Origin: a virus
Virus record (IMG/VR): IMGVR_UViG_3300009183_008543
Span: 72,407 to 136,406 of that record
DNA length: 64,000 nucleotides
Strand: one strand, 5' to 3'
Below are positions 1 through 64,000 of this stretch, one piece after another. Position 1 is the first letter of the stretch. Each line of letters opens with the position of its first letter. Made by a program: the position numbers and the translations under genes. A model generated the notes under the pieces. The model was not told the origin of the DNA. It saw nothing but the letters and a program-made list of their open reading frames with translations, and did not search any database.

Positions 1-170
1 GCAATAAAATCATCCACATCAGTATCAATCATATGCCTTTTCTGCTTTATCAATTTCAAACAATAGTATTTCGAATGATCCGAATCATCTTGTTCTAAGT
101 ATCTGCATTGATCTGATGGGTTAGAAAAATCTCCATAACAAACATGCTTTATTTGCTTTAGGCTCAACAT
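1..170 (-). CDS. hypothetical protein, partial (runs off window start)
   Basis: ATG at 170 just after the def stop; open frame MLSLKQIKHVCYGDFSNPSDQCRYLEQ... to the window edge. Confidence 0.6.
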   Translation of the reverse strand, partial: MLSLKQIKHVCYGDFSNPSDQCRYLEQDDSDHSKYYCLKLIKQKRHMIDTDVDDFI

Positions 171-174
171 ATAA

Positions 175-675
175 TCAACTCCTATGAATAGAAATTTGTT
201 TTCCAATTTGTGAAATTAGAATTCCATTAGCATGATCTATTTCGTGCTGACATATAATGCATTTGAATCCAGAAACCTCTTCATCAACATCAATAAGATT
301 CAATGTCGGATCTGTGGGAGAAACCACTAGCTTCTTGCCTTTTAATTTTATCTTTGGAAACCTTAATACTTCATATTGCTTTAATGTTCCATCATCATTT
401 CGAAGTGACAAACAACCTTCTAAATAATTTATTTTTTCGCCTATCCCATCATAACTGCAATTTACAAGATATTCAAAACCAATATCTTTGATGGCGATAA
501 AAAAATTATACGGCACATTGACTTGTGTTGCAGATAAGCCAACACCTCTATTTTTTACGCAAAGTTCCTCCATATGAATTGCCAATTTATAAATATCCAT
601 CAAATCATCTAATGGAATATCTTTGCCAATTGGTATTTCTTCTGGAGGAATTAATTTAAGATTTTTAAAATCCAT
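175..675 (-). CDS. def: peptide deformylase
   Basis: All three PDF motifs: GVGLSATQV, EGCLS, QHEIDHANG. Confidence 0.95.
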   Translation of the reverse strand: MDFKNLKLIPPEEIPIGKDIPLDDLMDIYKLAIHMEELCVKNRGVGLSATQVNVPYNFFIAIKDIGFEYLVNCSYDGIGEKINYLEGCLSLRNDDGTLKQYEVLRFPKIKLKGKKLVVSPTDPTLNLIDVDEEVSGFKCIICQHEIDHANGILISQIGKQISIHRS

Positions 676-677
676 TA

Positions 678-941
678 TTATTCTTTAATAGATGTTAATG
701 TTCCTACAACAGCTTCCACTCTTTGAGATAGCCAATCCTTAAGTGCTACATCATTTTTGCGAAGATCCTTAGGAACTTTCAATATTACCATGTCAACATT
801 ATCTTCTTCATTTAAAAATTTGTCTGCCAAATCTCTTACCAATTTAGAAACAGATACATTTCTTTTCTTGGCAACCGATTTAAGCTTTTCTTGAATGTCC
901 GTATCCATGGACAAACTAAGAATATTTCCTTTTTTACTCAT
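678..941 (-). CDS. ribbon-helix-helix (CopG-like) DNA-binding protein
   Basis: ILSLSMDTDIQEKLKSVAKKRNVSVSKLVRDLADKFL fits the RHH strand-helix-helix pattern. Confidence 0.7.
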   Translation of the reverse strand: MSKKGNILSLSMDTDIQEKLKSVAKKRNVSVSKLVRDLADKFLNEEDNVDMVILKVPKDLRKNDVALKDWLSQRVEAVVGTLTSIKE

Positions 942-946
942 GTTAC

Positions 947-1231
947 CTACTTCTTTTTCTTGTTTGTGCGATTGTCTTTCTTTTCCGTTTTTCGATTCGG
1001 GAAATTCTCACGCAATTTTACTTTCAAACGCTGAAGTTCTGCATCTCTCTTTTTCTTACGCTTCTTGCGTCTCTCGCTTTCATAGAACTCATGTTCTTTA
1101 TAATCATGTAAAATTCCAGCATCGGTAACAGCTTTTTTAAATGTAGCGAACATTCTTCTAAACGCTGTTTCTCTTTCATCTCTAGAACAATTAGGATGCA
1201 AGTCACGCATCTCAACTCTAACAAGCCTCAT
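947..1231 (-). CDS. rpsU: 30S ribosomal protein bS21 (phage-encoded)
   Basis: FATFKKAVTDAGILHDYKEHEFYESERRKKRKKKRDA matches the bS21 core; GAGGTG RBS precedes the ATG at 1231. Confidence 0.85.
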   Translation of the reverse strand: MRLVRVEMRDLHPNCSRDERETAFRRMFATFKKAVTDAGILHDYKEHEFYESERRKKRKKKRDAELQRLKVKLRENFPNRKTEKKDNRTNKKKK

Positions 1232-1239
1232 AAAACACC

Positions 1240-2376
1240 TCAATCTCTGTTAATTTTCAACAATTTAATGCCTAATTTCAAAGGCTCTATCTCACGAACC
1301 ACTTCCTCGTATGAAACCTTTTCATATATTTCGGATGTCATCGGCCAGTTATCACGATCCAACTCTGGTAAAAATAGATTTAATCTACTAACGATGCATT
1401 GCAGAATGTCCTGATTCCACATTTCTATAGTTCCATCAGTTATAATAGTGCTAAATGTAAAAATATGCTGCTTTGGAAGTTCCAAAGAAGATAAATCTTC
1501 CACTTCATAATCTTTAAGATTGTTATATCTAGATCTTTCATCTATACAAAGAAATGGAGTTCTAGCCATCATAGCGAAACGAGAAATCCCATTAAATACA
1601 TCAAGTACACAACCAGATGTACGCATGGCGGATAAAACCTTAGTGATATCCTTATCATTAAAAAACAAACAATCATCTATAAATTCTGGCGATATATCAT
1701 ATGAAAAATTGCTTTGCCATATGACTGGCACAAATCCATTAGCGATGAGCTTTTTGGTAAGTGCTATCCAGAAATCTTTTTTAGACCTAACATTTGTAGA
1801 CTTTCCATTGTGCCATAATTTGCAAAATATAGTTGGAGAAAACAAAACCTTAAATCCAGCCCTATTGTTGATTTGCCTTACAAATTCTTTTCCAAGAATT
1901 GAACTTGAAGGAACAAAAGGAAGAAAAACTTCTATATCTTTTTCTGTAAACTCTTTTTTCAATCCATTAAAATAATTGACAGAAATCTCTTTTATATCAA
2001 TGACATTTCTGAAAAACTCATTCAAATTTCTTTTATATACAGTTATAATATCGCATGTATTTTCGAAGCCAATGGCTTTTTCATATATGCGACTTATTTG
2101 ACCTTCATCTGAAAATCCCCAATACTCATCAACATATGGGAACAAACCAGCCATTCCCGGATAAGAACAAAGAATAAAATATTTTGATGTTTTGTTCTTT
2201 TTTCTAAATACATGCAGAAACAAAGAAGATAAAATAAACAAAGTGCAAAAATCGCCAAAAAATGGAATAATGCAAACATCACCAAAATCAGTTGGAATGT
2301 TTTTCTCTTCATATCTTTCACGAACAAATCCATTTCGTTGCGATGCTCTTTTAAGAAAATCTGATACATTATTCAA
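1240..2376 (-). CDS. putative glycosyltransferase (GT-B / family 9-like, divergent)
   Basis: LFPYVDEYW, FWIALTKKLIANGFVPVI and GISRFAMMARTP resemble heptosyltransferase-like GT-B motifs; weak. Confidence 0.45.
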   Translation of the reverse strand: MNNVSDFLKRASQRNGFVRERYEEKNIPTDFGDVCIIPFFGDFCTLFILSSLFLHVFRKKNKTSKYFILCSYPGMAGLFPYVDEYWGFSDEGQISRIYEKAIGFENTCDIITVYKRNLNEFFRNVIDIKEISVNYFNGLKKEFTEKDIEVFLPFVPSSSILGKEFVRQINNRAGFKVLFSPTIFCKLWHNGKSTNVRSKKDFWIALTKKLIANGFVPVIWQSNFSYDISPEFIDDCLFFNDKDITKVLSAMRTSGCVLDVFNGISRFAMMARTPFLCIDERSRYNNLKDYEVEDLSSLELPKQHIFTFSTIITDGTIEMWNQDILQCIVSRLNLFLPELDRDNWPMTSEIYEKVSYEEVVREIEPLKLGIKLLKINRD

Positions 2377-2377
2377 T

Positions 2378-3508
2378 TTATACTTTCCTCCACCAATAAT
2401 CTAGTTTTTCTGTGTTCATTCTCACCATGTCGGGATTGTCTATCATTGCTATTTTTGTTTCAAAATTTCCAGATGTAATTTCTTGAATTGCTTCTTTGGC
2501 AACTTTAATTCCTTGATCTTCGTCATTTGTCAATTTGAAAAAATTTGCAATAACTATCTTCTTTTTGTCATAGTCAGTAGTCAAAATAACACGCATTCCT
2601 TCCTGACCATGACCAACTAATTGATCTGCACTCTCGAAAAGTATCCATGGTGTTTTTACCATTGATGCAAGGCGAGTTGATGCTGTGTAAAACTGTATAG
2701 TAAATTTACATTGAGATAATATTGCCAAAGTAAACTCTAAATCTCTTGCCTCTTGCCTATTTGTAAAATCAACTATTGAATCATCTGGACATGGATATAC
2801 ACTTTGTTTTTCACCCATCCAAATTGGGTTATATCCCATCGATTTAAGCAAATTGATAAGGCTCTTATAAAATTCAATACTTAAATTTCTTCCATATCGC
2901 TTTCTGTTTCTAGCAAAAATAGCAACAGAATTTTCTCGCATGATAAGTTTCGCTTGTTCCTTCTTGCCTTCGCTTGGTTTTGGCGTTGAAACAAATCTTT
3001 TTTTACTTACACCCAAATCACCAAACAAAGGCTTCACCAAATTGGTGCTTGAACATTTATCACACTTTGTATCAATGTGATTGTGCGATACAAAATAATT
3101 CTTACATTCAGTGCAAAAATATTGCACACACAATTGAGCCATAGAACTGCCAGTAACCACACGACCAAATTGACTTAACTTAATTTCAAACTTACTTATA
3201 TTTCTTGAATCATTACGAAAAGCATCAGAATATTCACGCAACCATTGGTGGTCTTCATCTAACTCCCAATACTCATCAGCTATCTTACTATAAAGAAATT
3301 GTCTTCCATACCAACCGACCACTATCACATAACAATCTGGATTTGCATGAATTATTTGAGGCAAACAAAAGCATATTCCTATAGTCTCGACTCCAAATTC
3401 GTAAAAAGATGGAACCAACAATATCTTCCTGTTGTCGGTTGGTTTAACTCTATTGGTAAATTTATGAATGTGAAAGTTAAGAGATTCTAACTTTCTTTCT
3501 GGTATCAT
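2378..3508 (-). CDS. putative glycosyltransferase (family 9-like) with a Zn-ribbon insertion
   Basis: Similar layout to the neighbouring gene (IADEYW, FYKSLINLLKSMGYNPIW, TASTRLASMVKTP) with CTEC...CDKC insert. Start moved to MIPERK (3508) because a separate ORF occupies 3553-3732. Confidence 0.45.
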   Translation of the reverse strand: MIPERKLESLNFHIHKFTNRVKPTDNRKILLVPSFYEFGVETIGICFCLPQIIHANPDCYVIVVGWYGRQFLYSKIADEYWELDEDHQWLREYSDAFRNDSRNISKFEIKLSQFGRVVTGSSMAQLCVQYFCTECKNYFVSHNHIDTKCDKCSSTNLVKPLFGDLGVSKKRFVSTPKPSEGKKEQAKLIMRENSVAIFARNRKRYGRNLSIEFYKSLINLLKSMGYNPIWMGEKQSVYPCPDDSIVDFTNRQEARDLEFTLAILSQCKFTIQFYTASTRLASMVKTPWILFESADQLVGHGQEGMRVILTTDYDKKKIVIANFFKLTNDEDQGIKVAKEAIQEITSGNFETKIAMIDNPDMVRMNTEKLDYWWRKV

Positions 3509-3552
3509 TTTAATTCTACTACCAGAAGCATAATCATAAGCTGGTAGTAATT

Positions 3553-3732
3553 TTAATTTTTTATTGGGAGTTGTTTTGCTATTTGACCACATTTAGGACA
3601 CCTAAATCTTCTGAATTGCTTGCATTTAGTACAAGACTTATATTCAAACAAATCCTTAACTTGCTCTGGCTCATTGTCTACGACTCTTGACCAGCTACAT
3701 TTGACGCATTTTATAATATGTCTGTTAGCCAT
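3553..3732 (-). CDS. small Zn-binding protein, 59 aa (not in ORF track)
   Basis: MANRHIIKCVKCSWSRVVDNEPEQVKDLFEYKSCTKCKQFRRFRCPKCGQIAKQLPIKN; three CxxC; start overlaps the upstream stop. Confidence 0.7.
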   Translation of the reverse strand: MANRHIIKCVKCSWSRVVDNEPEQVKDLFEYKSCTKCKQFRRFRCPKCGQIAKQLPIKN

Positions 3733-4126
3733 ATGTAAACCTATTAGACTTAAGCCAATCTGAAAATTTTATATCTTCTCCATTTTGAGCGAAAATAAAA
3801 TCAATAATGTAAAAGTCAGATGACTTCGAAATGATTATCATCCGAGGTTTTTCTACTTTATTTAAGAAATTAATGATTTTATTTTTCGCAGAAGATTTTA
3901 TCTTTAGCGGTGTTTTTCCATAAATACATGATAATTCTCCATTTGAAGTGAAAGAAACTTCAAATGCATCATCGACAATTCTAATGCTTTTAACTTTGTA
4001 TGATTTTCCAAAATTTTCAATAATAGAAGATTTTTTATAATAACCAATACCATTTACAGCACAATAAAGATGAGCAGATATGAGAACAAATAGAATTATC
4101 AATAAAAAATTTCTTTTACTCATCAT
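3725..4126 (-). CDS. hypothetical protein with N-terminal signal/TM segment
   Basis: Hydrophobic N-terminus NFLLIILFVLISAHLYCAV. Confidence 0.6.
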   Translation of the reverse strand: MMSKRNFLLIILFVLISAHLYCAVNGIGYYKKSSIIENFGKSYKVKSIRIVDDAFEVSFTSNGELSCIYGKTPLKIKSSAKNKIINFLNKVEKPRMIIISKSSDFYIIDFIFAQNGEDIKFSDWLKSNRFTYG

Positions 4127-4140
4127 ATCCGCATAAGTTT

Positions 4141-4743
4141 TTACTTTTTGGTGTCTATAGTGCTGCCGTTGAGAGAATCGCTCAACTTATCAATTTCTTT
4201 AAACATCTTGTCAATTGCAGATTGTGCGCTCTTAGAATCTTTTCCAAGAGTTTCATTTTTCTGCATTTCTGACAACATGGAATGAAGTTTTGATTTGAGT
4301 TCAATCAAATCATCTAAAAGCTTTCCATTTGTGAAATTGTTTTCTGGCTTAATCTTGTTGTCTTTTCCAATAGTATTTGGATAAACAGGATTGTTTGTAT
4401 TAGCCATTTTTTTGCTATAACTCTTGATCTTTTTTTTGCTTGGAGTTTTCTCCTCAGTCAAAAAAACATCAGATTCATCAGATTGATCGGAATAAGAATT
4501 ATCAGAATAAGATTCCTTATTAGAAAAAGATGAATCGCCAAGCGTTACCATAACATCTTTCCAATTAGAAATATCTGAATCTGTAATTTCAGTATCTTTT
4601 CCTGTCATCTGACCAAAAAAGTCAACTTCTTTATTGTTGTTATTTGTTTGTTGTTTTGGCTTTACATCATCAAAGATGCCAGCAGCCAAAGCTTTATCCC
4701 ATTGTGCGCTTAATTTATCAATATCATCTTTAAAACTAGACAT
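4141..4743 (-). CDS. hypothetical protein
   Basis: Long ORF; likely start MSSFKDD at 4743. Confidence 0.6.
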   Translation of the reverse strand: MSSFKDDIDKLSAQWDKALAAGIFDDVKPKQQTNNNNKEVDFFGQMTGKDTEITDSDISNWKDVMVTLGDSSFSNKESYSDNSYSDQSDESDVFLTEEKTPSKKKIKSYSKKMANTNNPVYPNTIGKDNKIKPENNFTNGKLLDDLIELKSKLHSMLSEMQKNETLGKDSKSAQSAIDKMFKEIDKLSDSLNGSTIDTKK

Positions 4744-4864
4744 TCTTTTCACCATTCTTTCTTCCAAGCAGTTTGTCAACCAATTGTTTAACCCAGTCTG
4801 GTTGAGGTAAAAAATTCCATCCTATTATCAATCCAGCCACAAAACACAATATGTAAGTAACCAT
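4736..4864 (-). CDS. small membrane protein, 42 aa (not in ORF track)
   Basis: AAGGAG RBS, then MVTYILCFVAGLIIGWNFLPQPDWVKQLVDKLLGRKNGEKNV; one TM helix. Confidence 0.65.
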   Translation of the reverse strand: MVTYILCFVAGLIIGWNFLPQPDWVKQLVDKLLGRKNGEKNV

Positions 4865-4941
4865 ATGACTCCTTCATGTTTAATTTATATATTGTTTGTT
4901 TTTTGATATTCCCTTACAATTAAATAATAAAGGAGAAAAAA

Positions 4942-5892
4942 ATGCCTCACGATCATATGATTTTTTCTGTAGAAGAATGCGAAAACGCAACACTAATTCC
5001 CGAAAAAAATACAGCAATAATAGCCACATATCAAGGTCCGATAAAACTTCTCATGCTGACACTATTCAGCCTCCTTCTTAGGAGTAATCAAAAATATCTT
5101 GAACACATCATAGTTTGCATCAATGGTCCAGACACAAGATGTGGAGACCCATCACTTCAAGACAAAAAACAGAAATTCCTTGAAGAACTAAGAAATATGA
5201 AGTGGGAAAACAAAGACATGCCATTGACCGTCATAAGGGCATGGAGCAGAGTTGGACATAGCCAAGCACTAGAAATGGCAATTCCTTGGGTTCATACAGA
5301 ATACTACACAATCATGCATGATGACATCGTTGTGTTGGAAAATGATTGGTGCGAAGAAGCTAATGAAATATTTAAAGATCCCAAGGTTGCCATTGTACAA
5401 AATGGAGTTCCATATTTTGGAGCATGTGCTGAAATAGTCATGGATAAAACCATGAATTGGATTGAAACGGCACATATGAACTCCACATTCATCATGTGTA
5501 AAAAATCAATTCTCACAGAATTAGGATGCAGATGGTATGGATATTATATTAAAAAAGATTACAGTATGAAGAATATAAATTATAAAGAATATAAAAACAA
5601 AAATATACAGTACAAATCAAATATTGAATTTCCGAAAGAAAATAGCGACTACAATGGTATAAGTTTTGACATAGGATCTTGGGTAATGTACAAAATAAAA
5701 AACAATAATTACAAAATTGAAATTTTTTCAAATAAAAAAATAGAACATTTTTGGAGTGCCAGTTGGACTCCAGATAAAAATTATCTTGAGAACACGGAAA
5801 TCCAATACAAAAATGTGTTCGAAAGTATTGAAAAAGAAATAAACAACCATCCTCAGTTCGCAGAACTTTACAAAAAATACAATAATTCTTAA
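4942..5892 (+). CDS. glycosyltransferase family 2-like protein
   Basis: AIIATYQ, IIVCING, GHSQALEMA, YYTIMHDDIVV (DxD-type) GT-A pattern; AAGGAG RBS. Confidence 0.7.
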   Translation: MPHDHMIFSVEECENATLIPEKNTAIIATYQGPIKLLMLTLFSLLLRSNQKYLEHIIVCINGPDTRCGDPSLQDKKQKFLEELRNMKWENKDMPLTVIRAWSRVGHSQALEMAIPWVHTEYYTIMHDDIVVLENDWCEEANEIFKDPKVAIVQNGVPYFGACAEIVMDKTMNWIETAHMNSTFIMCKKSILTELGCRWYGYYIKKDYSMKNINYKEYKNKNIQYKSNIEFPKENSDYNGISFDIGSWVMYKIKNNNYKIEIFSNKKIEHFWSASWTPDKNYLENTEIQYKNVFESIEKEINNHPQFAELYKKYNNS

Positions 5893-5902
5893 GGAGTTAA
5901 AT

Positions 5903-7558
5903 ATGCTTACATACATCAAAGAACTTGCCATAATACCACAAGATACATGTGAAAAACTTGCTGTTGTTGTCACATACAACCGTAAAGAATTTGTATCTAA
6001 ATGGTTGAAAGCTTGGAACAATGCAGAGCATTATGGCGTTAAACTAGCTGTAATTCATACATTTGAAGGCGATAAACCAAAACAAGATGAAATGGAAAAT
6101 ATACTTCAATATAAACCAACCTATTATATTCCAGTACATAATAGCATATTAAGAGATTTTGGACCACTTATGATGGTTCTGAAAAATCTCACAGAACTTC
6201 CAAATTGGGAATATCTCTTCTGGTTCACAGACGATATGCTTCCGATGAGAAGAACATTCCTTCGTCCTTTTGTTGAAAAAATAATCTCACCAGATGTTGG
6301 ACTTGTAGCTCAATGTTATGAACCAAAAACTACATCTGGTGGCGGTGGACACATAAGAACCATAGCCTATGCGACAAAAAGAGAAGTAACCGACAAGCTT
6401 AAACTTCCAGATCCAAAAATACAAGGTGGAAATTGCGGATTTGCATTTGAATACCACGCAGGAAGCCACATACTAGAACAAGTGACTAATCTAGGATATA
6501 GATTCGAATTAGCACATGGTGGTCTTCCCGATTCTTTAGGCTATCAGCATTGGACTTCATTCCTTGATTGGATGTGGGATTGTCATCTTCTTGGTTCTTG
6601 GACAGAATATTTGGATGTTTATGAAGAACAATTCAAATCAATTCAAAGGATTGAACATGCCTCTGGTAAAATTGAAACTTTACTTTCTATTGGCGAATGC
6701 GAAAAAAGAACTTTAAGTCAAAAAAAATTATCATTTTTGATCGAATCCTCTTATTTTTCATCTTCGTGTGATTTTGTCACTTGTATTGCTTCTATTTTAA
6801 ACAATTTCCCAAACAAATATCTAGAAGAAATAATCATCGGAATTCATGGAAATGATGAAGATGTATTAGATCAAAAACAAATAATTTTACAAGAAATTAA
6901 AAAAAATTGTTCAACCATACCAATCTCTTTTATTCGAACATCTAATGGAACTAAATCATCAATAATAAAAGATCAACTTGTATTGATGTGTAAAAGTGAA
7001 TCTTATGCACTTCTAGATGACACGGTAAAAATTGAAAAAGGAGATTGGGAAAAGCATATGGATAATTTTTTCTCAAATGATAATTTAGCAATTATTTGTT
7101 GGCAAAGAAATAATGCCACAAAACTTAAATGCGAAAATGAAAAAATGCAAATGCCAAGTATATCCGATAAATTCATTATATGTAAAAAACATATAATGAA
7201 AGAAATTAATGCAAGTTGGGAAGATTATGAAATTGAATTTAAATTTGGAATAAGCAATTTTGTCAGTTATAATAAATTTATACAATGGCATGAAAAAAAT
7301 AAAAGTATAATTAGCAGACGACCAGAAGAAGACAAGTATTTTGAAAAAATTGTATTAAAAAGCGGTTCATTTGTAATTGATAAAATTATAAATAACAATT
7401 ACACAATTGATAAAATTGATGCAGAAATGATTGTTGAAATAAAAGAATCAGATTGTGGAATTTTTAGAAACACAGAAATAAACAATAATTTTTTTGTTAA
7501 TATTAAAAACATCATTGAGATAGAAAAGTTAAATTCTCAGGAACAAGTAATTTCTTAA
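5903..7558 (+). CDS. two-domain glycosyltransferase-like protein
   Basis: N-domain AVVVTYNR...FWFTDDMLP; C-domain resembles the upstream GT2 (KYLEEIIIGIHG...DQKQ vs KYLEHIIVCING...DKKQ). Confidence 0.65.
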   Translation: MLTYIKELAIIPQDTCEKLAVVVTYNRKEFVSKWLKAWNNAEHYGVKLAVIHTFEGDKPKQDEMENILQYKPTYYIPVHNSILRDFGPLMMVLKNLTELPNWEYLFWFTDDMLPMRRTFLRPFVEKIISPDVGLVAQCYEPKTTSGGGGHIRTIAYATKREVTDKLKLPDPKIQGGNCGFAFEYHAGSHILEQVTNLGYRFELAHGGLPDSLGYQHWTSFLDWMWDCHLLGSWTEYLDVYEEQFKSIQRIEHASGKIETLLSIGECEKRTLSQKKLSFLIESSYFSSSCDFVTCIASILNNFPNKYLEEIIIGIHGNDEDVLDQKQIILQEIKKNCSTIPISFIRTSNGTKSSIIKDQLVLMCKSESYALLDDTVKIEKGDWEKHMDNFFSNDNLAIICWQRNNATKLKCENEKMQMPSISDKFIICKKHIMKEINASWEDYEIEFKFGISNFVSYNKFIQWHEKNKSIISRRPEEDKYFEKIVLKSGSFVIDKIINNNYTIDKIDAEMIVEIKESDCGIFRNTEINNNFFVNIKNIIEIEKLNSQEQVIS

Positions 7559-8105
7559 GGCTTTCTTCAGTTACAATTACTTCTCCAAATTGTCTGTGCC
7601 ATCCTCGTCTCTTGCCCTTATATACAGTATTTCCTTCAAGGAAATACTGTATAGCCTTACGAGTTCTTTCAGCATAAAAGTTGCTATAAAGAGCCTCTTC
7701 AAAATTATCTAAAGAAATATCATAGGAACTAGAAGATCTCAATAAAATTGTAAATAAGGATCTTCTCATCGTGTATTTCAGCCACCACTTACTTGGCTTT
7801 ACATACATAATATGTTTTTTTTGAGTAGGACCAAAAATACTTTTTTCTTGAACATTTAAAATCGTTTCTATTTTTTCAAAAAAAGCATTTAGTGATTTAT
7901 TTCTTGAGACTGGATGAGCATAAAAAAATAGTTTGGCATTATACATTTGATTGTGCCAAATCTCTCTGCAATGATACCAATTCTTGACAACATATCTTTC
8001 GTTTTTTATTCCATTCGGTTTCCCGAAAGAACCAATAGAAGGACGATATACAGTATCGATTAAAATCATATCACCAATATTATTCGCTTTTTTCTTTGTC
8101 ATCAA
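7512..8105 (-). CDS. hypothetical protein
   Basis: ORF in the minus-strand run after dnaE. Confidence 0.55.
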   Translation of the reverse strand: MMTKKKANNIGDMILIDTVYRPSIGSFGKPNGIKNERYVVKNWYHCREIWHNQMYNAKLFFYAHPVSRNKSLNAFFEKIETILNVQEKSIFGPTQKKHIMYVKPSKWWLKYTMRRSLFTILLRSSSSYDISLDNFEEALYSNFYAERTRKAIQYFLEGNTVYKGKRRGWHRQFGEVIVTEESLKKLLVPENLTFLSQ

Positions 8106-8559
8106 TGCTATCTACGATTTTTGCTGTTATTTTACACTTTTTATTCGATGCGTCTAAAAACTCATCCATGTTTTTTACATTTATCAATACCCAATGAGGA
8201 TCATTTGAAGGAAAATTTTCTTTTTGTGTATAATAAAAAGATTCCAAAGTATATTTGTAAACCTTTTTTTCAACATCTTCTTTAGTCATTCCATAAACAA
8301 GATCATCACAAACTTCTCTTACTATACGAATAGATTCCTTTTCTGTGGCACAACCAAGATTCCTCATTACAGAAACAGCTGCTTCTGCTTTGTCTTTATG
8401 CAACAAATCAATTATATTTTTCTTCATAAGACCATCAATAAATTCAGCAATTGCGGTATACTTTACCATAATCTGACCTTTTTGTGGCTTATGTCTTCTG
8501 ACATCAAAAAAATACTGCTCAAAGTTATTCTCATCAATAATCAATTCTGAATCGCTCAT
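8080..8559 (-). CDS. hypothetical protein
   Basis: Starts immediately after the dnaE-C stop; GAGG RBS. Confidence 0.6.
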   Translation of the reverse strand: MSDSELIIDENNFEQYFFDVRRHKPQKGQIMVKYTAIAEFIDGLMKKNIIDLLHKDKAEAAVSVMRNLGCATEKESIRIVREVCDDLVYGMTKEDVEKKVYKYTLESFYYTQKENFPSNDPHWVLINVKNMDEFLDASNKKCKITAKIVDSIDDKEKSE

Positions 8560-8560
8560 A

Positions 8561-11278
8561 TTATTCCTCTAAACACTTTTCAAATTGTTTCAAAACTTCA
8601 TCATCCGTTTGATATTTTTCATCATCAGAGGCAGGGTTTTTCAACACAATAACCCTAAAATCTAACTCCTTAGTTGGATATTTCTGTTGCCATCTTTTGT
8701 TTGGATCTCTCAGATTCCTTTCTAATGAATACCCATTAAATCCTCCAGATGGCGGAGAAAGCCTCACTCTAAGTAAGTTATCTTTCTTTAATTCTTCTTC
8801 CCATCTAAAAACATCTTCTTCCCAAAAGAATATTCTGTTTTTTTCTCCCATAGCATCTTCGGCTTCTATAGAGATATAATCTTTTCCATTTTTGGTTTTG
8901 TTTTTTTTTGTAGACAAAACTTTAATCTCGACAGGAACAATGCAATTTTCATGTTCCCGCAAAATTTGAAATGTATACCCCTTAAAATCAGAGCTTTTCT
9001 CCAAGTCATGTTCCCATGCAAATCCATAATATTTCAACTCACAAGATGAAACGCTTCTCAATTCTTTGGCAAATGTTTTATCTATCTGATGATCATCGGA
9101 ATTGAAATCAACAAGTTTTGGCAAATCAAAAACCTTAGATTCATCAAACTTTTTAATCGCCCTTTGTCTTCTTGCCCATATTTTTTTCAATTCTTTTAAC
9201 TTATTGTAAGTTTTCTTGACCAACATTTTTTTATAAAATCTTTCAGTCTGAACTTCTACAAAGTCATCAGTGCCTTTGACCTTAATATATTCAACCTCAA
9301 TTCTTCTTTCTCCAGTAGTACTTTCGACAATTTTTTCAGTTTCTATGATTTCATCAATATCATATTTTTTCCATTCTGGATCATCGAAAACATTATCGCC
9401 AACCAAATCAGTTAACTTTCTAGATTCTCCAACACAAATTTTAGAAAAATCTTCTTCGTAATTTTCCATGCCGTCTATAAATCTTTTTCTCTTGTCCTCT
9501 ATTTTTTTAACAGCAGATTTATAATGTTCGTAAAATTTCCAAAGCGTAATTGGATCAGCATCTTTGAAGCAACGCAATCCAACAAGTGCTTTTAATATGC
9601 TAGCATCTGTTCCAAACTTAAAAAGAAAATCTTCAAAATTTGCATATGGCTGATTATCAACAATTTTTTTCGCTGGTATTTCTCCTACGCCTTTAATGTT
9701 TGACAATCCATAATAGATAACATCATCAACAAGAGAAAAGGTTTCTTTAGACTTATTTATATCGACCTTTTCCATCTCAACATCATGCCGTCTTGCCTCT
9801 ATCTTGTAGTCCTTTATTTTATCGCTCAATGTTTCGCAGCTAAGAACAGCAGCGTAAAATTCTTGAGGATGATGAGCCTTTAGATATAATAATCGAGAAG
9901 AAACATAGGTATAAGCAACGGAATGACTCATATTGAAGCCATATTCTGCGAAAGATTTTATCTGTTCCCACAAGCTCTGAACTTCTTCCTGAGTAGCATC
10001 TAGATTTTTTTGTCCATTTTCAATAAACATAATTTCATATTTCTTAAAAGCTTCTGCCTTCTTTTTAGAAATAGCTTTTCTTACAACTTCACAATCTCTT
10101 AAAGGAATTTCACCAACAATATTTAAAATTTTCATAATCTGTTCTTGAAAAACCATAACTCCATATGTGTTTCCAAGAATAGGCTCAATCAATGGATGTA
10201 AGGTGTATTCTTCTTCTTCTTTTTTTCTTTTCGTATATCTTTCATGCATTAACATGCCAAGAGGACCGGGGCGATACAAAGCCGTATATGCAACTAAATC
10301 TTCAAATCTATCAACACCACCAGCTTTTACCAATCTTCTTATGCCTTCTGAATCAAATTGAAATATGCATTTCAAATCACCTTCATTTGCCATAGCCAAA
10401 GATTTTTGATCATTTCTCCAAGAAGAAACATCTGTCCAATCAGAGTCATCATTGTTAGCACATATGCTTTTTATATTTTTTCTTTTTTTGACCAATTCGC
10501 AACATGTAGATATTTGTTTTAAATTAGAAATTACAAGCAAATCGAATTTCACCAAACCTACTGGTTGTAAGTCTTGACCATTAAGACCTTCCACCCAAGC
10601 AGATGCTTGCGGATTATCTTTTCTTTTTACTAATGGAACCATATCGGACAAAGGAACTGAACTTATAATCAAACCTCCAGCATGTTGACCCATACCTCTA
10701 TTTCTATTGATTAACTTGTGTGCTGCCGCAGTTGCTTCGGGATGATCTTCACAATATTTTTTCAATTTTGGATACAATTCCATGGCAGATTCCCATGTCA
10801 TAACATTTCCATCTTCATCTTTTGAATCAAGATTCTTGGTAAGTTCAAGTATTTCTTCTCTAGGATTGTCGTGAACCCGTGCCATATCAATCAAGGCACT
10901 CTTCATTCCGAAGGTTGTATAGTTGCTAATATTACAAACATATTCTTCACCAAAAGTTTCTAAAGCCCACTTGTTTTTTAAATAATCACGAACTTCAGAC
11001 AAATAATCCACATCAATATCTGGCATATCGCCTTGGACAAATTTTGGATCAACATCGACATTAAAATCATCACATATACCAAGAAGCCAAGGAACAATGA
11101 TATTGTTTGTATTTTTAAATTTATTTTTCTCGCTAAATAATTTCAAAAAATATTCAGCTTTTCCTTGAACATCTATTTCTCGAAGCTCCCACTCAAGCCT
11201 TTTGCGATATTTTTCTCCAAGATTTCTTTTGTCGAAAACATGCCACAAACCTTTTTCTAATTTTTGAAAAGCATTCAT
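8561..11278 (-). CDS. dnaE: DNA polymerase III alpha subunit, C-terminal (catalytic) half of a split DnaE
   Basis: MPDIDVD, GQHAGG, GLVKFDLL, IFQFDS, ALYRPGPL, TYGVMVFQEQIM, FAEYGFNMSHSVAY, YGLSNIKGVG, C-terminal OB fold; no PHP domain. Confidence 0.93.
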   Translation of the reverse strand: MNAFQKLEKGLWHVFDKRNLGEKYRKRLEWELREIDVQGKAEYFLKLFSEKNKFKNTNNIIVPWLLGICDDFNVDVDPKFVQGDMPDIDVDYLSEVRDYLKNKWALETFGEEYVCNISNYTTFGMKSALIDMARVHDNPREEILELTKNLDSKDEDGNVMTWESAMELYPKLKKYCEDHPEATAAAHKLINRNRGMGQHAGGLIISSVPLSDMVPLVKRKDNPQASAWVEGLNGQDLQPVGLVKFDLLVISNLKQISTCCELVKKRKNIKSICANNDDSDWTDVSSWRNDQKSLAMANEGDLKCIFQFDSEGIRRLVKAGGVDRFEDLVAYTALYRPGPLGMLMHERYTKRKKEEEEYTLHPLIEPILGNTYGVMVFQEQIMKILNIVGEIPLRDCEVVRKAISKKKAEAFKKYEIMFIENGQKNLDATQEEVQSLWEQIKSFAEYGFNMSHSVAYTYVSSRLLYLKAHHPQEFYAAVLSCETLSDKIKDYKIEARRHDVEMEKVDINKSKETFSLVDDVIYYGLSNIKGVGEIPAKKIVDNQPYANFEDFLFKFGTDASILKALVGLRCFKDADPITLWKFYEHYKSAVKKIEDKRKRFIDGMENYEEDFSKICVGESRKLTDLVGDNVFDDPEWKKYDIDEIIETEKIVESTTGERRIEVEYIKVKGTDDFVEVQTERFYKKMLVKKTYNKLKELKKIWARRQRAIKKFDESKVFDLPKLVDFNSDDHQIDKTFAKELRSVSSCELKYYGFAWEHDLEKSSDFKGYTFQILREHENCIVPVEIKVLSTKKNKTKNGKDYISIEAEDAMGEKNRIFFWEEDVFRWEEELKKDNLLRVRLSPPSGGFNGYSLERNLRDPNKRWQQKYPTKELDFRVIVLKNPASDDEKYQTDDEVLKQFEKCLEE

Positions 11279-11352
11279 AAGTAACTCCAAATAAAATGAA
11301 TTAATATTGTATCACGAAATCTAAATAAATCTAGTCAACAAAAGGAGCATAT

Positions 11353-11724
11353 ATGAATTCATCAAAAGAACAGATATTAAAACTTTCTGGTTTGATAAAC
11401 GAACAACAAGCAGAATTGTCAATTGAAGAATTTGCAGAAAAAAGACATGCTGGTGCAGAAAAAATTGCAAATGCCGCAAAAGAAAAAGGTGGCGTTGCAT
11501 TACTTACCTATGATCATTTTCATGTCAAATTACCTTATTACAAAAAAACATCAGAAGGAAAATTCAATCGTAAAAAACTTCAAGAAGAATATAAAGAGTT
11601 ATGCTCTGAGCTTCATTCCTATATGGATGATATCGCAAGTATAGACCAATCTAAATTTCAAAAATTAGTTGGCAAAATAGAAGTTGTAGGAGAATTGCTT
11701 ATAAAAAACAAAAAGAGCCTCTAG
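11353..11724 (+). CDS. hypothetical protein
   Basis: AAGGAG RBS; TAAATA upstream; followed by a terminator. Confidence 0.65.
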   Translation: MNSSKEQILKLSGLINEQQAELSIEEFAEKRHAGAEKIANAAKEKGGVALLTYDHFHVKLPYYKKTSEGKFNRKKLQEEYKELCSELHSYMDDIASIDQSKFQKLVGKIEVVGELLIKNKKSL

Positions 11725-11748
11725 AAAACTAGAGACTCTTTTTTTTTT
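11711..11748. terminator. bidirectional intrinsic terminator
   Basis: aagag(c)ctctag-aaaa-ctagag(a)ctctt flanked by A-run and T-run, between convergent genes. Confidence 0.75.
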
Positions 11749-11952
11749 GACTTCGATTTAAAGTTGCTCAAGATCCGATCCCGATCTCGATTAATTTTGG
11801 CGAGTTACTAAGGAATGTGTGGAAAACTAAAACCCACACTTGAAAGTCAACACAACTTTATTCTTTCAGTCTATCTCTGTGCCAGAGTCTCAAATTTGCC
11901 AAATTTAAGAATAAGAGTTTTGCACTTTAGTTTATTTAAAGAACACGAAGTC
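11749..11952. other. structured intergenic region, candidate ncRNA
   Basis: Nested complementary segments gacttcg/cgaagtc, taaagttgc/gcacttta, tttggcgag/tttgccaaa, gtgtgg/ccacac. Confidence 0.35.
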
Positions 11953-11966
11953 GTGGCTAAGATTGA

Positions 11967-12473
11967 TTACTTATTTTCTGGTAATGGTTTAAATTCAATA
12001 ATAGGCTTTGAATCTTTTATAGGATCAACTTGTGGCTTCGAAGAGTCTGTAGCCTTGCTTGGCATCGTCTTTTTTGGATTTTGACTAGCTCCGCTAACAG
12101 CAGGACAATTCATATCATCACAAGCTTTGTGATAACCTTCTTCATAGGAAATGGTTCGAACATAGTCAACTTGATCCATTCCACGATAATATCCACTATG
12201 CCAAATTGAAGAAATTTCATTTTCTTCTGGTTTTACATTATTGACAATAGATAATATTCCTTCAATCTTTCCTTGTCCTTTTGCATTTTCCATCATGCCA
12301 TCACGATGACTATTTATTTGACTGTATAATAACTCTGTGTAACCGCTTTGTTGCAAACGATCTTTTTGATCCATCAAGTTAGTAATATCCTTATATGTGT
12401 CAATTCGATAAATTTGATACGCATTGACAATCAAAGAAAATCCCAAAACAGTACACAAAACATAATTGCTCAT
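11967..12473 (-). CDS. hypothetical membrane-anchored protein
   Basis: N-terminal TM helix; GAGGAG RBS. Confidence 0.65.
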   Translation of the reverse strand: MSNYVLCTVLGFSLIVNAYQIYRIDTYKDITNLMDQKDRLQQSGYTELLYSQINSHRDGMMENAKGQGKIEGILSIVNNVKPEENEISSIWHSGYYRGMDQVDYVRTISYEEGYHKACDDMNCPAVSGASQNPKKTMPSKATDSSKPQVDPIKDSKPIIEFKPLPENK

Positions 12474-12620
12474 CCCACTCTCCTCAAATTAAATAGTCCT
12501 TAAATTCAGTAACGAAAAGTAAAATATCACATTTTTTTTTTAAAATCAAGTCATTGAGACAATTATTTTCATATTTCTTCCTTATATATAAGGAAAGACA
12601 TTCCGTAAGAGGAGATTACC

Positions 12621-13589
12621 ATGGCGTTTAAGAAATTTAGAGAATATTTAAAAGACGAAAAAAATATCGTTGAAAAACCAGAAGTGCAAAAAGTTCCCGA
12701 CTATAAAGGACCTTCTAGCTCTGCTCCACCACAAGCAAAAATGGATAAAAATGCTGGTGGTCATGGTTACAAGGGTTCTGCAAAGCCTTACAGTGCAGGG
12801 AAAAATGCTGCCAATCCAAACAAATCAGAAAAAGGATTTGCACACGAAGGCGACAAAGATCTGAAATATGAACCTAAAGTCGATGTCGATACTAAAGATC
12901 CAGCAAAAGGCGAAGAACTTAAATCTTGGCATAAATCCAAAAGTGTATCTGAATGGCTCCAAAAAACACGCAAATTAAGCAATGCTGGCTTTATAAAAGG
13001 AATGCAAAATGAAGGTATTGCCTATGGAGTTATAAAAGAAACTATAACCGAATGTGCAAAATCAAATAGAAATGTCGCTCAACTTGTCATGGAAATGAAA
13101 CGAAATAAATTGCTTAAATCTTTGATTTCTGAGATTTGCAGTCACGAATCTGCAATTCCTGCGATTCTTTCAGAAATCAAAAAAAATAGTTTGTTCTTAA
13201 AGTACTTAAATGAATTTCATGATATGGACCATGATGAAAATAATAGTGATGATGAAGAACCTATGGAAATGGATGATGAAGAACCTATGGAAATGGATGA
13301 TGATGAATCCATGGGTGATGACGATGAATCCATGGGTGATGACGATGAATCCATGGGTGATGATGATGAATCCATGGGCGATGACGATGAATCCATGGAT
13401 GATGACGATGAATCCATGGGTGATGATGATGAATCCATGGGTGATGATGATGAATCCATGGGTGATGACGATGAATCCATGGGCGATGATGATGACGAAT
13501 CTGCTCTTTCCAACCCAATTGGAAAACACCATGCAAGAAAAGCATTGAAAAAAATGGGACCACCACCCGGTCCTTCTAGTGAATTCTAA
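12621..13589 (+). CDS. acidic repeat protein with capsid-targeting-like N-terminus (possible internal head or scaffold protein)
   Basis: MAFKKFREYLKDE start, TATATATA upstream, GAGGAG RBS, D/E-rich repeat tail. Confidence 0.55.
   Translation: MAFKKFREYLKDEKNIVEKPEVQKVPDYKGPSSSAPPQAKMDKNAGGHGYKGSAKPYSAGKNAANPNKSEKGFAHEGDKDLKYEPKVDVDTKDPAKGEELKSWHKSKSVSEWLQKTRKLSNAGFIKGMQNEGIAYGVIKETITECAKSNRNVAQLVMEMKRNKLLKSLISEICSHESAIPAILSEIKKNSLFLKYLNEFHDMDHDENNSDDEEPMEMDDEEPMEMDDDESMGDDDESMGDDDESMGDDDESMGDDDESMDDDDESMGDDDESMGDDDESMGDDDESMGDDDDESALSNPIGKHHARKALKKMGPPPGPSSEF
13248..13502 (+). repeat. coding tandem repeat: 2 x 24 bp (DDEEPMEM) then 9 x 21 bp (DDDESMG)
   Basis: gatgatgaagaacctatggaaatg x2; gatgaYgatgaatccatgggt-like x9. 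Confidence 0.95.
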
Positions 13590-13590
13590 A

Positions 13591-13622
13591 AAAAGCAAGC
13601 TCCGAAAGGGGCTTACTTTTTT
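13591..13622 (+). terminator. intrinsic terminator
   Basis: aagctcc-GAAA-ggggctt followed by a T-run. Confidence 0.7.
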
Positions 13623-13653
13623 ATAGCAGGAGGCTTTATCATAGCAGGAGGCT
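13623..13653 (+). repeat. 13-bp direct repeat containing the RBS
   Basis: atagcaggaggct at 13623-13635 and 13641-13653, before the ATG at 13655. Confidence 0.85.
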
Positions 13654-13654
13654 A

Positions 13655-14347
13655 ATGATTTTACATGGAAGTAAAGAAAAAATCTTAATTTGTATGCCCA
13701 CCTATCACTCTAAAATGGAGTGGCTTGTTCGATCTGTAGATTCATTGCACTTTCAAACATATAAGAATTTTGATTGCTATGTTGTAAAAGATGGATGCTC
13801 AGAATCATGCACATTTACCAATTTTGAAAAAACATGTATTGAATGTGCAGATTGCAAAAAAACAAGAATATTTTTTGAAAAAGTTTGCAAGGCAGATTCT
13901 AGATTTAAATTTTTTACATTGCCAATACATCATAGCGGTGCAGGTTGGGGTCCAAGAAATTTTGCCATCATGAATACACATCACAATTACATTGGATATC
14001 TTGATGATGATAATTGGTATGAAAAAGATCATATAGAATTACTTTATAAAACAATAACTGAAACCAAAAGCGACATGTGCTACACAGGAACCAGACTTTA
14101 CGATCACAACAAAAAAGTTGTCGGAGAAAGAATTCATAATGATATTCCAAAAGCTGGTTATATAGATACTTCTGAGATTATGCACACTAGATACCTTATA
14201 GAAAAACACGGAGGTTGGCGCTATGTAAAAAAGTGCAATGATTGGGATATAGTTTCAAGATGGGTTCCCGATGTGAAATGGAGTCACACCAACAAGGTAA
14301 CACTTAATTTCTTTCTGAGGGATGGATGCGGAATACACAGGAAATAA
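13655..14347 (+). CDS. glycosyltransferase family 2
   Basis: ICMPTYH, VVKDG, GPRNFAI, YIGYLDDDNWY, IDTSEIMH. Confidence 0.85.
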   Translation: MILHGSKEKILICMPTYHSKMEWLVRSVDSLHFQTYKNFDCYVVKDGCSESCTFTNFEKTCIECADCKKTRIFFEKVCKADSRFKFFTLPIHHSGAGWGPRNFAIMNTHHNYIGYLDDDNWYEKDHIELLYKTITETKSDMCYTGTRLYDHNKKVVGERIHNDIPKAGYIDTSEIMHTRYLIEKHGGWRYVKKCNDWDIVSRWVPDVKWSHTNKVTLNFFLRDGCGIHRK

Positions 14348-15606
14348 AACAGTTCATCCAGAAGTGGAAAAACTTCACCGATCCTTCCACGCAAATTCCT
14401 TACGACTACAAACCAATATGCAAAGATTTACTTCTACACGATGAAGAACTTGTTGTCGAAACAATAGACATACTGAAAAGAAACATATCGTCTTGGGCAG
14501 AAAAAAATTCCGAAATTTATGAAAGTAAAAAAGCCTTTACTTTTTTGGAAAAAAAAGATCTCAACGATAAAAGCAAATGGTATGTAAAATCCTTGGAAAA
14601 GGAATCCATGCCAATGAAAAGTAGCGGAAGCACCACTGGCGAGGGATTTGAATACTTGCGATGGGAACCTTTCCTTTATTTCATCGAAGGAGAAAACCAC
14701 TACGACCTTATTCTGGATGAGTACGAAATACCACAGAACCCACACATCATGTACTTTTTTAATTCCTCGTTCGGAAGTGGTCCAAGACACATAAACAACA
14801 CATCGAAAAGCAAGAACTTCATGGAACACCACGGAACGAAAAGAACCGCAATGGTTCATTATGCAAACACAAAACTCCAAAAAGAAAAAGAAGAAGTATT
14901 CCAAAAATATCTACTCAAGTATTTAAATGCAAAAAAAATGGATGTAATATTCGCTCCCGGTCCACAAATAAAAAAAATATGCTCTTATATAAAAAAGGAA
15001 AACTATAAGGGTAAACTGTGCAACTTGTTAAGTAATAGCAATGAGAAACTTCTAGATGAGGATGCTAAGTTCCTTCTGGAAAACAAATATGTATCACATA
15101 TATGCGACCACATGCGGTGTTGGGATGGTGGTGCTTCATTCTTCACATGCAAAGACAAGAACTATCACTTGATGGACAACCTTTCTTGGTGTGTCGAAAA
15201 CGAAGAAAGACTTATATCAACCGATTACTTCTCCTTGGCTTGTCCTTTCGTAAAATTCTGGAATGGCGATAGGTGCAAGATAGGCGAGAAATACCAGAGA
15301 TGTTCTTGCGGAAGGTTGTACAGAGATTTTAAATTCTTAGAGAATCGACCCTTCGCCATAAAAGGGCATTCGATCAACGAGTATAAGAAAAAGCTCATGG
15401 AAACTGGTCTTACAGAGATAAAACAGGTGAATTGCGGAAATGATTTCATAGAGATCGTATCTAATAAGGAAATAGATCCATCCAAGAAAGATGAAGTTGC
15501 CAAAATATTTAAGTCTCACAAGTTGAGATTCAAGGTTATTCCAGACCAAATATTGGCATCGCAAAAAGTACAGAACAGAAATCCATCTGGAAAGGATGGA
15601 GACTAA
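14326..15606 (+). CDS. phenylacetate-CoA ligase / CapK-like adenylate-forming enzyme (divergent)
   Basis: KSSGSTTG P-loop, LISTDY, FWNGD...RCSCGR...ENR pattern of PaaK/CapK-like ANL proteins. Confidence 0.6.
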   Translation: MRNTQEIKQFIQKWKNFTDPSTQIPYDYKPICKDLLLHDEELVVETIDILKRNISSWAEKNSEIYESKKAFTFLEKKDLNDKSKWYVKSLEKESMPMKSSGSTTGEGFEYLRWEPFLYFIEGENHYDLILDEYEIPQNPHIMYFFNSSFGSGPRHINNTSKSKNFMEHHGTKRTAMVHYANTKLQKEKEEVFQKYLLKYLNAKKMDVIFAPGPQIKKICSYIKKENYKGKLCNLLSNSNEKLLDEDAKFLLENKYVSHICDHMRCWDGGASFFTCKDKNYHLMDNLSWCVENEERLISTDYFSLACPFVKFWNGDRCKIGEKYQRCSCGRLYRDFKFLENRPFAIKGHSINEYKKKLMETGLTEIKQVNCGNDFIEIVSNKEIDPSKKDEVAKIFKSHKLRFKVIPDQILASQKVQNRNPSGKDGD

Positions 15607-18600
15607 ATGATAGATCCAAAACTGGTAGAAAATTGGAATATAATTTTCGCACTTGCCGACAAAGCTTGTGGGCATTTCGCAACATATGAAGCAATAGTCC
15701 TTGTGCCACGACCTTGTACCGGAGGGTCAAGTGCTTATTGGACTCTTGGTACTTCTTGTCCAGATGGTTGCACATCTTCTCCTCCTTCTGAATTGCCAAC
15801 AAATCCTCCATGCGATCCTAATTACCCTGATAATGGAACGGAAAATGACATAATCGGGTGCTGCGGAGGGATAGTTGAAGTCGAATGCACTGGAACCTGC
15901 TGTAACTGTGGTGGAGTTCAATGCGAACCATCAGAGACATGCTGCGACAATGTTTGCGTGGACTTGCAAACGGATCATGACCATTGTGGCGGTTGCCCTA
16001 TAGTTTGCGAACCTTCAGAAAGCTGCAAGAATGGTGTTTGCAAAGGCGCTTGTGCTTCGAGCAACTGCTCATGGACTTGGAGCGAAGGCTGTCAGGCTGA
16101 TTGTGCTTATGTCCTCCTTGATGGTGTGTATGTGCAGAATCAATTTTGCACAGAAGGATCAAATTGCATTTGTCCTGCCGCTCCTGCCGTAACCGAATCA
16201 TCACCACTTTATGTATACATTTCTTGTGTTGGAAATCCAAGACCATCGGGTGTTTGGTCACAGACTTCGACATGCCCACAGGGATGCACCTGTCCAGAAG
16301 AAGCACCAACGACAAATGGAACGACAAATGGTCAAGTTATAACCCATGAATGCGTCAGTTGCTCCCCTCCATGCGGAGAAGGACAAGACTGCTGCGGTGG
16401 CGAATGCAAAAACATATATGAAGACAGCAATAATTGTGATGGTTGCGGAAATGTTTGCCCTGAAGCAACACCAACTTGCTGCAATGGCGAGTGCTGTGTG
16501 TCAAACAATTGTTGTTCGGTTGATGGAACAAATACTTGTATTGATGTTATGAATGATCCAAATCATTGTGGTGATTGCATAACATTTTGCAGCGGTCCAG
16601 AAACTACAACGCCACAAAAGTGTTGCCATGGCGAATGCAAATTCACAGAAACAGATAATGAAAATTGCGGATCTTGTGACTTTCCTTGTCCTGTCGGATA
16701 CACATGCTGTTTTGGTGTATGCAAAGAACTATATGGTGATGATCGCTTGAACTGTGGCGATTGTGGTAAAACTTGCCCTGTCGGAGAGTTTTGTAAAGAT
16801 GGCAATTGCGTAGACCCTTGTACGCTGGAGGAATGCTCATACACATGGGATGCACAAACATGCACATTCATGTACAATAACCCAAATGGGTATAAAATAT
16901 GTTCTGGAACTGCGGTCATGAAATGGGTTCCAACTGGACCTCCTAGCGACCCTGATTCAATAACTGGTACATGTCCGGGTCGTTGGGATACAGTAGTTCC
17001 ATGCGAATATTCAGATAACTGCGGTTGTATAAATGGGTATGGGTTTGAACAAACTATTGGACCATGCTGGGAATATACACAAGAATGCTATTGTGGTCAG
17101 AGAAATGATGTAATCACTCCATGTGGCGCAATTTTCCCTGTTCTAGATCCAGTTATAGGTTGGGCAGGAGGAACATGGGAACAGTTAACCGACTGCGATG
17201 GTTGTCCAAAACCAGTAGATCCTCCTGCAATACCAGCCTGTATGGGACAAACTTACAGTTTCAACTGTGCAGGATCTTGGATCTACAGACCATGCCCAAG
17301 CTGCGTATGCCCAATAAACGAGCCACTTCGAGAAGGAACACCAAATGAAAAAGTTTCTTCTCCCTGTAAAAACTGTGATCCAGCTTGTGGTGCCAATCAA
17401 AAGTGTTGCAATCATGTTTGTAAAAACATACTTACAGATGTTCGTAATTGCGGAGATTGCGGAAGAGATTGCGGATCTGCTGCGGGAACCGCTTGCTGTA
17501 GGGGAACATGCGTAAACACACTTACAGAAGAACTTTACTGCGGAGGTTGCAATACCGTTTGTGCATGGTCAGAAACTTGTTGCAATGGTTTTTGCAAAGA
17601 TACTCACACAGACCCTGCTAACTGTGGTAGTTGCGGACATCCTTGTGCTGCTGGCGAAGTTTGCTGTAATAGTTTTTGCGTAAACACAAATACCGACAGA
17701 AATAACTGTGGAAGTTGCCCATTTGTATGTCCCAACGCAGATAAGTGCATTGACGGAAGATGCGTTCCATGCGACCCCCCATGTCTAGAAGCTGGAACCG
17801 CTTGCTGCAACAATTCATGCATCGACATATTGTCTGACGAGAACAACTGCGGTGGTTGCAACATACCCTGTGCTGGCAAATGCTGCAATGGGTCTTGCGT
17901 ATTAGATTTGAACACCATGTACAACTGTGGTGATTGCGGAATAGCGTGTCCGCAAATGATCAACCAGATCAATCTGTGGCAGTGCTGCAATGGTCAGTGC
18001 AAGAATCTAAAAACTGATCCAGAAAACTGCGGTTTTTGCGGAAGAGTATGTCAAGAGCCTCCGGGTGACACATTTAAAGTTCCAAAATGTTTCTTGGGAA
18101 ACTGTGCAGAACCAGAATGTGTATGTTTGGGAGGGGAAACCCCCGGACCTGACGATGTTGTTTTCGTATCCACATGCCTTGGGAACACGATAAGCTGTGA
18201 GGGGTCTTGTTATTTTGAGAATGTGGGCGGAAGTTGGGTTCTTCATGAAGAGCCGGGCGGAACTGGATTTTCTGGATCTTGCGGAAAAGAACCAGACTAC
18301 ACATATTGTGTTGATGACAAATATGCCTGTGTTGGAGATATATATTATTGCGTAAAACCCATAGAAGGACAAGATATGCCAACTTATTGTATACCAAAAC
18401 CATCATTTGACCCATTAGCACAAGCACTAATCGGATCGTATATCGGAGCAGAAAACTGTGCTGCTGGTTGCAGCGGGGATGGAAGCTGTCCAGACGGTTG
18501 TGCAAACGGATTGACCTGTTGTAATACGGAATGCGTGGACACGCAAACGGACAGTGCCAATTGCGGTGGTTGTGGTGGCGGTCCTTGTGCCTCTGATGAG

Positions 18601-21600
18601 ACTTGCAAAGACGGAGCTTGCACGGGTTGCCCTTCTCCATGTGCCGAAGACGAATCGTGCTGCGAAGGAGGAACGACATGCTGCAAGGTCTGCTGTAATG
18701 ATGGGTGTTGTGCGGATACCGATCATTGCGGAGAAGGTGGTGCATGCACTCCATGCGAATGTACCGCTGGACAAACCTGCTGCGGTCCTAATTGTTGCGA
18801 TCCGGGAAAAGAATGCTGTGGTTCTGGAAGTAGTGCAACATGTTGCACCGGAGATCAATACTGCGATGGAACTGGACACTGCGCATCATGCAACCCAGTA
18901 TGCTACCCGAACGAAACATGCTGCGGTGCGTCTGGATGTATAGCAAACAAGTGTGGCGACTGTCCTAATTCGTGTCCAGAAGGAATAGTTTGCTGCGGTC
19001 TTCCTCACCACGAGGTGTGTTGCGGCGAAGGTCAAACTTGTGTCGATAATAAATGTTACGGATGTACGCCTCCTTGTTCGGAAAGTCAAGATTGCTGCGA
19101 TGAGGTGTGTACCGAACTTGGAACCGACACAGATTGTACTGGTTGCGGTGCAGCTTGCGGAGAAGGAACAAAATGTTGCGGTGGCTCATGCATAGATGTG
19201 ATGGATGATGTGAACAATTGTGGTGGTTGCGGTGTCGTGTGCGAGGAAGATGGTGCAACTCCTCTTTGCTGCGATGGAACTCCGACAGCAAATGGAACGA
19301 ATGAAAATTGCTTGAGTTGCGGAGACACAGCCGATCCAGACAATGCGACAAACCCTACATCATGCTGTCCTAAAGCAGTTGTTGTTGCTGGCGCTCCAGA
19401 CACCTCGACTTTCTTTGTTACCGCTACAAACAGTGACGACAAGAATTGCGGTGGTTGCGGAAATGTTGCTGACACATCGCCACAAGTGCAAGAAAAATGC
19501 TGTGCGGGTGAAATCGTTAGCCTTTTGACTGATCCAGACAACTGTGGAGGGTGTGGCGTTAGGGTTGTTGATCCTATGAGTTGCTGTCCAAGTTGGGGTC
19601 CGCCAAATCAGTTTGGCGATCTACCAACACCAACCTCTGGTCCAGTAAACACACAAACAGACAACGACCATTGCGGCGGTTGCAACATCCCATGCAATCC
19701 AATAGAAACTGGTGATGACTGCCCACCTCCCGGCGCTCCACCAACGACAAAATGCAAGGATGGCACATGTGTGCCATGCGGAACATGCAAGCTTCCGACA
19801 GAACAACAACAAGCACAATTGTTGGGATCTCAACCAACTGTATGGGGGTCACACACGACCATACCATGCACCTATGACGGATGTCCTATGCCGGTAACCG
19901 ATCCGCCAACTCCTGCCCCTCCGGGGAAAACATGCTTCGGTGGCTGTGACTACAAAGCGGTAGGAAATGTTGGAAACCTGTCATGGGAACTGGTTGGTTG
20001 CGAATGCTACGACTCTTGCACACTTCCAGAATGCAACGCCTCAAATCCACATGCCACTCCATGTCCAAGTGTTGGAACCTGTTCTGGAGAAGGACCTTGC
20101 GGCGGATGCCTTTATGACGACTATGACCATCCTTCTGCATACAAATGCTTCGCGCCATGGGGTCATGATACTGTTAGCTGCGGGAGTCTCTATAACTATA
20201 GTAGTACATTTGGCTATTGCTGTACGAAAGACGCAAATCATCCAAATGGCGGAGTTCTATGTCTTAGTGGCAGTTGTTCAGGTGCTGCGGGAGACTGCGA
20301 ACCTTGCGGCGGATCATGTGCCGCAGGACTTACATGTTGCGGGGTTTTTCCGAATGATGTGTGTTTGAACCTGAAAACGGATGAAAGTCATTGCGGATCA
20401 TGTACGAATGTTTGTGCCGCAGGAGAGACATGCTGTAATAGCTCATGTAAAAATACCAACACAGACAATAACAATTGTGGCGGTTGCGGTATAAAATGCA
20501 GTGGAGTTTCGGAATGTTGCAATGGCAGCTGCAAAGTTCTAAACACTCCAACTAATTGTGGTGCTTGCGGAATAGTATGTACTGTCCTTGAACCACTCTG
20601 TTGCAACAATAACTGCACACCGTCTGATGAATTCAACTGCGGAGGGTGCGGAAGAACATGTGATGCTGGTGAAAAATGTTGTGATGGTGAATGCACAGAG
20701 GTGATGGGCGATGACGAATCTAACTGCGGTGATTGTGGCTTTACTTGTGCTTCTAGTGGAACTTGCTGCTCTGGCGAATGTATCGAAAACCAATGCGGAA
20801 CATGTCCTACTGCATGTACCGAAGGTCAGGGATGTTGTGGTACGCCTCCAAATCTAACTTGCACCGATCTTGGAACAGACGAAAACTGTATCAGTTGTGG
20901 CAATGCTTGCGCTGCAGGAACGAAATGTTGCTTTGATGGAGTTGAAAACTTATGCATATCAGTAATGGGTGCTGATAAAAATAACTGTGGCGATTGTAAC
21001 ATAATTTGTGAAAATAATGAACGATGTGAAGACGGTGTATGCATAAATTTAAGTGAAGGGTGTGATCCGGAATGTGTTGAGGGAGAAGAATGTTGCGAAG
21101 GAACTGCCTGTTGTAGTCTGCCAGAATTTCAATGTTGCTCTGGCTCATGTACTGCCGTTTTCTCTTTCCAAACAGATAGTTCCAACTGCGGAAGTTGTGG
21201 AAACGCTTGTGCTGCTGGCGAGCAATGTTGCAATGGCGATTGTATTGCCACTAGCTCTTTCCAAACAGATGAATCTAATTGCGGAACTTGTGGTAACGCT
21301 TGTTCCGGAAGCCAAACTTGTTGCTCTGGCTCATGTATCGCCACTAGCTCTCTCCAAACAGATGAAGCAAACTGCGGAACTTGCGGAAACGCTTGTGGTG
21401 CTGGTGAAACATGTTGCTCTGGTGTTTGTAAAGCACTTCAAACAGATGAAGCTAATTGCGGAACTTGCGGAAACGCTTGTGGTGCTGGTCAAGAATGTTG
21501 TAGTGGTGTTTGCAAAGCCGTACAAACTGATAGTTCCAACTGCGGAACTTGCGGAAACGCTTGTTCCGGAAGCCAAACATGTTGCTCTGGATCATGTATC

Positions 21601-23571
21601 GCCACTAGCTCTCTCCAAACAGATGAAGCAAACTGCGGAACTTGCGGAAACACTTGTTCCGGAAGCCAAACATGTTGCTCTGGATCATGTATCGCCACTA
21701 GCTCTCTCCAAACAGATGAAGCAAACTGCGGAACTTGCGGAAACGCTTGTGCTGCTGGTGAACTATGTTGTTCTGGTGTTTGCAAAGCCGTACAAACAGA
21801 TGAAGCTAATTGCGGAACTTGCGGAAACGCTTGTGCTGCTGGCGAACTATGTTGTTCTGGTGTTTGCAAAGCCGTACAAACAGATGAAGCTAATTGCGGA
21901 ACTTGCGGAAACGCTTGTTCCGGAAGCCAAACTTGCTGCTCTGGATCATGTATCGCCACTATCTCTCTCCAAACAGATGAAGCAAACTGCGGAACTTGCG
22001 GAAACACTTGTTCCGGAAGCCAAACATGTTGCTCTGGCTCATGTATCGCCACTAGCTCTCTCCAAACAGATGAAGCAAACTGCGGAACTTGTGGTAACGC
22101 CTGTAGTGCTGGCGAACTATGTTGTGGTGGTGTTTGTAAAATCGTACAAATAGATGAAGCTAACTGCGGAACTTGTGGTAACACTTGTGGTCTTGGTCAA
22201 GAATGTTGTAGTGGTGTTTGTAAATCATTACAAACAGATGAATTTAATTGCGGAACTTGCGGAAACACTTGTGGTGCTGGCGAACTATGTTGTTCTGGTG
22301 TTTGCAAAACCGTACAAACAGATGTAATAAACTGCGGAACTTGTGGTAACACTTGTGGTCTTGGTCAAGAATGTTGTAGTGGTGTTTGCACAGTATTTCA
22401 AATAGATGAAGACAATTGCGGAAGTTGTGGAAACGCTTGTGCTGCTGGAGAAACTTGTTGTAATAGCGTTTGCACAGTATTACAAACAGATGAAGGTAAT
22501 TGCGGAATTTGCGGAAACATGTGTGGTGCTGGTCAAGAATGTTGCTCTGGTGTTTGTAAATCAGTACAAACAGATGAAGCTAATTGCGGAACTTGTGGAA
22601 CTGTATGTGGTGCTGGTCAAGAATGTTGCTCTGGTGTTTGCAAATCAATACAAACAGATGAAGAAAATTGTGGAACATGTGGAACTGCATGTGCTTCTGG
22701 CTACACATGTTGCTCTGGTGTTTGTAGAAACACAGCAACCGATCTCAGCAATTGTGGAACATGCGGAAGCTCTTGTAGCGGAACATGTTGCAACGGCTTT
22801 TGCAAAGCGACATATGAGGATGAATTAAATTGTGGTGATTGCGGAATAGAATGTGCTGTTGGCGAAACATGTTGCTATAGCATCCTTTTGAACACTGGAG
22901 TTTGCAAAGCCGTACTAACAGATGAAGCTAATTGTGGAACTTGTGGAAACACTTGTGCTGCTGGTTACACATGTTGCTCTGGTGTCTGCAAAGCACTTCA
23001 AACAGATGAAGCTAATTGCGGAACTTGCGGAAGTGTATGTTCTGCTGGCTACACATGTTGTGATGGTGTCTGCAAAGCACTTCAAACAGATGAAGCAAAC
23101 TGTGGAACTTGCGGAAACGCTTGTGCTGCTGGAGAAACTTGTTGCTCTGGTGTTTGTGCAAATACAGAAACAAGTTCATCTAATTGTGGATCTTGCGGAC
23201 ACGCTTGTGCTGCTGGAGAAACTTGCGAAGAAGGAATTTGCTCTCTGCCTCCACTAACAATAAAATTAGTTTTCCGTGCTTTCGCATGTGCAAGTAATTT
23301 TTCAAATCTTTCAAGTGAGCTTTCTGCTGGATCTAGAAGTGTTAGCTTCACAATCACTGTCAGTGGAACTACTTTTGCCAGTGGTTCTGTTTCAAACATT
23401 GGACCCGGAGGAGTTGCAGCAACCTTAGCATCAATTACGATTCCAACAGGAACATCATTTAATATAAATATAAGTGGATATGCTGGATCTGCAATTATTG
23501 GTAGTACTAGAGCATCTGGTCAACTGACTTATACTGGTGCTGTTAAAACTGCAGATAATAATGCATGTTAA
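15607..23571 (+). CDS. giant cysteine-rich repeat protein, 2654 aa (Stig1-like CxDxxTDxxNCGxCGxxC repeats)
   Basis: Dozens of 6-Cys modules such as QTDEANCGTCGNACAAGELCCSGVCKAV; Cys-poor beta-rich C-terminal ~100 aa; no obvious signal peptide. Confidence 0.85.
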   Translation: MIDPKLVENWNIIFALADKACGHFATYEAIVLVPRPCTGGSSAYWTLGTSCPDGCTSSPPSELPTNPPCDPNYPDNGTENDIIGCCGGIVEVECTGTCCNCGGVQCEPSETCCDNVCVDLQTDHDHCGGCPIVCEPSESCKNGVCKGACASSNCSWTWSEGCQADCAYVLLDGVYVQNQFCTEGSNCICPAAPAVTESSPLYVYISCVGNPRPSGVWSQTSTCPQGCTCPEEAPTTNGTTNGQVITHECVSCSPPCGEGQDCCGGECKNIYEDSNNCDGCGNVCPEATPTCCNGECCVSNNCCSVDGTNTCIDVMNDPNHCGDCITFCSGPETTTPQKCCHGECKFTETDNENCGSCDFPCPVGYTCCFGVCKELYGDDRLNCGDCGKTCPVGEFCKDGNCVDPCTLEECSYTWDAQTCTFMYNNPNGYKICSGTAVMKWVPTGPPSDPDSITGTCPGRWDTVVPCEYSDNCGCINGYGFEQTIGPCWEYTQECYCGQRNDVITPCGAIFPVLDPVIGWAGGTWEQLTDCDGCPKPVDPPAIPACMGQTYSFNCAGSWIYRPCPSCVCPINEPLREGTPNEKVSSPCKNCDPACGANQKCCNHVCKNILTDVRNCGDCGRDCGSAAGTACCRGTCVNTLTEELYCGGCNTVCAWSETCCNGFCKDTHTDPANCGSCGHPCAAGEVCCNSFCVNTNTDRNNCGSCPFVCPNADKCIDGRCVPCDPPCLEAGTACCNNSCIDILSDENNCGGCNIPCAGKCCNGSCVLDLNTMYNCGDCGIACPQMINQINLWQCCNGQCKNLKTDPENCGFCGRVCQEPPGDTFKVPKCFLGNCAEPECVCLGGETPGPDDVVFVSTCLGNTISCEGSCYFENVGGSWVLHEEPGGTGFSGSCGKEPDYTYCVDDKYACVGDIYYCVKPIEGQDMPTYCIPKPSFDPLAQALIGSYIGAENCAAGCSGDGSCPDGCANGLTCCNTECVDTQTDSANCGGCGGGPCASDETCKDGACTGCPSPCAEDESCCEGGTTCCKVCCNDGCCADTDHCGEGGACTPCECTAGQTCCGPNCCDPGKECCGSGSSATCCTGDQYCDGTGHCASCNPVCYPNETCCGASGCIANKCGDCPNSCPEGIVCCGLPHHEVCCGEGQTCVDNKCYGCTPPCSESQDCCDEVCTELGTDTDCTGCGAACGEGTKCCGGSCIDVMDDVNNCGGCGVVCEEDGATPLCCDGTPTANGTNENCLSCGDTADPDNATNPTSCCPKAVVVAGAPDTSTFFVTATNSDDKNCGGCGNVADTSPQVQEKCCAGEIVSLLTDPDNCGGCGVRVVDPMSCCPSWGPPNQFGDLPTPTSGPVNTQTDNDHCGGCNIPCNPIETGDDCPPPGAPPTTKCKDGTCVPCGTCKLPTEQQQAQLLGSQPTVWGSHTTIPCTYDGCPMPVTDPPTPAPPGKTCFGGCDYKAVGNVGNLSWELVGCECYDSCTLPECNASNPHATPCPSVGTCSGEGPCGGCLYDDYDHPSAYKCFAPWGHDTVSCGSLYNYSSTFGYCCTKDANHPNGGVLCLSGSCSGAAGDCEPCGGSCAAGLTCCGVFPNDVCLNLKTDESHCGSCTNVCAAGETCCNSSCKNTNTDNNNCGGCGIKCSGVSECCNGSCKVLNTPTNCGACGIVCTVLEPLCCNNNCTPSDEFNCGGCGRTCDAGEKCCDGECTEVMGDDESNCGDCGFTCASSGTCCSGECIENQCGTCPTACTEGQGCCGTPPNLTCTDLGTDENCISCGNACAAGTKCCFDGVENLCISVMGADKNNCGDCNIICENNERCEDGVCINLSEGCDPECVEGEECCEGTACCSLPEFQCCSGSCTAVFSFQTDSSNCGSCGNACAAGEQCCNGDCIATSSFQTDESNCGTCGNACSGSQTCCSGSCIATSSLQTDEANCGTCGNACGAGETCCSGVCKALQTDEANCGTCGNACGAGQECCSGVCKAVQTDSSNCGTCGNACSGSQTCCSGSCIATSSLQTDEANCGTCGNTCSGSQTCCSGSCIATSSLQTDEANCGTCGNACAAGELCCSGVCKAVQTDEANCGTCGNACAAGELCCSGVCKAVQTDEANCGTCGNACSGSQTCCSGSCIATISLQTDEANCGTCGNTCSGSQTCCSGSCIATSSLQTDEANCGTCGNACSAGELCCGGVCKIVQIDEANCGTCGNTCGLGQECCSGVCKSLQTDEFNCGTCGNTCGAGELCCSGVCKTVQTDVINCGTCGNTCGLGQECCSGVCTVFQIDEDNCGSCGNACAAGETCCNSVCTVLQTDEGNCGICGNMCGAGQECCSGVCKSVQTDEANCGTCGTVCGAGQECCSGVCKSIQTDEENCGTCGTACASGYTCCSGVCRNTATDLSNCGTCGSSCSGTCCNGFCKATYEDELNCGDCGIECAVGETCCYSILLNTGVCKAVLTDEANCGTCGNTCAAGYTCCSGVCKALQTDEANCGTCGSVCSAGYTCCDGVCKALQTDEANCGTCGNACAAGETCCSGVCANTETSSSNCGSCGHACAAGETCEEGICSLPPLTIKLVFRAFACASNFSNLSSELSAGSRSVSFTITVSGTTFASGSVSNIGPGGVAATLASITIPTGTSFNINISGYAGSAIIGSTRASGQLTYTGAVKTADNNAC
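21169..23240 (+). repeat. near-identical intragenic tandem array of 84-bp and 93-bp units
   Basis: caaacagatgaagcWaaYtgcggaacttgcggaaac recurs; 28-aa and 31-aa unit types are interspersed. Confidence 0.9.
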
Positions 23572-23605
23572 AAAAACAGGCTTGAAAATCAAGCCTGTTT
23601 TTTTT
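23571..23605. terminator. bidirectional intrinsic terminator
   Basis: aaaaaacaggcttga-aaa-tcaagcctgtttttt perfect inverted repeat between convergent genes. Confidence 0.85.
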
Positions 23606-23624
23606 CTTTAATTTATAATTTTTT

Positions 23625-23915
23625 CTATTCTTTGTAGGCTACCCATCGGTTACGAACAAATAAAAGATTTGCAAAAAACCCGCAAAAGGCAGAAATGAGA
23701 TTTCCCGCAAACGGAACATATAGTTCGCCTACTGGATTAAGCACGAATGAAATTCCCAATGAAAACCAAAAACTGCTGCATTCATGGCAGAGCATTGGAA
23801 CATTAACATACGGTATCTTGGCTACCAAGTTTCTAAAAGGTCGTGCAACATCGGTATCAGACCAAGCGTAAGCGACACCAAGACATGTGACCAAATAAAT
23901 CAAAAACATCATAGG
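23625..23915 (-). CDS. small membrane protein with CxxC (DUF1360-like)
   Basis: Three hydrophobic segments; ARPFRN...MLCHECSSFW. Confidence 0.55.
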   Translation of the reverse strand, partial: PMMFLIYLVTCLGVAYAWSDTDVARPFRNLVAKIPYVNVPMLCHECSSFWFSLGISFVLNPVGELYVPFAGNLISAFCGFFANLLFVRNRWVAYKE

Positions 23916-24328
23916 AAATATACCCACATATAGTCAAATTCTCGAACAACAGAGAAACTTCTGAATGTTTTTCCAACAATAGTCTTGTTGAAATTAGCCC
24001 AAGCTTCATCACCAAGCTGAACCTTGAATACTTTGCCACCAATAGCATTGTTTACTCTTTTTAGCCTAATAGCTTCGAGTTCTTTGACTATCGCAGCCTT
24101 GTCCTTGTAATACTTTTCCAAGATATTCGGATCAGTAGTCACTTTATCTGAAAAGAACTTGCCAACCTTACCTCTGCATGAGCAGTTTGGGTTGGTCTTT
24201 AATGTTGTTAGGTCGGCAAGAATATCTGGAAATTCCGCCTTTAGTTCAGCGAATGAACTTTCGTCCTTGATGATCATATAGATGAGATCTGGCATCGTGC
24301 CAAGATCTACAGTGATTGTAGTTTCCAT
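23909..24328 (-). CDS. hypothetical protein with CxC motif
   Basis: NPNCSCRGKV; overlaps the start of the downstream membrane gene. Confidence 0.6.
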   Translation of the reverse strand: METTITVDLGTMPDLIYMIIKDESSFAELKAEFPDILADLTTLKTNPNCSCRGKVGKFFSDKVTTDPNILEKYYKDKAAIVKELEAIRLKRVNNAIGGKVFKVQLGDEAWANFNKTIVGKTFRSFSVVREFDYMWVYFL

Positions 24329-24379
24329 AAAATTAATATAGTTTTATTGTTTTATTTTTTTGATTTTTAAAAATATTTT

Positions 24380-25742
24380 TTACAAATCAAAACAAATAGA
24401 TCTACCGCCTCTAGCCTCAGACATGAATCGACTAAACAAAAGACCTTCATATACTGGATCTACATCAGTAATTCCAAGACAATAGCAAATTAAAGAACCA
24501 CAAGCACTTCCCCTTCCGGGTCCAACAGCTTGAGTTCCATCGCCACCTATATTTTCTCTGCACCACCTTCTTGCTTCATCAGTCATCATCTTTTGAATAA
24601 GAAAATATGTACTAAAACCTTTACGAGTTATAAGGCTCAACTCTTCAATTATTCTATTTTTATACTCTGTAGTCATTGGCAAATTACGATGTTTAAATCC
24701 TCTCAAGACTTCATCCTTAAGCCTTTGGTCACAATCTGGAAATATAGGTAGTTTCAGACTTCTATCTAATTCGACACCTTTTGCTTTACGACAAATCTCT
24801 ACTGTATTTTTTTTAGCTTCGCAAAAAATTTCATAAGGAATAATATCTTTATAATCACTCAGCCACTTTTCATTAAGTTCTTCCTCAGATTTCATCCATA
24901 GATTAGCATCCTGCAATTCGAAGAAATCCTGCATTGAATCTTCTTTCATTGCCCTTTGAATTTCTTTTAATGTTCTGTTGGTCTGAACCATCAACATAAG
25001 TCTTTGCAAGTGACTATCTTCTTTACGGCAATAATGACAATCTTGCGTAAGAATAATCTTCAATCCAAATTTCTGCTTTGCTTTAACAATAAAAGCGTCA
25101 TAAGGTTTTTGTTTAACAAAATCTAAAAGCATAATTTCAAGCAGATAATTTTCTTTACCAAACATCTGAATGTATCGTTCTATCATTTGAAATCCAGCTT
25201 CTTCTCCGCCAGCATCAAATGCTCTGCCAACTTCGCTGTTATAGCAACAACTTGTAAAAAATAAGCCTTCTTTATGCTTCTCAAGTTGTTCGTAATTTAC
25301 TCTTGGCTTTCTATAAAATCCTTTCGTCCAACCCCAAGATGTCAAACGAACAAGATTTTTATATCCAGTTTCATTGTATGCTATGGCTAATAAGTGTGGA
25401 CTTGCTCTCAGTTCCAATAATTCACTTGGAGAGAGAGATTCAGAAAATTTTTGCATGTCTGACAAAGAAGAGGATTGCGGTTGCAATCTATTTACATAAA
25501 GTTCCGCAGCGAATATGGGAGAAAGTTTATTTTTCCCATATTTATCACATATCTTTTCGCATGCTTTAATTTGTCTGGGAACTGCTCCCAACATGCCATG
25601 ATCACTAATTGTAAGAAAATTTTGATTTATTTCTGTAGCACGAACCGAATATTCTTCGCATGTTCCAAGCCCATCGAGGACGGAAAAATCGGAGTAACTA
25701 ATGAAGGTGGAGATGTTCAAAACCAACAATCTCCACCTTCAT
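24380..25742 (-). CDS. dnaE: DNA polymerase III alpha subunit, N-terminal PHP half of a split DnaE; frame interrupted after codon 14
   Basis: SDFSVLDG, ISDHG, AAELY, GFYRKPR, TQDCHY, GPGRGSACGSLICYCLGITDVDP, LLFSRF. True start MKVEIVGFEHLHLH (AAGGAG RBS, ATG 25742) lies in a different frame and ends at TAG 25700-25698. Confidence 0.9.
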
Positions 25743-25751
25743 TGTTACTCC
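25691..25751 (-). promoter_or_regulatory. long hairpin covering the dnaE-N RBS, start codon and premature stop
   Basis: GGAGTAACAATGAAGGTGGAGAT pairs with ATCTCCACCTTCATT(A)GTTACTCC: 23 bp, one bulged A. Confidence 0.85.
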
Positions 25752-25762
25752 TTTCGTAAATG

Positions 25763-26557
25763 TCATTGTTCAATCTCTTGTTTAGTTTGAAGCCAAATTA
25801 AAAATTCTTGCTTATCGTACTTTGCATTTTTACGACAATTCTCAGAAGCTGAAATTGGTCGTAAATTCTCCAGACAATTAATCAAAGACAAATCGTAAAT
25901 CTTATGATCTGAAAACGCCTTTATTGGGAAAATATGGTCAATATGCCACTTTCCATTTTTTACCTTTTCATAATTCTCATGATTGATTATATGATTTTGC
26001 AATTCTTTATAATCATAGCCAAGTAAAGCTGAAGTTTTAGACTTTTTTACTCTGCCAGTAACAGCCAAACTCATACTCAACAACTTATACGATCTCTGTC
26101 GAAATATCAAGTCCATTTTAAATTTCTCTCGATCATCAACCCATTCATAATGATTTTCTCCAGATCGTTTGGCAATTCCGCAATCCCAACATCTTTTACC
26201 TGTTCTGAAATTATTCCAAGAGATCTTTGCTTCTTTGCCACAAGAACAAATATATCGCATATTCTTGGAAGACTTTTCGTATTGATCCAAAAGCATACAA
26301 CCAACGGCTGCGAATTCAGATTTTATTTTTTCATGAGAATAAGAGAATCGTTCGCTTATTTTGCGAGAACCGCAATTTTTACATCTATTGCCAGATTTGA
26401 AACTATAAAAAACAATTTTAGATTCGTTTCCACAAGAACAACGATACCTCATTGGTGTGCGAGCATTGATATAAGTATCTTCTAATAATTTGCAACCATT
26501 TTTTAAGAAGAAACTTTGAACGAATTGATAGGTAAGTCTTTGACTTGAATATTTCAT
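25763..26557 (-). CDS. free-standing HNH homing endonuclease with repeated Zn-ribbon (CSCG...CxxC) DNA-binding units
   Basis: WHIDHIFP...NCLENLRPISASENCRK; two YxCSCG...RCxxCG units; GGAGG RBS before ATG 26557. Confidence 0.85.
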   Translation of the reverse strand: MKYSSQRLTYQFVQSFFLKNGCKLLEDTYINARTPMRYRCSCGNESKIVFYSFKSGNRCKNCGSRKISERFSYSHEKIKSEFAAVGCMLLDQYEKSSKNMRYICSCGKEAKISWNNFRTGKRCWDCGIAKRSGENHYEWVDDREKFKMDLIFRQRSYKLLSMSLAVTGRVKKSKTSALLGYDYKELQNHIINHENYEKVKNGKWHIDHIFPIKAFSDHKIYDLSLINCLENLRPISASENCRKNAKYDKQEFLIWLQTKQEIEQ

Positions 26558-26558
26558 A

Positions 26559-26587
26559 AAACCTCCAATATATTTAGTTGGAGGCTT
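26559..26587 (-). promoter_or_regulatory. RBS-sequestering hairpin with a late-promoter-like TAAATA in its loop
   Basis: aagcctccaa-CTAAATATA-ttggaggttt directly before the HNH ATG. Confidence 0.75.
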
Positions 26588-26630
26588 CACAATTATTTCA
26601 ATCTTTTAGACGGTTCTGCAGAATTAAAAG

Positions 26631-26852
26631 TTATTTCTTAATTGATGCCTTTGTAGGTTCTTCAGACTGTATTTTTTTCCATTTTTCAAATTCATCAGAT
26701 AAAGCTTGAGCTTGAGCTTCAAGTTCTTTTAATTTTACCTGTGTTTTTTCATAATACTCTTTTAATTGTTGTTTAATCTGTTTTTTCTCATTGTGAATTT
26801 CAGAAACTCGCTGAGAAAAAGTGACAAATTCATCTGATAATAGCCAATCCAT
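26631..26852 (-). CDS. small coiled-coil hypothetical protein
   Basis: Heptad-rich sequence; AAGG RBS. Confidence 0.6.
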   Translation of the reverse strand: MDWLLSDEFVTFSQRVSEIHNEKKQIKQQLKEYYEKTQVKLKELEAQAQALSDEFEKWKKIQSEEPTKASIKK

Positions 26853-26863
26853 AATTTTTTCCT

Positions 26864-28441
26864 TTATTTCTTTTCTCGAATTCTTACATTAGCAGGATCA
26901 TTATCGAAACATTCGAATACGACATCAGTACCATCATGACCTTTGGTGGAAAGAAAAACATCATTTCCCCAAATGAATCTTAGACCAACCAATACATCTC
27001 GAACATAAGGCTCATGAAGCGGTCTGCCTTCAAATGTATGCTCAAGCATCAGATAGCCCTTACCACGATAATTAGGCTCTGTTAAACGAATATCTGGCAG
27101 TCCTCCATTTACATGGCGAGCCATCAACAATTTTTTTATCTTATTGTAATCATGACTTTCAAGAATCGTCTCTCCGCTTGGATAACGCTTATGTTCAAAG
27201 TATTCTTGTTCTCGACAGAAATCCTCAGTAAAAAATTCATGTATTAAAGTTAGATCATCGTAATACTTTCTAACTTCAAAAATCTTTTCCTTACCAAGCA
27301 TTGCCTTGGTATCCCATTTTTCTTTCTTACTAGAATTTGTGCAATCATCCCATTCATTGCCGAATTGACCTTTATCCCAACGATTGCGAATATCGGACAA
27401 AAGATTATATCCTAGCTTATAAGGATTGGTGCTATATTTTCCACCAAGAACACCCATCTTGTGTGCAGCGTATTCAATGATTCCAGAATCATGAGTCTTT
27501 TGACCCAAGCCGACATAACCCTGTTCTGCCATGATAACATGGTCAGTCATAGAAGCCCAGCCCTCGTTTAATACTTTGGTTTGTCTCTGTGGGAAAAAAT
27601 AAATTGATTCTTCATAGATCATAGACATGATATCTTGTTGCCAAGGCTTAAGTGGAGCATTATCACGCAAAAATCCAAATATATCTTTAACTGGTTCTAT
27701 AAAAAATCCAAGTTCCTCTGCAAGATCTTTATCTTTTACCTTTTCATTTTCTCTTTCTTTGAACTCTTTTGTGTTGATGTAATTATCCATATAGAAGCGA
27801 TCACTATCAACTTTAAGTCTTTTTGGAAATCTATAATTTCTTTTATCAATAATATTTCTATCTTTGATAACTTTTTGATGCCAAGCCGATGCTCCATCAA
27901 CCAAAGTATCGATGCGAAGTAAATAATCAAGAAATTCAGTAACCTTTTCCTTGCCCCATCTAGCCATATATTTTTTAATACGGCTACTATGATTTGCCAT
28001 GTTGTTCAACATGTTTGTATCAGTAGCAGAAAAGTGAATATTATTTTTAAAGAAATCATTATGACCAGTGGCGTGAGCGATAACAGTCAGATGATCCAAT
28101 AATGTGTTGCTATCTAAGCAATAGATGTAACATGGCGATGTATTGATTACCATCTCATATATTTTATGCATTTGATTTTCATATCCACGCTGCAATTCTT
28201 CATATTGCATGCCAAATGACCAATGTGGATATCGTACTGGAAAACCACCATACGCTGCTACTTCGGATATTTCATCGTAGGTAAGAAGCTGCACTACGGT
28301 TGGATAAAAGTCCAAACCCCAATCTTTACAAACATTCAAAATTATTTGAGCATATTCTTTTAATTGTTTTGGAAGCTGAACTCCGGGAATTGTGTTATCG
28401 CCAATAAGAAGTGAAGAACCATGCATGAACTTATTAGACAT
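26864..28441 (-). CDS. spoVR: SpoVR / YcgB family protein
   Basis: GGFPVRYPHWSFG, KIYEMVIN, AHATGHNDFFKNN, QTKVLNEGWAS, NPYKLG. Confidence 0.95.
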   Translation of the reverse strand: MSNKFMHGSSLLIGDNTIPGVQLPKQLKEYAQIILNVCKDWGLDFYPTVVQLLTYDEISEVAAYGGFPVRYPHWSFGMQYEELQRGYENQMHKIYEMVINTSPCYIYCLDSNTLLDHLTVIAHATGHNDFFKNNIHFSATDTNMLNNMANHSSRIKKYMARWGKEKVTEFLDYLLRIDTLVDGASAWHQKVIKDRNIIDKRNYRFPKRLKVDSDRFYMDNYINTKEFKERENEKVKDKDLAEELGFFIEPVKDIFGFLRDNAPLKPWQQDIMSMIYEESIYFFPQRQTKVLNEGWASMTDHVIMAEQGYVGLGQKTHDSGIIEYAAHKMGVLGGKYSTNPYKLGYNLLSDIRNRWDKGQFGNEWDDCTNSSKKEKWDTKAMLGKEKIFEVRKYYDDLTLIHEFFTEDFCREQEYFEHKRYPSGETILESHDYNKIKKLLMARHVNGGLPDIRLTEPNYRGKGYLMLEHTFEGRPLHEPYVRDVLVGLRFIWGNDVFLSTKGHDGTDVVFECFDNDPANVRIREKK

Positions 28442-28459
28442 CTTATAAATCCTTAAATT

Positions 28460-29656
28460 TTACTTTGATTTTTGAGTACCCATCAAACTTTTAATTGCAT
28501 CTAAAATTTGATTATTTCTAATTTCATCATCACGCATATTCGGATCATTAGGATTTCCATTTCCAAAGTTAATTTCGGTGGTACGAATATTATTCTTATC
28601 AAGCTCTCCACTTTCCAACGCCTTATCGACATGATACTTAACACTATTGGTATAGTTGTAAGGCAAAATTTGTGTGATCCCGACTAAATTAATATCCTTT
28701 TCTGGAAATGATTCTTTTAATGTGTTGATAAATACTTGATTATCATCGCCCCAATTATCTCCATCCGTAAAGTAAAAAACATAAATGTTCCACTTTTGCG
28801 GAGGGTATCTATTCTCAAATTGCTTTTGAATAAATTTCAAAGCAGAAGAACAAGTTGTTCCTCCACCATATCGGTAGTTATAAAACTTTTCTTCATCTAC
28901 TTCCATGGCAAGAGAATCGTGCCACACAAAAAGTCGATCAACTCTTTTGTAAAATTGTCTAATCCAAACATCAATCCACCAAGCCATATCTGAGACGATC
29001 TCGCATTTAGCTTGATCCATCGATCCAGATCCATCACGGGCATAAATGATCAAAGCATTGCTAGAAGGAACTTTAACTTCTTTATATTGCCTATAACGCT
29101 TGTCACGCTTAATTGGCTTGATTGTCTTCATGGGCATGCTAAGACCCGGAACTATTTCAAAATTATTAGCAGTTCCATCTGCACATTGCCTTTTTAAAGC
29201 TTCGATAAAAGTTCTTCTATTATGACGCAAAGATTCGGGACCAACCAAAGATATATTATTATATTTGATTTTTACTTCATCGAATGTATCATTTACTTTT
29301 GGCTTTAAATTTGGCAATTCCAGTTCATCTTGCATGAACTTCAATACAGTTTCCAAATCAAGACTTACGGTGATTCCTTCACCTTCATCCTGAGTTGCTC
29401 CATTGCCCTTTCCTTTTTTACCCTTATCAATGACATCGCCATCCTTGCCTTTACCTCTGCCGATGCCATTGCCGTTATCACCATAAAGAATTTGAGGAAT
29501 ATCAATTTTTGGAATTGTGATAGAAATTTTACCTCGTTTGCCACGAGATTTTACTATCTGTCCAGATTTGATAAACTTTTTAAGTGCTTTACGAAGTTTG
29601 CCTGAGACAACATCTATAAAGTCTTTATGATCTTCTTCAATTCTGCGTGGACACAT
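28460..29656 (-). CDS. yeaH: YeaH/YhbH (DUF444) vWA-domain protein
   Basis: RDGSGSM, GGTTCSSA, YPPQKWNIYVFYFTDGDNW; position between prkA and spoVR. Confidence 0.92.
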   Translation of the reverse strand: MCPRRIEEDHKDFIDVVSGKLRKALKKFIKSGQIVKSRGKRGKISITIPKIDIPQILYGDNGNGIGRGKGKDGDVIDKGKKGKGNGATQDEGEGITVSLDLETVLKFMQDELELPNLKPKVNDTFDEVKIKYNNISLVGPESLRHNRRTFIEALKRQCADGTANNFEIVPGLSMPMKTIKPIKRDKRYRQYKEVKVPSSNALIIYARDGSGSMDQAKCEIVSDMAWWIDVWIRQFYKRVDRLFVWHDSLAMEVDEEKFYNYRYGGGTTCSSALKFIQKQFENRYPPQKWNIYVFYFTDGDNWGDDNQVFINTLKESFPEKDINLVGITQILPYNYTNSVKYHVDKALESGELDKNNIRTTEINFGNGNPNDPNMRDDEIRNNQILDAIKSLMGTQKSK

Positions 29657-29662
29657 GTTCTA

Positions 29663-31735
29663 TTATTCCTCGGCTAGATCGCCTCTTGCAAATATAGATC
29701 CAACAAAATCCAGAACATCAGTTGCAGATCTTTCGTTATAACCATACTGTTTGATAAGGCGAGTTTTAATCGCATCTATTTTTTCTTGAATATCCTTATC
29801 AACCACAGTTGCTCCGCTAACATTAAGTGCGGACAACTTAATGGTATCTTTTACATCTTCAAAAAGCTTTGCTTCTAAAGCTTTTCTCAATTTTGGATTA
29901 GAATCCCAACTAAATTGCTTGTGCTTGATTGCAAGGTCGCCAATAAAAGCAGCTATCTGCCTACGGAAATCATCAGCACCCGGTTCTGGTATATCGATCT
30001 TAGATTCAATGGCTCGCATCAATCTTTCGTCAGGCTTTCTATCTTGCCCTGTGATTGGGTCTTTAATCTTACTTTTGTTGATATACGCCATGATATTATC
30101 AATGTAATTGGCACAAAGTCGAATGATCGCATCTTCGTCACCAACAAGAGCCTTCTGAACTTCGGCTTTTAAAATTTCAGTCAACTTCTTAACCACCAAA
30201 TCAATGCATGTGATATATCGACCAACATCATCCTTATTGTTCAACAAAGAACTTCCTTCTAAACCTTCACGAAGCTCATTCAGAACCATGAACATATTTA
30301 CATAGTCATGATTATTGGCTAAACAATTTGAAAGCTTATCTTGAACATAACGAACTGAAACACCACGGGTCATACCCTCATCAGGATACCTATCCTTCAA
30401 TTCCTTGACTTGCTCTTCTGTCCATCCAGAAAGAAGCTTGCCGTCATAAAGCTCTGCTTTTTCGACTAAGGAAATTTTACCATCCTTATCATCATGAAGT
30501 CTGGTTAGAACTGCCCATAGAGCAGCAACTTCAAGTGTGTGTGGTGCGATATGTTGTTTGACCCTATCTACACCATAATCTTTTTCCAAGATTTTAAGTT
30601 CTTCGCCCCATCGAAGAGTATAAGGAACATCGATCTTTACAGTCCTATCACGCAACGCTTCCATATATTGGTTGCTTCGAAGCCTTTCGTATTCAGGACT
30701 ATTGGTATGACAAAATATTGCCTCATCAATAGAAACTTGTGCAAACTTCTTTGGCTTAATACTTTGTTCTTGGCTTGCACCCAATAGATCATATAAAAAT
30801 GCTTGATCTAACTTCAAAGCTTCTATAAACTCTATCATTCCCCTGTTTCCGACACAAAATTCTCCGTCAAAATTAAAGCTTCTTGGGTCAGAGTCAGAAC
30901 CAAAAGTGCTGATGCGACTAAAATTAATATCGCCTGTGAGTTCTGTAGAGTCTTGATTTTTTTCATCTTTAGGTTGGAATGTGGCGATACCAACACGATC
31001 TGCTTCGCTATATGTTTTTCGAATTACTCGAATATGTTTTTCAAGAACTTTTTCGAGATCTCCATCATACCTAATCAAAAGTTCTTTCATGAAGAACTTG
31101 CATCTTGGATCAAGCTCTCCCTCACACTTCAATACATATAGTTCATTTCTTTCTTCTGCAGATACAGACTCAGAAAGAACTCGATTCAAATCATCCATAA
31201 TGGGTTTACGAATTTCTGGCGGGAGCAACTTAAGTGGCTGCTCATGCATTGGGCATTCATCTTCTTCTTTGACATAAATTCCATCTTGTCCAGTCGGAAG
31301 ATTTATCCATTTGAAAGTATACCAAGCACCGGCATCGGTTGTAGAATAGTTTTCCAATTCTCGCTTGAACAATCTACAGATTGTAGATTTAGAGCTACCT
31401 ACAGGTCCGTGCAAAAGAAGAATTCTTTTTTCAGTACCAAAATATCCAGCTGCACCTTTGATGAACTTAACCAAAGAATCCTTAGTTGGTGTCAGACCAA
31501 TGATTGGACATTCCTGATTATCAAAGAAATTATAATGTTTGTATGTCTTTCTATATTCTTCAACGGCATGACAGCCCTTTTCCATAATCATGTCGTAAAT
31601 CATTTGCCAAGAATTACGGACAAGTCTTGGCTGCTGATAGCACAGATCAATGTATTCGGAAAATGACATTTCTCCGTTAAGAATTTTAAATTTGCTTTGA
31701 TTGAATCTACCTATAAATCTTTTAAGTTCGTCCAT
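29663..31735 (-). CDS. prkA: PrkA / YeaG family AAA+ ATPase (annotated serine kinase)
   Basis: LLLHGPVGSSKST Walker A, CPMHEQP, KDEKNQDSTELTG, SDPRSFNFDGE, EALRDR, HIAPHTLE. Confidence 0.95.
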   Translation of the reverse strand: MDELKRFIGRFNQSKFKILNGEMSFSEYIDLCYQQPRLVRNSWQMIYDMIMEKGCHAVEEYRKTYKHYNFFDNQECPIIGLTPTKDSLVKFIKGAAGYFGTEKRILLLHGPVGSSKSTICRLFKRELENYSTTDAGAWYTFKWINLPTGQDGIYVKEEDECPMHEQPLKLLPPEIRKPIMDDLNRVLSESVSAEERNELYVLKCEGELDPRCKFFMKELLIRYDGDLEKVLEKHIRVIRKTYSEADRVGIATFQPKDEKNQDSTELTGDINFSRISTFGSDSDPRSFNFDGEFCVGNRGMIEFIEALKLDQAFLYDLLGASQEQSIKPKKFAQVSIDEAIFCHTNSPEYERLRSNQYMEALRDRTVKIDVPYTLRWGEELKILEKDYGVDRVKQHIAPHTLEVAALWAVLTRLHDDKDGKISLVEKAELYDGKLLSGWTEEQVKELKDRYPDEGMTRGVSVRYVQDKLSNCLANNHDYVNMFMVLNELREGLEGSSLLNNKDDVGRYITCIDLVVKKLTEILKAEVQKALVGDEDAIIRLCANYIDNIMAYINKSKIKDPITGQDRKPDERLMRAIESKIDIPEPGADDFRRQIAAFIGDLAIKHKQFSWDSNPKLRKALEAKLFEDVKDTIKLSALNVSGATVVDKDIQEKIDAIKTRLIKQYGYNERSATDVLDFVGSIFARGDLAEE

Positions 31736-31818
31736 TTAAGTCTCCAATAAAAATCTAGTTAATTAGATCTGCATTATTATAAGGTGAGTTTACAAAATTA
31801 AAAAAGACATATAAATGA

Positions 31819-32166
31819 TTATTTTACTTCGCCCCATGAAGAATCACTATCAATATCATTTATTGGACTATATGGTTCTGATCCCATATGACTATTTTCT
31901 TTTGCATTTTTTCTTTGATCTCGGACACCGCCCGGACGATCAACATTGAAATTATGTCGATAATCATGCCCTTTTGAATCACTATTCCAGACATCTGTTC
32001 CTACTGGATTTGTGAAACTAAAGCGACAAGTCGTCAATAATTTATTCTTCAATTTTGATTTACATTTAGGGCAGGAAACTTTTGAATATTTTCCAGTTTT
32101 ATCGTATTCCGCTACTTCTTCCCATACTTTTGTACATTTCTTGCATTCGAACGCATATGTTGGCAT
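31819..32166 (-). CDS. FmdB-family zinc-ribbon protein
   Basis: MPTYAFECKKC...CPKC. Confidence 0.75.
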   Translation of the reverse strand: MPTYAFECKKCTKVWEEVAEYDKTGKYSKVSCPKCKSKLKNKLLTTCRFSFTNPVGTDVWNSDSKGHDYRHNFNVDRPGGVRDQRKNAKENSHMGSEPYSPINDIDSDSSWGEVK

Positions 32167-32176
32167 AAATATATTC

Positions 32177-32452
32177 CTAAATTTCTTGTAGATCTCGCAA
32201 CTGAAAATATACCTTCGAGATCATGCTTAATTGAGTTTGCAAACTATAAAACTTCCAAAAGAAAGATTTTTCGCAGACTTTTATAGATTTGGCAATTAAC
32301 TTTTGATTTAAAGCCAAATATGTAAGCTCAACACCTTCTTGCTGTAAGGCTTGGTCTTCTGCTATCAGTTCTTTATATTCTTGTGGTGAGATTGGAGGTT
32401 CATTTGGTTCATCTTCATTCTCTTCATCATCATAATAATCAAATCGTTTCAT
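32177..32452 (-). CDS. hypothetical protein
   Basis: GAGGAG RBS; tightly packed ORF. Confidence 0.6.
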   Translation of the reverse strand: MKRFDYYDDEENEDEPNEPPISPQEYKELIAEDQALQQEGVELTYLALNQKLIAKSIKVCEKSFFWKFYSLQTQLSMISKVYFQLRDLQEI

Positions 32453-32461
32453 TTTTTCTCC

Positions 32462-33079
32462 TCAACAAACACTATGGAAAACATTACATGCATCTTTCCA
32501 TATATTTGAAAATCGTCTTTCATTAATAGTAAGCATCACATTGTCATGTTTGGAATAGACACTCAATGGATTCCCAAGTTTATTTATCCATGAATCTGTA
32601 TTAAAGTTCCCCCACCCAGAAGAATATGAAACAAATCTAGAAAATTTATTTTCTTTGACATTAGCAAATAAATTTTCATTTTTTACAACATCATCAACTT
32701 CGTTATACAAAATATAACAATTTTCTTTTTTATAATTTTGCTTCGAACTGATGATGTTTTCTTCGGCATCTAATTCTTTCAAGCAAATTATGTCTGGTGA
32801 TATAACAAGCACGGGATATTTAACATAAGATTTTTTAAGAGCATAGTTCAAGCAAGAAATTGGATTATCATTTTTTGTTATTTCGAATGTAACGCCAAGA
32901 CGCTTAGTCCAATTAAATAAATTGAATTTCATATCTTTTCGATTACACAATATTGAAATTTTTGCATCTGGAAGATTTTGCTGGAAAGAATACCAACTAA
33001 GAAATGTCATCCAATCATGATGCAAAAGATGCGAACAACAAATCAAAACGCTTAGATTTTCACCTGTATAACTTATCAT
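32462..33079 (-). CDS. hypothetical protein (possible degenerate GT-A fold)
   Basis: SVLICC...VISPDII weakly GT-like. Confidence 0.45.
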   Translation of the reverse strand: MISYTGENLSVLICCSHLLHHDWMTFLSWYSFQQNLPDAKISILCNRKDMKFNLFNWTKRLGVTFEITKNDNPISCLNYALKKSYVKYPVLVISPDIICLKELDAEENIISSKQNYKKENCYILYNEVDDVVKNENLFANVKENKFSRFVSYSSGWGNFNTDSWINKLGNPLSVYSKHDNVMLTINERRFSNIWKDACNVFHSVC

Positions 33080-33091
33080 GATCTAATGGAG

Positions 33092-33247
33092 TTATTTTTT
33101 CTTTTTATTCAAGTGCAAAGGAGAAAAGAGGCTGAAAATTGGCTTTGCTGGCTTTACACTTTTAGACATTAATTGTGTAGGAGAATTTGAACCTCTAGAA
33201 TTGAAGCCATACATCTTCTCATTTAAAAACTGCTGAAAAGTTTTCAT
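33092..33247 (-). CDS. 51-aa protein with T4-type capsid-targeting N-terminus (not in ORF track)
   Basis: MKTFQQFLNEKMYGFNSRGSNSPTQLMSKSVKPAKPIFSLFSPLHLNKKKK. Confidence 0.7.
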   Translation of the reverse strand: MKTFQQFLNEKMYGFNSRGSNSPTQLMSKSVKPAKPIFSLFSPLHLNKKKK

Positions 33248-33250
33248 TTA

Positions 33251-33541
33251 TTACTTTGGAACTCCAGTCGTAGCTTTAGCCTGATCTTTTTGAGCAGCAT
33301 CCAATTGATTTTTAATTGTTTTTTGTAATGCTGCTGGATTAAGTGCGACTGGACTTTTAGATTTCAACATCAGATTTTTAACTTCTGTATCTTTTGTGAT
33401 CTTGTCGGCAATTGCACTTGGATTTTTTCCAATCTTTGGGTCTGCAGATAGCATCGCTGATTTTCCTTGAATGGCTCCAGAAAGTTGTGCATCAAAATCA
33501 CCATCTTCTGTAATTTTCAACCAATTTTTGAATGAATTCAT
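33251..33541 (-). CDS. hypothetical protein with capsid-targeting-like N-terminus
   Basis: MNSFKNWLKITE; AAGGAG RBS; TATATATA at 33560-33567. Confidence 0.65.
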   Translation of the reverse strand: MNSFKNWLKITEDGDFDAQLSGAIQGKSAMLSADPKIGKNPSAIADKITKDTEVKNLMLKSKSPVALNPAALQKTIKNQLDAAQKDQAKATTGVPK

Positions 33542-33582
33542 ATTTACTCCTTATAAACATATATATAGAAGAAAGGAATAAA

Positions 33583-33786
33583 ATGAAAAAATGTTGTTTA
33601 ACTAGAGTTTTGTTTGGTATGATTTTTGGTTTTTTTCTAAGTATTTTCGTAATGTATTCACAACTTTCTGGTGTCAAAAATCAACTTAAACATGATCATA
33701 AAACATGTAGCATGTGTGTATGTGAAAAAAAATGCAATTGTCCTCACGAAAATGACAAATGTAAAAACAAATGCTTGTGTGATTAA
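33583..33786 (+). CDS. small membrane-anchored Cys-rich protein
   Basis: MKKCC + TM helix + CSMCVCEKKCNC...C...CLC; AAGGA RBS. Confidence 0.55.
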   Translation: MKKCCLTRVLFGMIFGFFLSIFVMYSQLSGVKNQLKHDHKTCSMCVCEKKCNCPHENDKCKNKCLCD

Positions 33787-35171
33787 ATTATTTTATTGAT
33801 AATTGAATCGATTATATTTGTTGTTGACAATCCATCAACAAATGGAGCAAAAACAACCTTTCCAGCATGATCTCTGCCAACTACTTCCTTGTCAATATAA
33901 TCATGACCTTTTACCAAAACCTCTGGATTTAAATGCTTGATGATTTCAATTGGTGTGTCTTCTTCAAAACAAGCAACATAATCAACACATTCCAATGCAG
34001 CGAGCATTTGCATTCGATGTTGAATTTTATTCACAGGGCGACCCGGCTTTAACTTTCCAACCGACTCATCACTATTGACAGCAACAAGAAGTTTATCACC
34101 TTGCTTTTTAGCAAATTCTAAACTCTCTATATGCCCTGCATGTAAAATATCAAAACATCCATTTGTAACGACCAGCTTAAAATCTCTTTTTTTAAATATC
34201 TTGTAATCAACAATTTTGGAAGAACTTCCAATAACTGTTTTTTTAATTGTGTCGATATCTAATGGCTTGTTGTGTTTTTCTGTAACATAAATTAAACCCA
34301 TAGAAAATGCGAATTCAGCAGCTTCTTTGAGTGGTATGTTGTTGCCCAAGCATAATCCCAAAAATGCAATAAAACAGTCTCCTGCACCAATAACACTATT
34401 GGCTTGTTTGTCTGATTTTGGATTCTTATATTCAAAGTAATTTTCATTAAATCCAAAAAAACCACTTCCTTCTGAAGTTATAATTACAGACTTGCAATTA
34501 GTTTGTTTTATTATTGAATCAATTTGCTTAGGCTTTTCTTTTTCATTGGTAATCGCACAAGCTTCTTGTGTGTTTGGTTTTATTAGTGTGCATCCTTTCC
34601 ACTTTGTAATATCTTTTTTTGGATCAACAATCCTTATGGAGCATGGATGTTTTTCTGCCAAAGAAGAAACAATTGAATTAGCAAATAATCCTTTGTCATA
34701 ATCAGAAAATATCAAAACATCAAAATCTTTTGACATAATTTTTTTGCAAAGATTTTCAGAAACTTCCTGCAATTCATCTTTGTTCATGCCATAATTATTT
34801 TTCTCGACATCCCAACGATATGTCGGAAAATCCGAACTATAAAATCTCTTTTTTCTTGGAACCAAATAAGGGCTTATACTCACCGATAATGATGTATCAA
34901 TTTTATTTTTTTGTAAAATTTCATTCGCAGAATCATCTAAGAAAGAACATAGAAATGTATTTTTATTTATATTTTTAAGCTGATATGCAACATTAGCGGC
35001 TCCGCCCGGAAGAATTGCACTTGGCATGCATTCCTCTGAATGCATTACTGGAATTGGAAATTCTGGAGATATTTTTCGAACATTTACATTGAAATATTCG
35101 TCTAGCATAGAATCTCCAACGATTCCAATTTTTAAATTGCTAGAATTAATTGATTCTATAATATTCTTCAT
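33783..35171 (-). CDS. hldE: bifunctional heptose-7-phosphate kinase / heptose-1-phosphate adenylyltransferase
   Basis: VGDSMLDEY, ISPEFPIPV, PGGAANVA, SDYDKG, GAGD, TNGCFDILHAGH, VNSDESV, KGHDY, STTNII. Confidence 0.93.
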   Translation of the reverse strand: MKNIIESINSSNLKIGIVGDSMLDEYFNVNVRKISPEFPIPVMHSEECMPSAILPGGAANVAYQLKNINKNTFLCSFLDDSANEILQKNKIDTSLSVSISPYLVPRKKRFYSSDFPTYRWDVEKNNYGMNKDELQEVSENLCKKIMSKDFDVLIFSDYDKGLFANSIVSSLAEKHPCSIRIVDPKKDITKWKGCTLIKPNTQEACAITNEKEKPKQIDSIIKQTNCKSVIITSEGSGFFGFNENYFEYKNPKSDKQANSVIGAGDCFIAFLGLCLGNNIPLKEAAEFAFSMGLIYVTEKHNKPLDIDTIKKTVIGSSSKIVDYKIFKKRDFKLVVTNGCFDILHAGHIESLEFAKKQGDKLLVAVNSDESVGKLKPGRPVNKIQHRMQMLAALECVDYVACFEEDTPIEIIKHLNPEVLVKGHDYIDKEVVGRDHAGKVVFAPFVDGLSTTNIIDSIINKII

Positions 35172-35217
35172 ATGTGCAGCCCAATAATAGATGTTGCTAT
35201 TATTTGAGTTACACAAT

Positions 35218-36102
35218 TTATTTTTCTATATTTTTAACAGACAAGCCAAGCATTGCAGCTTTAGTTTTCCATTCTTCCTGTTCTCTTTTATTATCTGTTT
35301 TTAAAGAATTTACAGATATTCCTCCCAAGGATGAGACCATTGCATCTACTTCCAATTTGGTCAATCTAATCGCTCCACGATGCTCATGATAATCTTCCCA
35401 AGCTTCAACAGCCCAAGGAACAATAGGCTTGATAAGTTCTAGCATAGCATTTGCAAACACTCTAATCTCCCATTGAGCATGAGCATCGCAACGCAAGGCT
35501 AAAAAATGCAAAAGATTATGCAGATCCACTTTCCAATACCACTCTGTATACAAATTGACTGGTAGGAGCATTCTGGCTTGTTCTCTAGCAACACCATTTT
35601 GAATTGCTTTTTCGTATTCCTCATATGATTGATTGCAGATAAAATCTATTTTTTCAATAAATCCATAGGCATCAGTTTCATTTATTGATCCACTACCTCC
35701 TTGTTTGTTTACTGACGATTGTTGTCTCACATTTTCAATTTCTGGTTTATAGAATTCATCCTTCATCATTGAATATCTTCCACTGTATTCATTCAAATTT
35801 GCAGTTCTGTGGCGCACCATTTGTCTGGCGATGAATATCGGTAATTTAACAGAAAATTTGAATTCAATCATCTCGAATGGAGTTGTGTGCTTGTGACGAA
35901 GTAAATAACGAATTAATCCTCTATCTTCATTAACAGTTTTAGTTCCATCTCCATAAGAAACTCTAGCAGCTTGGACTATTGCGTAATCTGCGGTCTTCCT
36001 ATCATCTGGAACAAGTCTTGGCATAACATCAAGAATCGTCACATGACCCTTGTCCAAGCATTTAATTGTTTTTTCAGAAACATTTGTCAAAACATCATGC
36101 AT
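35218..36102 (-). CDS. thyX: FAD-dependent thymidylate synthase
   Basis: AARVSYG, HTTPFE, RQMVRHRTANLNEYSGRY, REQARMLLP, HAQWEIR. Confidence 0.96.
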   Translation of the reverse strand: MHDVLTNVSEKTIKCLDKGHVTILDVMPRLVPDDRKTADYAIVQAARVSYGDGTKTVNEDRGLIRYLLRHKHTTPFEMIEFKFSVKLPIFIARQMVRHRTANLNEYSGRYSMMKDEFYKPEIENVRQQSSVNKQGGSGSINETDAYGFIEKIDFICNQSYEEYEKAIQNGVAREQARMLLPVNLYTEWYWKVDLHNLLHFLALRCDAHAQWEIRVFANAMLELIKPIVPWAVEAWEDYHEHRGAIRLTKLEVDAMVSSLGGISVNSLKTDNKREQEEWKTKAAMLGLSVKNIEK

Positions 36103-36232
36103 GAGATAACTCCAAAATAGTTAAATCTTATTCTATGAATTTATATTATAAAAAAAATAAAGGGAAATGAGAATAGCAATTAGAACCAACCTATGTCTCC
36201 CATGACAACATCTGGCAGATTAGGAAACATTT

Positions 36233-36436
36233 TTAAAATTTTACTTTTTTTCTTTTTTTTTTCTCAAGATCATCAACAGTTATCAAACTTGGCGATTGTC
36301 TAGTCACTGTTCCAATGCCAATAGGTCTAGCAAATTTCGCAACATCACCAGTCGATGTCATTCCGCCACCACCCGCAGCTGGTGCTGCTGCTGTTGCGAC
36401 TTCATTTTGTTTCAACCATTCTTTGAACGATATCAT
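36233..36436 (-). CDS. small protein with capsid-targeting-like N-terminus
   Basis: GGAGG RBS then MISFKEWLKQNE; ATGA overlap with the upstream gene. Confidence 0.65.
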   Translation of the reverse strand: MISFKEWLKQNEVATAAAPAAGGGGMTSTGDVAKFARPIGIGTVTRQSPSLITVDDLEKKKRKKVKF

Positions 36437-36909
36437 GTCATTCCTCCCATACCTGCATCTGGAGGCATACCACCTGCATCTGCCGGTGGTGGTGCAGGAA
36501 CCCATGCAGTTGTCAAAAATTTTACAAGTTCATCACGACTTAAATAATATTTATCTTTATCTGGTGTAGCCCTATTAAGGCTTCCATTTTTGAGAAAGCT
36601 TCTCATTCCCTTGTTTGGCTTTAAACGAATATATGCTCCATTTTTAGAAATCGAGTCTGGATCGATTTCCCAAGAAGATGCTTTATATGACATTTCGTGA
36701 TTTGGCTTGCCCATCATGAAATGAGTTGAAACCCAAGGCTCTGAAGCCAAAAGTGAAGATAAATCTTTCCATTTAATTCCAAACTCATCTTCGAGTGTAT
36801 CAATATAATCATTTCCAACTGGCGTAGATTCGCTGCCTTCATCTTCTGATTTTTTCTCAGATGAGGGGTCCATTTCTTCAATATATTTTTTGAATCCTGC
36901 GAAGCTCAT
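36433..36909 (-). CDS. hypothetical protein with capsid-targeting-like N-terminus
   Basis: MSFAGFKKYIEE begins 5 nt after TATATATA (36915-36922). Confidence 0.6.
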   Translation of the reverse strand: MSFAGFKKYIEEMDPSSEKKSEDEGSESTPVGNDYIDTLEDEFGIKWKDLSSLLASEPWVSTHFMMGKPNHEMSYKASSWEIDPDSISKNGAYIRLKPNKGMRSFLKNGSLNRATPDKDKYYLSRDELVKFLTTAWVPAPPPADAGGMPPDAGMGGMT

Positions 36910-37019
36910 ATTTCTATATATAATATTACCTGCCAACTTATGAAGAACAATTAATTAAAATAAACTCTTGTACTGTTCCATAGGAATTTTGTTTTAGGAT
37001 GGCGTGGATATATAAATAT

Positions 37020-37370
37020 ATGATGAACGATATAGAAAATTTCAAAAACACCATGGCAACTTGGAATACATATCTTCTTAAGGAAGATAAGATTCAAAAT
37101 TTTTTTGATGAAAATGAATTAATTTTCTTTTTTCAAAAAGGTGACAATATCTATGGAGCAAACGAAGATGGCAGATTGACATTTGCCACAATGAATGACA
37201 AAAAAGAAGATAAAAGAGTTCGAGACGAAATTAGAGTCCTTGCAATAAATCTCGTCAAAAGTATCAATGACGAAAAATCAGAATCAATGTTCAATATGAA
37301 AGAAATGAAAAAAATTAAAATTTTAGACAGAGATGAAGCAGAAAAAATTCTGCACAAAAAAATTAAATGA
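37020..37370 (+). CDS. hypothetical protein
   Basis: TATAAATA just upstream; ATGA overlap with the next gene. Confidence 0.55.
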   Translation: MMNDIENFKNTMATWNTYLLKEDKIQNFFDENELIFFFQKGDNIYGANEDGRLTFATMNDKKEDKRVRDEIRVLAINLVKSINDEKSESMFNMKEMKKIKILDRDEAEKILHKKIK

Positions 37371-38038
37371 CATTGCCATTTCAAAAAAATAATCATGTTC
37401 GCAAATATCAATGTTTCGTATGTGGCAGAGCCTATTACGAATATGACGAGTATAGCAAACACATAAAGGATACTCACGAACTTGGTCGTGATTATGTTGT
37501 ATGCCCACTACAAAGATGTGGTTGTCCAGTCAGAGATTTAAGGCTACATTTCAAATCAAAGCATCCACATGAAAAAGATATTCCAAAGATAGGACAAATG
37601 CGAGCAACAATCTGGAAAGATATTGATAAAAAAAGTGGAAAATTAAAGCAGCAAAAGCCAAAATTTCGTGAAGGTTATTTCATGTCAGGAAAAAATAGAA
37701 AAGAAATGCATTATCGAAGTGGCTACGAAGTAGAAGTATATGAACAATTAGAATATTTGCCAGAAGTTATAAAATACGATGTTGAACCATTCAAAGTTGA
37801 TTATATTTTTGAAGGAGAAAAGCATGAATACAATCCCGATCTTAGTATTTACTTTATGGATGGACATGTAGAAATATGGGAAATAAAGCCAGCTAATCAA
37901 ACGCAATTGCCAAAAAATCACGCTAAGTGGGCTGCGTGTCAACATCACTGCCAAGCAAGAGGTTGGCAGTTTGTAGTTATGACGGAAGTTGGTATAGGAA
38001 AACTCAAAAGAAGAGTTGACGAAATAACAAGATCTTAA
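37367..38038 (+). CDS. T4 gp4-like head-completion / TnsA-like endonuclease with two N-terminal C2H2 zinc fingers
   Basis: YRSGYE...YNPD...WEIKP..QT..P.N.AKWAA...C...GWQFVVMTE; CFVC..H...H and CPLQRC..H....H. Confidence 0.75.
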   Translation: MTLPFQKNNHVRKYQCFVCGRAYYEYDEYSKHIKDTHELGRDYVVCPLQRCGCPVRDLRLHFKSKHPHEKDIPKIGQMRATIWKDIDKKSGKLKQQKPKFREGYFMSGKNRKEMHYRSGYEVEVYEQLEYLPEVIKYDVEPFKVDYIFEGEKHEYNPDLSIYFMDGHVEIWEIKPANQTQLPKNHAKWAACQHHCQARGWQFVVMTEVGIGKLKRRVDEITRS

Positions 38039-38041
38039 AGA

Positions 38042-38410
38042 CTAATCTCCTTTTTCCAATCTAATCGAATCGCTATCTTCATGATGCGTAGAAAATTCTA
38101 TAATTTTAGCTCCATTTTCTCCAGCTATCATTTGATGTCTTAATCCAGTAGGAATATGAAAAGACATTCCTTCTTTTAAAATAATTGATTTTAATTCTTC
38201 TCCACCCCATCCATATAACATCTCTATATCATTTTCCAAAATAAATAAAACCTCATCCTTTATAGCATGATAATGGATAGAACATTTCTTTTTTGGATTA
38301 AAAAAAAGAATCTTACCACAATATTTTTCATTATTACATATCCATTGTTCATGTCCCCAACCCTTTGGAACAATAATATTTGGATGTAATGTATAATTGT
38401 TTACTGGCAT
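38042..38410 (-). CDS. cupin protein (sugar-phosphate isomerase-like)
   Basis: VPKGWGHE, SIHYHAIKDE, HIPTGLRH, EFST. Confidence 0.8.
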   Translation of the reverse strand: MPVNNYTLHPNIIVPKGWGHEQWICNNEKYCGKILFFNPKKKCSIHYHAIKDEVLFILENDIEMLYGWGGEELKSIILKEGMSFHIPTGLRHQMIAGENGAKIIEFSTHHEDSDSIRLEKGD

Positions 38411-39030
38411 TTATATGTACTCTCAATAAAAGGAATTAATTGGTCTCTAATTTTATAGTGAAGATCGACTATTTCTTTGTCATTTATAAGAAAATAATCA
38501 TAAAGTTCGCTTCCCTCTGGTGCGTTTGGATCATTATGCATGATTTCGCCTTCTTTTTGAGTTTTTAAACACCATTCAATGATTGGTTTTATTTGAGACT
38601 CTGAAGGATTGGTGTCATTGTTGAAATAATTAGTGCGATACATGATAACATTGATACCTTCTCGCCCACGAATGTTTTTTGCCTCATTGATATATCGACA
38701 ATCAGAAACAATGAGTTGCTTGCCATCATCTCTTAAGGCTATATCAATCCATATATCGCTTACAATTTGGCGAAATCCATCGCCAACGAATTGTAACGCC
38801 TTGCGGATATTCATTTTCATTCCGGGCGGTGCTTCATCAATTCTTTTCCATTTTTCTAGAAAATCTCTATCGACATTGAATGCCCTACAAAATGTGTCTT
38901 TTACAGCGTTTGCAAATGCTCCTCTTTCCCATGTTCCGGTAGTTTGAACACGATTAAGTTCGATAGCCAAATAATCGGCTGCGGTATCTTTTCCCATAGC
39001 CAATTGCGATGCAAAACCAATAATTTTCAT
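38401..39030 (-). CDS. deoxynucleoside monophosphate kinase (T4 gp1-like)
   Basis: IIGF...GKDTAA, FANAVK, RKALQFVG, IVSDCRYINE, NPSE. Confidence 0.8.
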   Translation of the reverse strand: MKIIGFASQLAMGKDTAADYLAIELNRVQTTGTWERGAFANAVKDTFCRAFNVDRDFLEKWKRIDEAPPGMKMNIRKALQFVGDGFRQIVSDIWIDIALRDDGKQLIVSDCRYINEAKNIRGREGINVIMYRTNYFNNDTNPSESQIKPIIEWCLKTQKEGEIMHNDPNAPEGSELYDYFLINDKEIVDLHYKIRDQLIPFIESTYKCQ

Positions 39031-39128
39031 AATAAAATCCTCGTTGTTTTAGTAATCATAAATGATTTATAAATTTTTATCAACAGCCAAGTCTGTTTTT
39101 TATAACCAATTGTCACTTATAATTTCTT

Positions 39129-39401
39129 ATGATACCTATGAAAAAAATAGAACCAATATGTAAAAATTGTTTGCTTTACAATCATGAAAAAAAAGAATGT
39201 AAAGTTGCAGTTCTAATTAATGGCACTGAACACCATCTGCCAGTAGATAAAAATGATAGATGTCATATGGATGAACTTGGAATTGAAGTTCAGCAAGTCA
39301 GATGGTGGACAGAAGACAAGGATGGCAATCCAACAAAAGAAAACGGCATTGTTAAGATTGAATATCCACAGAATTTCTTCGGAAAACAAGAGAATCAATA
39401 A
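39129..39401 (+). CDS. hypothetical protein
   Basis: CKNC...C...C; ORF in the plus-strand pair. Confidence 0.55.
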   Translation: MIPMKKIEPICKNCLLYNHEKKECKVAVLINGTEHHLPVDKNDRCHMDELGIEVQQVRWWTEDKDGNPTKENGIVKIEYPQNFFGKQENQ

Positions 39402-39404
39402 GTA

Positions 39405-40175
39405 ATGGCTTGTGAAGGTCCTTTTAAAAATGGCGTTGCAGGAGATCCAGTCTGTGGTTGCTCATGCTCAGATTCTAAATGTTGTCCACCACCATGCTGC
39501 AGTAGTGTTAGTCTTTTTTTTGAATTAGGACCAGCTTATGACGAAATAGATTATCCCGAAGGATGTAAATGCGAAGATCCAACTCCGCCAGAAGAACCCG
39601 CACCATTACTAAGAGAATTATCTGAAAAAGAAAATTGGGAAACTATAAACATTGGATCTCATCTCATACCTTTTCCAAAATTTAAAAAAAAATCAAATAA
39701 AAATTCAGATAATTATGTTTTTGCTCTTGGGGGAAGCTGTTCAGTGCCATGCGAAGTGGTAGAAATTCAATTAACTGTTGATAGCTGTTGCATAGAAATA
39801 GTAGATGGAACAGAAGGGCAAACAAACTTTGATCCAGATGTGTCGTTAAGAATGGTTGGTGATGGCTTTGTATTTGCCACATATGATGCTGGTGATTGCG
39901 AATTTGATTTAAAAATAAATGGCACAACAATAACCGCAGAAGAAGATAGTGTATTTGTTGCTGATGGAGATCCAATTGATGTTTCGCTTGAACCAAAAGG
40001 AATAAATGCAGATTGTTGTACACCCTGCTGGATTGACACCCAATGCACACCATCGAGCATTCTTGCTACAAAGGTCTTCTTTAGAGCTAGATCTGTGAAA
40101 AAGGGTGCAAAGGGCTATTTGAACATAGCAAAGCTAATTGAAAGAGTAAACAGGCTAAAGCGCAGAAAGTCTTGA
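39405..40175 (+). CDS. Cys-rich hypothetical protein
   Basis: CGCSC..CCPPPCC N-terminus, acidic beta-rich middle, basic tail. Confidence 0.6.
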   Translation: MACEGPFKNGVAGDPVCGCSCSDSKCCPPPCCSSVSLFFELGPAYDEIDYPEGCKCEDPTPPEEPAPLLRELSEKENWETINIGSHLIPFPKFKKKSNKNSDNYVFALGGSCSVPCEVVEIQLTVDSCCIEIVDGTEGQTNFDPDVSLRMVGDGFVFATYDAGDCEFDLKINGTTITAEEDSVFVADGDPIDVSLEPKGINADCCTPCWIDTQCTPSSILATKVFFRARSVKKGAKGYLNIAKLIERVNRLKRRKS

Positions 40176-42179
40176 TGCAACGCTTTTAATTTCTTTGACC
40201 AAATCTTCTTTAAGATTCAATATTTTTTTCAATTTAGCATCATCTAATTCGGCAACAGAATCAACATCTTTATATCCCAAATCGTATAACTTTGTTGCTC
40301 TAACTTTACCTACATTTGGCAACTGGCACAAATTTATAAGATGTGCTGGTACTCCATGTCTAATGCGACTTCCCAAATCCTTTAAAAATGACTCTTGACC
40401 CCATTTCCCACTCATAGAATCAAGTGCGACCAATATCTGCTGTATTCTTTCAAATTCGCTTTGCAAACTTCTTTGATATCCAGCCAAAGCTGTTACATAC
40501 GATCCATTCAACAAATTAAAATAACAAAAGGCAGATTTCTTGATTCCTTCTGTGAAAAATTTATATTCTGAGTAAAAATCTTTTTGTAGCCTCTTGTCGA
40601 ACAAGCTCATTTCTTGTTTTTCTGCGTTGTTGACTATATTTGCTCTATTGGTATCAATTTTTGCCAAAGCCAAAGCAACATGCAAATCAGAGTTTTGTTT
40701 TTTTTCCTTAAATAAAAAATAAAAATTTCTACTGTAGTCAGCGATGTCAAACGGAGAGTAATAAAAAATGCTTGCTATTTTTCCAACACTAGAAACTTCC
40801 AAATTACCATTATCATTATGAACAATTTTTCTATCGATCATTTCGACAAGCAATTCGCTGATATAGGTCTGATTAAGATTCCTTGCTTGAAAACTAGCCA
40901 ATGATCTTTCATACCACTTCTTAATGTCTGCAACATTTTCAATTGATCTGTGATGAATTTCACTAACCAAATGAAATGCGAGATTTCTTGGCTTCTCTAA
41001 GAGTTTAGAAGTAATGTTTTGTGGAGTATTCAATCTGTCACGATGTCTTTTTGCATTAGAGTTTGGCAATAAGATATAAGCATCGCCACGAGGATCGATT
41101 CCTAATCGTCCTGATCTACCGACCATTTGAGTCACATTATAAGTTTCTACTTCATCCTTGCCACGATGAACTCCAAGTATAATCACACGCCTAGCAGGTG
41201 TATTAACTCCCCAAGCCAAAGTTGGAGTTGCAACAATAATTCTCAAGCCATCTTTTTTCTTAAATCTTCTTTCTAAATCAATTCTTTTCTCTTTGTCCAA
41301 ATCTGCATTATGGAACTCTGAATCAATTGAATTGGCTTTCAATGTCCGAGTTATCAAATCACCAGTTCTTTTTGTGTGTGCAAAAACCAAAAATTTATCA
41401 TCGGGATAATCGTTTATAATATCCAAAGCTTTGTCGATCTTTGCCTTTTCTTCAATGTCATAAGAATAACAATGCTCATCATCGTAGTTTTCATAGTGAA
41501 TTCCCAAAGGCACTGGTCTATACTCAGAATTCAAAATATAAGTTTTCTTTTTATTGAGTTCACATAACCATTCTGCGATTTGACTCACATTTGGCATAGT
41601 TGCAGACAAAAGAACAATCCGACAATTTGGATTAATTTGAGTAAATTTCATCAATCCAACCTCAAGATGTTCGCCTCTTCCGGGAACTGTCAAAAGATGA
41701 GATTCGTCAATTACTAAAGTTCCTATTTCTTTCAGATAGGCACTTTTTTCAGAATTGATATTTCTTGCTCTATGGTTGAGCATTTCCGAAGTCATGATGA
41801 TTAGATTTGATTTCAACAATTCTTCTTGTCTTTTTTCGGTGATCCTATAATCACCTGTGCATATTGAAATATTCAAATCATGAAAATGATATGACGAGTC
41901 TGTCCATTGGTCTATTTTTTCTTGAGCCAAGGCTTTTAATGGTGCAAGAAACATTCCTTTGCCACCACGCTTACGAATTTCTTGAGCCAAAAACATTTCG
42001 GCAATAACAGTTTTTCCAGCACTAGTTCTTGCGGAAACTAAAAAGTTAGCATCATTTTCAAAAACTTCAAAAATTCTACTTTGAACTGGATTGAAATTTT
42101 CATATTCCCATTTTGCGTATGGATATTTCGAACAAGGAACAAGATCCGTCTGATCTATTATTTGGATCAATTCGCTCAT
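40155..42179 (-). CDS. Ski2/Hel308-like superfamily 2 helicase
   Basis: FNPVQ, RTSAGKT, APLKALA, DESH, LSAT, TPTLAWGVNTP, QMVGRSGR, C-terminal HhH (LPNVGKVRA). Confidence 0.88.
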   Translation of the reverse strand: MSELIQIIDQTDLVPCSKYPYAKWEYENFNPVQSRIFEVFENDANFLVSARTSAGKTVIAEMFLAQEIRKRGGKGMFLAPLKALAQEKIDQWTDSSYHFHDLNISICTGDYRITEKRQEELLKSNLIIMTSEMLNHRARNINSEKSAYLKEIGTLVIDESHLLTVPGRGEHLEVGLMKFTQINPNCRIVLLSATMPNVSQIAEWLCELNKKKTYILNSEYRPVPLGIHYENYDDEHCYSYDIEEKAKIDKALDIINDYPDDKFLVFAHTKRTGDLITRTLKANSIDSEFHNADLDKEKRIDLERRFKKKDGLRIIVATPTLAWGVNTPARRVIILGVHRGKDEVETYNVTQMVGRSGRLGIDPRGDAYILLPNSNAKRHRDRLNTPQNITSKLLEKPRNLAFHLVSEIHHRSIENVADIKKWYERSLASFQARNLNQTYISELLVEMIDRKIVHNDNGNLEVSSVGKIASIFYYSPFDIADYSRNFYFLFKEKKQNSDLHVALALAKIDTNRANIVNNAEKQEMSLFDKRLQKDFYSEYKFFTEGIKKSAFCYFNLLNGSYVTALAGYQRSLQSEFERIQQILVALDSMSGKWGQESFLKDLGSRIRHGVPAHLINLCQLPNVGKVRATKLYDLGYKDVDSVAELDDAKLKKILNLKEDLVKEIKSVASRLSAL

Positions 42180-42246
42180 AACATTATTTCTCTTAAGGTT
42201 GAATTGCACATGATAGCAAAAGCAGCTTTGTTGGGAAAGATAACAT

Positions 42247-42705
42247 TTAAAAATTGGTTTTATTTTCTTTTCTAATTTGCCAGATTTGCGAAATGGTTTT
42301 GCCCAAAGATCCCATTTCCTCTTGGCTAAAGCTATTGCTCTTTACTTTATTACATGCCAAACAACAAAGAACAATATTATCAAGTGTGTAATCCTTATCA
42401 CTATCAATGCGATCTACACCTAATGATTCAACCAACAATCCAATTTGTGAATATATTGATAAATTTAAAATTTCTGCTTCTGTGACACCACAATAAAAAC
42501 ATTTTCTCACATGAGATTTTATCCATGTAAGAAATTCTTCTTGGGTGATAGCGACTTGAGGAGTTTTTTTTCTTTTTCTTTTGACGGAACAATTTGCTTG
42601 AATATTTTTATATTTCTGACAATCTTTGCATGTACGCATTTTTCCAGAACTATATCTCAATGTCAAATCATCGGTTTTACAAATAGGACAAGTCCAAATA
42701 ATCAT
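42247..42705 (-). CDS. His-Me finger (HNH-like) endonuclease, probably a free-standing homing endonuclease
   Basis: CFYCG...GVDRIDSDKDYTLDNIVLCCLACNKVK; CTAAATA and GGAG upstream. Confidence 0.75.
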   Translation of the reverse strand: MIIWTCPICKTDDLTLRYSSGKMRTCKDCQKYKNIQANCSVKRKRKKTPQVAITQEEFLTWIKSHVRKCFYCGVTEAEILNLSIYSQIGLLVESLGVDRIDSDKDYTLDNIVLCCLACNKVKSNSFSQEEMGSLGKTISQIWQIRKENKTNF

Positions 42706-42757
42706 TTATCTCCATCGTCTGGATATGATTATTTAGACTTGTCTGCTATTAAATTTA

Positions 42758-43012
42758 TTAGCGGTGAATATCAAATCTTTTTTGATATTCACGATTTACA
42801 GCTTCATGCATAGTGTCAACCATGCCATAAAAATCAAAGCATCCAGATGCTCCACCAAGCCATCTGTCGAGATCTTTGTTGTTTCCAACAAAATTCAAGA
42901 CTTCTGGAATGTCGCCTTGATACCTAAAATGAAGTCTACTATGAAGCACTTTTAGATTCTCATCAGAAAGCCTATAAAAGTATTCTTTTAAAAAATGATC
43001 GATATTTTTCAT
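42758..43012 (-). CDS. hypothetical protein
   Basis: GAGGT RBS; compact ORF. Confidence 0.6.
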   Translation of the reverse strand: MKNIDHFLKEYFYRLSDENLKVLHSRLHFRYQGDIPEVLNFVGNNKDLDRWLGGASGCFDFYGMVDTMHEAVNREYQKRFDIHR

Positions 43013-43026
43013 ACTATACCTCAGAT

Positions 43027-43365
43027 ATGGAAAAGATTTTTAACCAAAAAAAGTTTGAAGAACTACTAGTCTCCAAATGGGCTGAGTTCTTAGATGCTCC
43101 AAAATTATTGAAAACAATCAATGATTTAGTCCAAGAACATAAAAATAATTTCGACATTGTTCCCAATACATCATATAAACAAAAAGGAACACAAATAATG
43201 ATATCCAGATTCCAACTTACAAATAATGGATTCATTATATGGGTAGACTTTTTGGTTCCACTCGCAGAAAACAAAGTTGCCGTAGGAACTACCGAGTTGT
43301 TCCTACTATCTACAGGAATTCTAAGTCATTCCAAAACTTTAGGCAATATATACGATTGTATTTAA
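43027..43365 (+). CDS. hypothetical protein
   Basis: Fills the gap between minus-strand genes. Confidence 0.5.
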   Translation: MEKIFNQKKFEELLVSKWAEFLDAPKLLKTINDLVQEHKNNFDIVPNTSYKQKGTQIMISRFQLTNNGFIIWVDFLVPLAENKVAVGTTELFLLSTGILSHSKTLGNIYDCI

Positions 43366-43661
43366 ACTACATCCAATCTTCTTACATGGTCTCCATCTTG
43401 ATTGATAAAGCTGTCTTCTAGTATTAAAGATTTTTTATCATCTGCAAAACGAAGCCCTAAATTGAATGCATCAATACATGCTGTTCGATCATTTTGTGAT
43501 GCCATAACCCAACAATAGTCATTTTTCTTTATAAATTTTCCTCTTTGGTTTTCTTGTGTTATTCCTATTTCTAATGTAACATTGTCCGGCAAAAGTAATT
43601 CAATTTTCCCATGCCTCATAAGATGCTCTACAATCATAGATTGTATTTTATTTTGGCTCAT
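43362..43661 (-). CDS. hypothetical protein
   Basis: GAGGTG RBS. Confidence 0.6.
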   Translation of the reverse strand: MSQNKIQSMIVEHLMRHGKIELLLPDNVTLEIGITQENQRGKFIKKNDYCWVMASQNDRTACIDAFNLGLRFADDKKSLILEDSFINQDGDHVRRLDVV

Positions 43662-43681
43662 GATTACACCTCGTAAAATTT

Positions 43682-44152
43682 TTAAATGAAAAAAACTTTG
43701 CTAGGAGGAATATAAAAGTATTTGAACCCATCATAGAAACGATGTGTATAGTCACCATCTTTACGAATTGGAGATTCAATCACCCTCTCCTCCTTGTTCA
43801 AACAAACTGTCCAACAATATATCTTTTTTTGTTGTTTATAGGTTTCTATGAGAAACAATTCATCATTTCCTAAAAACAACTTTGCAATCTTACAATTAAC
43901 AGAAATCGGCAAAAAGGTGCTATAGTCACCATAAAGCTGTAAAACATCCATATAATAATGTTCATAATCACATCTTTGGTAGTGAGCTACTACAGAATAT
44001 CCATCAACGACATATTTTCTACTTTTAAAAATAAGTAGATCTTCTTCGTAAGCTTCTGAATTTTTAATGGGATAATTGTATGGAATCAAAATCTTTGAGA
44101 GATTTTTTAATTCTTGAATCGAACTTTTTATCTTTGTGATGTTGTCCGACAT
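43682..44152 (-). CDS. hypothetical protein
   Basis: AAGGTG RBS. Confidence 0.6.
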   Translation of the reverse strand: MSDNITKIKSSIQELKNLSKILIPYNYPIKNSEAYEEDLLIFKSRKYVVDGYSVVAHYQRCDYEHYYMDVLQLYGDYSTFLPISVNCKIAKLFLGNDELFLIETYKQQKKIYCWTVCLNKEERVIESPIRKDGDYTHRFYDGFKYFYIPPSKVFFI

Positions 44153-44180
44153 ATATTCACCTTCTATGAAGGTATATATC

Positions 44181-45176
44181 CTAATCCAAGAACTTATCTT
44201 CTATAAATTTATTATTCAATAATGAATTTGAATCTTTTTCGAATTGAAAAACATCATGCTGTTGATGAAATTTGAAATCATTGCCAAACACTCCATCAAT
44301 CTCACATAATATATTCTGCTTCATACGCATAAAAAGCCATTCTTTTACCTCTTTTAGACCAGACGATAAGTTAGAATCATCATCAAATCTAAGCAATTCC
44401 ATGACTTTATTGAAATCTAACCAAGCATAGCCAGTCATTTGGTTATTTTTTTCATAATTTTTCAATAATGGTAATTTGGAAGTAATATTTACAAAATGAA
44501 GAAGAAATAAAATGTAATTTTTTGCATCAAAATAATTTAAACAAGCAGATGCATCCATTATTCTAAATTCAATAGTCTGTCTTTTATTGTTTACGAAATG
44601 ATATGTATTAATCGAATAATATTTATGCATCCCAATTGAATTTATAAGTTTATTAGAACTAATAAGTGGGTGTTCAACTTCATCAACAATGTCGGAAAAA
44701 GACAATAACTGGCAATATCTATTTCTTTTTCTTTTAATTGGAACCATGTTTGCGAACACATATTCGCATTTAATCCACCAACTAATTACAGAAGCAACTT
44801 GATCAACAGAAAGATCGTGAACATCAACATGAACATGAAACGAACATCTTTCATCTGCTTTTATATTGCTGTCATTGCTAAAAGCATTGACAACAGTAGA
44901 TACTTTTCTCACTCCATCAATTCCCTTTAAAACTGGTGTGCATACTTCGATACCACAACTACTATCTGGCTTTAAAATCCAAGAATCATTATTGTGATTA
45001 TTTCCCCACTTTTGAATAAACACCTTATCTTTGGCAACTTTTTGAACCAGCCAAGAAACATAAAAAATTCCTTTTGGCAAATTTCCCAATTCATAATCAA
45101 ATGGACGACTTCTGCCATCGAAGGCATTAATTTCTAACTCAACTCCAAAACGCCTTTTATTATTACAATTATTCAT
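44181..45176 (-). CDS. putative amidoligase (Amidoligase_2 / COOH-NH2 ligase-like)
   Basis: RRFGVELE, WILKPDSSCGIEVCTPVL, CSFHVHV, KYYSIN, TIEFR. Confidence 0.8.
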   Translation of the reverse strand: MNNCNNKRRFGVELEINAFDGRSRPFDYELGNLPKGIFYVSWLVQKVAKDKVFIQKWGNNHNNDSWILKPDSSCGIEVCTPVLKGIDGVRKVSTVVNAFSNDSNIKADERCSFHVHVDVHDLSVDQVASVISWWIKCEYVFANMVPIKRKRNRYCQLLSFSDIVDEVEHPLISSNKLINSIGMHKYYSINTYHFVNNKRQTIEFRIMDASACLNYFDAKNYILFLLHFVNITSKLPLLKNYEKNNQMTGYAWLDFNKVMELLRFDDDSNLSSGLKEVKEWLFMRMKQNILCEIDGVFGNDFKFHQQHDVFQFEKDSNSLLNNKFIEDKFLD

Positions 45177-45243
45177 GTTCACCTCATTGCCAAGTCAACG
45201 ACATCTCTTTTATAATACAGTAACACCAAATCAAGGAGTTTCT

Positions 45244-45726
45244 ATGAATTATTTGATGATTGAATTGAAGGACAAAAGAAAATTTATTACAAATAAAAAA
45301 AATTTGAGTAATTTAATCGAATTTTCCAAGACATTTAACGCAGATCTTTCAATAATAAGCACTGAGAGTAAAAATTCTCTATCACTAGAACAATTGGCAA
45401 ATGAAATTTGCGACACAAATCGCAAACAAGAAGAATTTGAATATAAAACAATTGAAACTTTGAACAAAAAAGAAACAAACCAAAGTAATTTAATATTTTC
45501 ACATATAATAAAAACACTTCAAAGCAAAAAAGAAATAGATACAAATAAACTAATTGCAAAATTCAAAAAAAAAGGAATAGATGAAAAAAACATCTATTCC
45601 CAAATAACAAAAGCAAAAAACTACATCAAAAATATAGGAAAAACTTTAAAGAGGCTTGGAAAAACCAAATATAAAATTGATTATTCTTCTATCTCTGAAT
45701 CAATTTCATCATCTATTCCTTCTTGA
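45244..45726 (+). CDS. hypothetical protein, possible winged helix
   Basis: AAGGAG RBS before MNYLMIELKD. Confidence 0.55.
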   Translation: MNYLMIELKDKRKFITNKKNLSNLIEFSKTFNADLSIISTESKNSLSLEQLANEICDTNRKQEEFEYKTIETLNKKETNQSNLIFSHIIKTLQSKKEIDTNKLIAKFKKKGIDEKNIYSQITKAKNYIKNIGKTLKRLGKTKYKIDYSSISESISSSIPS

Positions 45727-46889
45727 TTGGTTATGTCTGTTTCTATGACATCACCACCAATCTGGAATTCCATAGCTGCTTTAAATGGCTCCAAATAATC
45801 AATTATATCTTGTTCAGATGCTGCATCAATAATCGATGGGCATTTGAGCAAGATTTCAAGAGGAATTTCATTCTTGTCTAAGGAGGCTTTGAATTTAATT
45901 TCCTCACCATTGCTATAAGGCTCTGCAACGATGAAATTTCCAGCACTCTTGGCAATAATCCTATTTGCATCAAGCAAACAAGATAATAAGCCACTAACAG
46001 GATTTATTCCGTGTTCAAAAAGCAATTGAATGTTTTCTGTTGAAATAAATGGTGTATGAGTCTTATTTTTAACATTTTTAACACGAATGTTAATGCCAAG
46101 AATCTTGGTTTTTTTTGCACTAATTTTATATTCTATCTTCTTCATTGTCGATGTTTCTAATCGACACGAAGCATAAAACGGTAAAGCATTACCACCACCA
46201 GCAGTTGTGGTTGGATTTCCATAAAGAACACCAATTTTTGAACGAGTCTGATTCAAAATGACAACAGTAGCATCATTCTTTTCCATAACTGTGTTCAATT
46301 TTCGGAATTCTCTAGAACAAATCTTAGCTCTTTCTCCGGGTTGCTCATGCCCACCAACAATGCGTTTGAAATCAGCTTTCGAAGCGTTCTCTGGAAGATT
46401 AACCTCTCTAAGCTCTCTAGCCGATGGACTTACGCCAATGGAGTCATAAACAATAGCAATCGGACATTCTTTTCTTTTTGATCGAACAAATTCAATAGAT
46501 TTATACATCTTCAAAAAGACATCTTCCAATGCTTGTGGAGTATGTCTGACGATTTTATTCAAATCGCAATGTGATGCTCGTTGAATAAATTCTTTATTAG
46601 CAGAATTCTCACAATCTTCCAAAATAGCAATTCCACCAGAACGCTGGCAACCGAACAAAACATTTGTTCCAATCAAAGATTTTGAACTAGATGAAGGACC
46701 ATAAATTTCCGTAAGCTTACCGCCCGGAACTCCACCGCCCATAAACTTTCCACTACAAATATAATTGATTGCCAAATTTCCACTATCTACAAAATATTTA
46801 ACGCTATCAATTTCAGCCACAATATCGCCACCAGTTTCATTTGCTAAATCTTGGAAGAAATTATCTTCATCGACTTTTTTACGAGCCAT
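45681..46889 (-). CDS. recA: RecA / UvsX recombinase
   Basis: DSGNLAINY, TEIYGPSSSSKS, IVYDSIG, ILNQTR, GGNALPFYAS, VKNK. Confidence 0.93.
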   Translation of the reverse strand: MARKKVDEDNFFQDLANETGGDIVAEIDSVKYFVDSGNLAINYICSGKFMGGGVPGGKLTEIYGPSSSSKSLIGTNVLFGCQRSGGIAILEDCENSANKEFIQRASHCDLNKIVRHTPQALEDVFLKMYKSIEFVRSKRKECPIAIVYDSIGVSPSARELREVNLPENASKADFKRIVGGHEQPGERAKICSREFRKLNTVMEKNDATVVILNQTRSKIGVLYGNPTTTAGGGNALPFYASCRLETSTMKKIEYKISAKKTKILGINIRVKNVKNKTHTPFISTENIQLLFEHGINPVSGLLSCLLDANRIIAKSAGNFIVAEPYSNGEEIKFKASLDKNEIPLEILLKCPSIIDAASEQDIIDYLEPFKAAMEFQIGGDVIETDITNQEGIDDEIDSEIEE

Positions 46890-46923
46890 AGTATCTCCTT
46901 TGTATATTATTTGAATATGATAA

Positions 46924-46955
46924 AGCGTGAACACACCCATAGATGCGTTCACGCT
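46924..46955 (-). terminator. intergenic hairpin (terminator or processing site) between ssb and recA
   Basis: agcgtgaacgcatc-tatg-ggtgtgttcacgct on the minus strand (G-U pairs favour this strand); short U tail. Confidence 0.55.
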
Positions 46956-46967
46956 AAAAGTGATTGT

Positions 46968-47972
46968 TTAGATTCCGTCAAGTTGCTTCAAGAAATCATC
47001 ATCAGCAAGAGATTCATCTTCGCTAATAACACTCTTTGAAACCTTCTTGGATACAAGAACTTCTTCTCTGATGACATCAGAGCCAGTTATTACAGATTCT
47101 GCAGATTTTGCAGCAGCTTGAACTGGTGATTTGCTATAAAACTCATCGAGTTCTCCAGCTGAGTCACCTTCAACAACCATACCTGTATGAACACGAAGAC
47201 CATGTTTGATTTCTTCGGAAGTCTTCAGTTTTCTCAACGCAGACAAATCGTTAAGATTGCTGAACCAATTTTCCAATTCTTCTGGTGTTCCAGCAATAGA
47301 CGCTTCCTCAAACTTTGAAAAATCATAGTTTGGATACTCTCTATTCCCACTTTTAACAACCTTCTTTACAAGCCTAAAATCACGACCAGTTGTTGGATGT
47401 GTGATATCGCCTAGTTCTTTTTCTCCAGCAGCCTCATCACCAGAAATTGCTCTCATAATCTTGCTATGAACTTGCTTGCCACAAGAATAAATCTTAGGTC
47501 CAACATTAGCTGCTGTAGCTTTATTCTTCGGATCAACCTCTGAACGCACAATTACATTGTAATAATAGCGTTCTATAGGCTTGAGTTCTCGTGCTTTGTT
47601 CTGAAGATTTTCCTGTTCTTTTCCAGAAAGACCTTCGGACTTCTGCCACAAGTCAGAATAGTACTTGCAAATAATACATTCGCCACGCCAAGCTTCTGCA
47701 CCTTTGTCGTTTGGTGAAAGCTCTCTAGGGCAATGATAGGTTTTCTTTTGATTGGTCGTAGGATTTGTCAGCGTGTGAATTCTGGTCGCACAGTAGAGTC
47801 GATGACCTTTTTTCTTTGGAAGAAATCGCATCATTACGAATCCATCCCTATCTGGCATCTTAACAAACTTTTGAAGGTACTCGTTGTCAAGACCTCCACC
47901 GTTTTCTGAGCTAACTCGTTTAGCTTCTGCTTTAATTTCGTTAATGTCTAGTGGTTCGTAGTCAATTCCCAT
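46968..47972 (-). CDS. T4 gp32-like single-stranded DNA-binding protein
   Basis: MRFLP, H...CP...CIIC Zn site, RYYYNVIVR, GPKIY, GRDFRL, YPNYDFSKF, acidic tail DDDFLKQLDGI. Confidence 0.85.
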   Translation of the reverse strand: MGIDYEPLDINEIKAEAKRVSSENGGGLDNEYLQKFVKMPDRDGFVMMRFLPKKKGHRLYCATRIHTLTNPTTNQKKTYHCPRELSPNDKGAEAWRGECIICKYYSDLWQKSEGLSGKEQENLQNKARELKPIERYYYNVIVRSEVDPKNKATAANVGPKIYSCGKQVHSKIMRAISGDEAAGEKELGDITHPTTGRDFRLVKKVVKSGNREYPNYDFSKFEEASIAGTPEELENWFSNLNDLSALRKLKTSEEIKHGLRVHTGMVVEGDSAGELDEFYSKSPVQAAAKSAESVITGSDVIREEVLVSKKVSKSVISEDESLADDDFLKQLDGI

Positions 47973-48101
47973 AGTTCGCCTCGTAGTTAAAAGTTAAGTA
48001 GTTTAGACAACGAACAACTCGTTGTCTGACTTCGTTTATTAGTATCATTATCTAGAATTCATTGCAAGATTAATTTATAAAAAAAACTATTCTTTTAAAA
48101 A

Positions 48102-48521
48102 TTAAATATTGATGGGTGAATCTGGATTCTGCAATTTCTCTTCCGACTCAACAACTTCCTTGTGCATTGCTGCGAGTTTATCTTGCAAGTTTCCATGTCC
48201 TTTGGATTCCAAATCTCCATTGAGATCATCTCTGCTTTGTCGTTCTTTTGAAAATTCTTCCTCTAATGCTTTCAATATTTGTTGATTTTTCAAAAGCTGC
48301 TCTTTGATTTTTGCGTCTCTATCTTCCATGGATTCATCTTTCTTTTTCATGTTGATAATGGGATTTTGTTTTGGCTGAACTAATTTTTCGAGCATATATT
48401 TCTTGGATTCTTCTTTACGCTCTTTGCGTACAGCCTCACGCCTTAGTAAAACTTTTACTTTAGACTTCTTTTCTCGCTCTTTACGCTTTTTTGCAATCTT
48501 TTCTTCTTTCTTCATGATCAT
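48102..48521 (-). CDS. hypothetical basic coiled-coil protein
   Basis: K/R/E-rich ORF. Confidence 0.55.
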   Translation of the reverse strand: MIMKKEEKIAKKRKEREKKSKVKVLLRREAVRKERKEESKKYMLEKLVQPKQNPIINMKKKDESMEDRDAKIKEQLLKNQQILKALEEEFSKERQSRDDLNGDLESKGHGNLQDKLAAMHKEVVESEEKLQNPDSPINI

Positions 48522-48522
48522 C

Positions 48523-49314
48523 CTACTTTCTTAGGTTAGGCACATTATCAGCAACTGCTCCGCCCCAATAAAGGTTGCCATGTTCCCTTTGTTTTTGGGT
48601 TTCAGAAAAATTCAACTCACTATCCGCCAAAAGATTCACATTGCCGGGAACAAAAAACTTATCGCTTATTTTTATTTCCCGATTAGTGTCATCAATAATT
48701 GTAAGTATCTCGCCATGTATAGAACCAGTCTTTCCATAAACTGCATACTTTTTATCCACCGTAAGTCTATATCCCTTGTTCCTTACTTCGGTAATCATTT
48801 GTGGTTCTGGGAAAAACACCACATTGTCTACAATTCTTTTTCCTGACTGCCCACTTGCAGTTAATTCTTTTTTTGAATTTGCCAATTGTTCGTGGGGATA
48901 AAGAGTATTCTGCCCCTGCAATGGAACTACTGCGGTGCTTTTCTCTGGCTCTACTTCTTGTGTTATAAAATTTCCAGAAGTCTGATCAAATAAGAATTTT
49001 TTGTTCTTTATGACCACACCATTATCAGCTTCTCTAAAAGTAATTTTCTTTTTAGCGAGTTCAAATATTTCAACGCCAATAACAAAAATATCTCTTCTTG
49101 CCAATTGACCCATGACACTACTCGCCAATGTTTCTAGAGAAACATCTTCAAATGGATCTCCGACCTTTTTCTTTAAGGTTTTTGTTTCTTCTTTGTTGTA
49201 ATTCCCATCCTGTTTTTCATGATAGGAATAAATAATTTCGTAGCCCACACGCACCCCCAGTGAACTAAATAAGTAACTACTTAAACAAAATACCAGTTCC
49301 ATATCTTGTTTCAA
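48523..49314 (-). CDS. hypothetical protein
   Basis: Long ORF; real start probably the downstream GTG (VGYEIIY). Confidence 0.55.
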   Translation of the reverse strand: MKQDMELVFCLSSYLFSSLGVRVGYEIIYSYHEKQDGNYNKEETKTLKKKVGDPFEDVSLETLASSVMGQLARRDIFVIGVEIFELAKKKITFREADNGVVIKNKKFLFDQTSGNFITQEVEPEKSTAVVPLQGQNTLYPHEQLANSKKELTASGQSGKRIVDNVVFFPEPQMITEVRNKGYRLTVDKKYAVYGKTGSIHGEILTIIDDTNREIKISDKFFVPGNVNLLADSELNFSETQKQREHGNLYWGGAVADNVPNLRK

Positions 49315-49903
49315 AAAAATTTGGCTTTACACCAACACTATCAGCAAAAGCCAAATACGCTTGTTTCACAGGTTTTAGATCCAAAGCATTGTCAATAATA
49401 ATACAGCCATCATCTGATAAATATTCCCATGATACTTCAAGCATATAGAGAATATAATCATAATTTTTTTCTTCATTTATAAAAATTGCATCCCATTTTC
49501 TCTTCCCGATTCTATCGTGAAAATCATCATTTTTCATATCGCCTGTGAAAAAATCAAAATCTTTTTTGTAAGATTTTCTAATATTGTAAAAGCCCATACG
49601 ATTAGAAAAGTAAACATTTTTATCAGTTTGATGGAAAGCAAGAAAATACTCTGTTTCTAAACAAGACATAAAAAAACACTTCTCTAATAATCCTAAATTG
49701 AAACTCAAAGATAATACACTCTTTGGCTTTATAAATTTACCTAAATGGTAATAAAAAGGAACATAAAGCGGGTCGCTATATGAAGGACTTCTTCTAGAAT
49801 TTTCATCAATTAATTTGCAATCTTGAAGGAGTATCTTGCCGTTTACAAGTTTCTTTCTCAATAACTCTTTAATTTCTTTTTGAATGATATCAAAATTAGG
49901 CAT
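49277..49903 (-). CDS. class I SAM-methyltransferase-like protein (divergent)
   Basis: IKPKSVL, WDAIFIN, YLSDDGCIIIDN. Confidence 0.5.
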   Translation of the reverse strand: MPNFDIIQKEIKELLRKKLVNGKILLQDCKLIDENSRRSPSYSDPLYVPFYYHLGKFIKPKSVLSLSFNLGLLEKCFFMSCLETEYFLAFHQTDKNVYFSNRMGFYNIRKSYKKDFDFFTGDMKNDDFHDRIGKRKWDAIFINEEKNYDYILYMLEVSWEYLSDDGCIIIDNALDLKPVKQAYLAFADSVGVKPNFFETRYGTGILFK

Positions 49904-49934
49904 ATAATATTATAGCTTTAACTACGGATATATT

Positions 49935-51047
49935 ATGTACGACTTTATTATTGTTGGATCAGGATTTTTTGGATCAACATTTGCAAGGCGAGTTACCGAC
50001 CTTGGAAAAAAATGTTTAGTTCTAGATAAAAAGCCACACATTGCAGGGGCAGCACACGATATGCCTCAAGATGATTACTATGTTTCATCTTATGGCGCAC
50101 ATGTATTTCACACACACAGCGAAGAGGTTTGGGAATTTGCCAATAACTTTTCTGAATTTATTCCATTTATAAATAGACCAAAAGTTCTATCGAATGAAAA
50201 AATATATTCATTTCCAATAAATTTGATGACACTTCAACAACTTTGGGGAATAAAAACTCCAGCTGAAGCAAAAAAAATATTAGAAGAAAAAAAAATTCCA
50301 TGCGAAAATCCAAGTAATTTTGAAGAATGGGCATTATCCATGGTTGGAGAAGAAATATATAAAAAATTCTTCTATGGATATACAAAAAAACAATATATGC
50401 GAGAACCAAAAGAACTTCCAACATCAATAATTCAAAGACTTCCTATTCGACTTACATATGACGAAAATTATTTTACTACGAAATTTCAAGGGATTCCAAA
50501 AAATGGATATACAAATCTAATTTATAATATGCTTGATGGTATTGATGTTGAGGTTGGTGTAGATTTTATAAAACAAAAAGACAAACTAATGCGTCTCGCA
50601 AAACAGATTGTCTATACAGGTCGAATAGATGAATTTTTTGATTTTGAATTTGGGAAACTTGAATACAACACCATGAAATTTGAGAAAAAAGAATTTATTG
50701 GAGATCAACAAGGAAATGCAGTTATAAATCATGTTGATGAATCGGTTCGATATCTTCGAAGCATAGAGCATCGTCATTTCTACAAACACGGAGAGTCTAT
50801 CAAACATTATGCTGGTAAAAAAGAAGATTTCACTAGCGTAATAACCTACGACATTCCAGCAACATATGAAGAAAATCCAGACCCATTATACCCAATTAGA
50901 AATAAAATAAATTCTGAAATTTATCAAAAATATTCATCAATCAAACCAAGTAATGTAACATTTGGCGGAAGATTGGGAGAATATAAATATTTGGACATGG
51001 ATCAAAGTATGGCTTCTGCTCTTCAAAAGGCTAAATCCTTTGAATGA
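49935..51047 (+). CDS. glf: UDP-galactopyranose mutase
   Basis: IIVGSGFFG, YGAHVFHT, FYGYTKKQY, QGIPKNGYT, YTGRIDEFF, GGRLGEYKYLDMD. Confidence 0.95.
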   Translation: MYDFIIVGSGFFGSTFARRVTDLGKKCLVLDKKPHIAGAAHDMPQDDYYVSSYGAHVFHTHSEEVWEFANNFSEFIPFINRPKVLSNEKIYSFPINLMTLQQLWGIKTPAEAKKILEEKKIPCENPSNFEEWALSMVGEEIYKKFFYGYTKKQYMREPKELPTSIIQRLPIRLTYDENYFTTKFQGIPKNGYTNLIYNMLDGIDVEVGVDFIKQKDKLMRLAKQIVYTGRIDEFFDFEFGKLEYNTMKFEKKEFIGDQQGNAVINHVDESVRYLRSIEHRHFYKHGESIKHYAGKKEDFTSVITYDIPATYEENPDPLYPIRNKINSEIYQKYSSIKPSNVTFGGRLGEYKYLDMDQSMASALQKAKSFE

Positions 51048-51049
51048 AA

Positions 51050-51502
51050 TTATTCATGATCATATAGACACAACTCAACACCAGCCTCTTTGAACATTGT
51101 TCTGGAAATGTCACAGGAATCTTTCCATCTTTTTGCCAATTCTTCTGATAAGTTTGGTGCTATGCATCTTTTAATTCCACTTTGAATGATTAGAGAGGCA
51201 CAACCAGAACATGGCATGAATGGATATGTAACTATAGAACATCCATTCAAATTCCTTTGGGCAAATAAAATAGCATTAGCCTCTGCGTGGACTACCATTT
51301 TATACTTTATATCTCGATCATCATATCTTTGAGGATCATCACAAACACCTTTTGGAAATCCATTGTAACCTATAGAGACTATTCTTTTGTCGGAATCAAA
51401 AATAACAGCACCAACTTTGGTTGATGGATCTTTGCTCCAAAGAGAAATGTGTTTAGCTAAATCTAAAAATCTAATATCCCAAATCATTAAATTCCTTCGC
51501 AA
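51050..51502 (-). CDS. dCMP deaminase
   Basis: SKDPSTKVGAVI, GYNGFP, HAEANAI, PCSGC. Confidence 0.93.
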   Translation of the reverse strand: MRRNLMIWDIRFLDLAKHISLWSKDPSTKVGAVIFDSDKRIVSIGYNGFPKGVCDDPQRYDDRDIKYKMVVHAEANAILFAQRNLNGCSIVTYPFMPCSGCASLIIQSGIKRCIAPNLSEELAKRWKDSCDISRTMFKEAGVELCLYDHE

Positions 51503-52029
51503 TCTTCAGCATCATAAGCCATTAAATTACTTGCAAATTCGTCTTGTGGCTGGCAATAATTCGTCTTATACAAAAAATGATACGCATCAAAGATTCCCTC
51601 GTCATCTCTAAAAAAATCTTTTTCTATAGATACAGCTTTAAATCCCATGCTCTTGAAAAAAAGATGGGCATGAAATCTTTCTTCAGAAATATAGGAATTT
51701 ATATAATTTCGTTTATCTTTTTCTTCTGGATTGCAAGATTCTGATCCTAGTTTGTCAATCAATTGATCTACCATCGCTCTGGCATAACCACGCCTACGAT
51801 AATTTGGATTTATTGCTATATTGATAATATAAAATCCTTTAGGCATCAGTTCGTACAAAATAAAGCCAACTATATTATTATCAACTATAATTACCTTTCC
51901 AATGTTGCCCCTATTTTTCAAACAATCCAAGAAATCTTTATGACACCAAGGTTGAGAAAAAGAATCTTTTTCAATTTTTACAACCAAATCAATATCATCT
52001 TTTATCATCCAACGAATATTATATTTCAT
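51487..52029 (-). CDS. rimI: RimI-like GNAT N-acetyltransferase
   Basis: IRWM, IEKDSFSQPW, VGFILYEL, NIAINPNYRRRGYA, FFKSMGF, DAY. Confidence 0.75.
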   Translation of the reverse strand: MKYNIRWMIKDDIDLVVKIEKDSFSQPWCHKDFLDCLKNRGNIGKVIIVDNNIVGFILYELMPKGFYIINIAINPNYRRRGYARAMVDQLIDKLGSESCNPEEKDKRNYINSYISEERFHAHLFFKSMGFKAVSIEKDFFRDDEGIFDAYHFLYKTNYCQPQDEFASNLMAYDAEDCEGI

Positions 52030-52035
52030 CTACAT

Positions 52036-52527
52036 TCACCGTTTTAAAATGTCTTCAGCATTGCACAATCCATCACTTCCATCTCTCCCTTCGTATATGT
52101 CCTTATTTAATTTGTCCAACTCCTTACGCAAAGTATGTCCACGATTTTGTGCATTGTCATGATTTTTATCCCAAGCTTTTAAATACATTTTCAAAAATCC
52201 AACCGCAGATTTTCTTTCTATGACTTTTCCGAACAACTCAACACATTCCTGATTGCATTGAGATTTAGCCTTGCAATAAGTGTCAGAGCCTCCTTGGTCT
52301 TTATTCGAAATGTATATTTCGTTATATTTAGTCTCATAGGCAAGTTCAGCTAGTGATAGCTCTTTGTTTGCCATTTCAAGTTGTTTTCCGTAATAATCAA
52401 TCCAAGCATATTCCTTATCCATATATTCGCTCAATGTAAATTCATTGAATTTCATATTATCTGGATCAAGAATTATTTCTTTATTATTTACAATTACCTT
52501 AATCTTTTCGCTCGGTATTTCTGACAT
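52036..52527 (-). CDS. UvsY-like recombination mediator (putative)
   Basis: Helical coiled-coil of suitable size next to the helicase; motif support weak. Confidence 0.45.
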   Translation of the reverse strand: MSEIPSEKIKVIVNNKEIILDPDNMKFNEFTLSEYMDKEYAWIDYYGKQLEMANKELSLAELAYETKYNEIYISNKDQGGSDTYCKAKSQCNQECVELFGKVIERKSAVGFLKMYLKAWDKNHDNAQNRGHTLRKELDKLNKDIYEGRDGSDGLCNAEDILKR

Positions 52528-52529
52528 GT

Positions 52530-54056
52530 TTATTCCTCTGCATCTATGACGCTATTTTTGGGTGATGTAACTTTCTTCTTCTTCTTATCAACAGAGTAAG
52601 TATCAAAAGCAATATCTTCGCTTCGTTGCATTTGAACCCTAGTGAGCCTTTCCTTGTAAGTTTCCACACTGATCTCGTAAATGTCCAAAGTTCCCATTGA
52701 AAAATCAAAAGCCATCTTGAATGGGAATCTTGATTTTCCATTTCTATGTTTTATAACAAATCCACGACCAACCTCTGCATCTTTTTCAATCGTTTGTTGA
52801 TTGATCGACCAAAATCCATCCAAAGGTTTGAACTGGTCGAATGATGTTCCAATATTTGATTCATCAATATATTGCGATATTTCTAACTTTGCGGCAGTTT
52901 GATTTGGTTGCACACAAGTTAATGTGCAATGTTGTTTCTCGACACCAAATCCACGCAAATCTCTCAATATTCTATAAGCAGATTCATACTTTTTTACAGT
53001 TGGATCATCTTTCATTTCACCAACATAATCTATAATAACCAATGCTGGTTTCCATCCCATTGCCTCTAATCGTGAACAATATCCACGAATGCCATTCACA
53101 TCTATAGAACCACCCGGAAATTGCTTTAATATAAAAAGATTTTGATCATCTTTGTCTTTTCCAAATTCAGCAATAGTCTTCTTTATCTGTTCTTTTGATT
53201 CTCTTAAAAGATTAATATCTATCTTTGCAAATTGACTTGTAAATCTCTGAGCAATCCCAACTTCATCCATTTCTAATGTTATGTACAAAACTTTATGACC
53301 AAGAAGAACATTTGCAACAGCAGCCTTTACTAGTGCCAAACTTTTTCCAGTTCCCGGCAAACCAATCCAAGCTGCAATCTGTCCGGGAAATAAACCACCA
53401 TTCGTCAAGGCATCATCGATGGAAGGAAAACCACTAGTGAATCTTTCCTTGCCTTGAAATTGATCTTCCATTCTTCTGAACATCTCTTCGATATTCAAAA
53501 AATACTCTAATCCCGGTTCGTAGTCCGTATCCACACTCATAGACTCACGCATTTTTTCATAAACATAAGACCATGTTTTTTCGTCTTCTGGTGCTTCCGA
53601 CATCTTTTGCAAACATTCATGAAATGCTACTTTAATTGCTTGCACCCTTGCAAAATATGTAACTCTTTCCAAAAGATATTCACGAGTATCAATGCCGGGA
53701 ACATAGTAGTCATATAAGGCTTCAAGTTCAGAAATATAATACAATTGAACTGAATTATCTTTTTCTTTAAGGTGATTTAAAAGCTCTTGCTTCAAAACAG
53801 CCATGTGAGGAGAAATTCTTTTTTCTTGAAAATAATTGAATAATATTTTTGTAATAGTGACATGAACTTCATTGCTGAAATAATGGGGCTTTAATTTGTC
53901 TATGCTTTGAATGAGCATAGTCTGATCCATCAACAACATTCCAAGAATTCTTCTTTGAAATGTATCATCCCATGCAAAATTTGTTTTTATACTATCTGGA
54001 TCAGAGAAAGAATCGAATTTGGATTGTTCTTCTGGTGTCAACTCTCGCATGTACAT
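52530..54056 (-). CDS. dnaB: replicative DNA helicase (DnaB / T4 gp41-like)
   Basis: SGFPSID, GLPGTGKS, YITLEM, IIDYV, VQPNQ, KHRNG. Confidence 0.9.
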   Translation of the reverse strand: MYMRELTPEEQSKFDSFSDPDSIKTNFAWDDTFQRRILGMLLMDQTMLIQSIDKLKPHYFSNEVHVTITKILFNYFQEKRISPHMAVLKQELLNHLKEKDNSVQLYYISELEALYDYYVPGIDTREYLLERVTYFARVQAIKVAFHECLQKMSEAPEDEKTWSYVYEKMRESMSVDTDYEPGLEYFLNIEEMFRRMEDQFQGKERFTSGFPSIDDALTNGGLFPGQIAAWIGLPGTGKSLALVKAAVANVLLGHKVLYITLEMDEVGIAQRFTSQFAKIDINLLRESKEQIKKTIAEFGKDKDDQNLFILKQFPGGSIDVNGIRGYCSRLEAMGWKPALVIIDYVGEMKDDPTVKKYESAYRILRDLRGFGVEKQHCTLTCVQPNQTAAKLEISQYIDESNIGTSFDQFKPLDGFWSINQQTIEKDAEVGRGFVIKHRNGKSRFPFKMAFDFSMGTLDIYEISVETYKERLTRVQMQRSEDIAFDTYSVDKKKKKVTSPKNSVIDAEE

Positions 54057-54098
54057 CTCCGTTTTTATTTGATTCCAGAGATTACCAAATTTTACAAT

Positions 54099-54947
54099 TT
54101 AAGTAAAGGTGCTTTTTGGTTTTAAAAGCGATAGTTTCATCTTCTTTTGCGGAGAAGATGTTCCTTCAATCAAATCCTTGAATCTAAAATAACCATCCAT
54201 CCAATTTTGCGTCAAAGTGTGATAAATCAGACAATCTCCATAATAATTGTTTGTCTGCACATCTTGCTTTGTAAAATATTTGTATTTTAAATTTTTATCA
54301 AGCACGAAAATCGAACAAGCAAGTTCTTCCCTTCCTTGTGGCGGTTCATTCTTATCAGAAGTAACTTGGTGCAACCAATCACCCAATTCATGCGTTCTAT
54401 CTTTGAGTGCAAGGCATAAATCAAAAACCTTTGTTGCATATTCTTTCAACAAACCTTTATTCCACAAAACCACACCACTATTGAATGGTCGCATAGTCGT
54501 AGATTTATAGGTCATAGAATATCTTTCACCAAAACAATTCTTATCAGCAACAAAATCATACTCATCAAGCAAATTGAAAAGATGTGATATATCACCAAAG
54601 ATAAAAGTGTCGGCATCCAACAACAATGTTTTTTCTTCAGATGCATTAACTAAAAACTTTCGTTGTGCGGAACAATAACCTTTCTCCTGACCCATCTGAA
54701 TGTCGTCTATTACTTTAACATTTACATTCAAACGATTACACAACTCCATAAATTCATTTGTGGTGATCTGTGGGATTTTAGCGGCACATTGAAGCAGTCC
54801 GCCAACATTACGATTATTTTCGTTATTATCTTTGATGTAAAAAACATCGACTGGAATAGAAGGATTATGCTTACGCAAGGTTATTAGGCTGCACCTTGCC
54901 ATAGAAAGATAAAACCAGAATTCATTTACAATATAAACTATTCGCAT
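54099..54947 (-). CDS. glycosyltransferase family 8-like / nucleotide-diphospho-sugar transferase
   Basis: SLITLRKHNP, LLLDADT, FNSGVV. Confidence 0.7.
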   Translation of the reverse strand: MRIVYIVNEFWFYLSMARCSLITLRKHNPSIPVDVFYIKDNNENNRNVGGLLQCAAKIPQITTNEFMELCNRLNVNVKVIDDIQMGQEKGYCSAQRKFLVNASEEKTLLLDADTFIFGDISHLFNLLDEYDFVADKNCFGERYSMTYKSTTMRPFNSGVVLWNKGLLKEYATKVFDLCLALKDRTHELGDWLHQVTSDKNEPPQGREELACSIFVLDKNLKYKYFTKQDVQTNNYYGDCLIYHTLTQNWMDGYFRFKDLIEGTSSPQKKMKLSLLKPKSTFT

Positions 54948-54960
54948 GTTTTTATATTAT

Positions 54961-55032
54961 GGAGTGGGGGGTTACAAAACTGGGCTTTGGAATTATTATA
55001 TATATTATCCCGGCAACCTAATACCCCACTCC
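54961..55032. other. GC-closed stem-loop with TATATATA in the loop region
   Basis: ggagtgggg/ccccactcc 9-bp stem plus inner ggttgc/gtaacc pairing (minus strand). Confidence 0.55.
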
Positions 55033-55047
55033 GTTGATTTATAATAG

Positions 55048-55623
55048 CTATTCGCCATTTAAATAATCATATTCAGAAAGAGAAACCTGACCCGATCTTA
55101 TTGATTTCTCTCTTGTTATTTTTTTGCCCATACTTTTTTGCCCATTCCAAACAATTGCTTTGCAGTATGTGGAAAATTTTGTGTCTATTTTCAATCGTTC
55201 ATTTCTATCTGGTCTAACTTTCTTTGGAACTACAGACTTCACAATCAAATCAAGCATGCGTTCCTGCTTGTATCCAAACTTCTGTCTGTTCGCACCATGC
55301 CTAGTTCTATTGCTCCACAAATCTTGAAGCTTAACTATTATCTTCTTCATGAAGCCATCAATATTGTGCTGATCTACAGAAGCCAAACACTTCTCAATAT
55401 ATATCTGTCTTTTATAATAAGATCCAGCACGAATGATTGACAATTGCAATTCTTGATTTATATCTTCAAAATCATCAGTGTAATTATTTTTTGAGTTTTT
55501 CTTTTGCAATTGATGTGCTGCGTAATAACAAAGCTTTCCAAAGCACTTAGTGAGATGATCATATTCCAATTGAGTTATCGGAAACGATTGGCAAATGTTT
55601 TTCGGATTCTTTTGATTTTTCAT
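55048..55623 (-). CDS. sigma-70 region 2-like protein (putative phage sigma factor)
   Basis: DFEDINQELQLSIIRA ... KFSTYCKAIVWN ... VSLSE resembles sigma region 2 with an internal insertion; no region 4. Confidence 0.4.
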   Translation of the reverse strand: MKNQKNPKNICQSFPITQLEYDHLTKCFGKLCYYAAHQLQKKNSKNNYTDDFEDINQELQLSIIRAGSYYKRQIYIEKCLASVDQHNIDGFMKKIIVKLQDLWSNRTRHGANRQKFGYKQERMLDLIVKSVVPKKVRPDRNERLKIDTKFSTYCKAIVWNGQKSMGKKITREKSIRSGQVSLSEYDYLNGE

Positions 55624-56953
55624 TCTTAGTCCTATTTGGCAGTTTAATTGTTTTCATCTCAGTAATTTTTCTTCCAACAGAGCAAGAAATGCTCATGCTC
55701 AAATTTGGAAATAAATTACATTCTGAAACCAACGATTTATGGGAAGCCAAAATAACTTCTTTTAATTTTTCCCTGTTTGCATAAATCATATACCCGTCAT
55801 GTACATTATAAGCTATTCTCCCAATACCATTCAAGGATTTGTAAAGACCAATCAATTGATACAAACAATAAATGGCAGAAGGAGATTGAACTGCAAAATT
55901 TCTAGCCCTATAAGACTTATCTTGAAAATGCCTTGTTTTTCCACAATAATCCACGACTTTTTTATCGATTTCGGCTTTGTTCTGGTAATCTTCAATCCAC
56001 TTATAAGCTTTAAAAAATATATTTTTAATTCGATCAACAATTGCTTCTGCAACTTTTATTGGCAATCCAAACTTCTCTGATATTCCATAAGCACTCATAC
56101 CATAAAAGACAGGCAAAAATATTTTTTTACATAATGATCTTTTGTCTTCGGAATCACAAGGAGTTTTCAAAATTTTCTCATAAGCAACTCTGTAGATGTC
56201 CTCGCTATCACACAAACCATTTATTTCCTCATCACCAGACAACCAACCCAACATTTTAACTTCCATGCTTTTGTAATCCATATAAACAAATACGGAATCA
56301 AAATCCAAAGGCTTCAATAATTCACGCTGTTCTGGACTTATGACATGCGGAACGAATGATCTAGTGAGAGCCTTATAGCAAAGCATTCTTCCATTTTCTT
56401 GACCAGTTATGTCATAAAAGGCATGTACCTTTTCGGTTGTCAATATACCAATCGTTTCTAGCGAAGGAACTACTTCCAAAGCTAAAGGAAGATGAACCGA
56501 CTTGTAAATCTTTTGTGTTTTAGACCAATTCTCAGAAGACATGACCTTTTTCAATCTTCCCATGAATTCAATCATCGTTTTTGGCTTTTCGAGCTTTGTA
56601 TCTGTATAGCTTTCCAAAATCTTAAGATCAATGAGTGTTCCCTTAAATTCAATAGTAATCCCATACATTCCCAACAAAAATGAAGCTATGACTTTCCAGT
56701 TCCAAACAAGTATCTTTTTGCCTTCACAACACAAAGAATTAGAAAAAGCCTTTGAGAATATTCTTGCAGACCAATCTCCATCCAAAGGTATCTCATGCGA
56801 ACCAAAAGAAGAACAAATAAATATCGTGGCTTCTTTAGCCTTTTCTCTGCTCGTAAAGTCCAATACAGCATCCGTAGCTGAAAGGTAAACAGCCCCTGTT
56901 GCTGCATGATCATACAACAGCTTAACAATTTGACTGGGATGCATGGAACTCAT
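55559..56953 (-). CDS. compact family A (Pol I-like) DNA polymerase
   Basis: Motif A DYKSMEVKML, motif B RSLCKKIFLPVFYG, ARNFAVQS, motif C VHDG. Confidence 0.8.
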   Translation of the reverse strand: MSSMHPSQIVKLLYDHAATGAVYLSATDAVLDFTSREKAKEATIFICSSFGSHEIPLDGDWSARIFSKAFSNSLCCEGKKILVWNWKVIASFLLGMYGITIEFKGTLIDLKILESYTDTKLEKPKTMIEFMGRLKKVMSSENWSKTQKIYKSVHLPLALEVVPSLETIGILTTEKVHAFYDITGQENGRMLCYKALTRSFVPHVISPEQRELLKPLDFDSVFVYMDYKSMEVKMLGWLSGDEEINGLCDSEDIYRVAYEKILKTPCDSEDKRSLCKKIFLPVFYGMSAYGISEKFGLPIKVAEAIVDRIKNIFFKAYKWIEDYQNKAEIDKKVVDYCGKTRHFQDKSYRARNFAVQSPSAIYCLYQLIGLYKSLNGIGRIAYNVHDGYMIYANREKLKEVILASHKSLVSECNLFPNLSMSISCSVGRKITEMKTIKLPNRTKNEKSKESEKHLPIVSDNSIGI

Positions 56954-57049
56954 ACATAAAATCTACCATAGCTTGAACTTAAATCAATAGAGAAAAGTCG
57001 TAACAAAGTATTTTTCTACTATTTTTATATCTTTATATTTTAAACCGAG

Positions 57050-57473
57050 TTGCCGACTTAGTTATCTTGCTGTTTAATGTATGAATTAAATAAAATTACA
57101 TACATAATCAATTGAATTGTTTCTGTGTTTAAACATATCGTAATTCATTTGATTCAACTGATAACTCATAGTATGAATTCTTATGTACATCATAAGATTC
57201 CTTGTGTTTTGAACAATTGATACCAATGAAGCCATATAACTCACAGTTGTTCCCATTTCTTGTCTGCAAAATGAGAGTCGGCTATTTTTGACACAACTGC
57301 GGAAGACTTGGCTTTTCGAGCATAACAATGGTTCTCGTTGCACCATTCGTGTTTTTCACTACAAAGACTTACCCGTCAGGGCTGCTCAAGTTTTTTTCAC
57401 GGTAAGTTATCGTTGGGGTATCCTCAACAATTACCTAAAGGGGAAGAGTAAGCTTCCGTCTTAGTTATTTATA
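57050..57473 (-). other. structured non-coding region below a TATAAATA motif (candidate ncRNA or origin)
   Basis: TATAAATA at 57473-57466; stems ggaag/cttcc, gttgagg/ccccaac, acttacc/ggtaagt, aatggt/accatt, cagttgt/acaactg. Confidence 0.4.
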
Positions 57474-57770
57474 GTTTCTATGACAAGTAGAATTATTATA
57501 ATTTAGGTAAGAGAAAATTGCAATCGATTATTTTGAAAAAATAATTTCATTTTCAATAATCATTGCAAAAACTACAGATGTGATTAGTCTAATTCTTGTT
57601 TTGATAAAAATGAAAAAATTTTTTCAATTAATTGAATGACGATTATCGTAAGCAATACTAACCAAAGTAATAAAATAATTTCATTCATTTTTGATATCAT
57701 ACTTTAATCTAAGATAATTTTCAACTAGATAAAATGCCATCTTGAGAAATTTTATTTATAGGGTATAATA

Positions 57771-58460
57771 ATGATCGATTCAAAAAAACTAGCCGAGAAA
57801 TACAAGATGGATGAATTAGAAGTAAAAGCTTTGAATGTATGTCAAATATGGATGGAAATGAGTAAAAAATTATTTCCAAGTTATAATCATAATAAATTTG
57901 GAAAAGGAGATCCAAGAAAAACTTTAATGTTTAAAGTTTGCTATAAGCTAATTCGTGAAACTTCTGGATTTATAGGGGATGACGATTATCCATTATATGT
58001 TCGAGCGCAATTAGATATATTGAAACATATAAGTTTAGATAAAGGTCATCCACTTATAGAAGTTAATTGTTTAGTTGGAGATAAAGCTTGGAAACGATGG
58101 AAATTATGGAAGAAAAAGTATGATACTACTGTTCAAATTAGATCAAAAACCGCCACAACTAAAGTTAACAATCCCAAAATCATTGAGGCTCTTAGAAAAA
58201 CCAAAGAATTCTTTAGTTTACAATTTGAAAATAAACCATCTTATGAAAAATTTAAAGAATTTGAAAAAGATGGATCGCTATACCGATATGTAAATTTTGG
58301 TAAAATATCTCCGTACTATTTAGTTTTGTCTCCATACTTTGAAAAACTTTCTAAAGAATGTGTGATGCAAAAGATGAATTTTGATATTCAACTATATAAG
58401 ACTGGTATAGATGAGGCTACTTTAGAGCATTTTAAGAATTTATTTATATATGAATTTTAG
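57771..58460 (+). CDS. hypothetical protein
   Basis: 229-aa ORF after an AT-rich spacer; TATAAT directly upstream. Confidence 0.65.
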   Translation: MIDSKKLAEKYKMDELEVKALNVCQIWMEMSKKLFPSYNHNKFGKGDPRKTLMFKVCYKLIRETSGFIGDDDYPLYVRAQLDILKHISLDKGHPLIEVNCLVGDKAWKRWKLWKKKYDTTVQIRSKTATTKVNNPKIIEALRKTKEFFSLQFENKPSYEKFKEFEKDGSLYRYVNFGKISPYYLVLSPYFEKLSKECVMQKMNFDIQLYKTGIDEATLEHFKNLFIYEF

Positions 58461-58903
58461 TCAAGCCAAGATATAAAATCACGAACATTCATATATCCTA
58501 CTTTTCTTTTAATTTCATTTTCATTTTTATCCACAATAATTGTGCAAGGTATGGATTTAACTCCATATTTCCCTGCAGTACTTTGATTTTTATCAACATT
58601 TATTTTAACGATAATTGCATCATGAGATTCCACAGCACTAATTGATCTACTTGAAGTTAATGTATCATGCTCAAATTTTTGACACCACACACACCAATTT
58701 GCTCCAAAAACAAGAATCATTGATTTGTTTTCTTTTTTTGCTATTTTTTTTGCGTTCTCATAAACATCATCTTTTTGGATTACAATATCTTTGGATGTTT
58801 GATTTATAATTATTTTTTCACTTTTATTTGAATTTGTATTTTTTGTTAAAAATATCAGAGCAAGACATATAGACGCTAAAAGAATATTAATTGCATTTTT
58901 CAT
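58457..58903 (-). CDS. exported thioredoxin-family protein
   Basis: Signal/TM segment then FGANWCVWC...VKSIP. Confidence 0.85.
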   Translation of the reverse strand: MKNAINILLASICLALIFLTKNTNSNKSEKIIINQTSKDIVIQKDDVYENAKKIAKKENKSMILVFGANWCVWCQKFEHDTLTSSRSISAVESHDAIIVKINVDKNQSTAGKYGVKSIPCTIIVDKNENEIKRKVGYMNVRDFISWLD

Positions 58904-58910
58904 TTCACTC

Positions 58911-59711
58911 CTAATATGTCATAAATATTTTAGATATAGATTCTACAATTTCTTTTGGTTCTTGCGTTGGTGCAAACCATTCATCCCACTCTGATGGCTG
59001 AACTTTCCATGAATGTTGCTTTGTTGTTGAATCAATATCATATCCCCAACAACGAATTAATCCTTTTTTGGCATCCCAATAAAGGTCTATATCGAATTGT
59101 TCTGCTCTTGAAGCGGTTGGTGCTTCAACGCCACCACCACGAAATTCAAAAACATATTTGTGATAATTTTCACTCTTCTTATACATACCAATTGGAAACA
59201 TACAATAAGATGGAAATACTTTTCTTACATTATTGAACATTTTTAGAGATAGTTTATCGAATCCTTTAAATTGAACATTTGGAGAATCAATAAGCTGTTC
59301 ATTTAAATTAACTAAATAAGTGTGAATTTCAGAAGCATATATTTCTTCTCTTGTATTGTGATATCCTTCATCCAAAGGAAATACTTTTTTGCAAATCCAA
59401 TTACTTTCACCAACAGCATCAATAACTTTTCTTCTGGCAACAATCTTATAAGACCCTAAAGGAGTTAATTGTAATTGCAACGCACCAGCTTCATCACCCC
59501 ATTCTATAAGGTTTTGAAATTTAGGGTTTGCTATGTAATTTCCAATTTCTGGTGTAGAAAGTAATTCTGAAATAATTTTACTTGAATGAATAATGTCAAT
59601 AGGCATATGACCTTCAGCTGGCTTGGTTCCACCAGCTGGTTTTTTTAATTTTTCGCCAAAGCCAAAGTCAGCCCATTCTTTTAAGCTGATAAATTTTTTG
59701 AAGCTATACAT
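58911..59711 (-). CDS. hypothetical protein with capsid-targeting-like N-terminus
   Basis: MYSFKKFISLKE begins 3 nt from TATATATA (59715-59722). Confidence 0.6.
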   Translation of the reverse strand: MYSFKKFISLKEWADFGFGEKLKKPAGGTKPAEGHMPIDIIHSSKIISELLSTPEIGNYIANPKFQNLIEWGDEAGALQLQLTPLGSYKIVARRKVIDAVGESNWICKKVFPLDEGYHNTREEIYASEIHTYLVNLNEQLIDSPNVQFKGFDKLSLKMFNNVRKVFPSYCMFPIGMYKKSENYHKYVFEFRGGGVEAPTASRAEQFDIDLYWDAKKGLIRCWGYDIDSTTKQHSWKVQPSEWDEWFAPTQEPKEIVESISKIFMTY

Positions 59712-59741
59712 AATTATATATAGATTAACAAAAGGATAAAA

Positions 59742-60014
59742 ATGAAACGATTTAAAGTTTGGATTGAAGCAAAACAAGAAAAATTAAAAGATTATTTAGA
59801 TGTTGTTTTAAATTCTCTTAATTTAGACACAAAAAAAGGAGCATCTACGCCAATAGACTCTTTAAATCAACAAAATTTACTGGCTAAATTAGAAAATTTG
59901 GAAGTTTATAAATTGTTGCCTACAAAAACAAAAGATTTAATTCGTAAAAAAATTGAAAGCGATAATAAAGGCACAGTTCTGGATATTATAAAAACAATGG
60001 CTGGATATCAATAA
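59742..60014 (+). CDS. hypothetical protein with capsid-targeting-like N-terminus
   Basis: MKRFKVWIEAKQE; AAGGA RBS; divergent from the same TATATATA. Confidence 0.6.
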   Translation: MKRFKVWIEAKQEKLKDYLDVVLNSLNLDTKKGASTPIDSLNQQNLLAKLENLEVYKLLPTKTKDLIRKKIESDNKGTVLDIIKTMAGYQ

Positions 60015-60754
60015 GATTGTGCAATAATATCAATTAACTTTCTATTAAATAATGTTCTTTTAGCTAAATCATTTTTCATAGGTGTTTCAGTTGTCAAATA
60101 TGGAAAACCCATGTCGTGAATTCCATTTTCAATAGAACATTTGTGTTTAGGCTCTGATTCTATTCTTTGTTTTTTTGGATGAGATATCAAACCATTAATG
60201 CATTTATCGCCATGTATTTTCCCATCAAGTATGGGAAAATAAGACGATGCTTCTCTTACGCATTTATCCCAAAGAGGTTTTTTATCTTCGTCTGAATAGT
60301 AAGAATAAAAACTATCTGTAGATTCATCTTCATGTAGTGTCCAGAATAAAGATGGCTTAATTTTCTTCGCCAATTCTAGAATACTTTTAACTTCTGGTTG
60401 TTTTATACGATGACACATATCTCGATTTAAATCGTTTCCTTCATCGGTAAATCTGTTATTGGATATAAATCCAGTTGGATTTAGAATAGGAAAAAACTCA
60501 AGTGTTATATCTTTGGGAAATTTACCTCTTGATAAGTAATCGATAATTCCAGTGATTCCACCTATTTCATTGCCATGAATTCCACCGACTATAAAAATTG
60601 ATTTTGATTTGTCGGGATTAATGGTGGCTCTGTATATTGGAAAATTATTTTCACACAGCGTTACCAATTTAACTTTTGGAGTGCATCGAACAAGCCTAGA
60701 AACATAGGCATCATAACGATTCGAATCAGATTTAAAAAATTCTTTGAATTGCAT
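60008..60754 (-). CDS. M14-family metallocarboxypeptidase / succinylglutamate desuccinylase-like protein
   Basis: GGIHGNE, NPTG, DLNR, LHED, TTETP; starts MQFKEFFK. Confidence 0.8.
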   Translation of the reverse strand: MQFKEFFKSDSNRYDAYVSRLVRCTPKVKLVTLCENNFPIYRATINPDKSKSIFIVGGIHGNEIGGITGIIDYLSRGKFPKDITLEFFPILNPTGFISNNRFTDEGNDLNRDMCHRIKQPEVKSILELAKKIKPSLFWTLHEDESTDSFYSYYSDEDKKPLWDKCVREASSYFPILDGKIHGDKCINGLISHPKKQRIESEPKHKCSIENGIHDMGFPYLTTETPMKNDLAKRTLFNRKLIDIIAQSY

Positions 60755-60790
60755 ATTTTTATTTATGAACATTTACCTTTATAATTTAGC

Positions 60791-61066
60791 ATGCGAAGCA
60801 AAAAAAGCAAAAAACAGATAAAGAAACTTTCCGACAAGAGTTGTTATTTTTGTCGAGAAAGCGATTATGATCTTCTAGATGTGCATCGTATAATTGAAGG
60901 AAAAGATGGTGGAAAATACCATGAAATGAACACAATAACAGTTTGCTGTTTGTGTCACAGAAAAATCCACTCAGGTAAAATTAAAGTTTTTAGAAAGTAT
61001 ACAACAACCTTAGGAAGAATTGTTCTTCATTTTGAAGATGAAAATGGCGAAGAAAAATTTGAATGA
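60791..61066 (+). CDS. small HNH endonuclease
   Basis: CYFC...LDVHRI...GG...NTITVCCLCHRKIH. Confidence 0.8.
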   Translation: MRSKKSKKQIKKLSDKSCYFCRESDYDLLDVHRIIEGKDGGKYHEMNTITVCCLCHRKIHSGKIKVFRKYTTTLGRIVLHFEDENGEEKFE

Positions 61067-61552
61067 TCATACTTCAAAAGGATTCAAATCTGAAATTTTC
61101 ACATTATAACAGTCTGCTTTTACAGTGAAATTATTGTCTGGATCAAAATCCCCTTTTTTAAGGAATTTTGCTTTTTTATAATATTCATCTTTATCAAGCC
61201 ATCCTAAGATGTAAGCTTTATGCCATGTATCATTACTGAATTCCAATCTAACAAATGCATATTTTGTGCATATTTGATGTGTGTTTAAAGCTGCAATAGA
61301 ACATTCATAATGTGGTCTTGGTCTAGATGTGCATCTTTTGGTTTTTACATCCCAAAGTATGTTGTCTTCAATAATGTCATAATCATAAGTGTTATTTATA
61401 ATTCCTTTTATAACTTCATTTGCAACTTGCTCTCCAATAAAGCCAGCCATATTTCCCATCCCACTGGTAATCGAGTTTCTTATCTCTCCCATTTCCAATG
61501 ATTTTTTTGTGGCACGAATGATCATTTCTTGAGTAATTTCTATTTCAATCAT
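61067..61552 (-). CDS. PD-(D/E)xK nuclease-like phage protein
   Basis: GFIGE...YDYDI...WDVKTK. Confidence 0.55.
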   Translation of the reverse strand: MIEIEITQEMIIRATKKSLEMGEIRNSITSGMGNMAGFIGEQVANEVIKGIINNTYDYDIIEDNILWDVKTKRCTSRPRPHYECSIAALNTHQICTKYAFVRLEFSNDTWHKAYILGWLDKDEYYKKAKFLKKGDFDPDNNFTVKADCYNVKISDLNPFEV

Positions 61553-61864
61553 TCATAAGTTCCTTAAGAAAAATTTAATTTTATCATCATCTTTTGTTAT
61601 TGTGTAGATTCTTTTCTTCGATGTTTCTGTCAAATACTGAAGCTTTTCTTTTTTAGAGCTTTTTGTTCTGCATTCTTTTAGTATTGGTTCCAATCCACAT
61701 AAGAATATCCAAATTCTAAATGTACTTTCGTTCAATTTAGAAGAAATCAGTTTGTAAAATTTAGTCCAATTTATTTTCAACGAAGCAAATATTTTCTTGT
61801 ATCTTTCAGACATACATTTTATTTGTTTTTCGTAATATTCTTTTTCAAATTCTGGAATTATCAT
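61553..61864 (-). CDS. hypothetical protein
   Basis: ATGA-coupled to uvsW. Confidence 0.55.
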   Translation of the reverse strand: MIIPEFEKEYYEKQIKCMSERYKKIFASLKINWTKFYKLISSKLNESTFRIWIFLCGLEPILKECRTKSSKKEKLQYLTETSKKRIYTITKDDDKIKFFLRNL

Positions 61865-63291
61865 ATATCTGTCGTTTCGTTGACCACAACATTGTGTCCT
61901 TGTTCTCGTAGAATTTTGATTCGTTTCTTGCTATGTTCTAACAAATATGGATTGATATTAAAAACAAAATCATAATAATTTAGTTCTTCTTTATCTTTTG
62001 CAGTTCTCAACCCACGACCCATTCTTTGAATGATTTGATGATCTGCTTGACCACCTGCAGCATTTATAAGCGAATGAATAAAAACATTAATACCAGTATT
62101 GAATATTTGTTGTGTCGCAATTGCAATCAAAGATTTTTTTGATTTTTGAAGCTGTTGAATTACTTCCTTCCTAGTGTCTGCATTATCTTTTCCTTGAACC
62201 CATAACGAATTTGGAATCATCTTGTTTAGAATGTCTCCATGTGCAATTCGATCAACAAGAATCAATGTCCTTCCTTTGCATTTTTTGGCAAGTCTGGTAA
62301 CTATGTCATTGAAATAAAAATTTTCTGCAATGCCTCTTGTGACCGCATCAAGATATATGTCGTAAGGAATACTTGGCTCATTGATAGGATAAAAATTGCA
62401 ATTACTTGAAGATAAAATTCCTCTTTCTTGAAGTTGTGCCGTGGTAAGGACTCCATTGACCGATGATTTTATTTTCAATATAGGTCCAAAATATCCTTTT
62501 ACTTGATGTTTTTGAACTTTATCTTTTTCTCCAAATTTGAAAGGCGTTGCAGATATTGCAATTCTAACGCTCGTACTTTTAAGTTTTTTGTATACATCTA
62601 TTGGAGTTTTAGACATCATGTCATGTATTTCGTCAACAATAAGAACTTTAAATCTACTTAAAGCTTTATCTATTTTTTTTACAGACATTACGCTGGCGAC
62701 AGTTACTATGTTTGGCTCAATTACACCGCCCCACAATCTTCCAAGATTGGGAACATCCCATTTTTTCAATTCAGCATAATTTTGTTCTGCAAGACCTACA
62801 CGATTTTGAAGAATTAATGTTGGTGTTTTTGGAGGCAATGATTTTAATATACCCAAAAGAATCAAAGTCTTACCAGCTGAAGTGGGTGCGAATACAATTC
62901 CTCGTTTATGTTTTATGGCTTGGCTTATAAGTTCAACTTGATAATCATGAAGTTTTATTGGTTCGAGTCCTTTTGGTAGCCACTGATTGAGAAAATTTTC
63001 TTCAATTAAATTTTCTGAAAATTTAAATTCTGATCTATTATCTTGAATTTCATATTCAATATCGAAATGCTTCAGTGCAGCAGAAACTTCTGGAATAAGA
63101 CCAGTCAAAAATCTTCCTGTTTCTTTTTTGAAAAATTCTGTGTAACCATCCCAAAGTCGCTGTTTATACAGTCTGCTATGAAAGTAGTTCCGTTCACGAA
63201 AACGCAGACAATCCCACAAAGTTTGTTTGATTTTATGATTGGTTGTTAAAAGTTGACAATAATCGTTATCAATCACCAGCAAAGTGGTCAT
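61861..63291 (-). CDS. uvsW: UvsW-like superfamily 2 DNA helicase
   Basis: LHDYQ, APTSAGKT, DEIH, SATP, FNTGIN, QRMGRGLR, HSKKRIK. Confidence 0.85.
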   Translation of the reverse strand: MTTLLVIDNDYCQLLTTNHKIKQTLWDCLRFRERNYFHSRLYKQRLWDGYTEFFKKETGRFLTGLIPEVSAALKHFDIEYEIQDNRSEFKFSENLIEENFLNQWLPKGLEPIKLHDYQVELISQAIKHKRGIVFAPTSAGKTLILLGILKSLPPKTPTLILQNRVGLAEQNYAELKKWDVPNLGRLWGGVIEPNIVTVASVMSVKKIDKALSRFKVLIVDEIHDMMSKTPIDVYKKLKSTSVRIAISATPFKFGEKDKVQKHQVKGYFGPILKIKSSVNGVLTTAQLQERGILSSSNCNFYPINEPSIPYDIYLDAVTRGIAENFYFNDIVTRLAKKCKGRTLILVDRIAHGDILNKMIPNSLWVQGKDNADTRKEVIQQLQKSKKSLIAIATQQIFNTGINVFIHSLINAAGGQADHQIIQRMGRGLRTAKDKEELNYYDFVFNINPYLLEHSKKRIKILREQGHNVVVNETTDI

Positions 63292-63385
63292 ATTTGTCTC
63301 CAAAAAGATATTTTCTTATATTTAGTCAATTTATTCAATATCGTTTTTAAAAAAAGCTTCATAAATATCCAAGGAGGAAGAAAAT

Positions 63386-63910
63386 ATGAGTGATGATTAT
63401 ACAATTTTAAATCCCGGCATAGGCGGGGATGTCATGGATGAAACAGCAGTATCTTATGATGCTGCTCCGCTTGTTAGAAAAAGACCTCGTGTTGTTGTGA
63501 CTGGAGAAGGTGCCGATGATGTTGTCACCACAACAGGAACTTTGCCAAATGATGGAGACATTGGTTTAGTTGTTAGAGAAGCTAGGAAAGGGCAATCGAC
63601 AAGTGCAAACAGTATACCAGTTGTAGTCGCTTCAGATCAAACAGTTGGAAGAAGCAATGTAATTGTATTTCAAGAAATTATTGGAACATCGGAAACGCAA
63701 CTTTCAGATAACGCAATATCATTATCAGTAACAATAAAATCTATGGACTCTAATGATGGAGTTGTATATTTGGGAATTTTTGGTGTAACAAACTCTAATG
63801 GATTTGAATTAAGCGCTGGAGAAAGCATTTCGATTTCTATTGATAATACTAATAGATTGTATGCAATAGCGAGTTCAATTAATCAAAAACTTTGTATTAT
63901 AGGTATATAA
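63386..63910 (+). CDS. hypothetical protein, possibly virion-associated
   Basis: TAAATA and GGAGG upstream; beta-rich NDGVVYLG...GFELSAGESISI. Confidence 0.55.
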   Translation: MSDDYTILNPGIGGDVMDETAVSYDAAPLVRKRPRVVVTGEGADDVVTTTGTLPNDGDIGLVVREARKGQSTSANSIPVVVASDQTVGRSNVIVFQEIIGTSETQLSDNAISLSVTIKSMDSNDGVVYLGIFGVTNSNGFELSAGESISISIDNTNRLYAIASSINQKLCIIGI

Positions 63911-63945
63911 ATTATAAAAAACTTATATAAGAAATAAAAATAATC

Positions 63946-64000
63946 ATGTTTATAGGCGCAACAAATTTTAATTCTGGAAAAAATAAAGGACCAACAGGAC
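63946..64000 (+). CDS. partial ORF at window end
   Basis: MFIGATNFNSGKNKGPTG... Confidence 0.4.
   Translation, partial: MFIGATNFNSGKNKGPTG

Follow-up and report, generated by a model that had tools for sequence, protein, structure and literature searches.

Comparison with related sequences indicates that TAGTTAC, within the gene for the N-terminal part of a split phage DnaE, is very likely a genuine and selected 7-nt coding gap. On balance, we lean toward a short programmed translational bypass as the best reading of this gap, driven by pairing of the mRNA as it exits the ribosome and doubling as nuclease immunity. The hop and its efficiency are inferred, as are the landing rule and the target of the nuclease, and there is no RNA, protein, or reporter evidence for them.

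The gap lies in a 64,000-nt stretch of DNA (referred to as the window; positions 72,407 to 136,406 of IMG/VR record IMGVR_UViG_3300009183_008543) from an uncultured giant lake phage in which dnaE is split into N and C genes. The record comes from a single metagenome and represents an incomplete genome (CheckV 28%). The features of the locus are as follows.

8561..11278, minus strand: dnaE-C, the second part of the split polymerase (Pfam), with the PDIDVD catalytic motif, fingers, and HhH domain
24380..25693, minus strand: dnaE-N coding segment 2, from SDFSVLDG to the stop (437 codons plus stop)
25691..25751, minus strand: putative 5' "driver" hairpin, with a 23-bp stem, one bulged A, and a 14-nt loop
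25694..25700, minus strand: 7-nt coding gap TAG-TTAC (TAG at 25700-25698, TTAC at 25697-25694)
25701..25742, minus strand: dnaE-N coding segment 1, 14 codons (MKVEIVGFEHLHLH), from the canonical ATG to the putative take-off codon CAT
25753-25748, minus strand: SD-like AAGGAG, followed by taaca and then the ATG
25743..25766, minus strand: possible N-terminal extension MTFTKGVT, 8 codons, from an in-frame ATG (25766-25764), with the AAGGAG inside
25763..26590, minus strand: free-standing HNH homing-endonuclease-like gene (PHROG 559 HNH endonuclease, 1.8e-17)

Segment 1 opens with the ATG at 25742-25740 and continues through AAG GTG GAG ATT GTT GGT TTT GAA CAT CTC CAC CTT to CAT at 25703-25701; frame 0 thus translates as MKVEIVGFEHLHLH and then meets a stop, the TAG, which would sit in the A site when take-off occurs. 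The gap ends in the triplet TAC. Past the gap, the +1 frame reads TCC (25693-25691) and then GAT TTT TCC GTC CTC GAT GGG, or SDFSVLDG, and segment 2 goes on to encode the PHP domain, followed by an initial portion of the pol III alpha domain (Pfam PHP, 7.1e-30; DNA_pol3_alpha, 1e-23). The HxH...DG motif, which we take to be the metal-binding start of the DnaE PHP domain (after the E. coli motif quoted in the first-pass annotation), is complete only when segment 1 is joined to segment 2. The listed TTG-started ORF (24380..25729) reads ...NISTFISYSDFSVLDG, without the histidines, and its Pfam PHP match begins only at profile position 6. Skipping exactly 7 nt (25700-25694) recreates, residue for residue, the N terminus of an uninterrupted ortholog, L005, which is 85% identical and opens with the same 14 residues as segment 1. 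Across the motif, FEHLHLHSDFSVLDG of L005 can be aligned gap-free with the solved structure of Thermus aquaticus DnaE (2hpi). No similar break was seen at the start of dnaE-C (11278), and two small ORFs downstream of dnaE-N matched no Pfam family. A megablast search of the locus against GenBank phages returned no match, and tblastn against the same phages returned only distant DnaE genes of at most 54% identity.

Several lines of evidence bear on the reality of the gap. The same cassette with an identical TAGTTAC is present in five other IMG/VR contigs, and at least half of the sampled words were present in 18 DNA runs (the word-share listing of RNA runs X19 and X20 is no evidence of expression). 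Between interrupted alleles, the downstream ORF has a dN/dS of 0.044 to 0.075 (pairs with measurable dS); this strong purifying selection indicates that the gene is not decaying. Across 11 interrupted-interrupted pairs, the 12 codons before take-off carry 1 to 5 synonymous and 0 or 1 nonsynonymous differences, and the frame-0 HLHLH codons show only synonymous changes among interrupted alleles. Related gaps are kept across lineages in which synonymous sites are saturated.

The break lies within a strong hairpin. Its 5' arm includes the SD, the ATG, and the MKVEI codons; the HLHLH codons fall in its 3' arm, together with the gap and the landing-side TCC. The core arms form a perfect 15-bp complement (25700-25714 with 25729-25743), and the sole bulge in the 23-bp stem is the A of the TAG. 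The hairpin has an MFE of -44 kcal/mol (z, -6.98), and none of 200 shuffles folds as well. Seventeen perfect hairpins of at least 11 bp occur in the whole 136-kb record, five of them with a stem of at least 15 bp; the dnaE hairpin is among the five, and the other four have loops of 3 to 6 nt with A/T-run flanks and are terminator-like. This genome-wide scan (perfect hairpins of at least 11 bp, 136 kb) found no second element of the same design. The hairpin also encloses TTG 25729, for which no SD is present.

The first-pass annotation, made from the sequence alone, had claimed that a frame with an RBS, an ATG, and 14 codons is interrupted by TAG-TTAC and continues as SDFSVLDG in the +1 frame, that the TTG ORF lacks the motif histidines, and that only the A of the TAG is bulged in a 23-bp stem. 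All three claims were confirmed. The annotation's further claim that the hairpin hides the RBS and the start held in part: the SD and the canonical ATG are covered, but the hairpin does not cover every possible start, and the upstream ATG at 25766-25764 lies outside it. This upstream ATG overlaps the stop TGA (25765-25763) of the HNH gene, and an in-frame upstream ATG, 20 to 24 codons before take-off, is found in 14 of 14 short-gap representatives examined.

Comparative sequence data show that the hairpin is under selection. Among 18 interrupted sequences, 84.9% of cells pair and double changes occur in 7 of 14 pairs; none of 500 shuffles reaches the observed value, and slid controls give 38 to 53% pairing. 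In 19 uninterrupted or TAA-hop sequences, pairing is 53.4%, a value reached by 462 of 500 shuffles. We then scored, for each class, how well the 15 nt that end at its own take-off pair with upstream sequence. Pairing energies were -17.9 to -23.4 kcal/mol in 26 short-gap sequences, -18.4 to -23.7 kcal/mol in 7 long-gap sequences, and -14.6 to -16.5 kcal/mol in 3 TAA hops, versus a median of -5.7 kcal/mol in 40 uninterrupted sequences. The 3' arm therefore follows each class's own take-off codon, and nearly all uninterrupted genes lack the hairpin; the exceptions are L087 and L088, which have a hairpin without a gap, and L018, which scores -16.5. The 8-, 5-, and 9-nt classes differ in outer pairing, and the gap is unpaired in several relatives. 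The function of the hairpin is inferred, and it might have another role, in initiation control or at the DNA level.

The window's gap belongs to a family. From 140 fetched loci, 131 could be anchored, giving 86 distinct junctions; nine without anchors were dropped (L060, L076, L096, L116, L124, L129, L137, L139, and L140). Distinct sequences rather than loci were counted because IMG/VR and metagenome collections share contigs. Forty-two junctions are uninterrupted, every one with a spacing of exactly 18 nt from the last His codon to DG, and 44 are interrupted. A short gap of 5, 6, 7, 8, or 9 nt follows HLHLH in 30 of the 86, covering all three frames. These gaps comprise 17 distinct strings, each of which starts with an in-frame stop (15 TAG, 2 TGA); the 6- and 9-nt gaps keep the frame yet still open with a stop. 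The remaining interrupted junctions carry 6-nt Leu-TAA-Leu hops (L042, L048, and L052), hairpin gaps of 40 to 48 nt, or a group I intron in the same motif (L054 and L037; Rfam RF00028, 102 and 91 bits). Natural variants include TGAAT, TAGCTAAC, Leu-TAA-Leu, and gaps of 41 to 47 nt. In the 46- to 48-nt gaps after LL, a stem-loop carries the take-off codon and stop in its 5' side. The L009, L073, and L097 types have a long gap after SD, and the class counts rest on by-eye sorting of these. Double gaps also occur in the motif, and all interruption types fall within the same 13 codons. L141 has a similar 225-nt insert after the SD codons (no Rfam scan).

On the tree, which has 42 rows, interrupted and uninterrupted alleles are intermingled, and at least 10 changes are required. 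In the 8-, 5-, and 6-nt and long-gap classes, the downstream frame offers no start codon that could be used. The last gap triplet is NAY, matching CAY at positions 2 and 3, in 12 of the 17 short-gap strings, one of them a perfect CAC; the other five end in CTT (twice), TTT, GTC, and CAA. The strings look related by descent, so the 12 do not represent 12 independent events.

The HNH gene lies between spoVR and dnaE-N and abuts dnaE-N; its ORF matched no Pfam family. The same synteny without the HNH gene is seen in L003, L005, L007, and L028. HNH homologs were found by tblastn at 12 of 35 interrupted and 1 of 24 uninterrupted IMG/VR loci, in a search limited to 60 IMG/VR loci that left L062 to L141 outside. 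Many interrupted loci have no nuclease gene, and L031 is a counterexample, with an HNH homolog upstream of an uninterrupted site. In L054, an HNH gene 53% identical to that of the window lies directly upstream of dnaE, which has a group I intron in the same motif. That the gap confers immunity to the nuclease is possible, but the support is an association only, and cleavage is inferred.

We propose the following sequence of events for the bypass. After translating 14 codons (22 from the upstream ATG), a ribosome would stall, with its peptidyl-tRNA-His paired to CAU and its A site occupied by UAG. During this stall, 14 nt of the hairpin 3' arm would fill the mRNA path from the P site to the exit, and the 5' arm and loop would already be outside the ribosome; this geometry is argued from general ribosome footprint sizes rather than from a calculation. 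The anticodon would then release, zipping of the hairpin would pull the mRNA a few bases through the ribosome, and the tRNA would re-pair on the near-cognate UAC, with decoding restarting at UCC. The predicted product, HLHLH|SDFS, is the canonical PHP metal-binding motif. There is experimental precedent for such a driver in T4, where pairing of mRNA leaving the ribosome has been proposed to drag the mRNA forward (bioRxiv 10.1101/2024.12.09.627546; 10.1101/2022.08.31.505936). At the DNA level, the gap would split the gene's most conserved stretch, the probable target of the neighboring HNH homing endonuclease, and we propose that this protects the genome from the nuclease it encodes. All three elements (gap, hairpin, and nuclease) would travel as one cassette, like the T4 gene 60 bypass with MobA. 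Some observations count against a hop. UAC is only near-cognate to CAU (positions 2 and 3 match, plus a G:U pair), five of the 17 gap strings lack a final NAY, and landing is fully cognate only in L075 (CAC/CAC) and the Leu-TAA-Leu hops; moreover, the nascent chain is short, at 14 to 22 residues.

Other explanations account for less of these data. Frameshifting with the gap translated would give HLHLH-SY-SDFS by a +1 shift at CAU-UAG, and relatives would need readthrough of the stop or shifts of +2 or -1. A stalled P-site codon with a stop next to it in the A site is a classic +1 setting, the +1 frame is open from the gap onward, and the stall required is the same as for a hop. Against this, gaps of 5, 6, 7, 8, and 9 nt with the same hairpin and stop would require three mechanisms; the extra residues (SY, VY, N, and others) would vary inside a motif whose spacing is invariant in the 42 uninterrupted junctions and T. 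aquaticus DnaE; the stop is retained even in the in-frame 6- and 9-nt gaps; and CAU cannot re-pair in the +1 frame (AUU). A prfB-type SD about 3 nt upstream is absent, the sequence before CAU being CUCCACCUU, which is not an SD. We consider frameshifting unlikely. Less likely still is the absence of any recoding, with DnaE-N made from TTG 25729 without its first strand and HxH, or with a 14-residue peptide and the rest as separate chains. The window does contain the TTG-started ORF, and some DnaE PHP domains are catalytically inactive. However, the TTG codons arise merely because IVGFE is encoded there, several gap classes have no downstream start, the HLHLH codons vary only synonymously, and TTG 25729 is buried in the hairpin without an SD. 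Reassignment of TAG was also considered; it is unsupported by stop codon use, which is ordinary among long open frames (TAA 50, TGA 21, TAG 16), and could not mend a 7-nt gap in any case. ARAGORN found no tRNA, and hence no suppressor tRNA, in the window or the 136-kb record.

Removal of the gap from RNA by an unknown hairpin-guided micro-splicing or editing also seems very improbable. Relatives have group I introns in the same motif, and the presence of the 7 nt in mRNA has not been shown. On the other hand, no ribozyme or enzyme is known to excise 5 to 9 nt, the in-frame stop that invariably forms the first triplet of the gap is a signal for translation rather than for splicing, and the gap is unpaired in several relatives. 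An Rfam search of 25300-26100 gave nothing above threshold, only subthreshold matches to generic miRNA-like hairpins and no group I intron core. A DNA-level switch, in which quasi-palindrome template switching, slippage, or inversion yields an in-frame subpopulation (phase variation), is suggested by a stem perfect except for one bulged A, but we give it very little weight: removing the bulged A restores the frame only in this allele, outer pairing differs in 8-, 5-, and 9-nt relatives, inversion of the 14-nt loop leaves the gene out of frame, and all five independent assemblies carry the interrupted form, although contigs hide minority variants. An assembly artifact or recently dead gene might be suspected in an incomplete genome from one metagenome; it is all but ruled out by the five other contigs, the many runs, a dN/dS of 0.04 to 0.075, and the persistence of related gaps. 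The first-pass annotation had offered a 7-nt hop from CAU with UAG in the A site, a +1 frameshift, and template switching removing the bulged A, and had not excluded assembly error or recent inactivation. The hop is strongly supported by the ortholog match, the gap series in all frames, and a covarying hairpin that tracks take-off, although it remains inferred and nothing has been shown experimentally. The frameshift fits less well, having no explanation for 5-, 6-, 8-, and 9-nt relatives, as does template switching, which is specific to this allele; error and inactivation are excluded computationally by the contigs, DNA runs, and dN/dS. That annotation had also suggested aligning related dnaE-N 5' ends, in which we find that the hairpin covaries in interrupted genes and that, among short gaps, the stop is always kept and the length varies from 5 to 9 nt.

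Beyond the short programmed bypass that we prefer, a bolder reading, which we would neither press nor dismiss, is that these genes form a second, independent phage family of programmed bypass with a minimal "spring-loaded" design, in which a lone upstream hairpin drives hops of 5 to 9 nt without a take-off stem-loop or cognate landing codon. The co-occurrence of short gaps, Leu-stop-Leu hops, 40- to 48-nt hairpin gaps, double gaps, and introns in one motif suggests that this family is diversifying fast and that, among giant phages of fresh water, it is in an arms race with HNH homing endonucleases. Programmed bypassing is known essentially from one well-studied bacterial/phage example (T4 gene 60 and its homologs) and one mitochondrial system. 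If bypass is the correct reading, its occurrence with minimal architecture in a gene other than that of T4 gene 60 would be a new aspect of a very rare way of reading a gene. The relatives would provide over 40 distinct natural variants, no two alike in their combination of gap length, stop codon, frame, stem-loop layout, and landing triplet, with uninterrupted sister alleles as built-in controls. What drives forward sliding, whether pairing of exiting mRNA is sufficient, and how closely the landing codon must match would become testable, and the link between homing endonucleases and recoding would reach beyond T4. There is also a consequence for annotation: these polymerase genes come out truncated or split from gene callers.

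No description of bypass gaps in dnaE was found in the literature searched (supplements not opened), and 10.1101/2022.08.31.505936 notes that comparable bypassing was unreported in other phages. The closest comparison is the T4 gene 60/MobA bypass and its Myoviridae topoisomerase homologs (10.1101/2022.08.31.505936). As there, a discontinuous ORF lies in an essential phage replication gene, and the host gene is split; a take-off codon is followed by UAG (or UGA), a 5' stem-loop could form from exiting mRNA (its function here being inferred), and the element is associated with an HNH-type homing endonuclease and has a patchy, hit-and-run distribution in relatives. Placement of the take-off codon and stop in the 5' side of a stem-loop is shared only by relatives with 46- to 48-nt gaps after LL. 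In contrast to gene 60, the host gene is dnaE rather than a topoisomerase large-subunit gene, the gap is 7 nt rather than 50, and the nascent peptide is 14 to 22 residues rather than 46. Furthermore, in the window the upstream hairpin includes the take-off codon in its 3' arm and there is no take-off/A-site stem-loop, no SD-like element precedes landing, and the landing triplet is only near-cognate. Nothing resembling the gene 60 cassette, as described in 10.1101/2022.08.31.505936, was apparent, although no direct comparison was made, MobA included.

The mitochondrial "byps" of Magnusiomyces capitatus (10.1101/2022.08.31.505936; PMC7026636) likewise involve many independent, mobile-element-like insertions in essential genes, with bypass inferred by sequence comparison. 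They differ in being GC-cluster elements of 27 to 55 nt with matched take-off and landing codons, in having an unreadable sense codon in the A site, and in belonging to a eukaryotic organelle. In T4-like phages and cyanophages, "collaborative homing" pairs a free-standing homing endonuclease with a group I intron at its target. L054, with its HNH gene upstream and an intron in the motif, resembles this arrangement, whereas the window has a 7-nt untranslatable gap in place of the intron and no known splicing route. Finally, E. coli ribosomes can make short hops past a stop codon or a slow codon; this work, reportedly by Weiss, Atkins, and Gesteland, is summarized in 10.1101/2022.08.31.505936 (its references 5 to 8). 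Such hops share with the inferred dnaE hop the few nucleotides skipped, re-pairing of the P-site tRNA downstream, and a stop in the A site, and the 6-nt Leu-TAA-Leu gaps of L042, L048, and L052 have exactly the same form. Those hops are inefficient and unprogrammed, whereas the dnaE element is conserved, lies in an essential gene, and has a dedicated, covarying hairpin.

The interruption in dnaE-N, the gene for the N-terminal part of a split DnaE, lies in an AT-rich (~32% G+C), phage-like window of a 136,406-nt virus record (CheckV completeness, 28%). The features needed here are as follows.

25742, minus strand: canonical ATG of dnaE-N, preceded by SD-like AAGGAG and taaca
25742 to 25701, minus strand: the start ATG followed by AAG GTG GAG ATT GTT GGT TTT GAA CAT CTC CAC CTT CAT, ending in the take-off codon (CAT, 25703-25701)
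25700 to 25694, minus strand: the gap, TAG (25700-25698) and then TTAC
from 25693, minus strand: post-gap codons TCC (25693-25691) GAT TTT TCC GTC CTC GAT GGG
25763 to 26590, minus strand: HNH ORF of 275 residues between spoVR and dnaE-N (PHROG 559 "HNH endonuclease," 1.8e-17; no match in a Pfam search)
26864 to 31735, minus strand: prkA (AAA_PrkA/PrkA)-DUF444-spoVR block (Pfam), immediately preceding the HNH and dnaE-N genes
8561 to 11278, minus strand: dnaE-C, a separate gene with PDIDVD, fingers, and an HhH domain

The first-pass annotation described an HLHLH segment, TAG-TTAC, SDFSVLDG in the +1 frame, and a hairpin; all of this held when checked against the window's bases. Frame 0 reads MKVEIVGFEHLHLH and then stops. 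The mechanically listed ORF (24380..25729) starts in the +1 frame at a TTG within the IVGFE codons and reads ...ISYSDFSVLDG, without HxH; its Pfam PHP match (7e-30) begins only at profile position 6 and runs on into the pol III alpha domain, covering its first 98 positions.

To place this allele among its relatives, we collected 60 related loci (54 to 100% identity) from an IMG/VR scan and 80 more from one scan of metagenome contigs. Because these collections overlap, we counted distinct sequences rather than loci. The anchors, the HxHxH and DG codons, were both present in 131 of 140 loci, representing 86 distinct junction sequences; nine loci, truncated or too diverged, were left out.

Table. 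Classes among 86 distinct junctions (one group was sorted by eye)
Uninterrupted, all with exactly 18 nt between the last His codon and DG: 42/86
Short gap directly after HLHLH: 26/86
Short gap plus a second gap of 46 to 48 nt after LL codons: 4/86
Gap of 40 to 47 nt after H(S/T)D, containing a G+C-rich hairpin: 7/86
Gap of 46 nt after LL only: 1/86
In-frame 6-nt Leu-TAA-Leu insertion (CTT/CTC TAA CTT/CTA) after FSV: 3/86
Insert of ~225 nt in the same motif: 3/86

The short gaps occur as 17 different strings: nine are 8 nt long and five are 7 nt long, with single examples of 5, 6, and 9 nt. Every string, including the frame-keeping 6- and 9-nt ones, begins with an in-frame stop (TAG in 15, TGA in 2). 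Two of the ~225-nt inserts are hits to RF00028, the Rfam model for group I introns (locus L054, 102 bits; locus L037, 91 bits); the third, after the SD codons of locus L141, resembles them, a likeness only, without an Rfam scan.

The interrupted alleles share a distinctive hairpin. In the window its arms (25700-25714 and 25729-25743) are complementary at 15 of 15 positions, and the stem extends to 23 bp with the A of TAG as its sole bulge; the fold (-44 kcal/mol, z -6.98) was equaled by 0 of 200 shuffles. The whole record contains only 17 perfect hairpins of at least 11 bp, and the other four with stems of at least 15 bp have 3- to 6-nt loops and terminator-like A/T-run flanks. Across 18 distinct IMG/VR sequences gapped after HLHLH or H(S/T)D, 74-nt take-off segments fold at -20.8 to -39.4 kcal/mol (18/18), each with a stem joining the first codons to the HLHLH codons; this stem is absent from the corresponding segments of 16 uninterrupted sequences, whose folding energies are -7.8 to -18.5 kcal/mol.

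When the 18 interrupted sequences are aligned without gaps, 84.9% of cells are paired, and in 7 of 14 pairs both partners change (e.g., AAG/CTT to CAA/TTG or CAG/CTG, and GAG/CTC to AAG/CTT). Neither the pairing nor the covariation was attained by any of 500 shuffles, and slid controls pair at 38 to 53%. The same columns are 53.4% paired in 19 uninterrupted or TAA-hop sequences, a level reached by 462 of 500 shuffles. Some nonsynonymous changes in the 5' arm (K to Q) are matched in the 3' arm by synonymous changes of Leu codons; the hairpin, as RNA or DNA structure, is therefore selected in its own right.

Its position also follows the interruption. We computed pairing between the 15-mer that ends at a virtual take-off codon and the 50-nt stretch lying 8 to 58 nt upstream of this 15-mer. 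The pairing of every class peaks at its own take-off codon: at CAY for short gaps (n = 26; -17.9 to -23.4 kcal/mol), at GAY two codons later for long gaps (n = 7; -18.4 to -23.7 kcal/mol), and at the Leu codon for TAA hops (n = 3; -14.6 to -16.5 kcal/mol). Medians for uninterrupted sequences are -5.7 to -6.1 kcal/mol at the three positions. Separation is imperfect: the strongest uninterrupted score is -18.4, uninterrupted locus L018 scores -16.5, and loci L087 and L088 have the hairpin without a gap. These last two keep the start-versus-HLHLH pairing (ATGAAGATGGAGAT against ATCTTCATCTTCAT) in an uninterrupted dnaE and may represent a precursor or a precise gap loss. Short-gap alleles are 87% identical over the 36 nt before take-off (72% at third positions) and 60% identical over the 150 nt after landing (39%), compared with 69% (45%) and 61% (35%) in uninterrupted alleles; structural constraint, cassette spread, or both could account for the pre-take-off identity.

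As far as computation can show, an artefact or a pseudogene is excluded. The window's exact cassette and gap recur in five other contigs that differ elsewhere (L001, L002, L011, L030, and L032), and at least half of sampled words are present in 18 DNA runs; assembly error therefore does not explain the gap. The downstream ORF shows dN/dS values of 0.044 to 0.075 between interrupted alleles where dS is measurable (other pairs are synonymous-saturated), and the 12 codons before take-off differ by 1 to 5 synonymous and 0 to 1 nonsynonymous changes in 11 interrupted-interrupted pairs, which makes it very likely that the interrupted gene is alive. HLHLH is written with differing synonymous codons among cassettes. 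Exact removal of the gap gives residues identical to the start of an uninterrupted ortholog, L005, whose FEHLHLHSDFSVLDG aligns without gaps to KFAHLHQHTQFSLLDG of the solved Thermus aquaticus DnaE (2hpi). Nor could the downstream part generally be initiated independently, because the 8-, 5-, and 6-nt and long-gap classes have no ATG, GTG, or TTG in the downstream frame from the preceding stop to the motif, the motif's own Leu codon excepted; the window's TTG is a by-product of the IVGFE codons, found in the 7-nt class only. Some form of recoding is thus needed.

Frameshifting with translation of the gap is an unlikely form: it would demand three different mechanisms for cassettes with the same hairpin and stop, and would insert differing residues into a motif of invariant spacing. 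Removal of the gap from the RNA remains possible and, without RNA data, is not excluded; however, no system is known to us that removes 5 to 9 nt from RNA, and Rfam shows nothing at the site. A switch acting on the DNA itself is also improbable, as it fits the window's allele only. We consider it likely that a real, selected gap undergoes some translational recoding, and lean, by a narrower margin, toward an exact 7-nt hop. The first-pass annotation had proposed such a skip; comparison with relatives supports the recoding reading, and the hop itself is inferred.

The design of the element is, by inference, that of a short programmed bypass. With CAU in the P site, UAG would occupy the A site. 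The size of the ribosome footprint sets the geometry of the mRNA path: at take-off, 14 nt of the 3' arm, ending with CAU, would span the P site to the mRNA exit, with the 14-nt loop and the 5' arm already outside. Once the anticodon releases, each base leaving the ribosome could pair, pulling the mRNA forward by a few bases, the scale of the 5- to 9-nt gaps. The last gap triplet is NAY in 12 of 17 strings (UAY, 7; AAY, 3; GAC, 1; CAC, 1), so tRNA-His could re-pair at positions 2 and 3; the others end in CTT (twice), TTT, GTC, and CAA. We treat this as a pattern and not a statistic because the strings look related by descent. The window's UAC would add the position 1 G:U pair proposed in the first-pass annotation, which is consistent with the sequence, the landing being inferred.

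Both the SD and the canonical ATG also fall within the window's stem. In each of the 14 short-gap representatives inspected, an in-frame ATG sits 20 to 24 codons ahead of take-off, with AAAGGAG read as Lys-Gly; in the window, the HNH stop TGA (25765-25763) overlaps an ATG (25766-25764) in frame with the dnaE start and eight codons upstream of it. Ribosomes may load ahead of the stem, with their entry perhaps coupled to the HNH gene's end, and the canonical start may be repressed; both are inferences only. The HNH ORF's final residues and stop position differ between the window and contigs that are nearly identical elsewhere, owing to a 1-nt length difference in a run of A (AA versus AAA; window 25770-25780, L001 2940-2955).

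No part of the gene is more conserved than the HLHLH...DG motif, around which mobile elements cluster. Homologs of the window's HNH protein (tblastn) lie directly upstream of dnaE in 13 of 60 IMG/VR loci, 12 of 35 interrupted versus 1 of 24 uninterrupted (L031), a tally that counts five near-identical L001-type loci five times. L054 pairs an HNH protein 53% identical to the window's with its intron in the motif, L003 and L007 have the gap with only a small ORF between spoVR and dnaE, and L005 and L028 have neither gap nor HNH gene. The link is loose, since L031 is uninterrupted despite its HNH gene and many interrupted loci are nuclease-free. Interrupted alleles interleave with uninterrupted ones when 42 distinct DnaE-N sequences are placed on a tree, whose well-supported branches require 10 or more changes; within one tight clade the gaps measure 8, 5, 0, 6 (TAA hop), 6, and 8 nt. 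By analogy with MobA and gene 60, we infer a homing cassette with hit-and-run losses, in which the gap would break the nuclease's target; there are no cleavage data.

Other features of these loci were observed. SpoVR is the upstream neighbor of dnaE also in L003, L005, L007, and L028, and in L018 dnaE is immediately preceded by an ORF (1502-2599) with a Cas12f1-like TNB domain (TnpB-like, 3.6e-13). Intein-like insertions in dnaE-N start with Cys after ...IFA, near residue 72, in L031 (~1880-3000) and L053 (~1890-3000, ending ...VHN before Cys), and L057 has another insert (upstream of 3001) near residue 190. Giant-phage contigs L037 (6703-7061, 112 bits) and L057 (6338-6716, 110 bits) carry tmRNA genes (RF00023) a few kb downstream of dnaE-N.

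In the window the DnaE parts (8561-11278 and 24380-25742, minus strand) lie ~13 kb apart, and neither end carries an intein; the break falls immediately ahead of the catalytic PDIDVD motif, and DnaE-C starts with a second, degenerate copy of the segment ending DnaE-N. All relatives except L033, whose open frame reaches 839 residues, share the DnaE-N end, so the split is old and a separate matter from the 7-nt gap. Between the parts lies a 2654-residue ORF (15607-23571, plus strand) in a block of 44 to 47% G+C, versus ~32% around it. A perfect 16-bp hairpin with flanking A and T runs (23570-23604), between this convergent giant gene and small ORFs downstream of dnaE-N, is likely a bidirectional terminator.

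Manning and Atkins described topoisomerase cassettes only and noted the absence of any report of similar bypassing from other phages (10.1101/2022.08.31.505936); in the full-text literature searched, we found no paper on dnaE bypass gaps. An mRNA-pulling role has likewise been proposed for the 5' stem-loop and "extended stem-loop" of T4 gene 60 (10.1101/2024.12.09.627546; 10.1101/2022.08.31.505936). There, the take-off site lies 26 nt from the 5' side of the loop in the 5' stem-loop (10.1101/2024.12.09.627546); the corresponding spacing in the window is 25 to 28 nt. The relatives' long gaps after LL have the gene 60 layout, with a CTC take-off codon and stop in the 5' side of a perfect stem-loop and an A-rich tail, and the pattern among dnaE relatives is that of the hit-and-run losses described for MobA and gene 60. 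However, the gene differs, we see no likeness to the gene 60 cassette described in the preprint, and the window allele lacks a take-off stem-loop and a cognate landing codon. With the hop not demonstrated, we infer on these grounds that the dnaE element works like gene 60 and MobA but stands outside that family.
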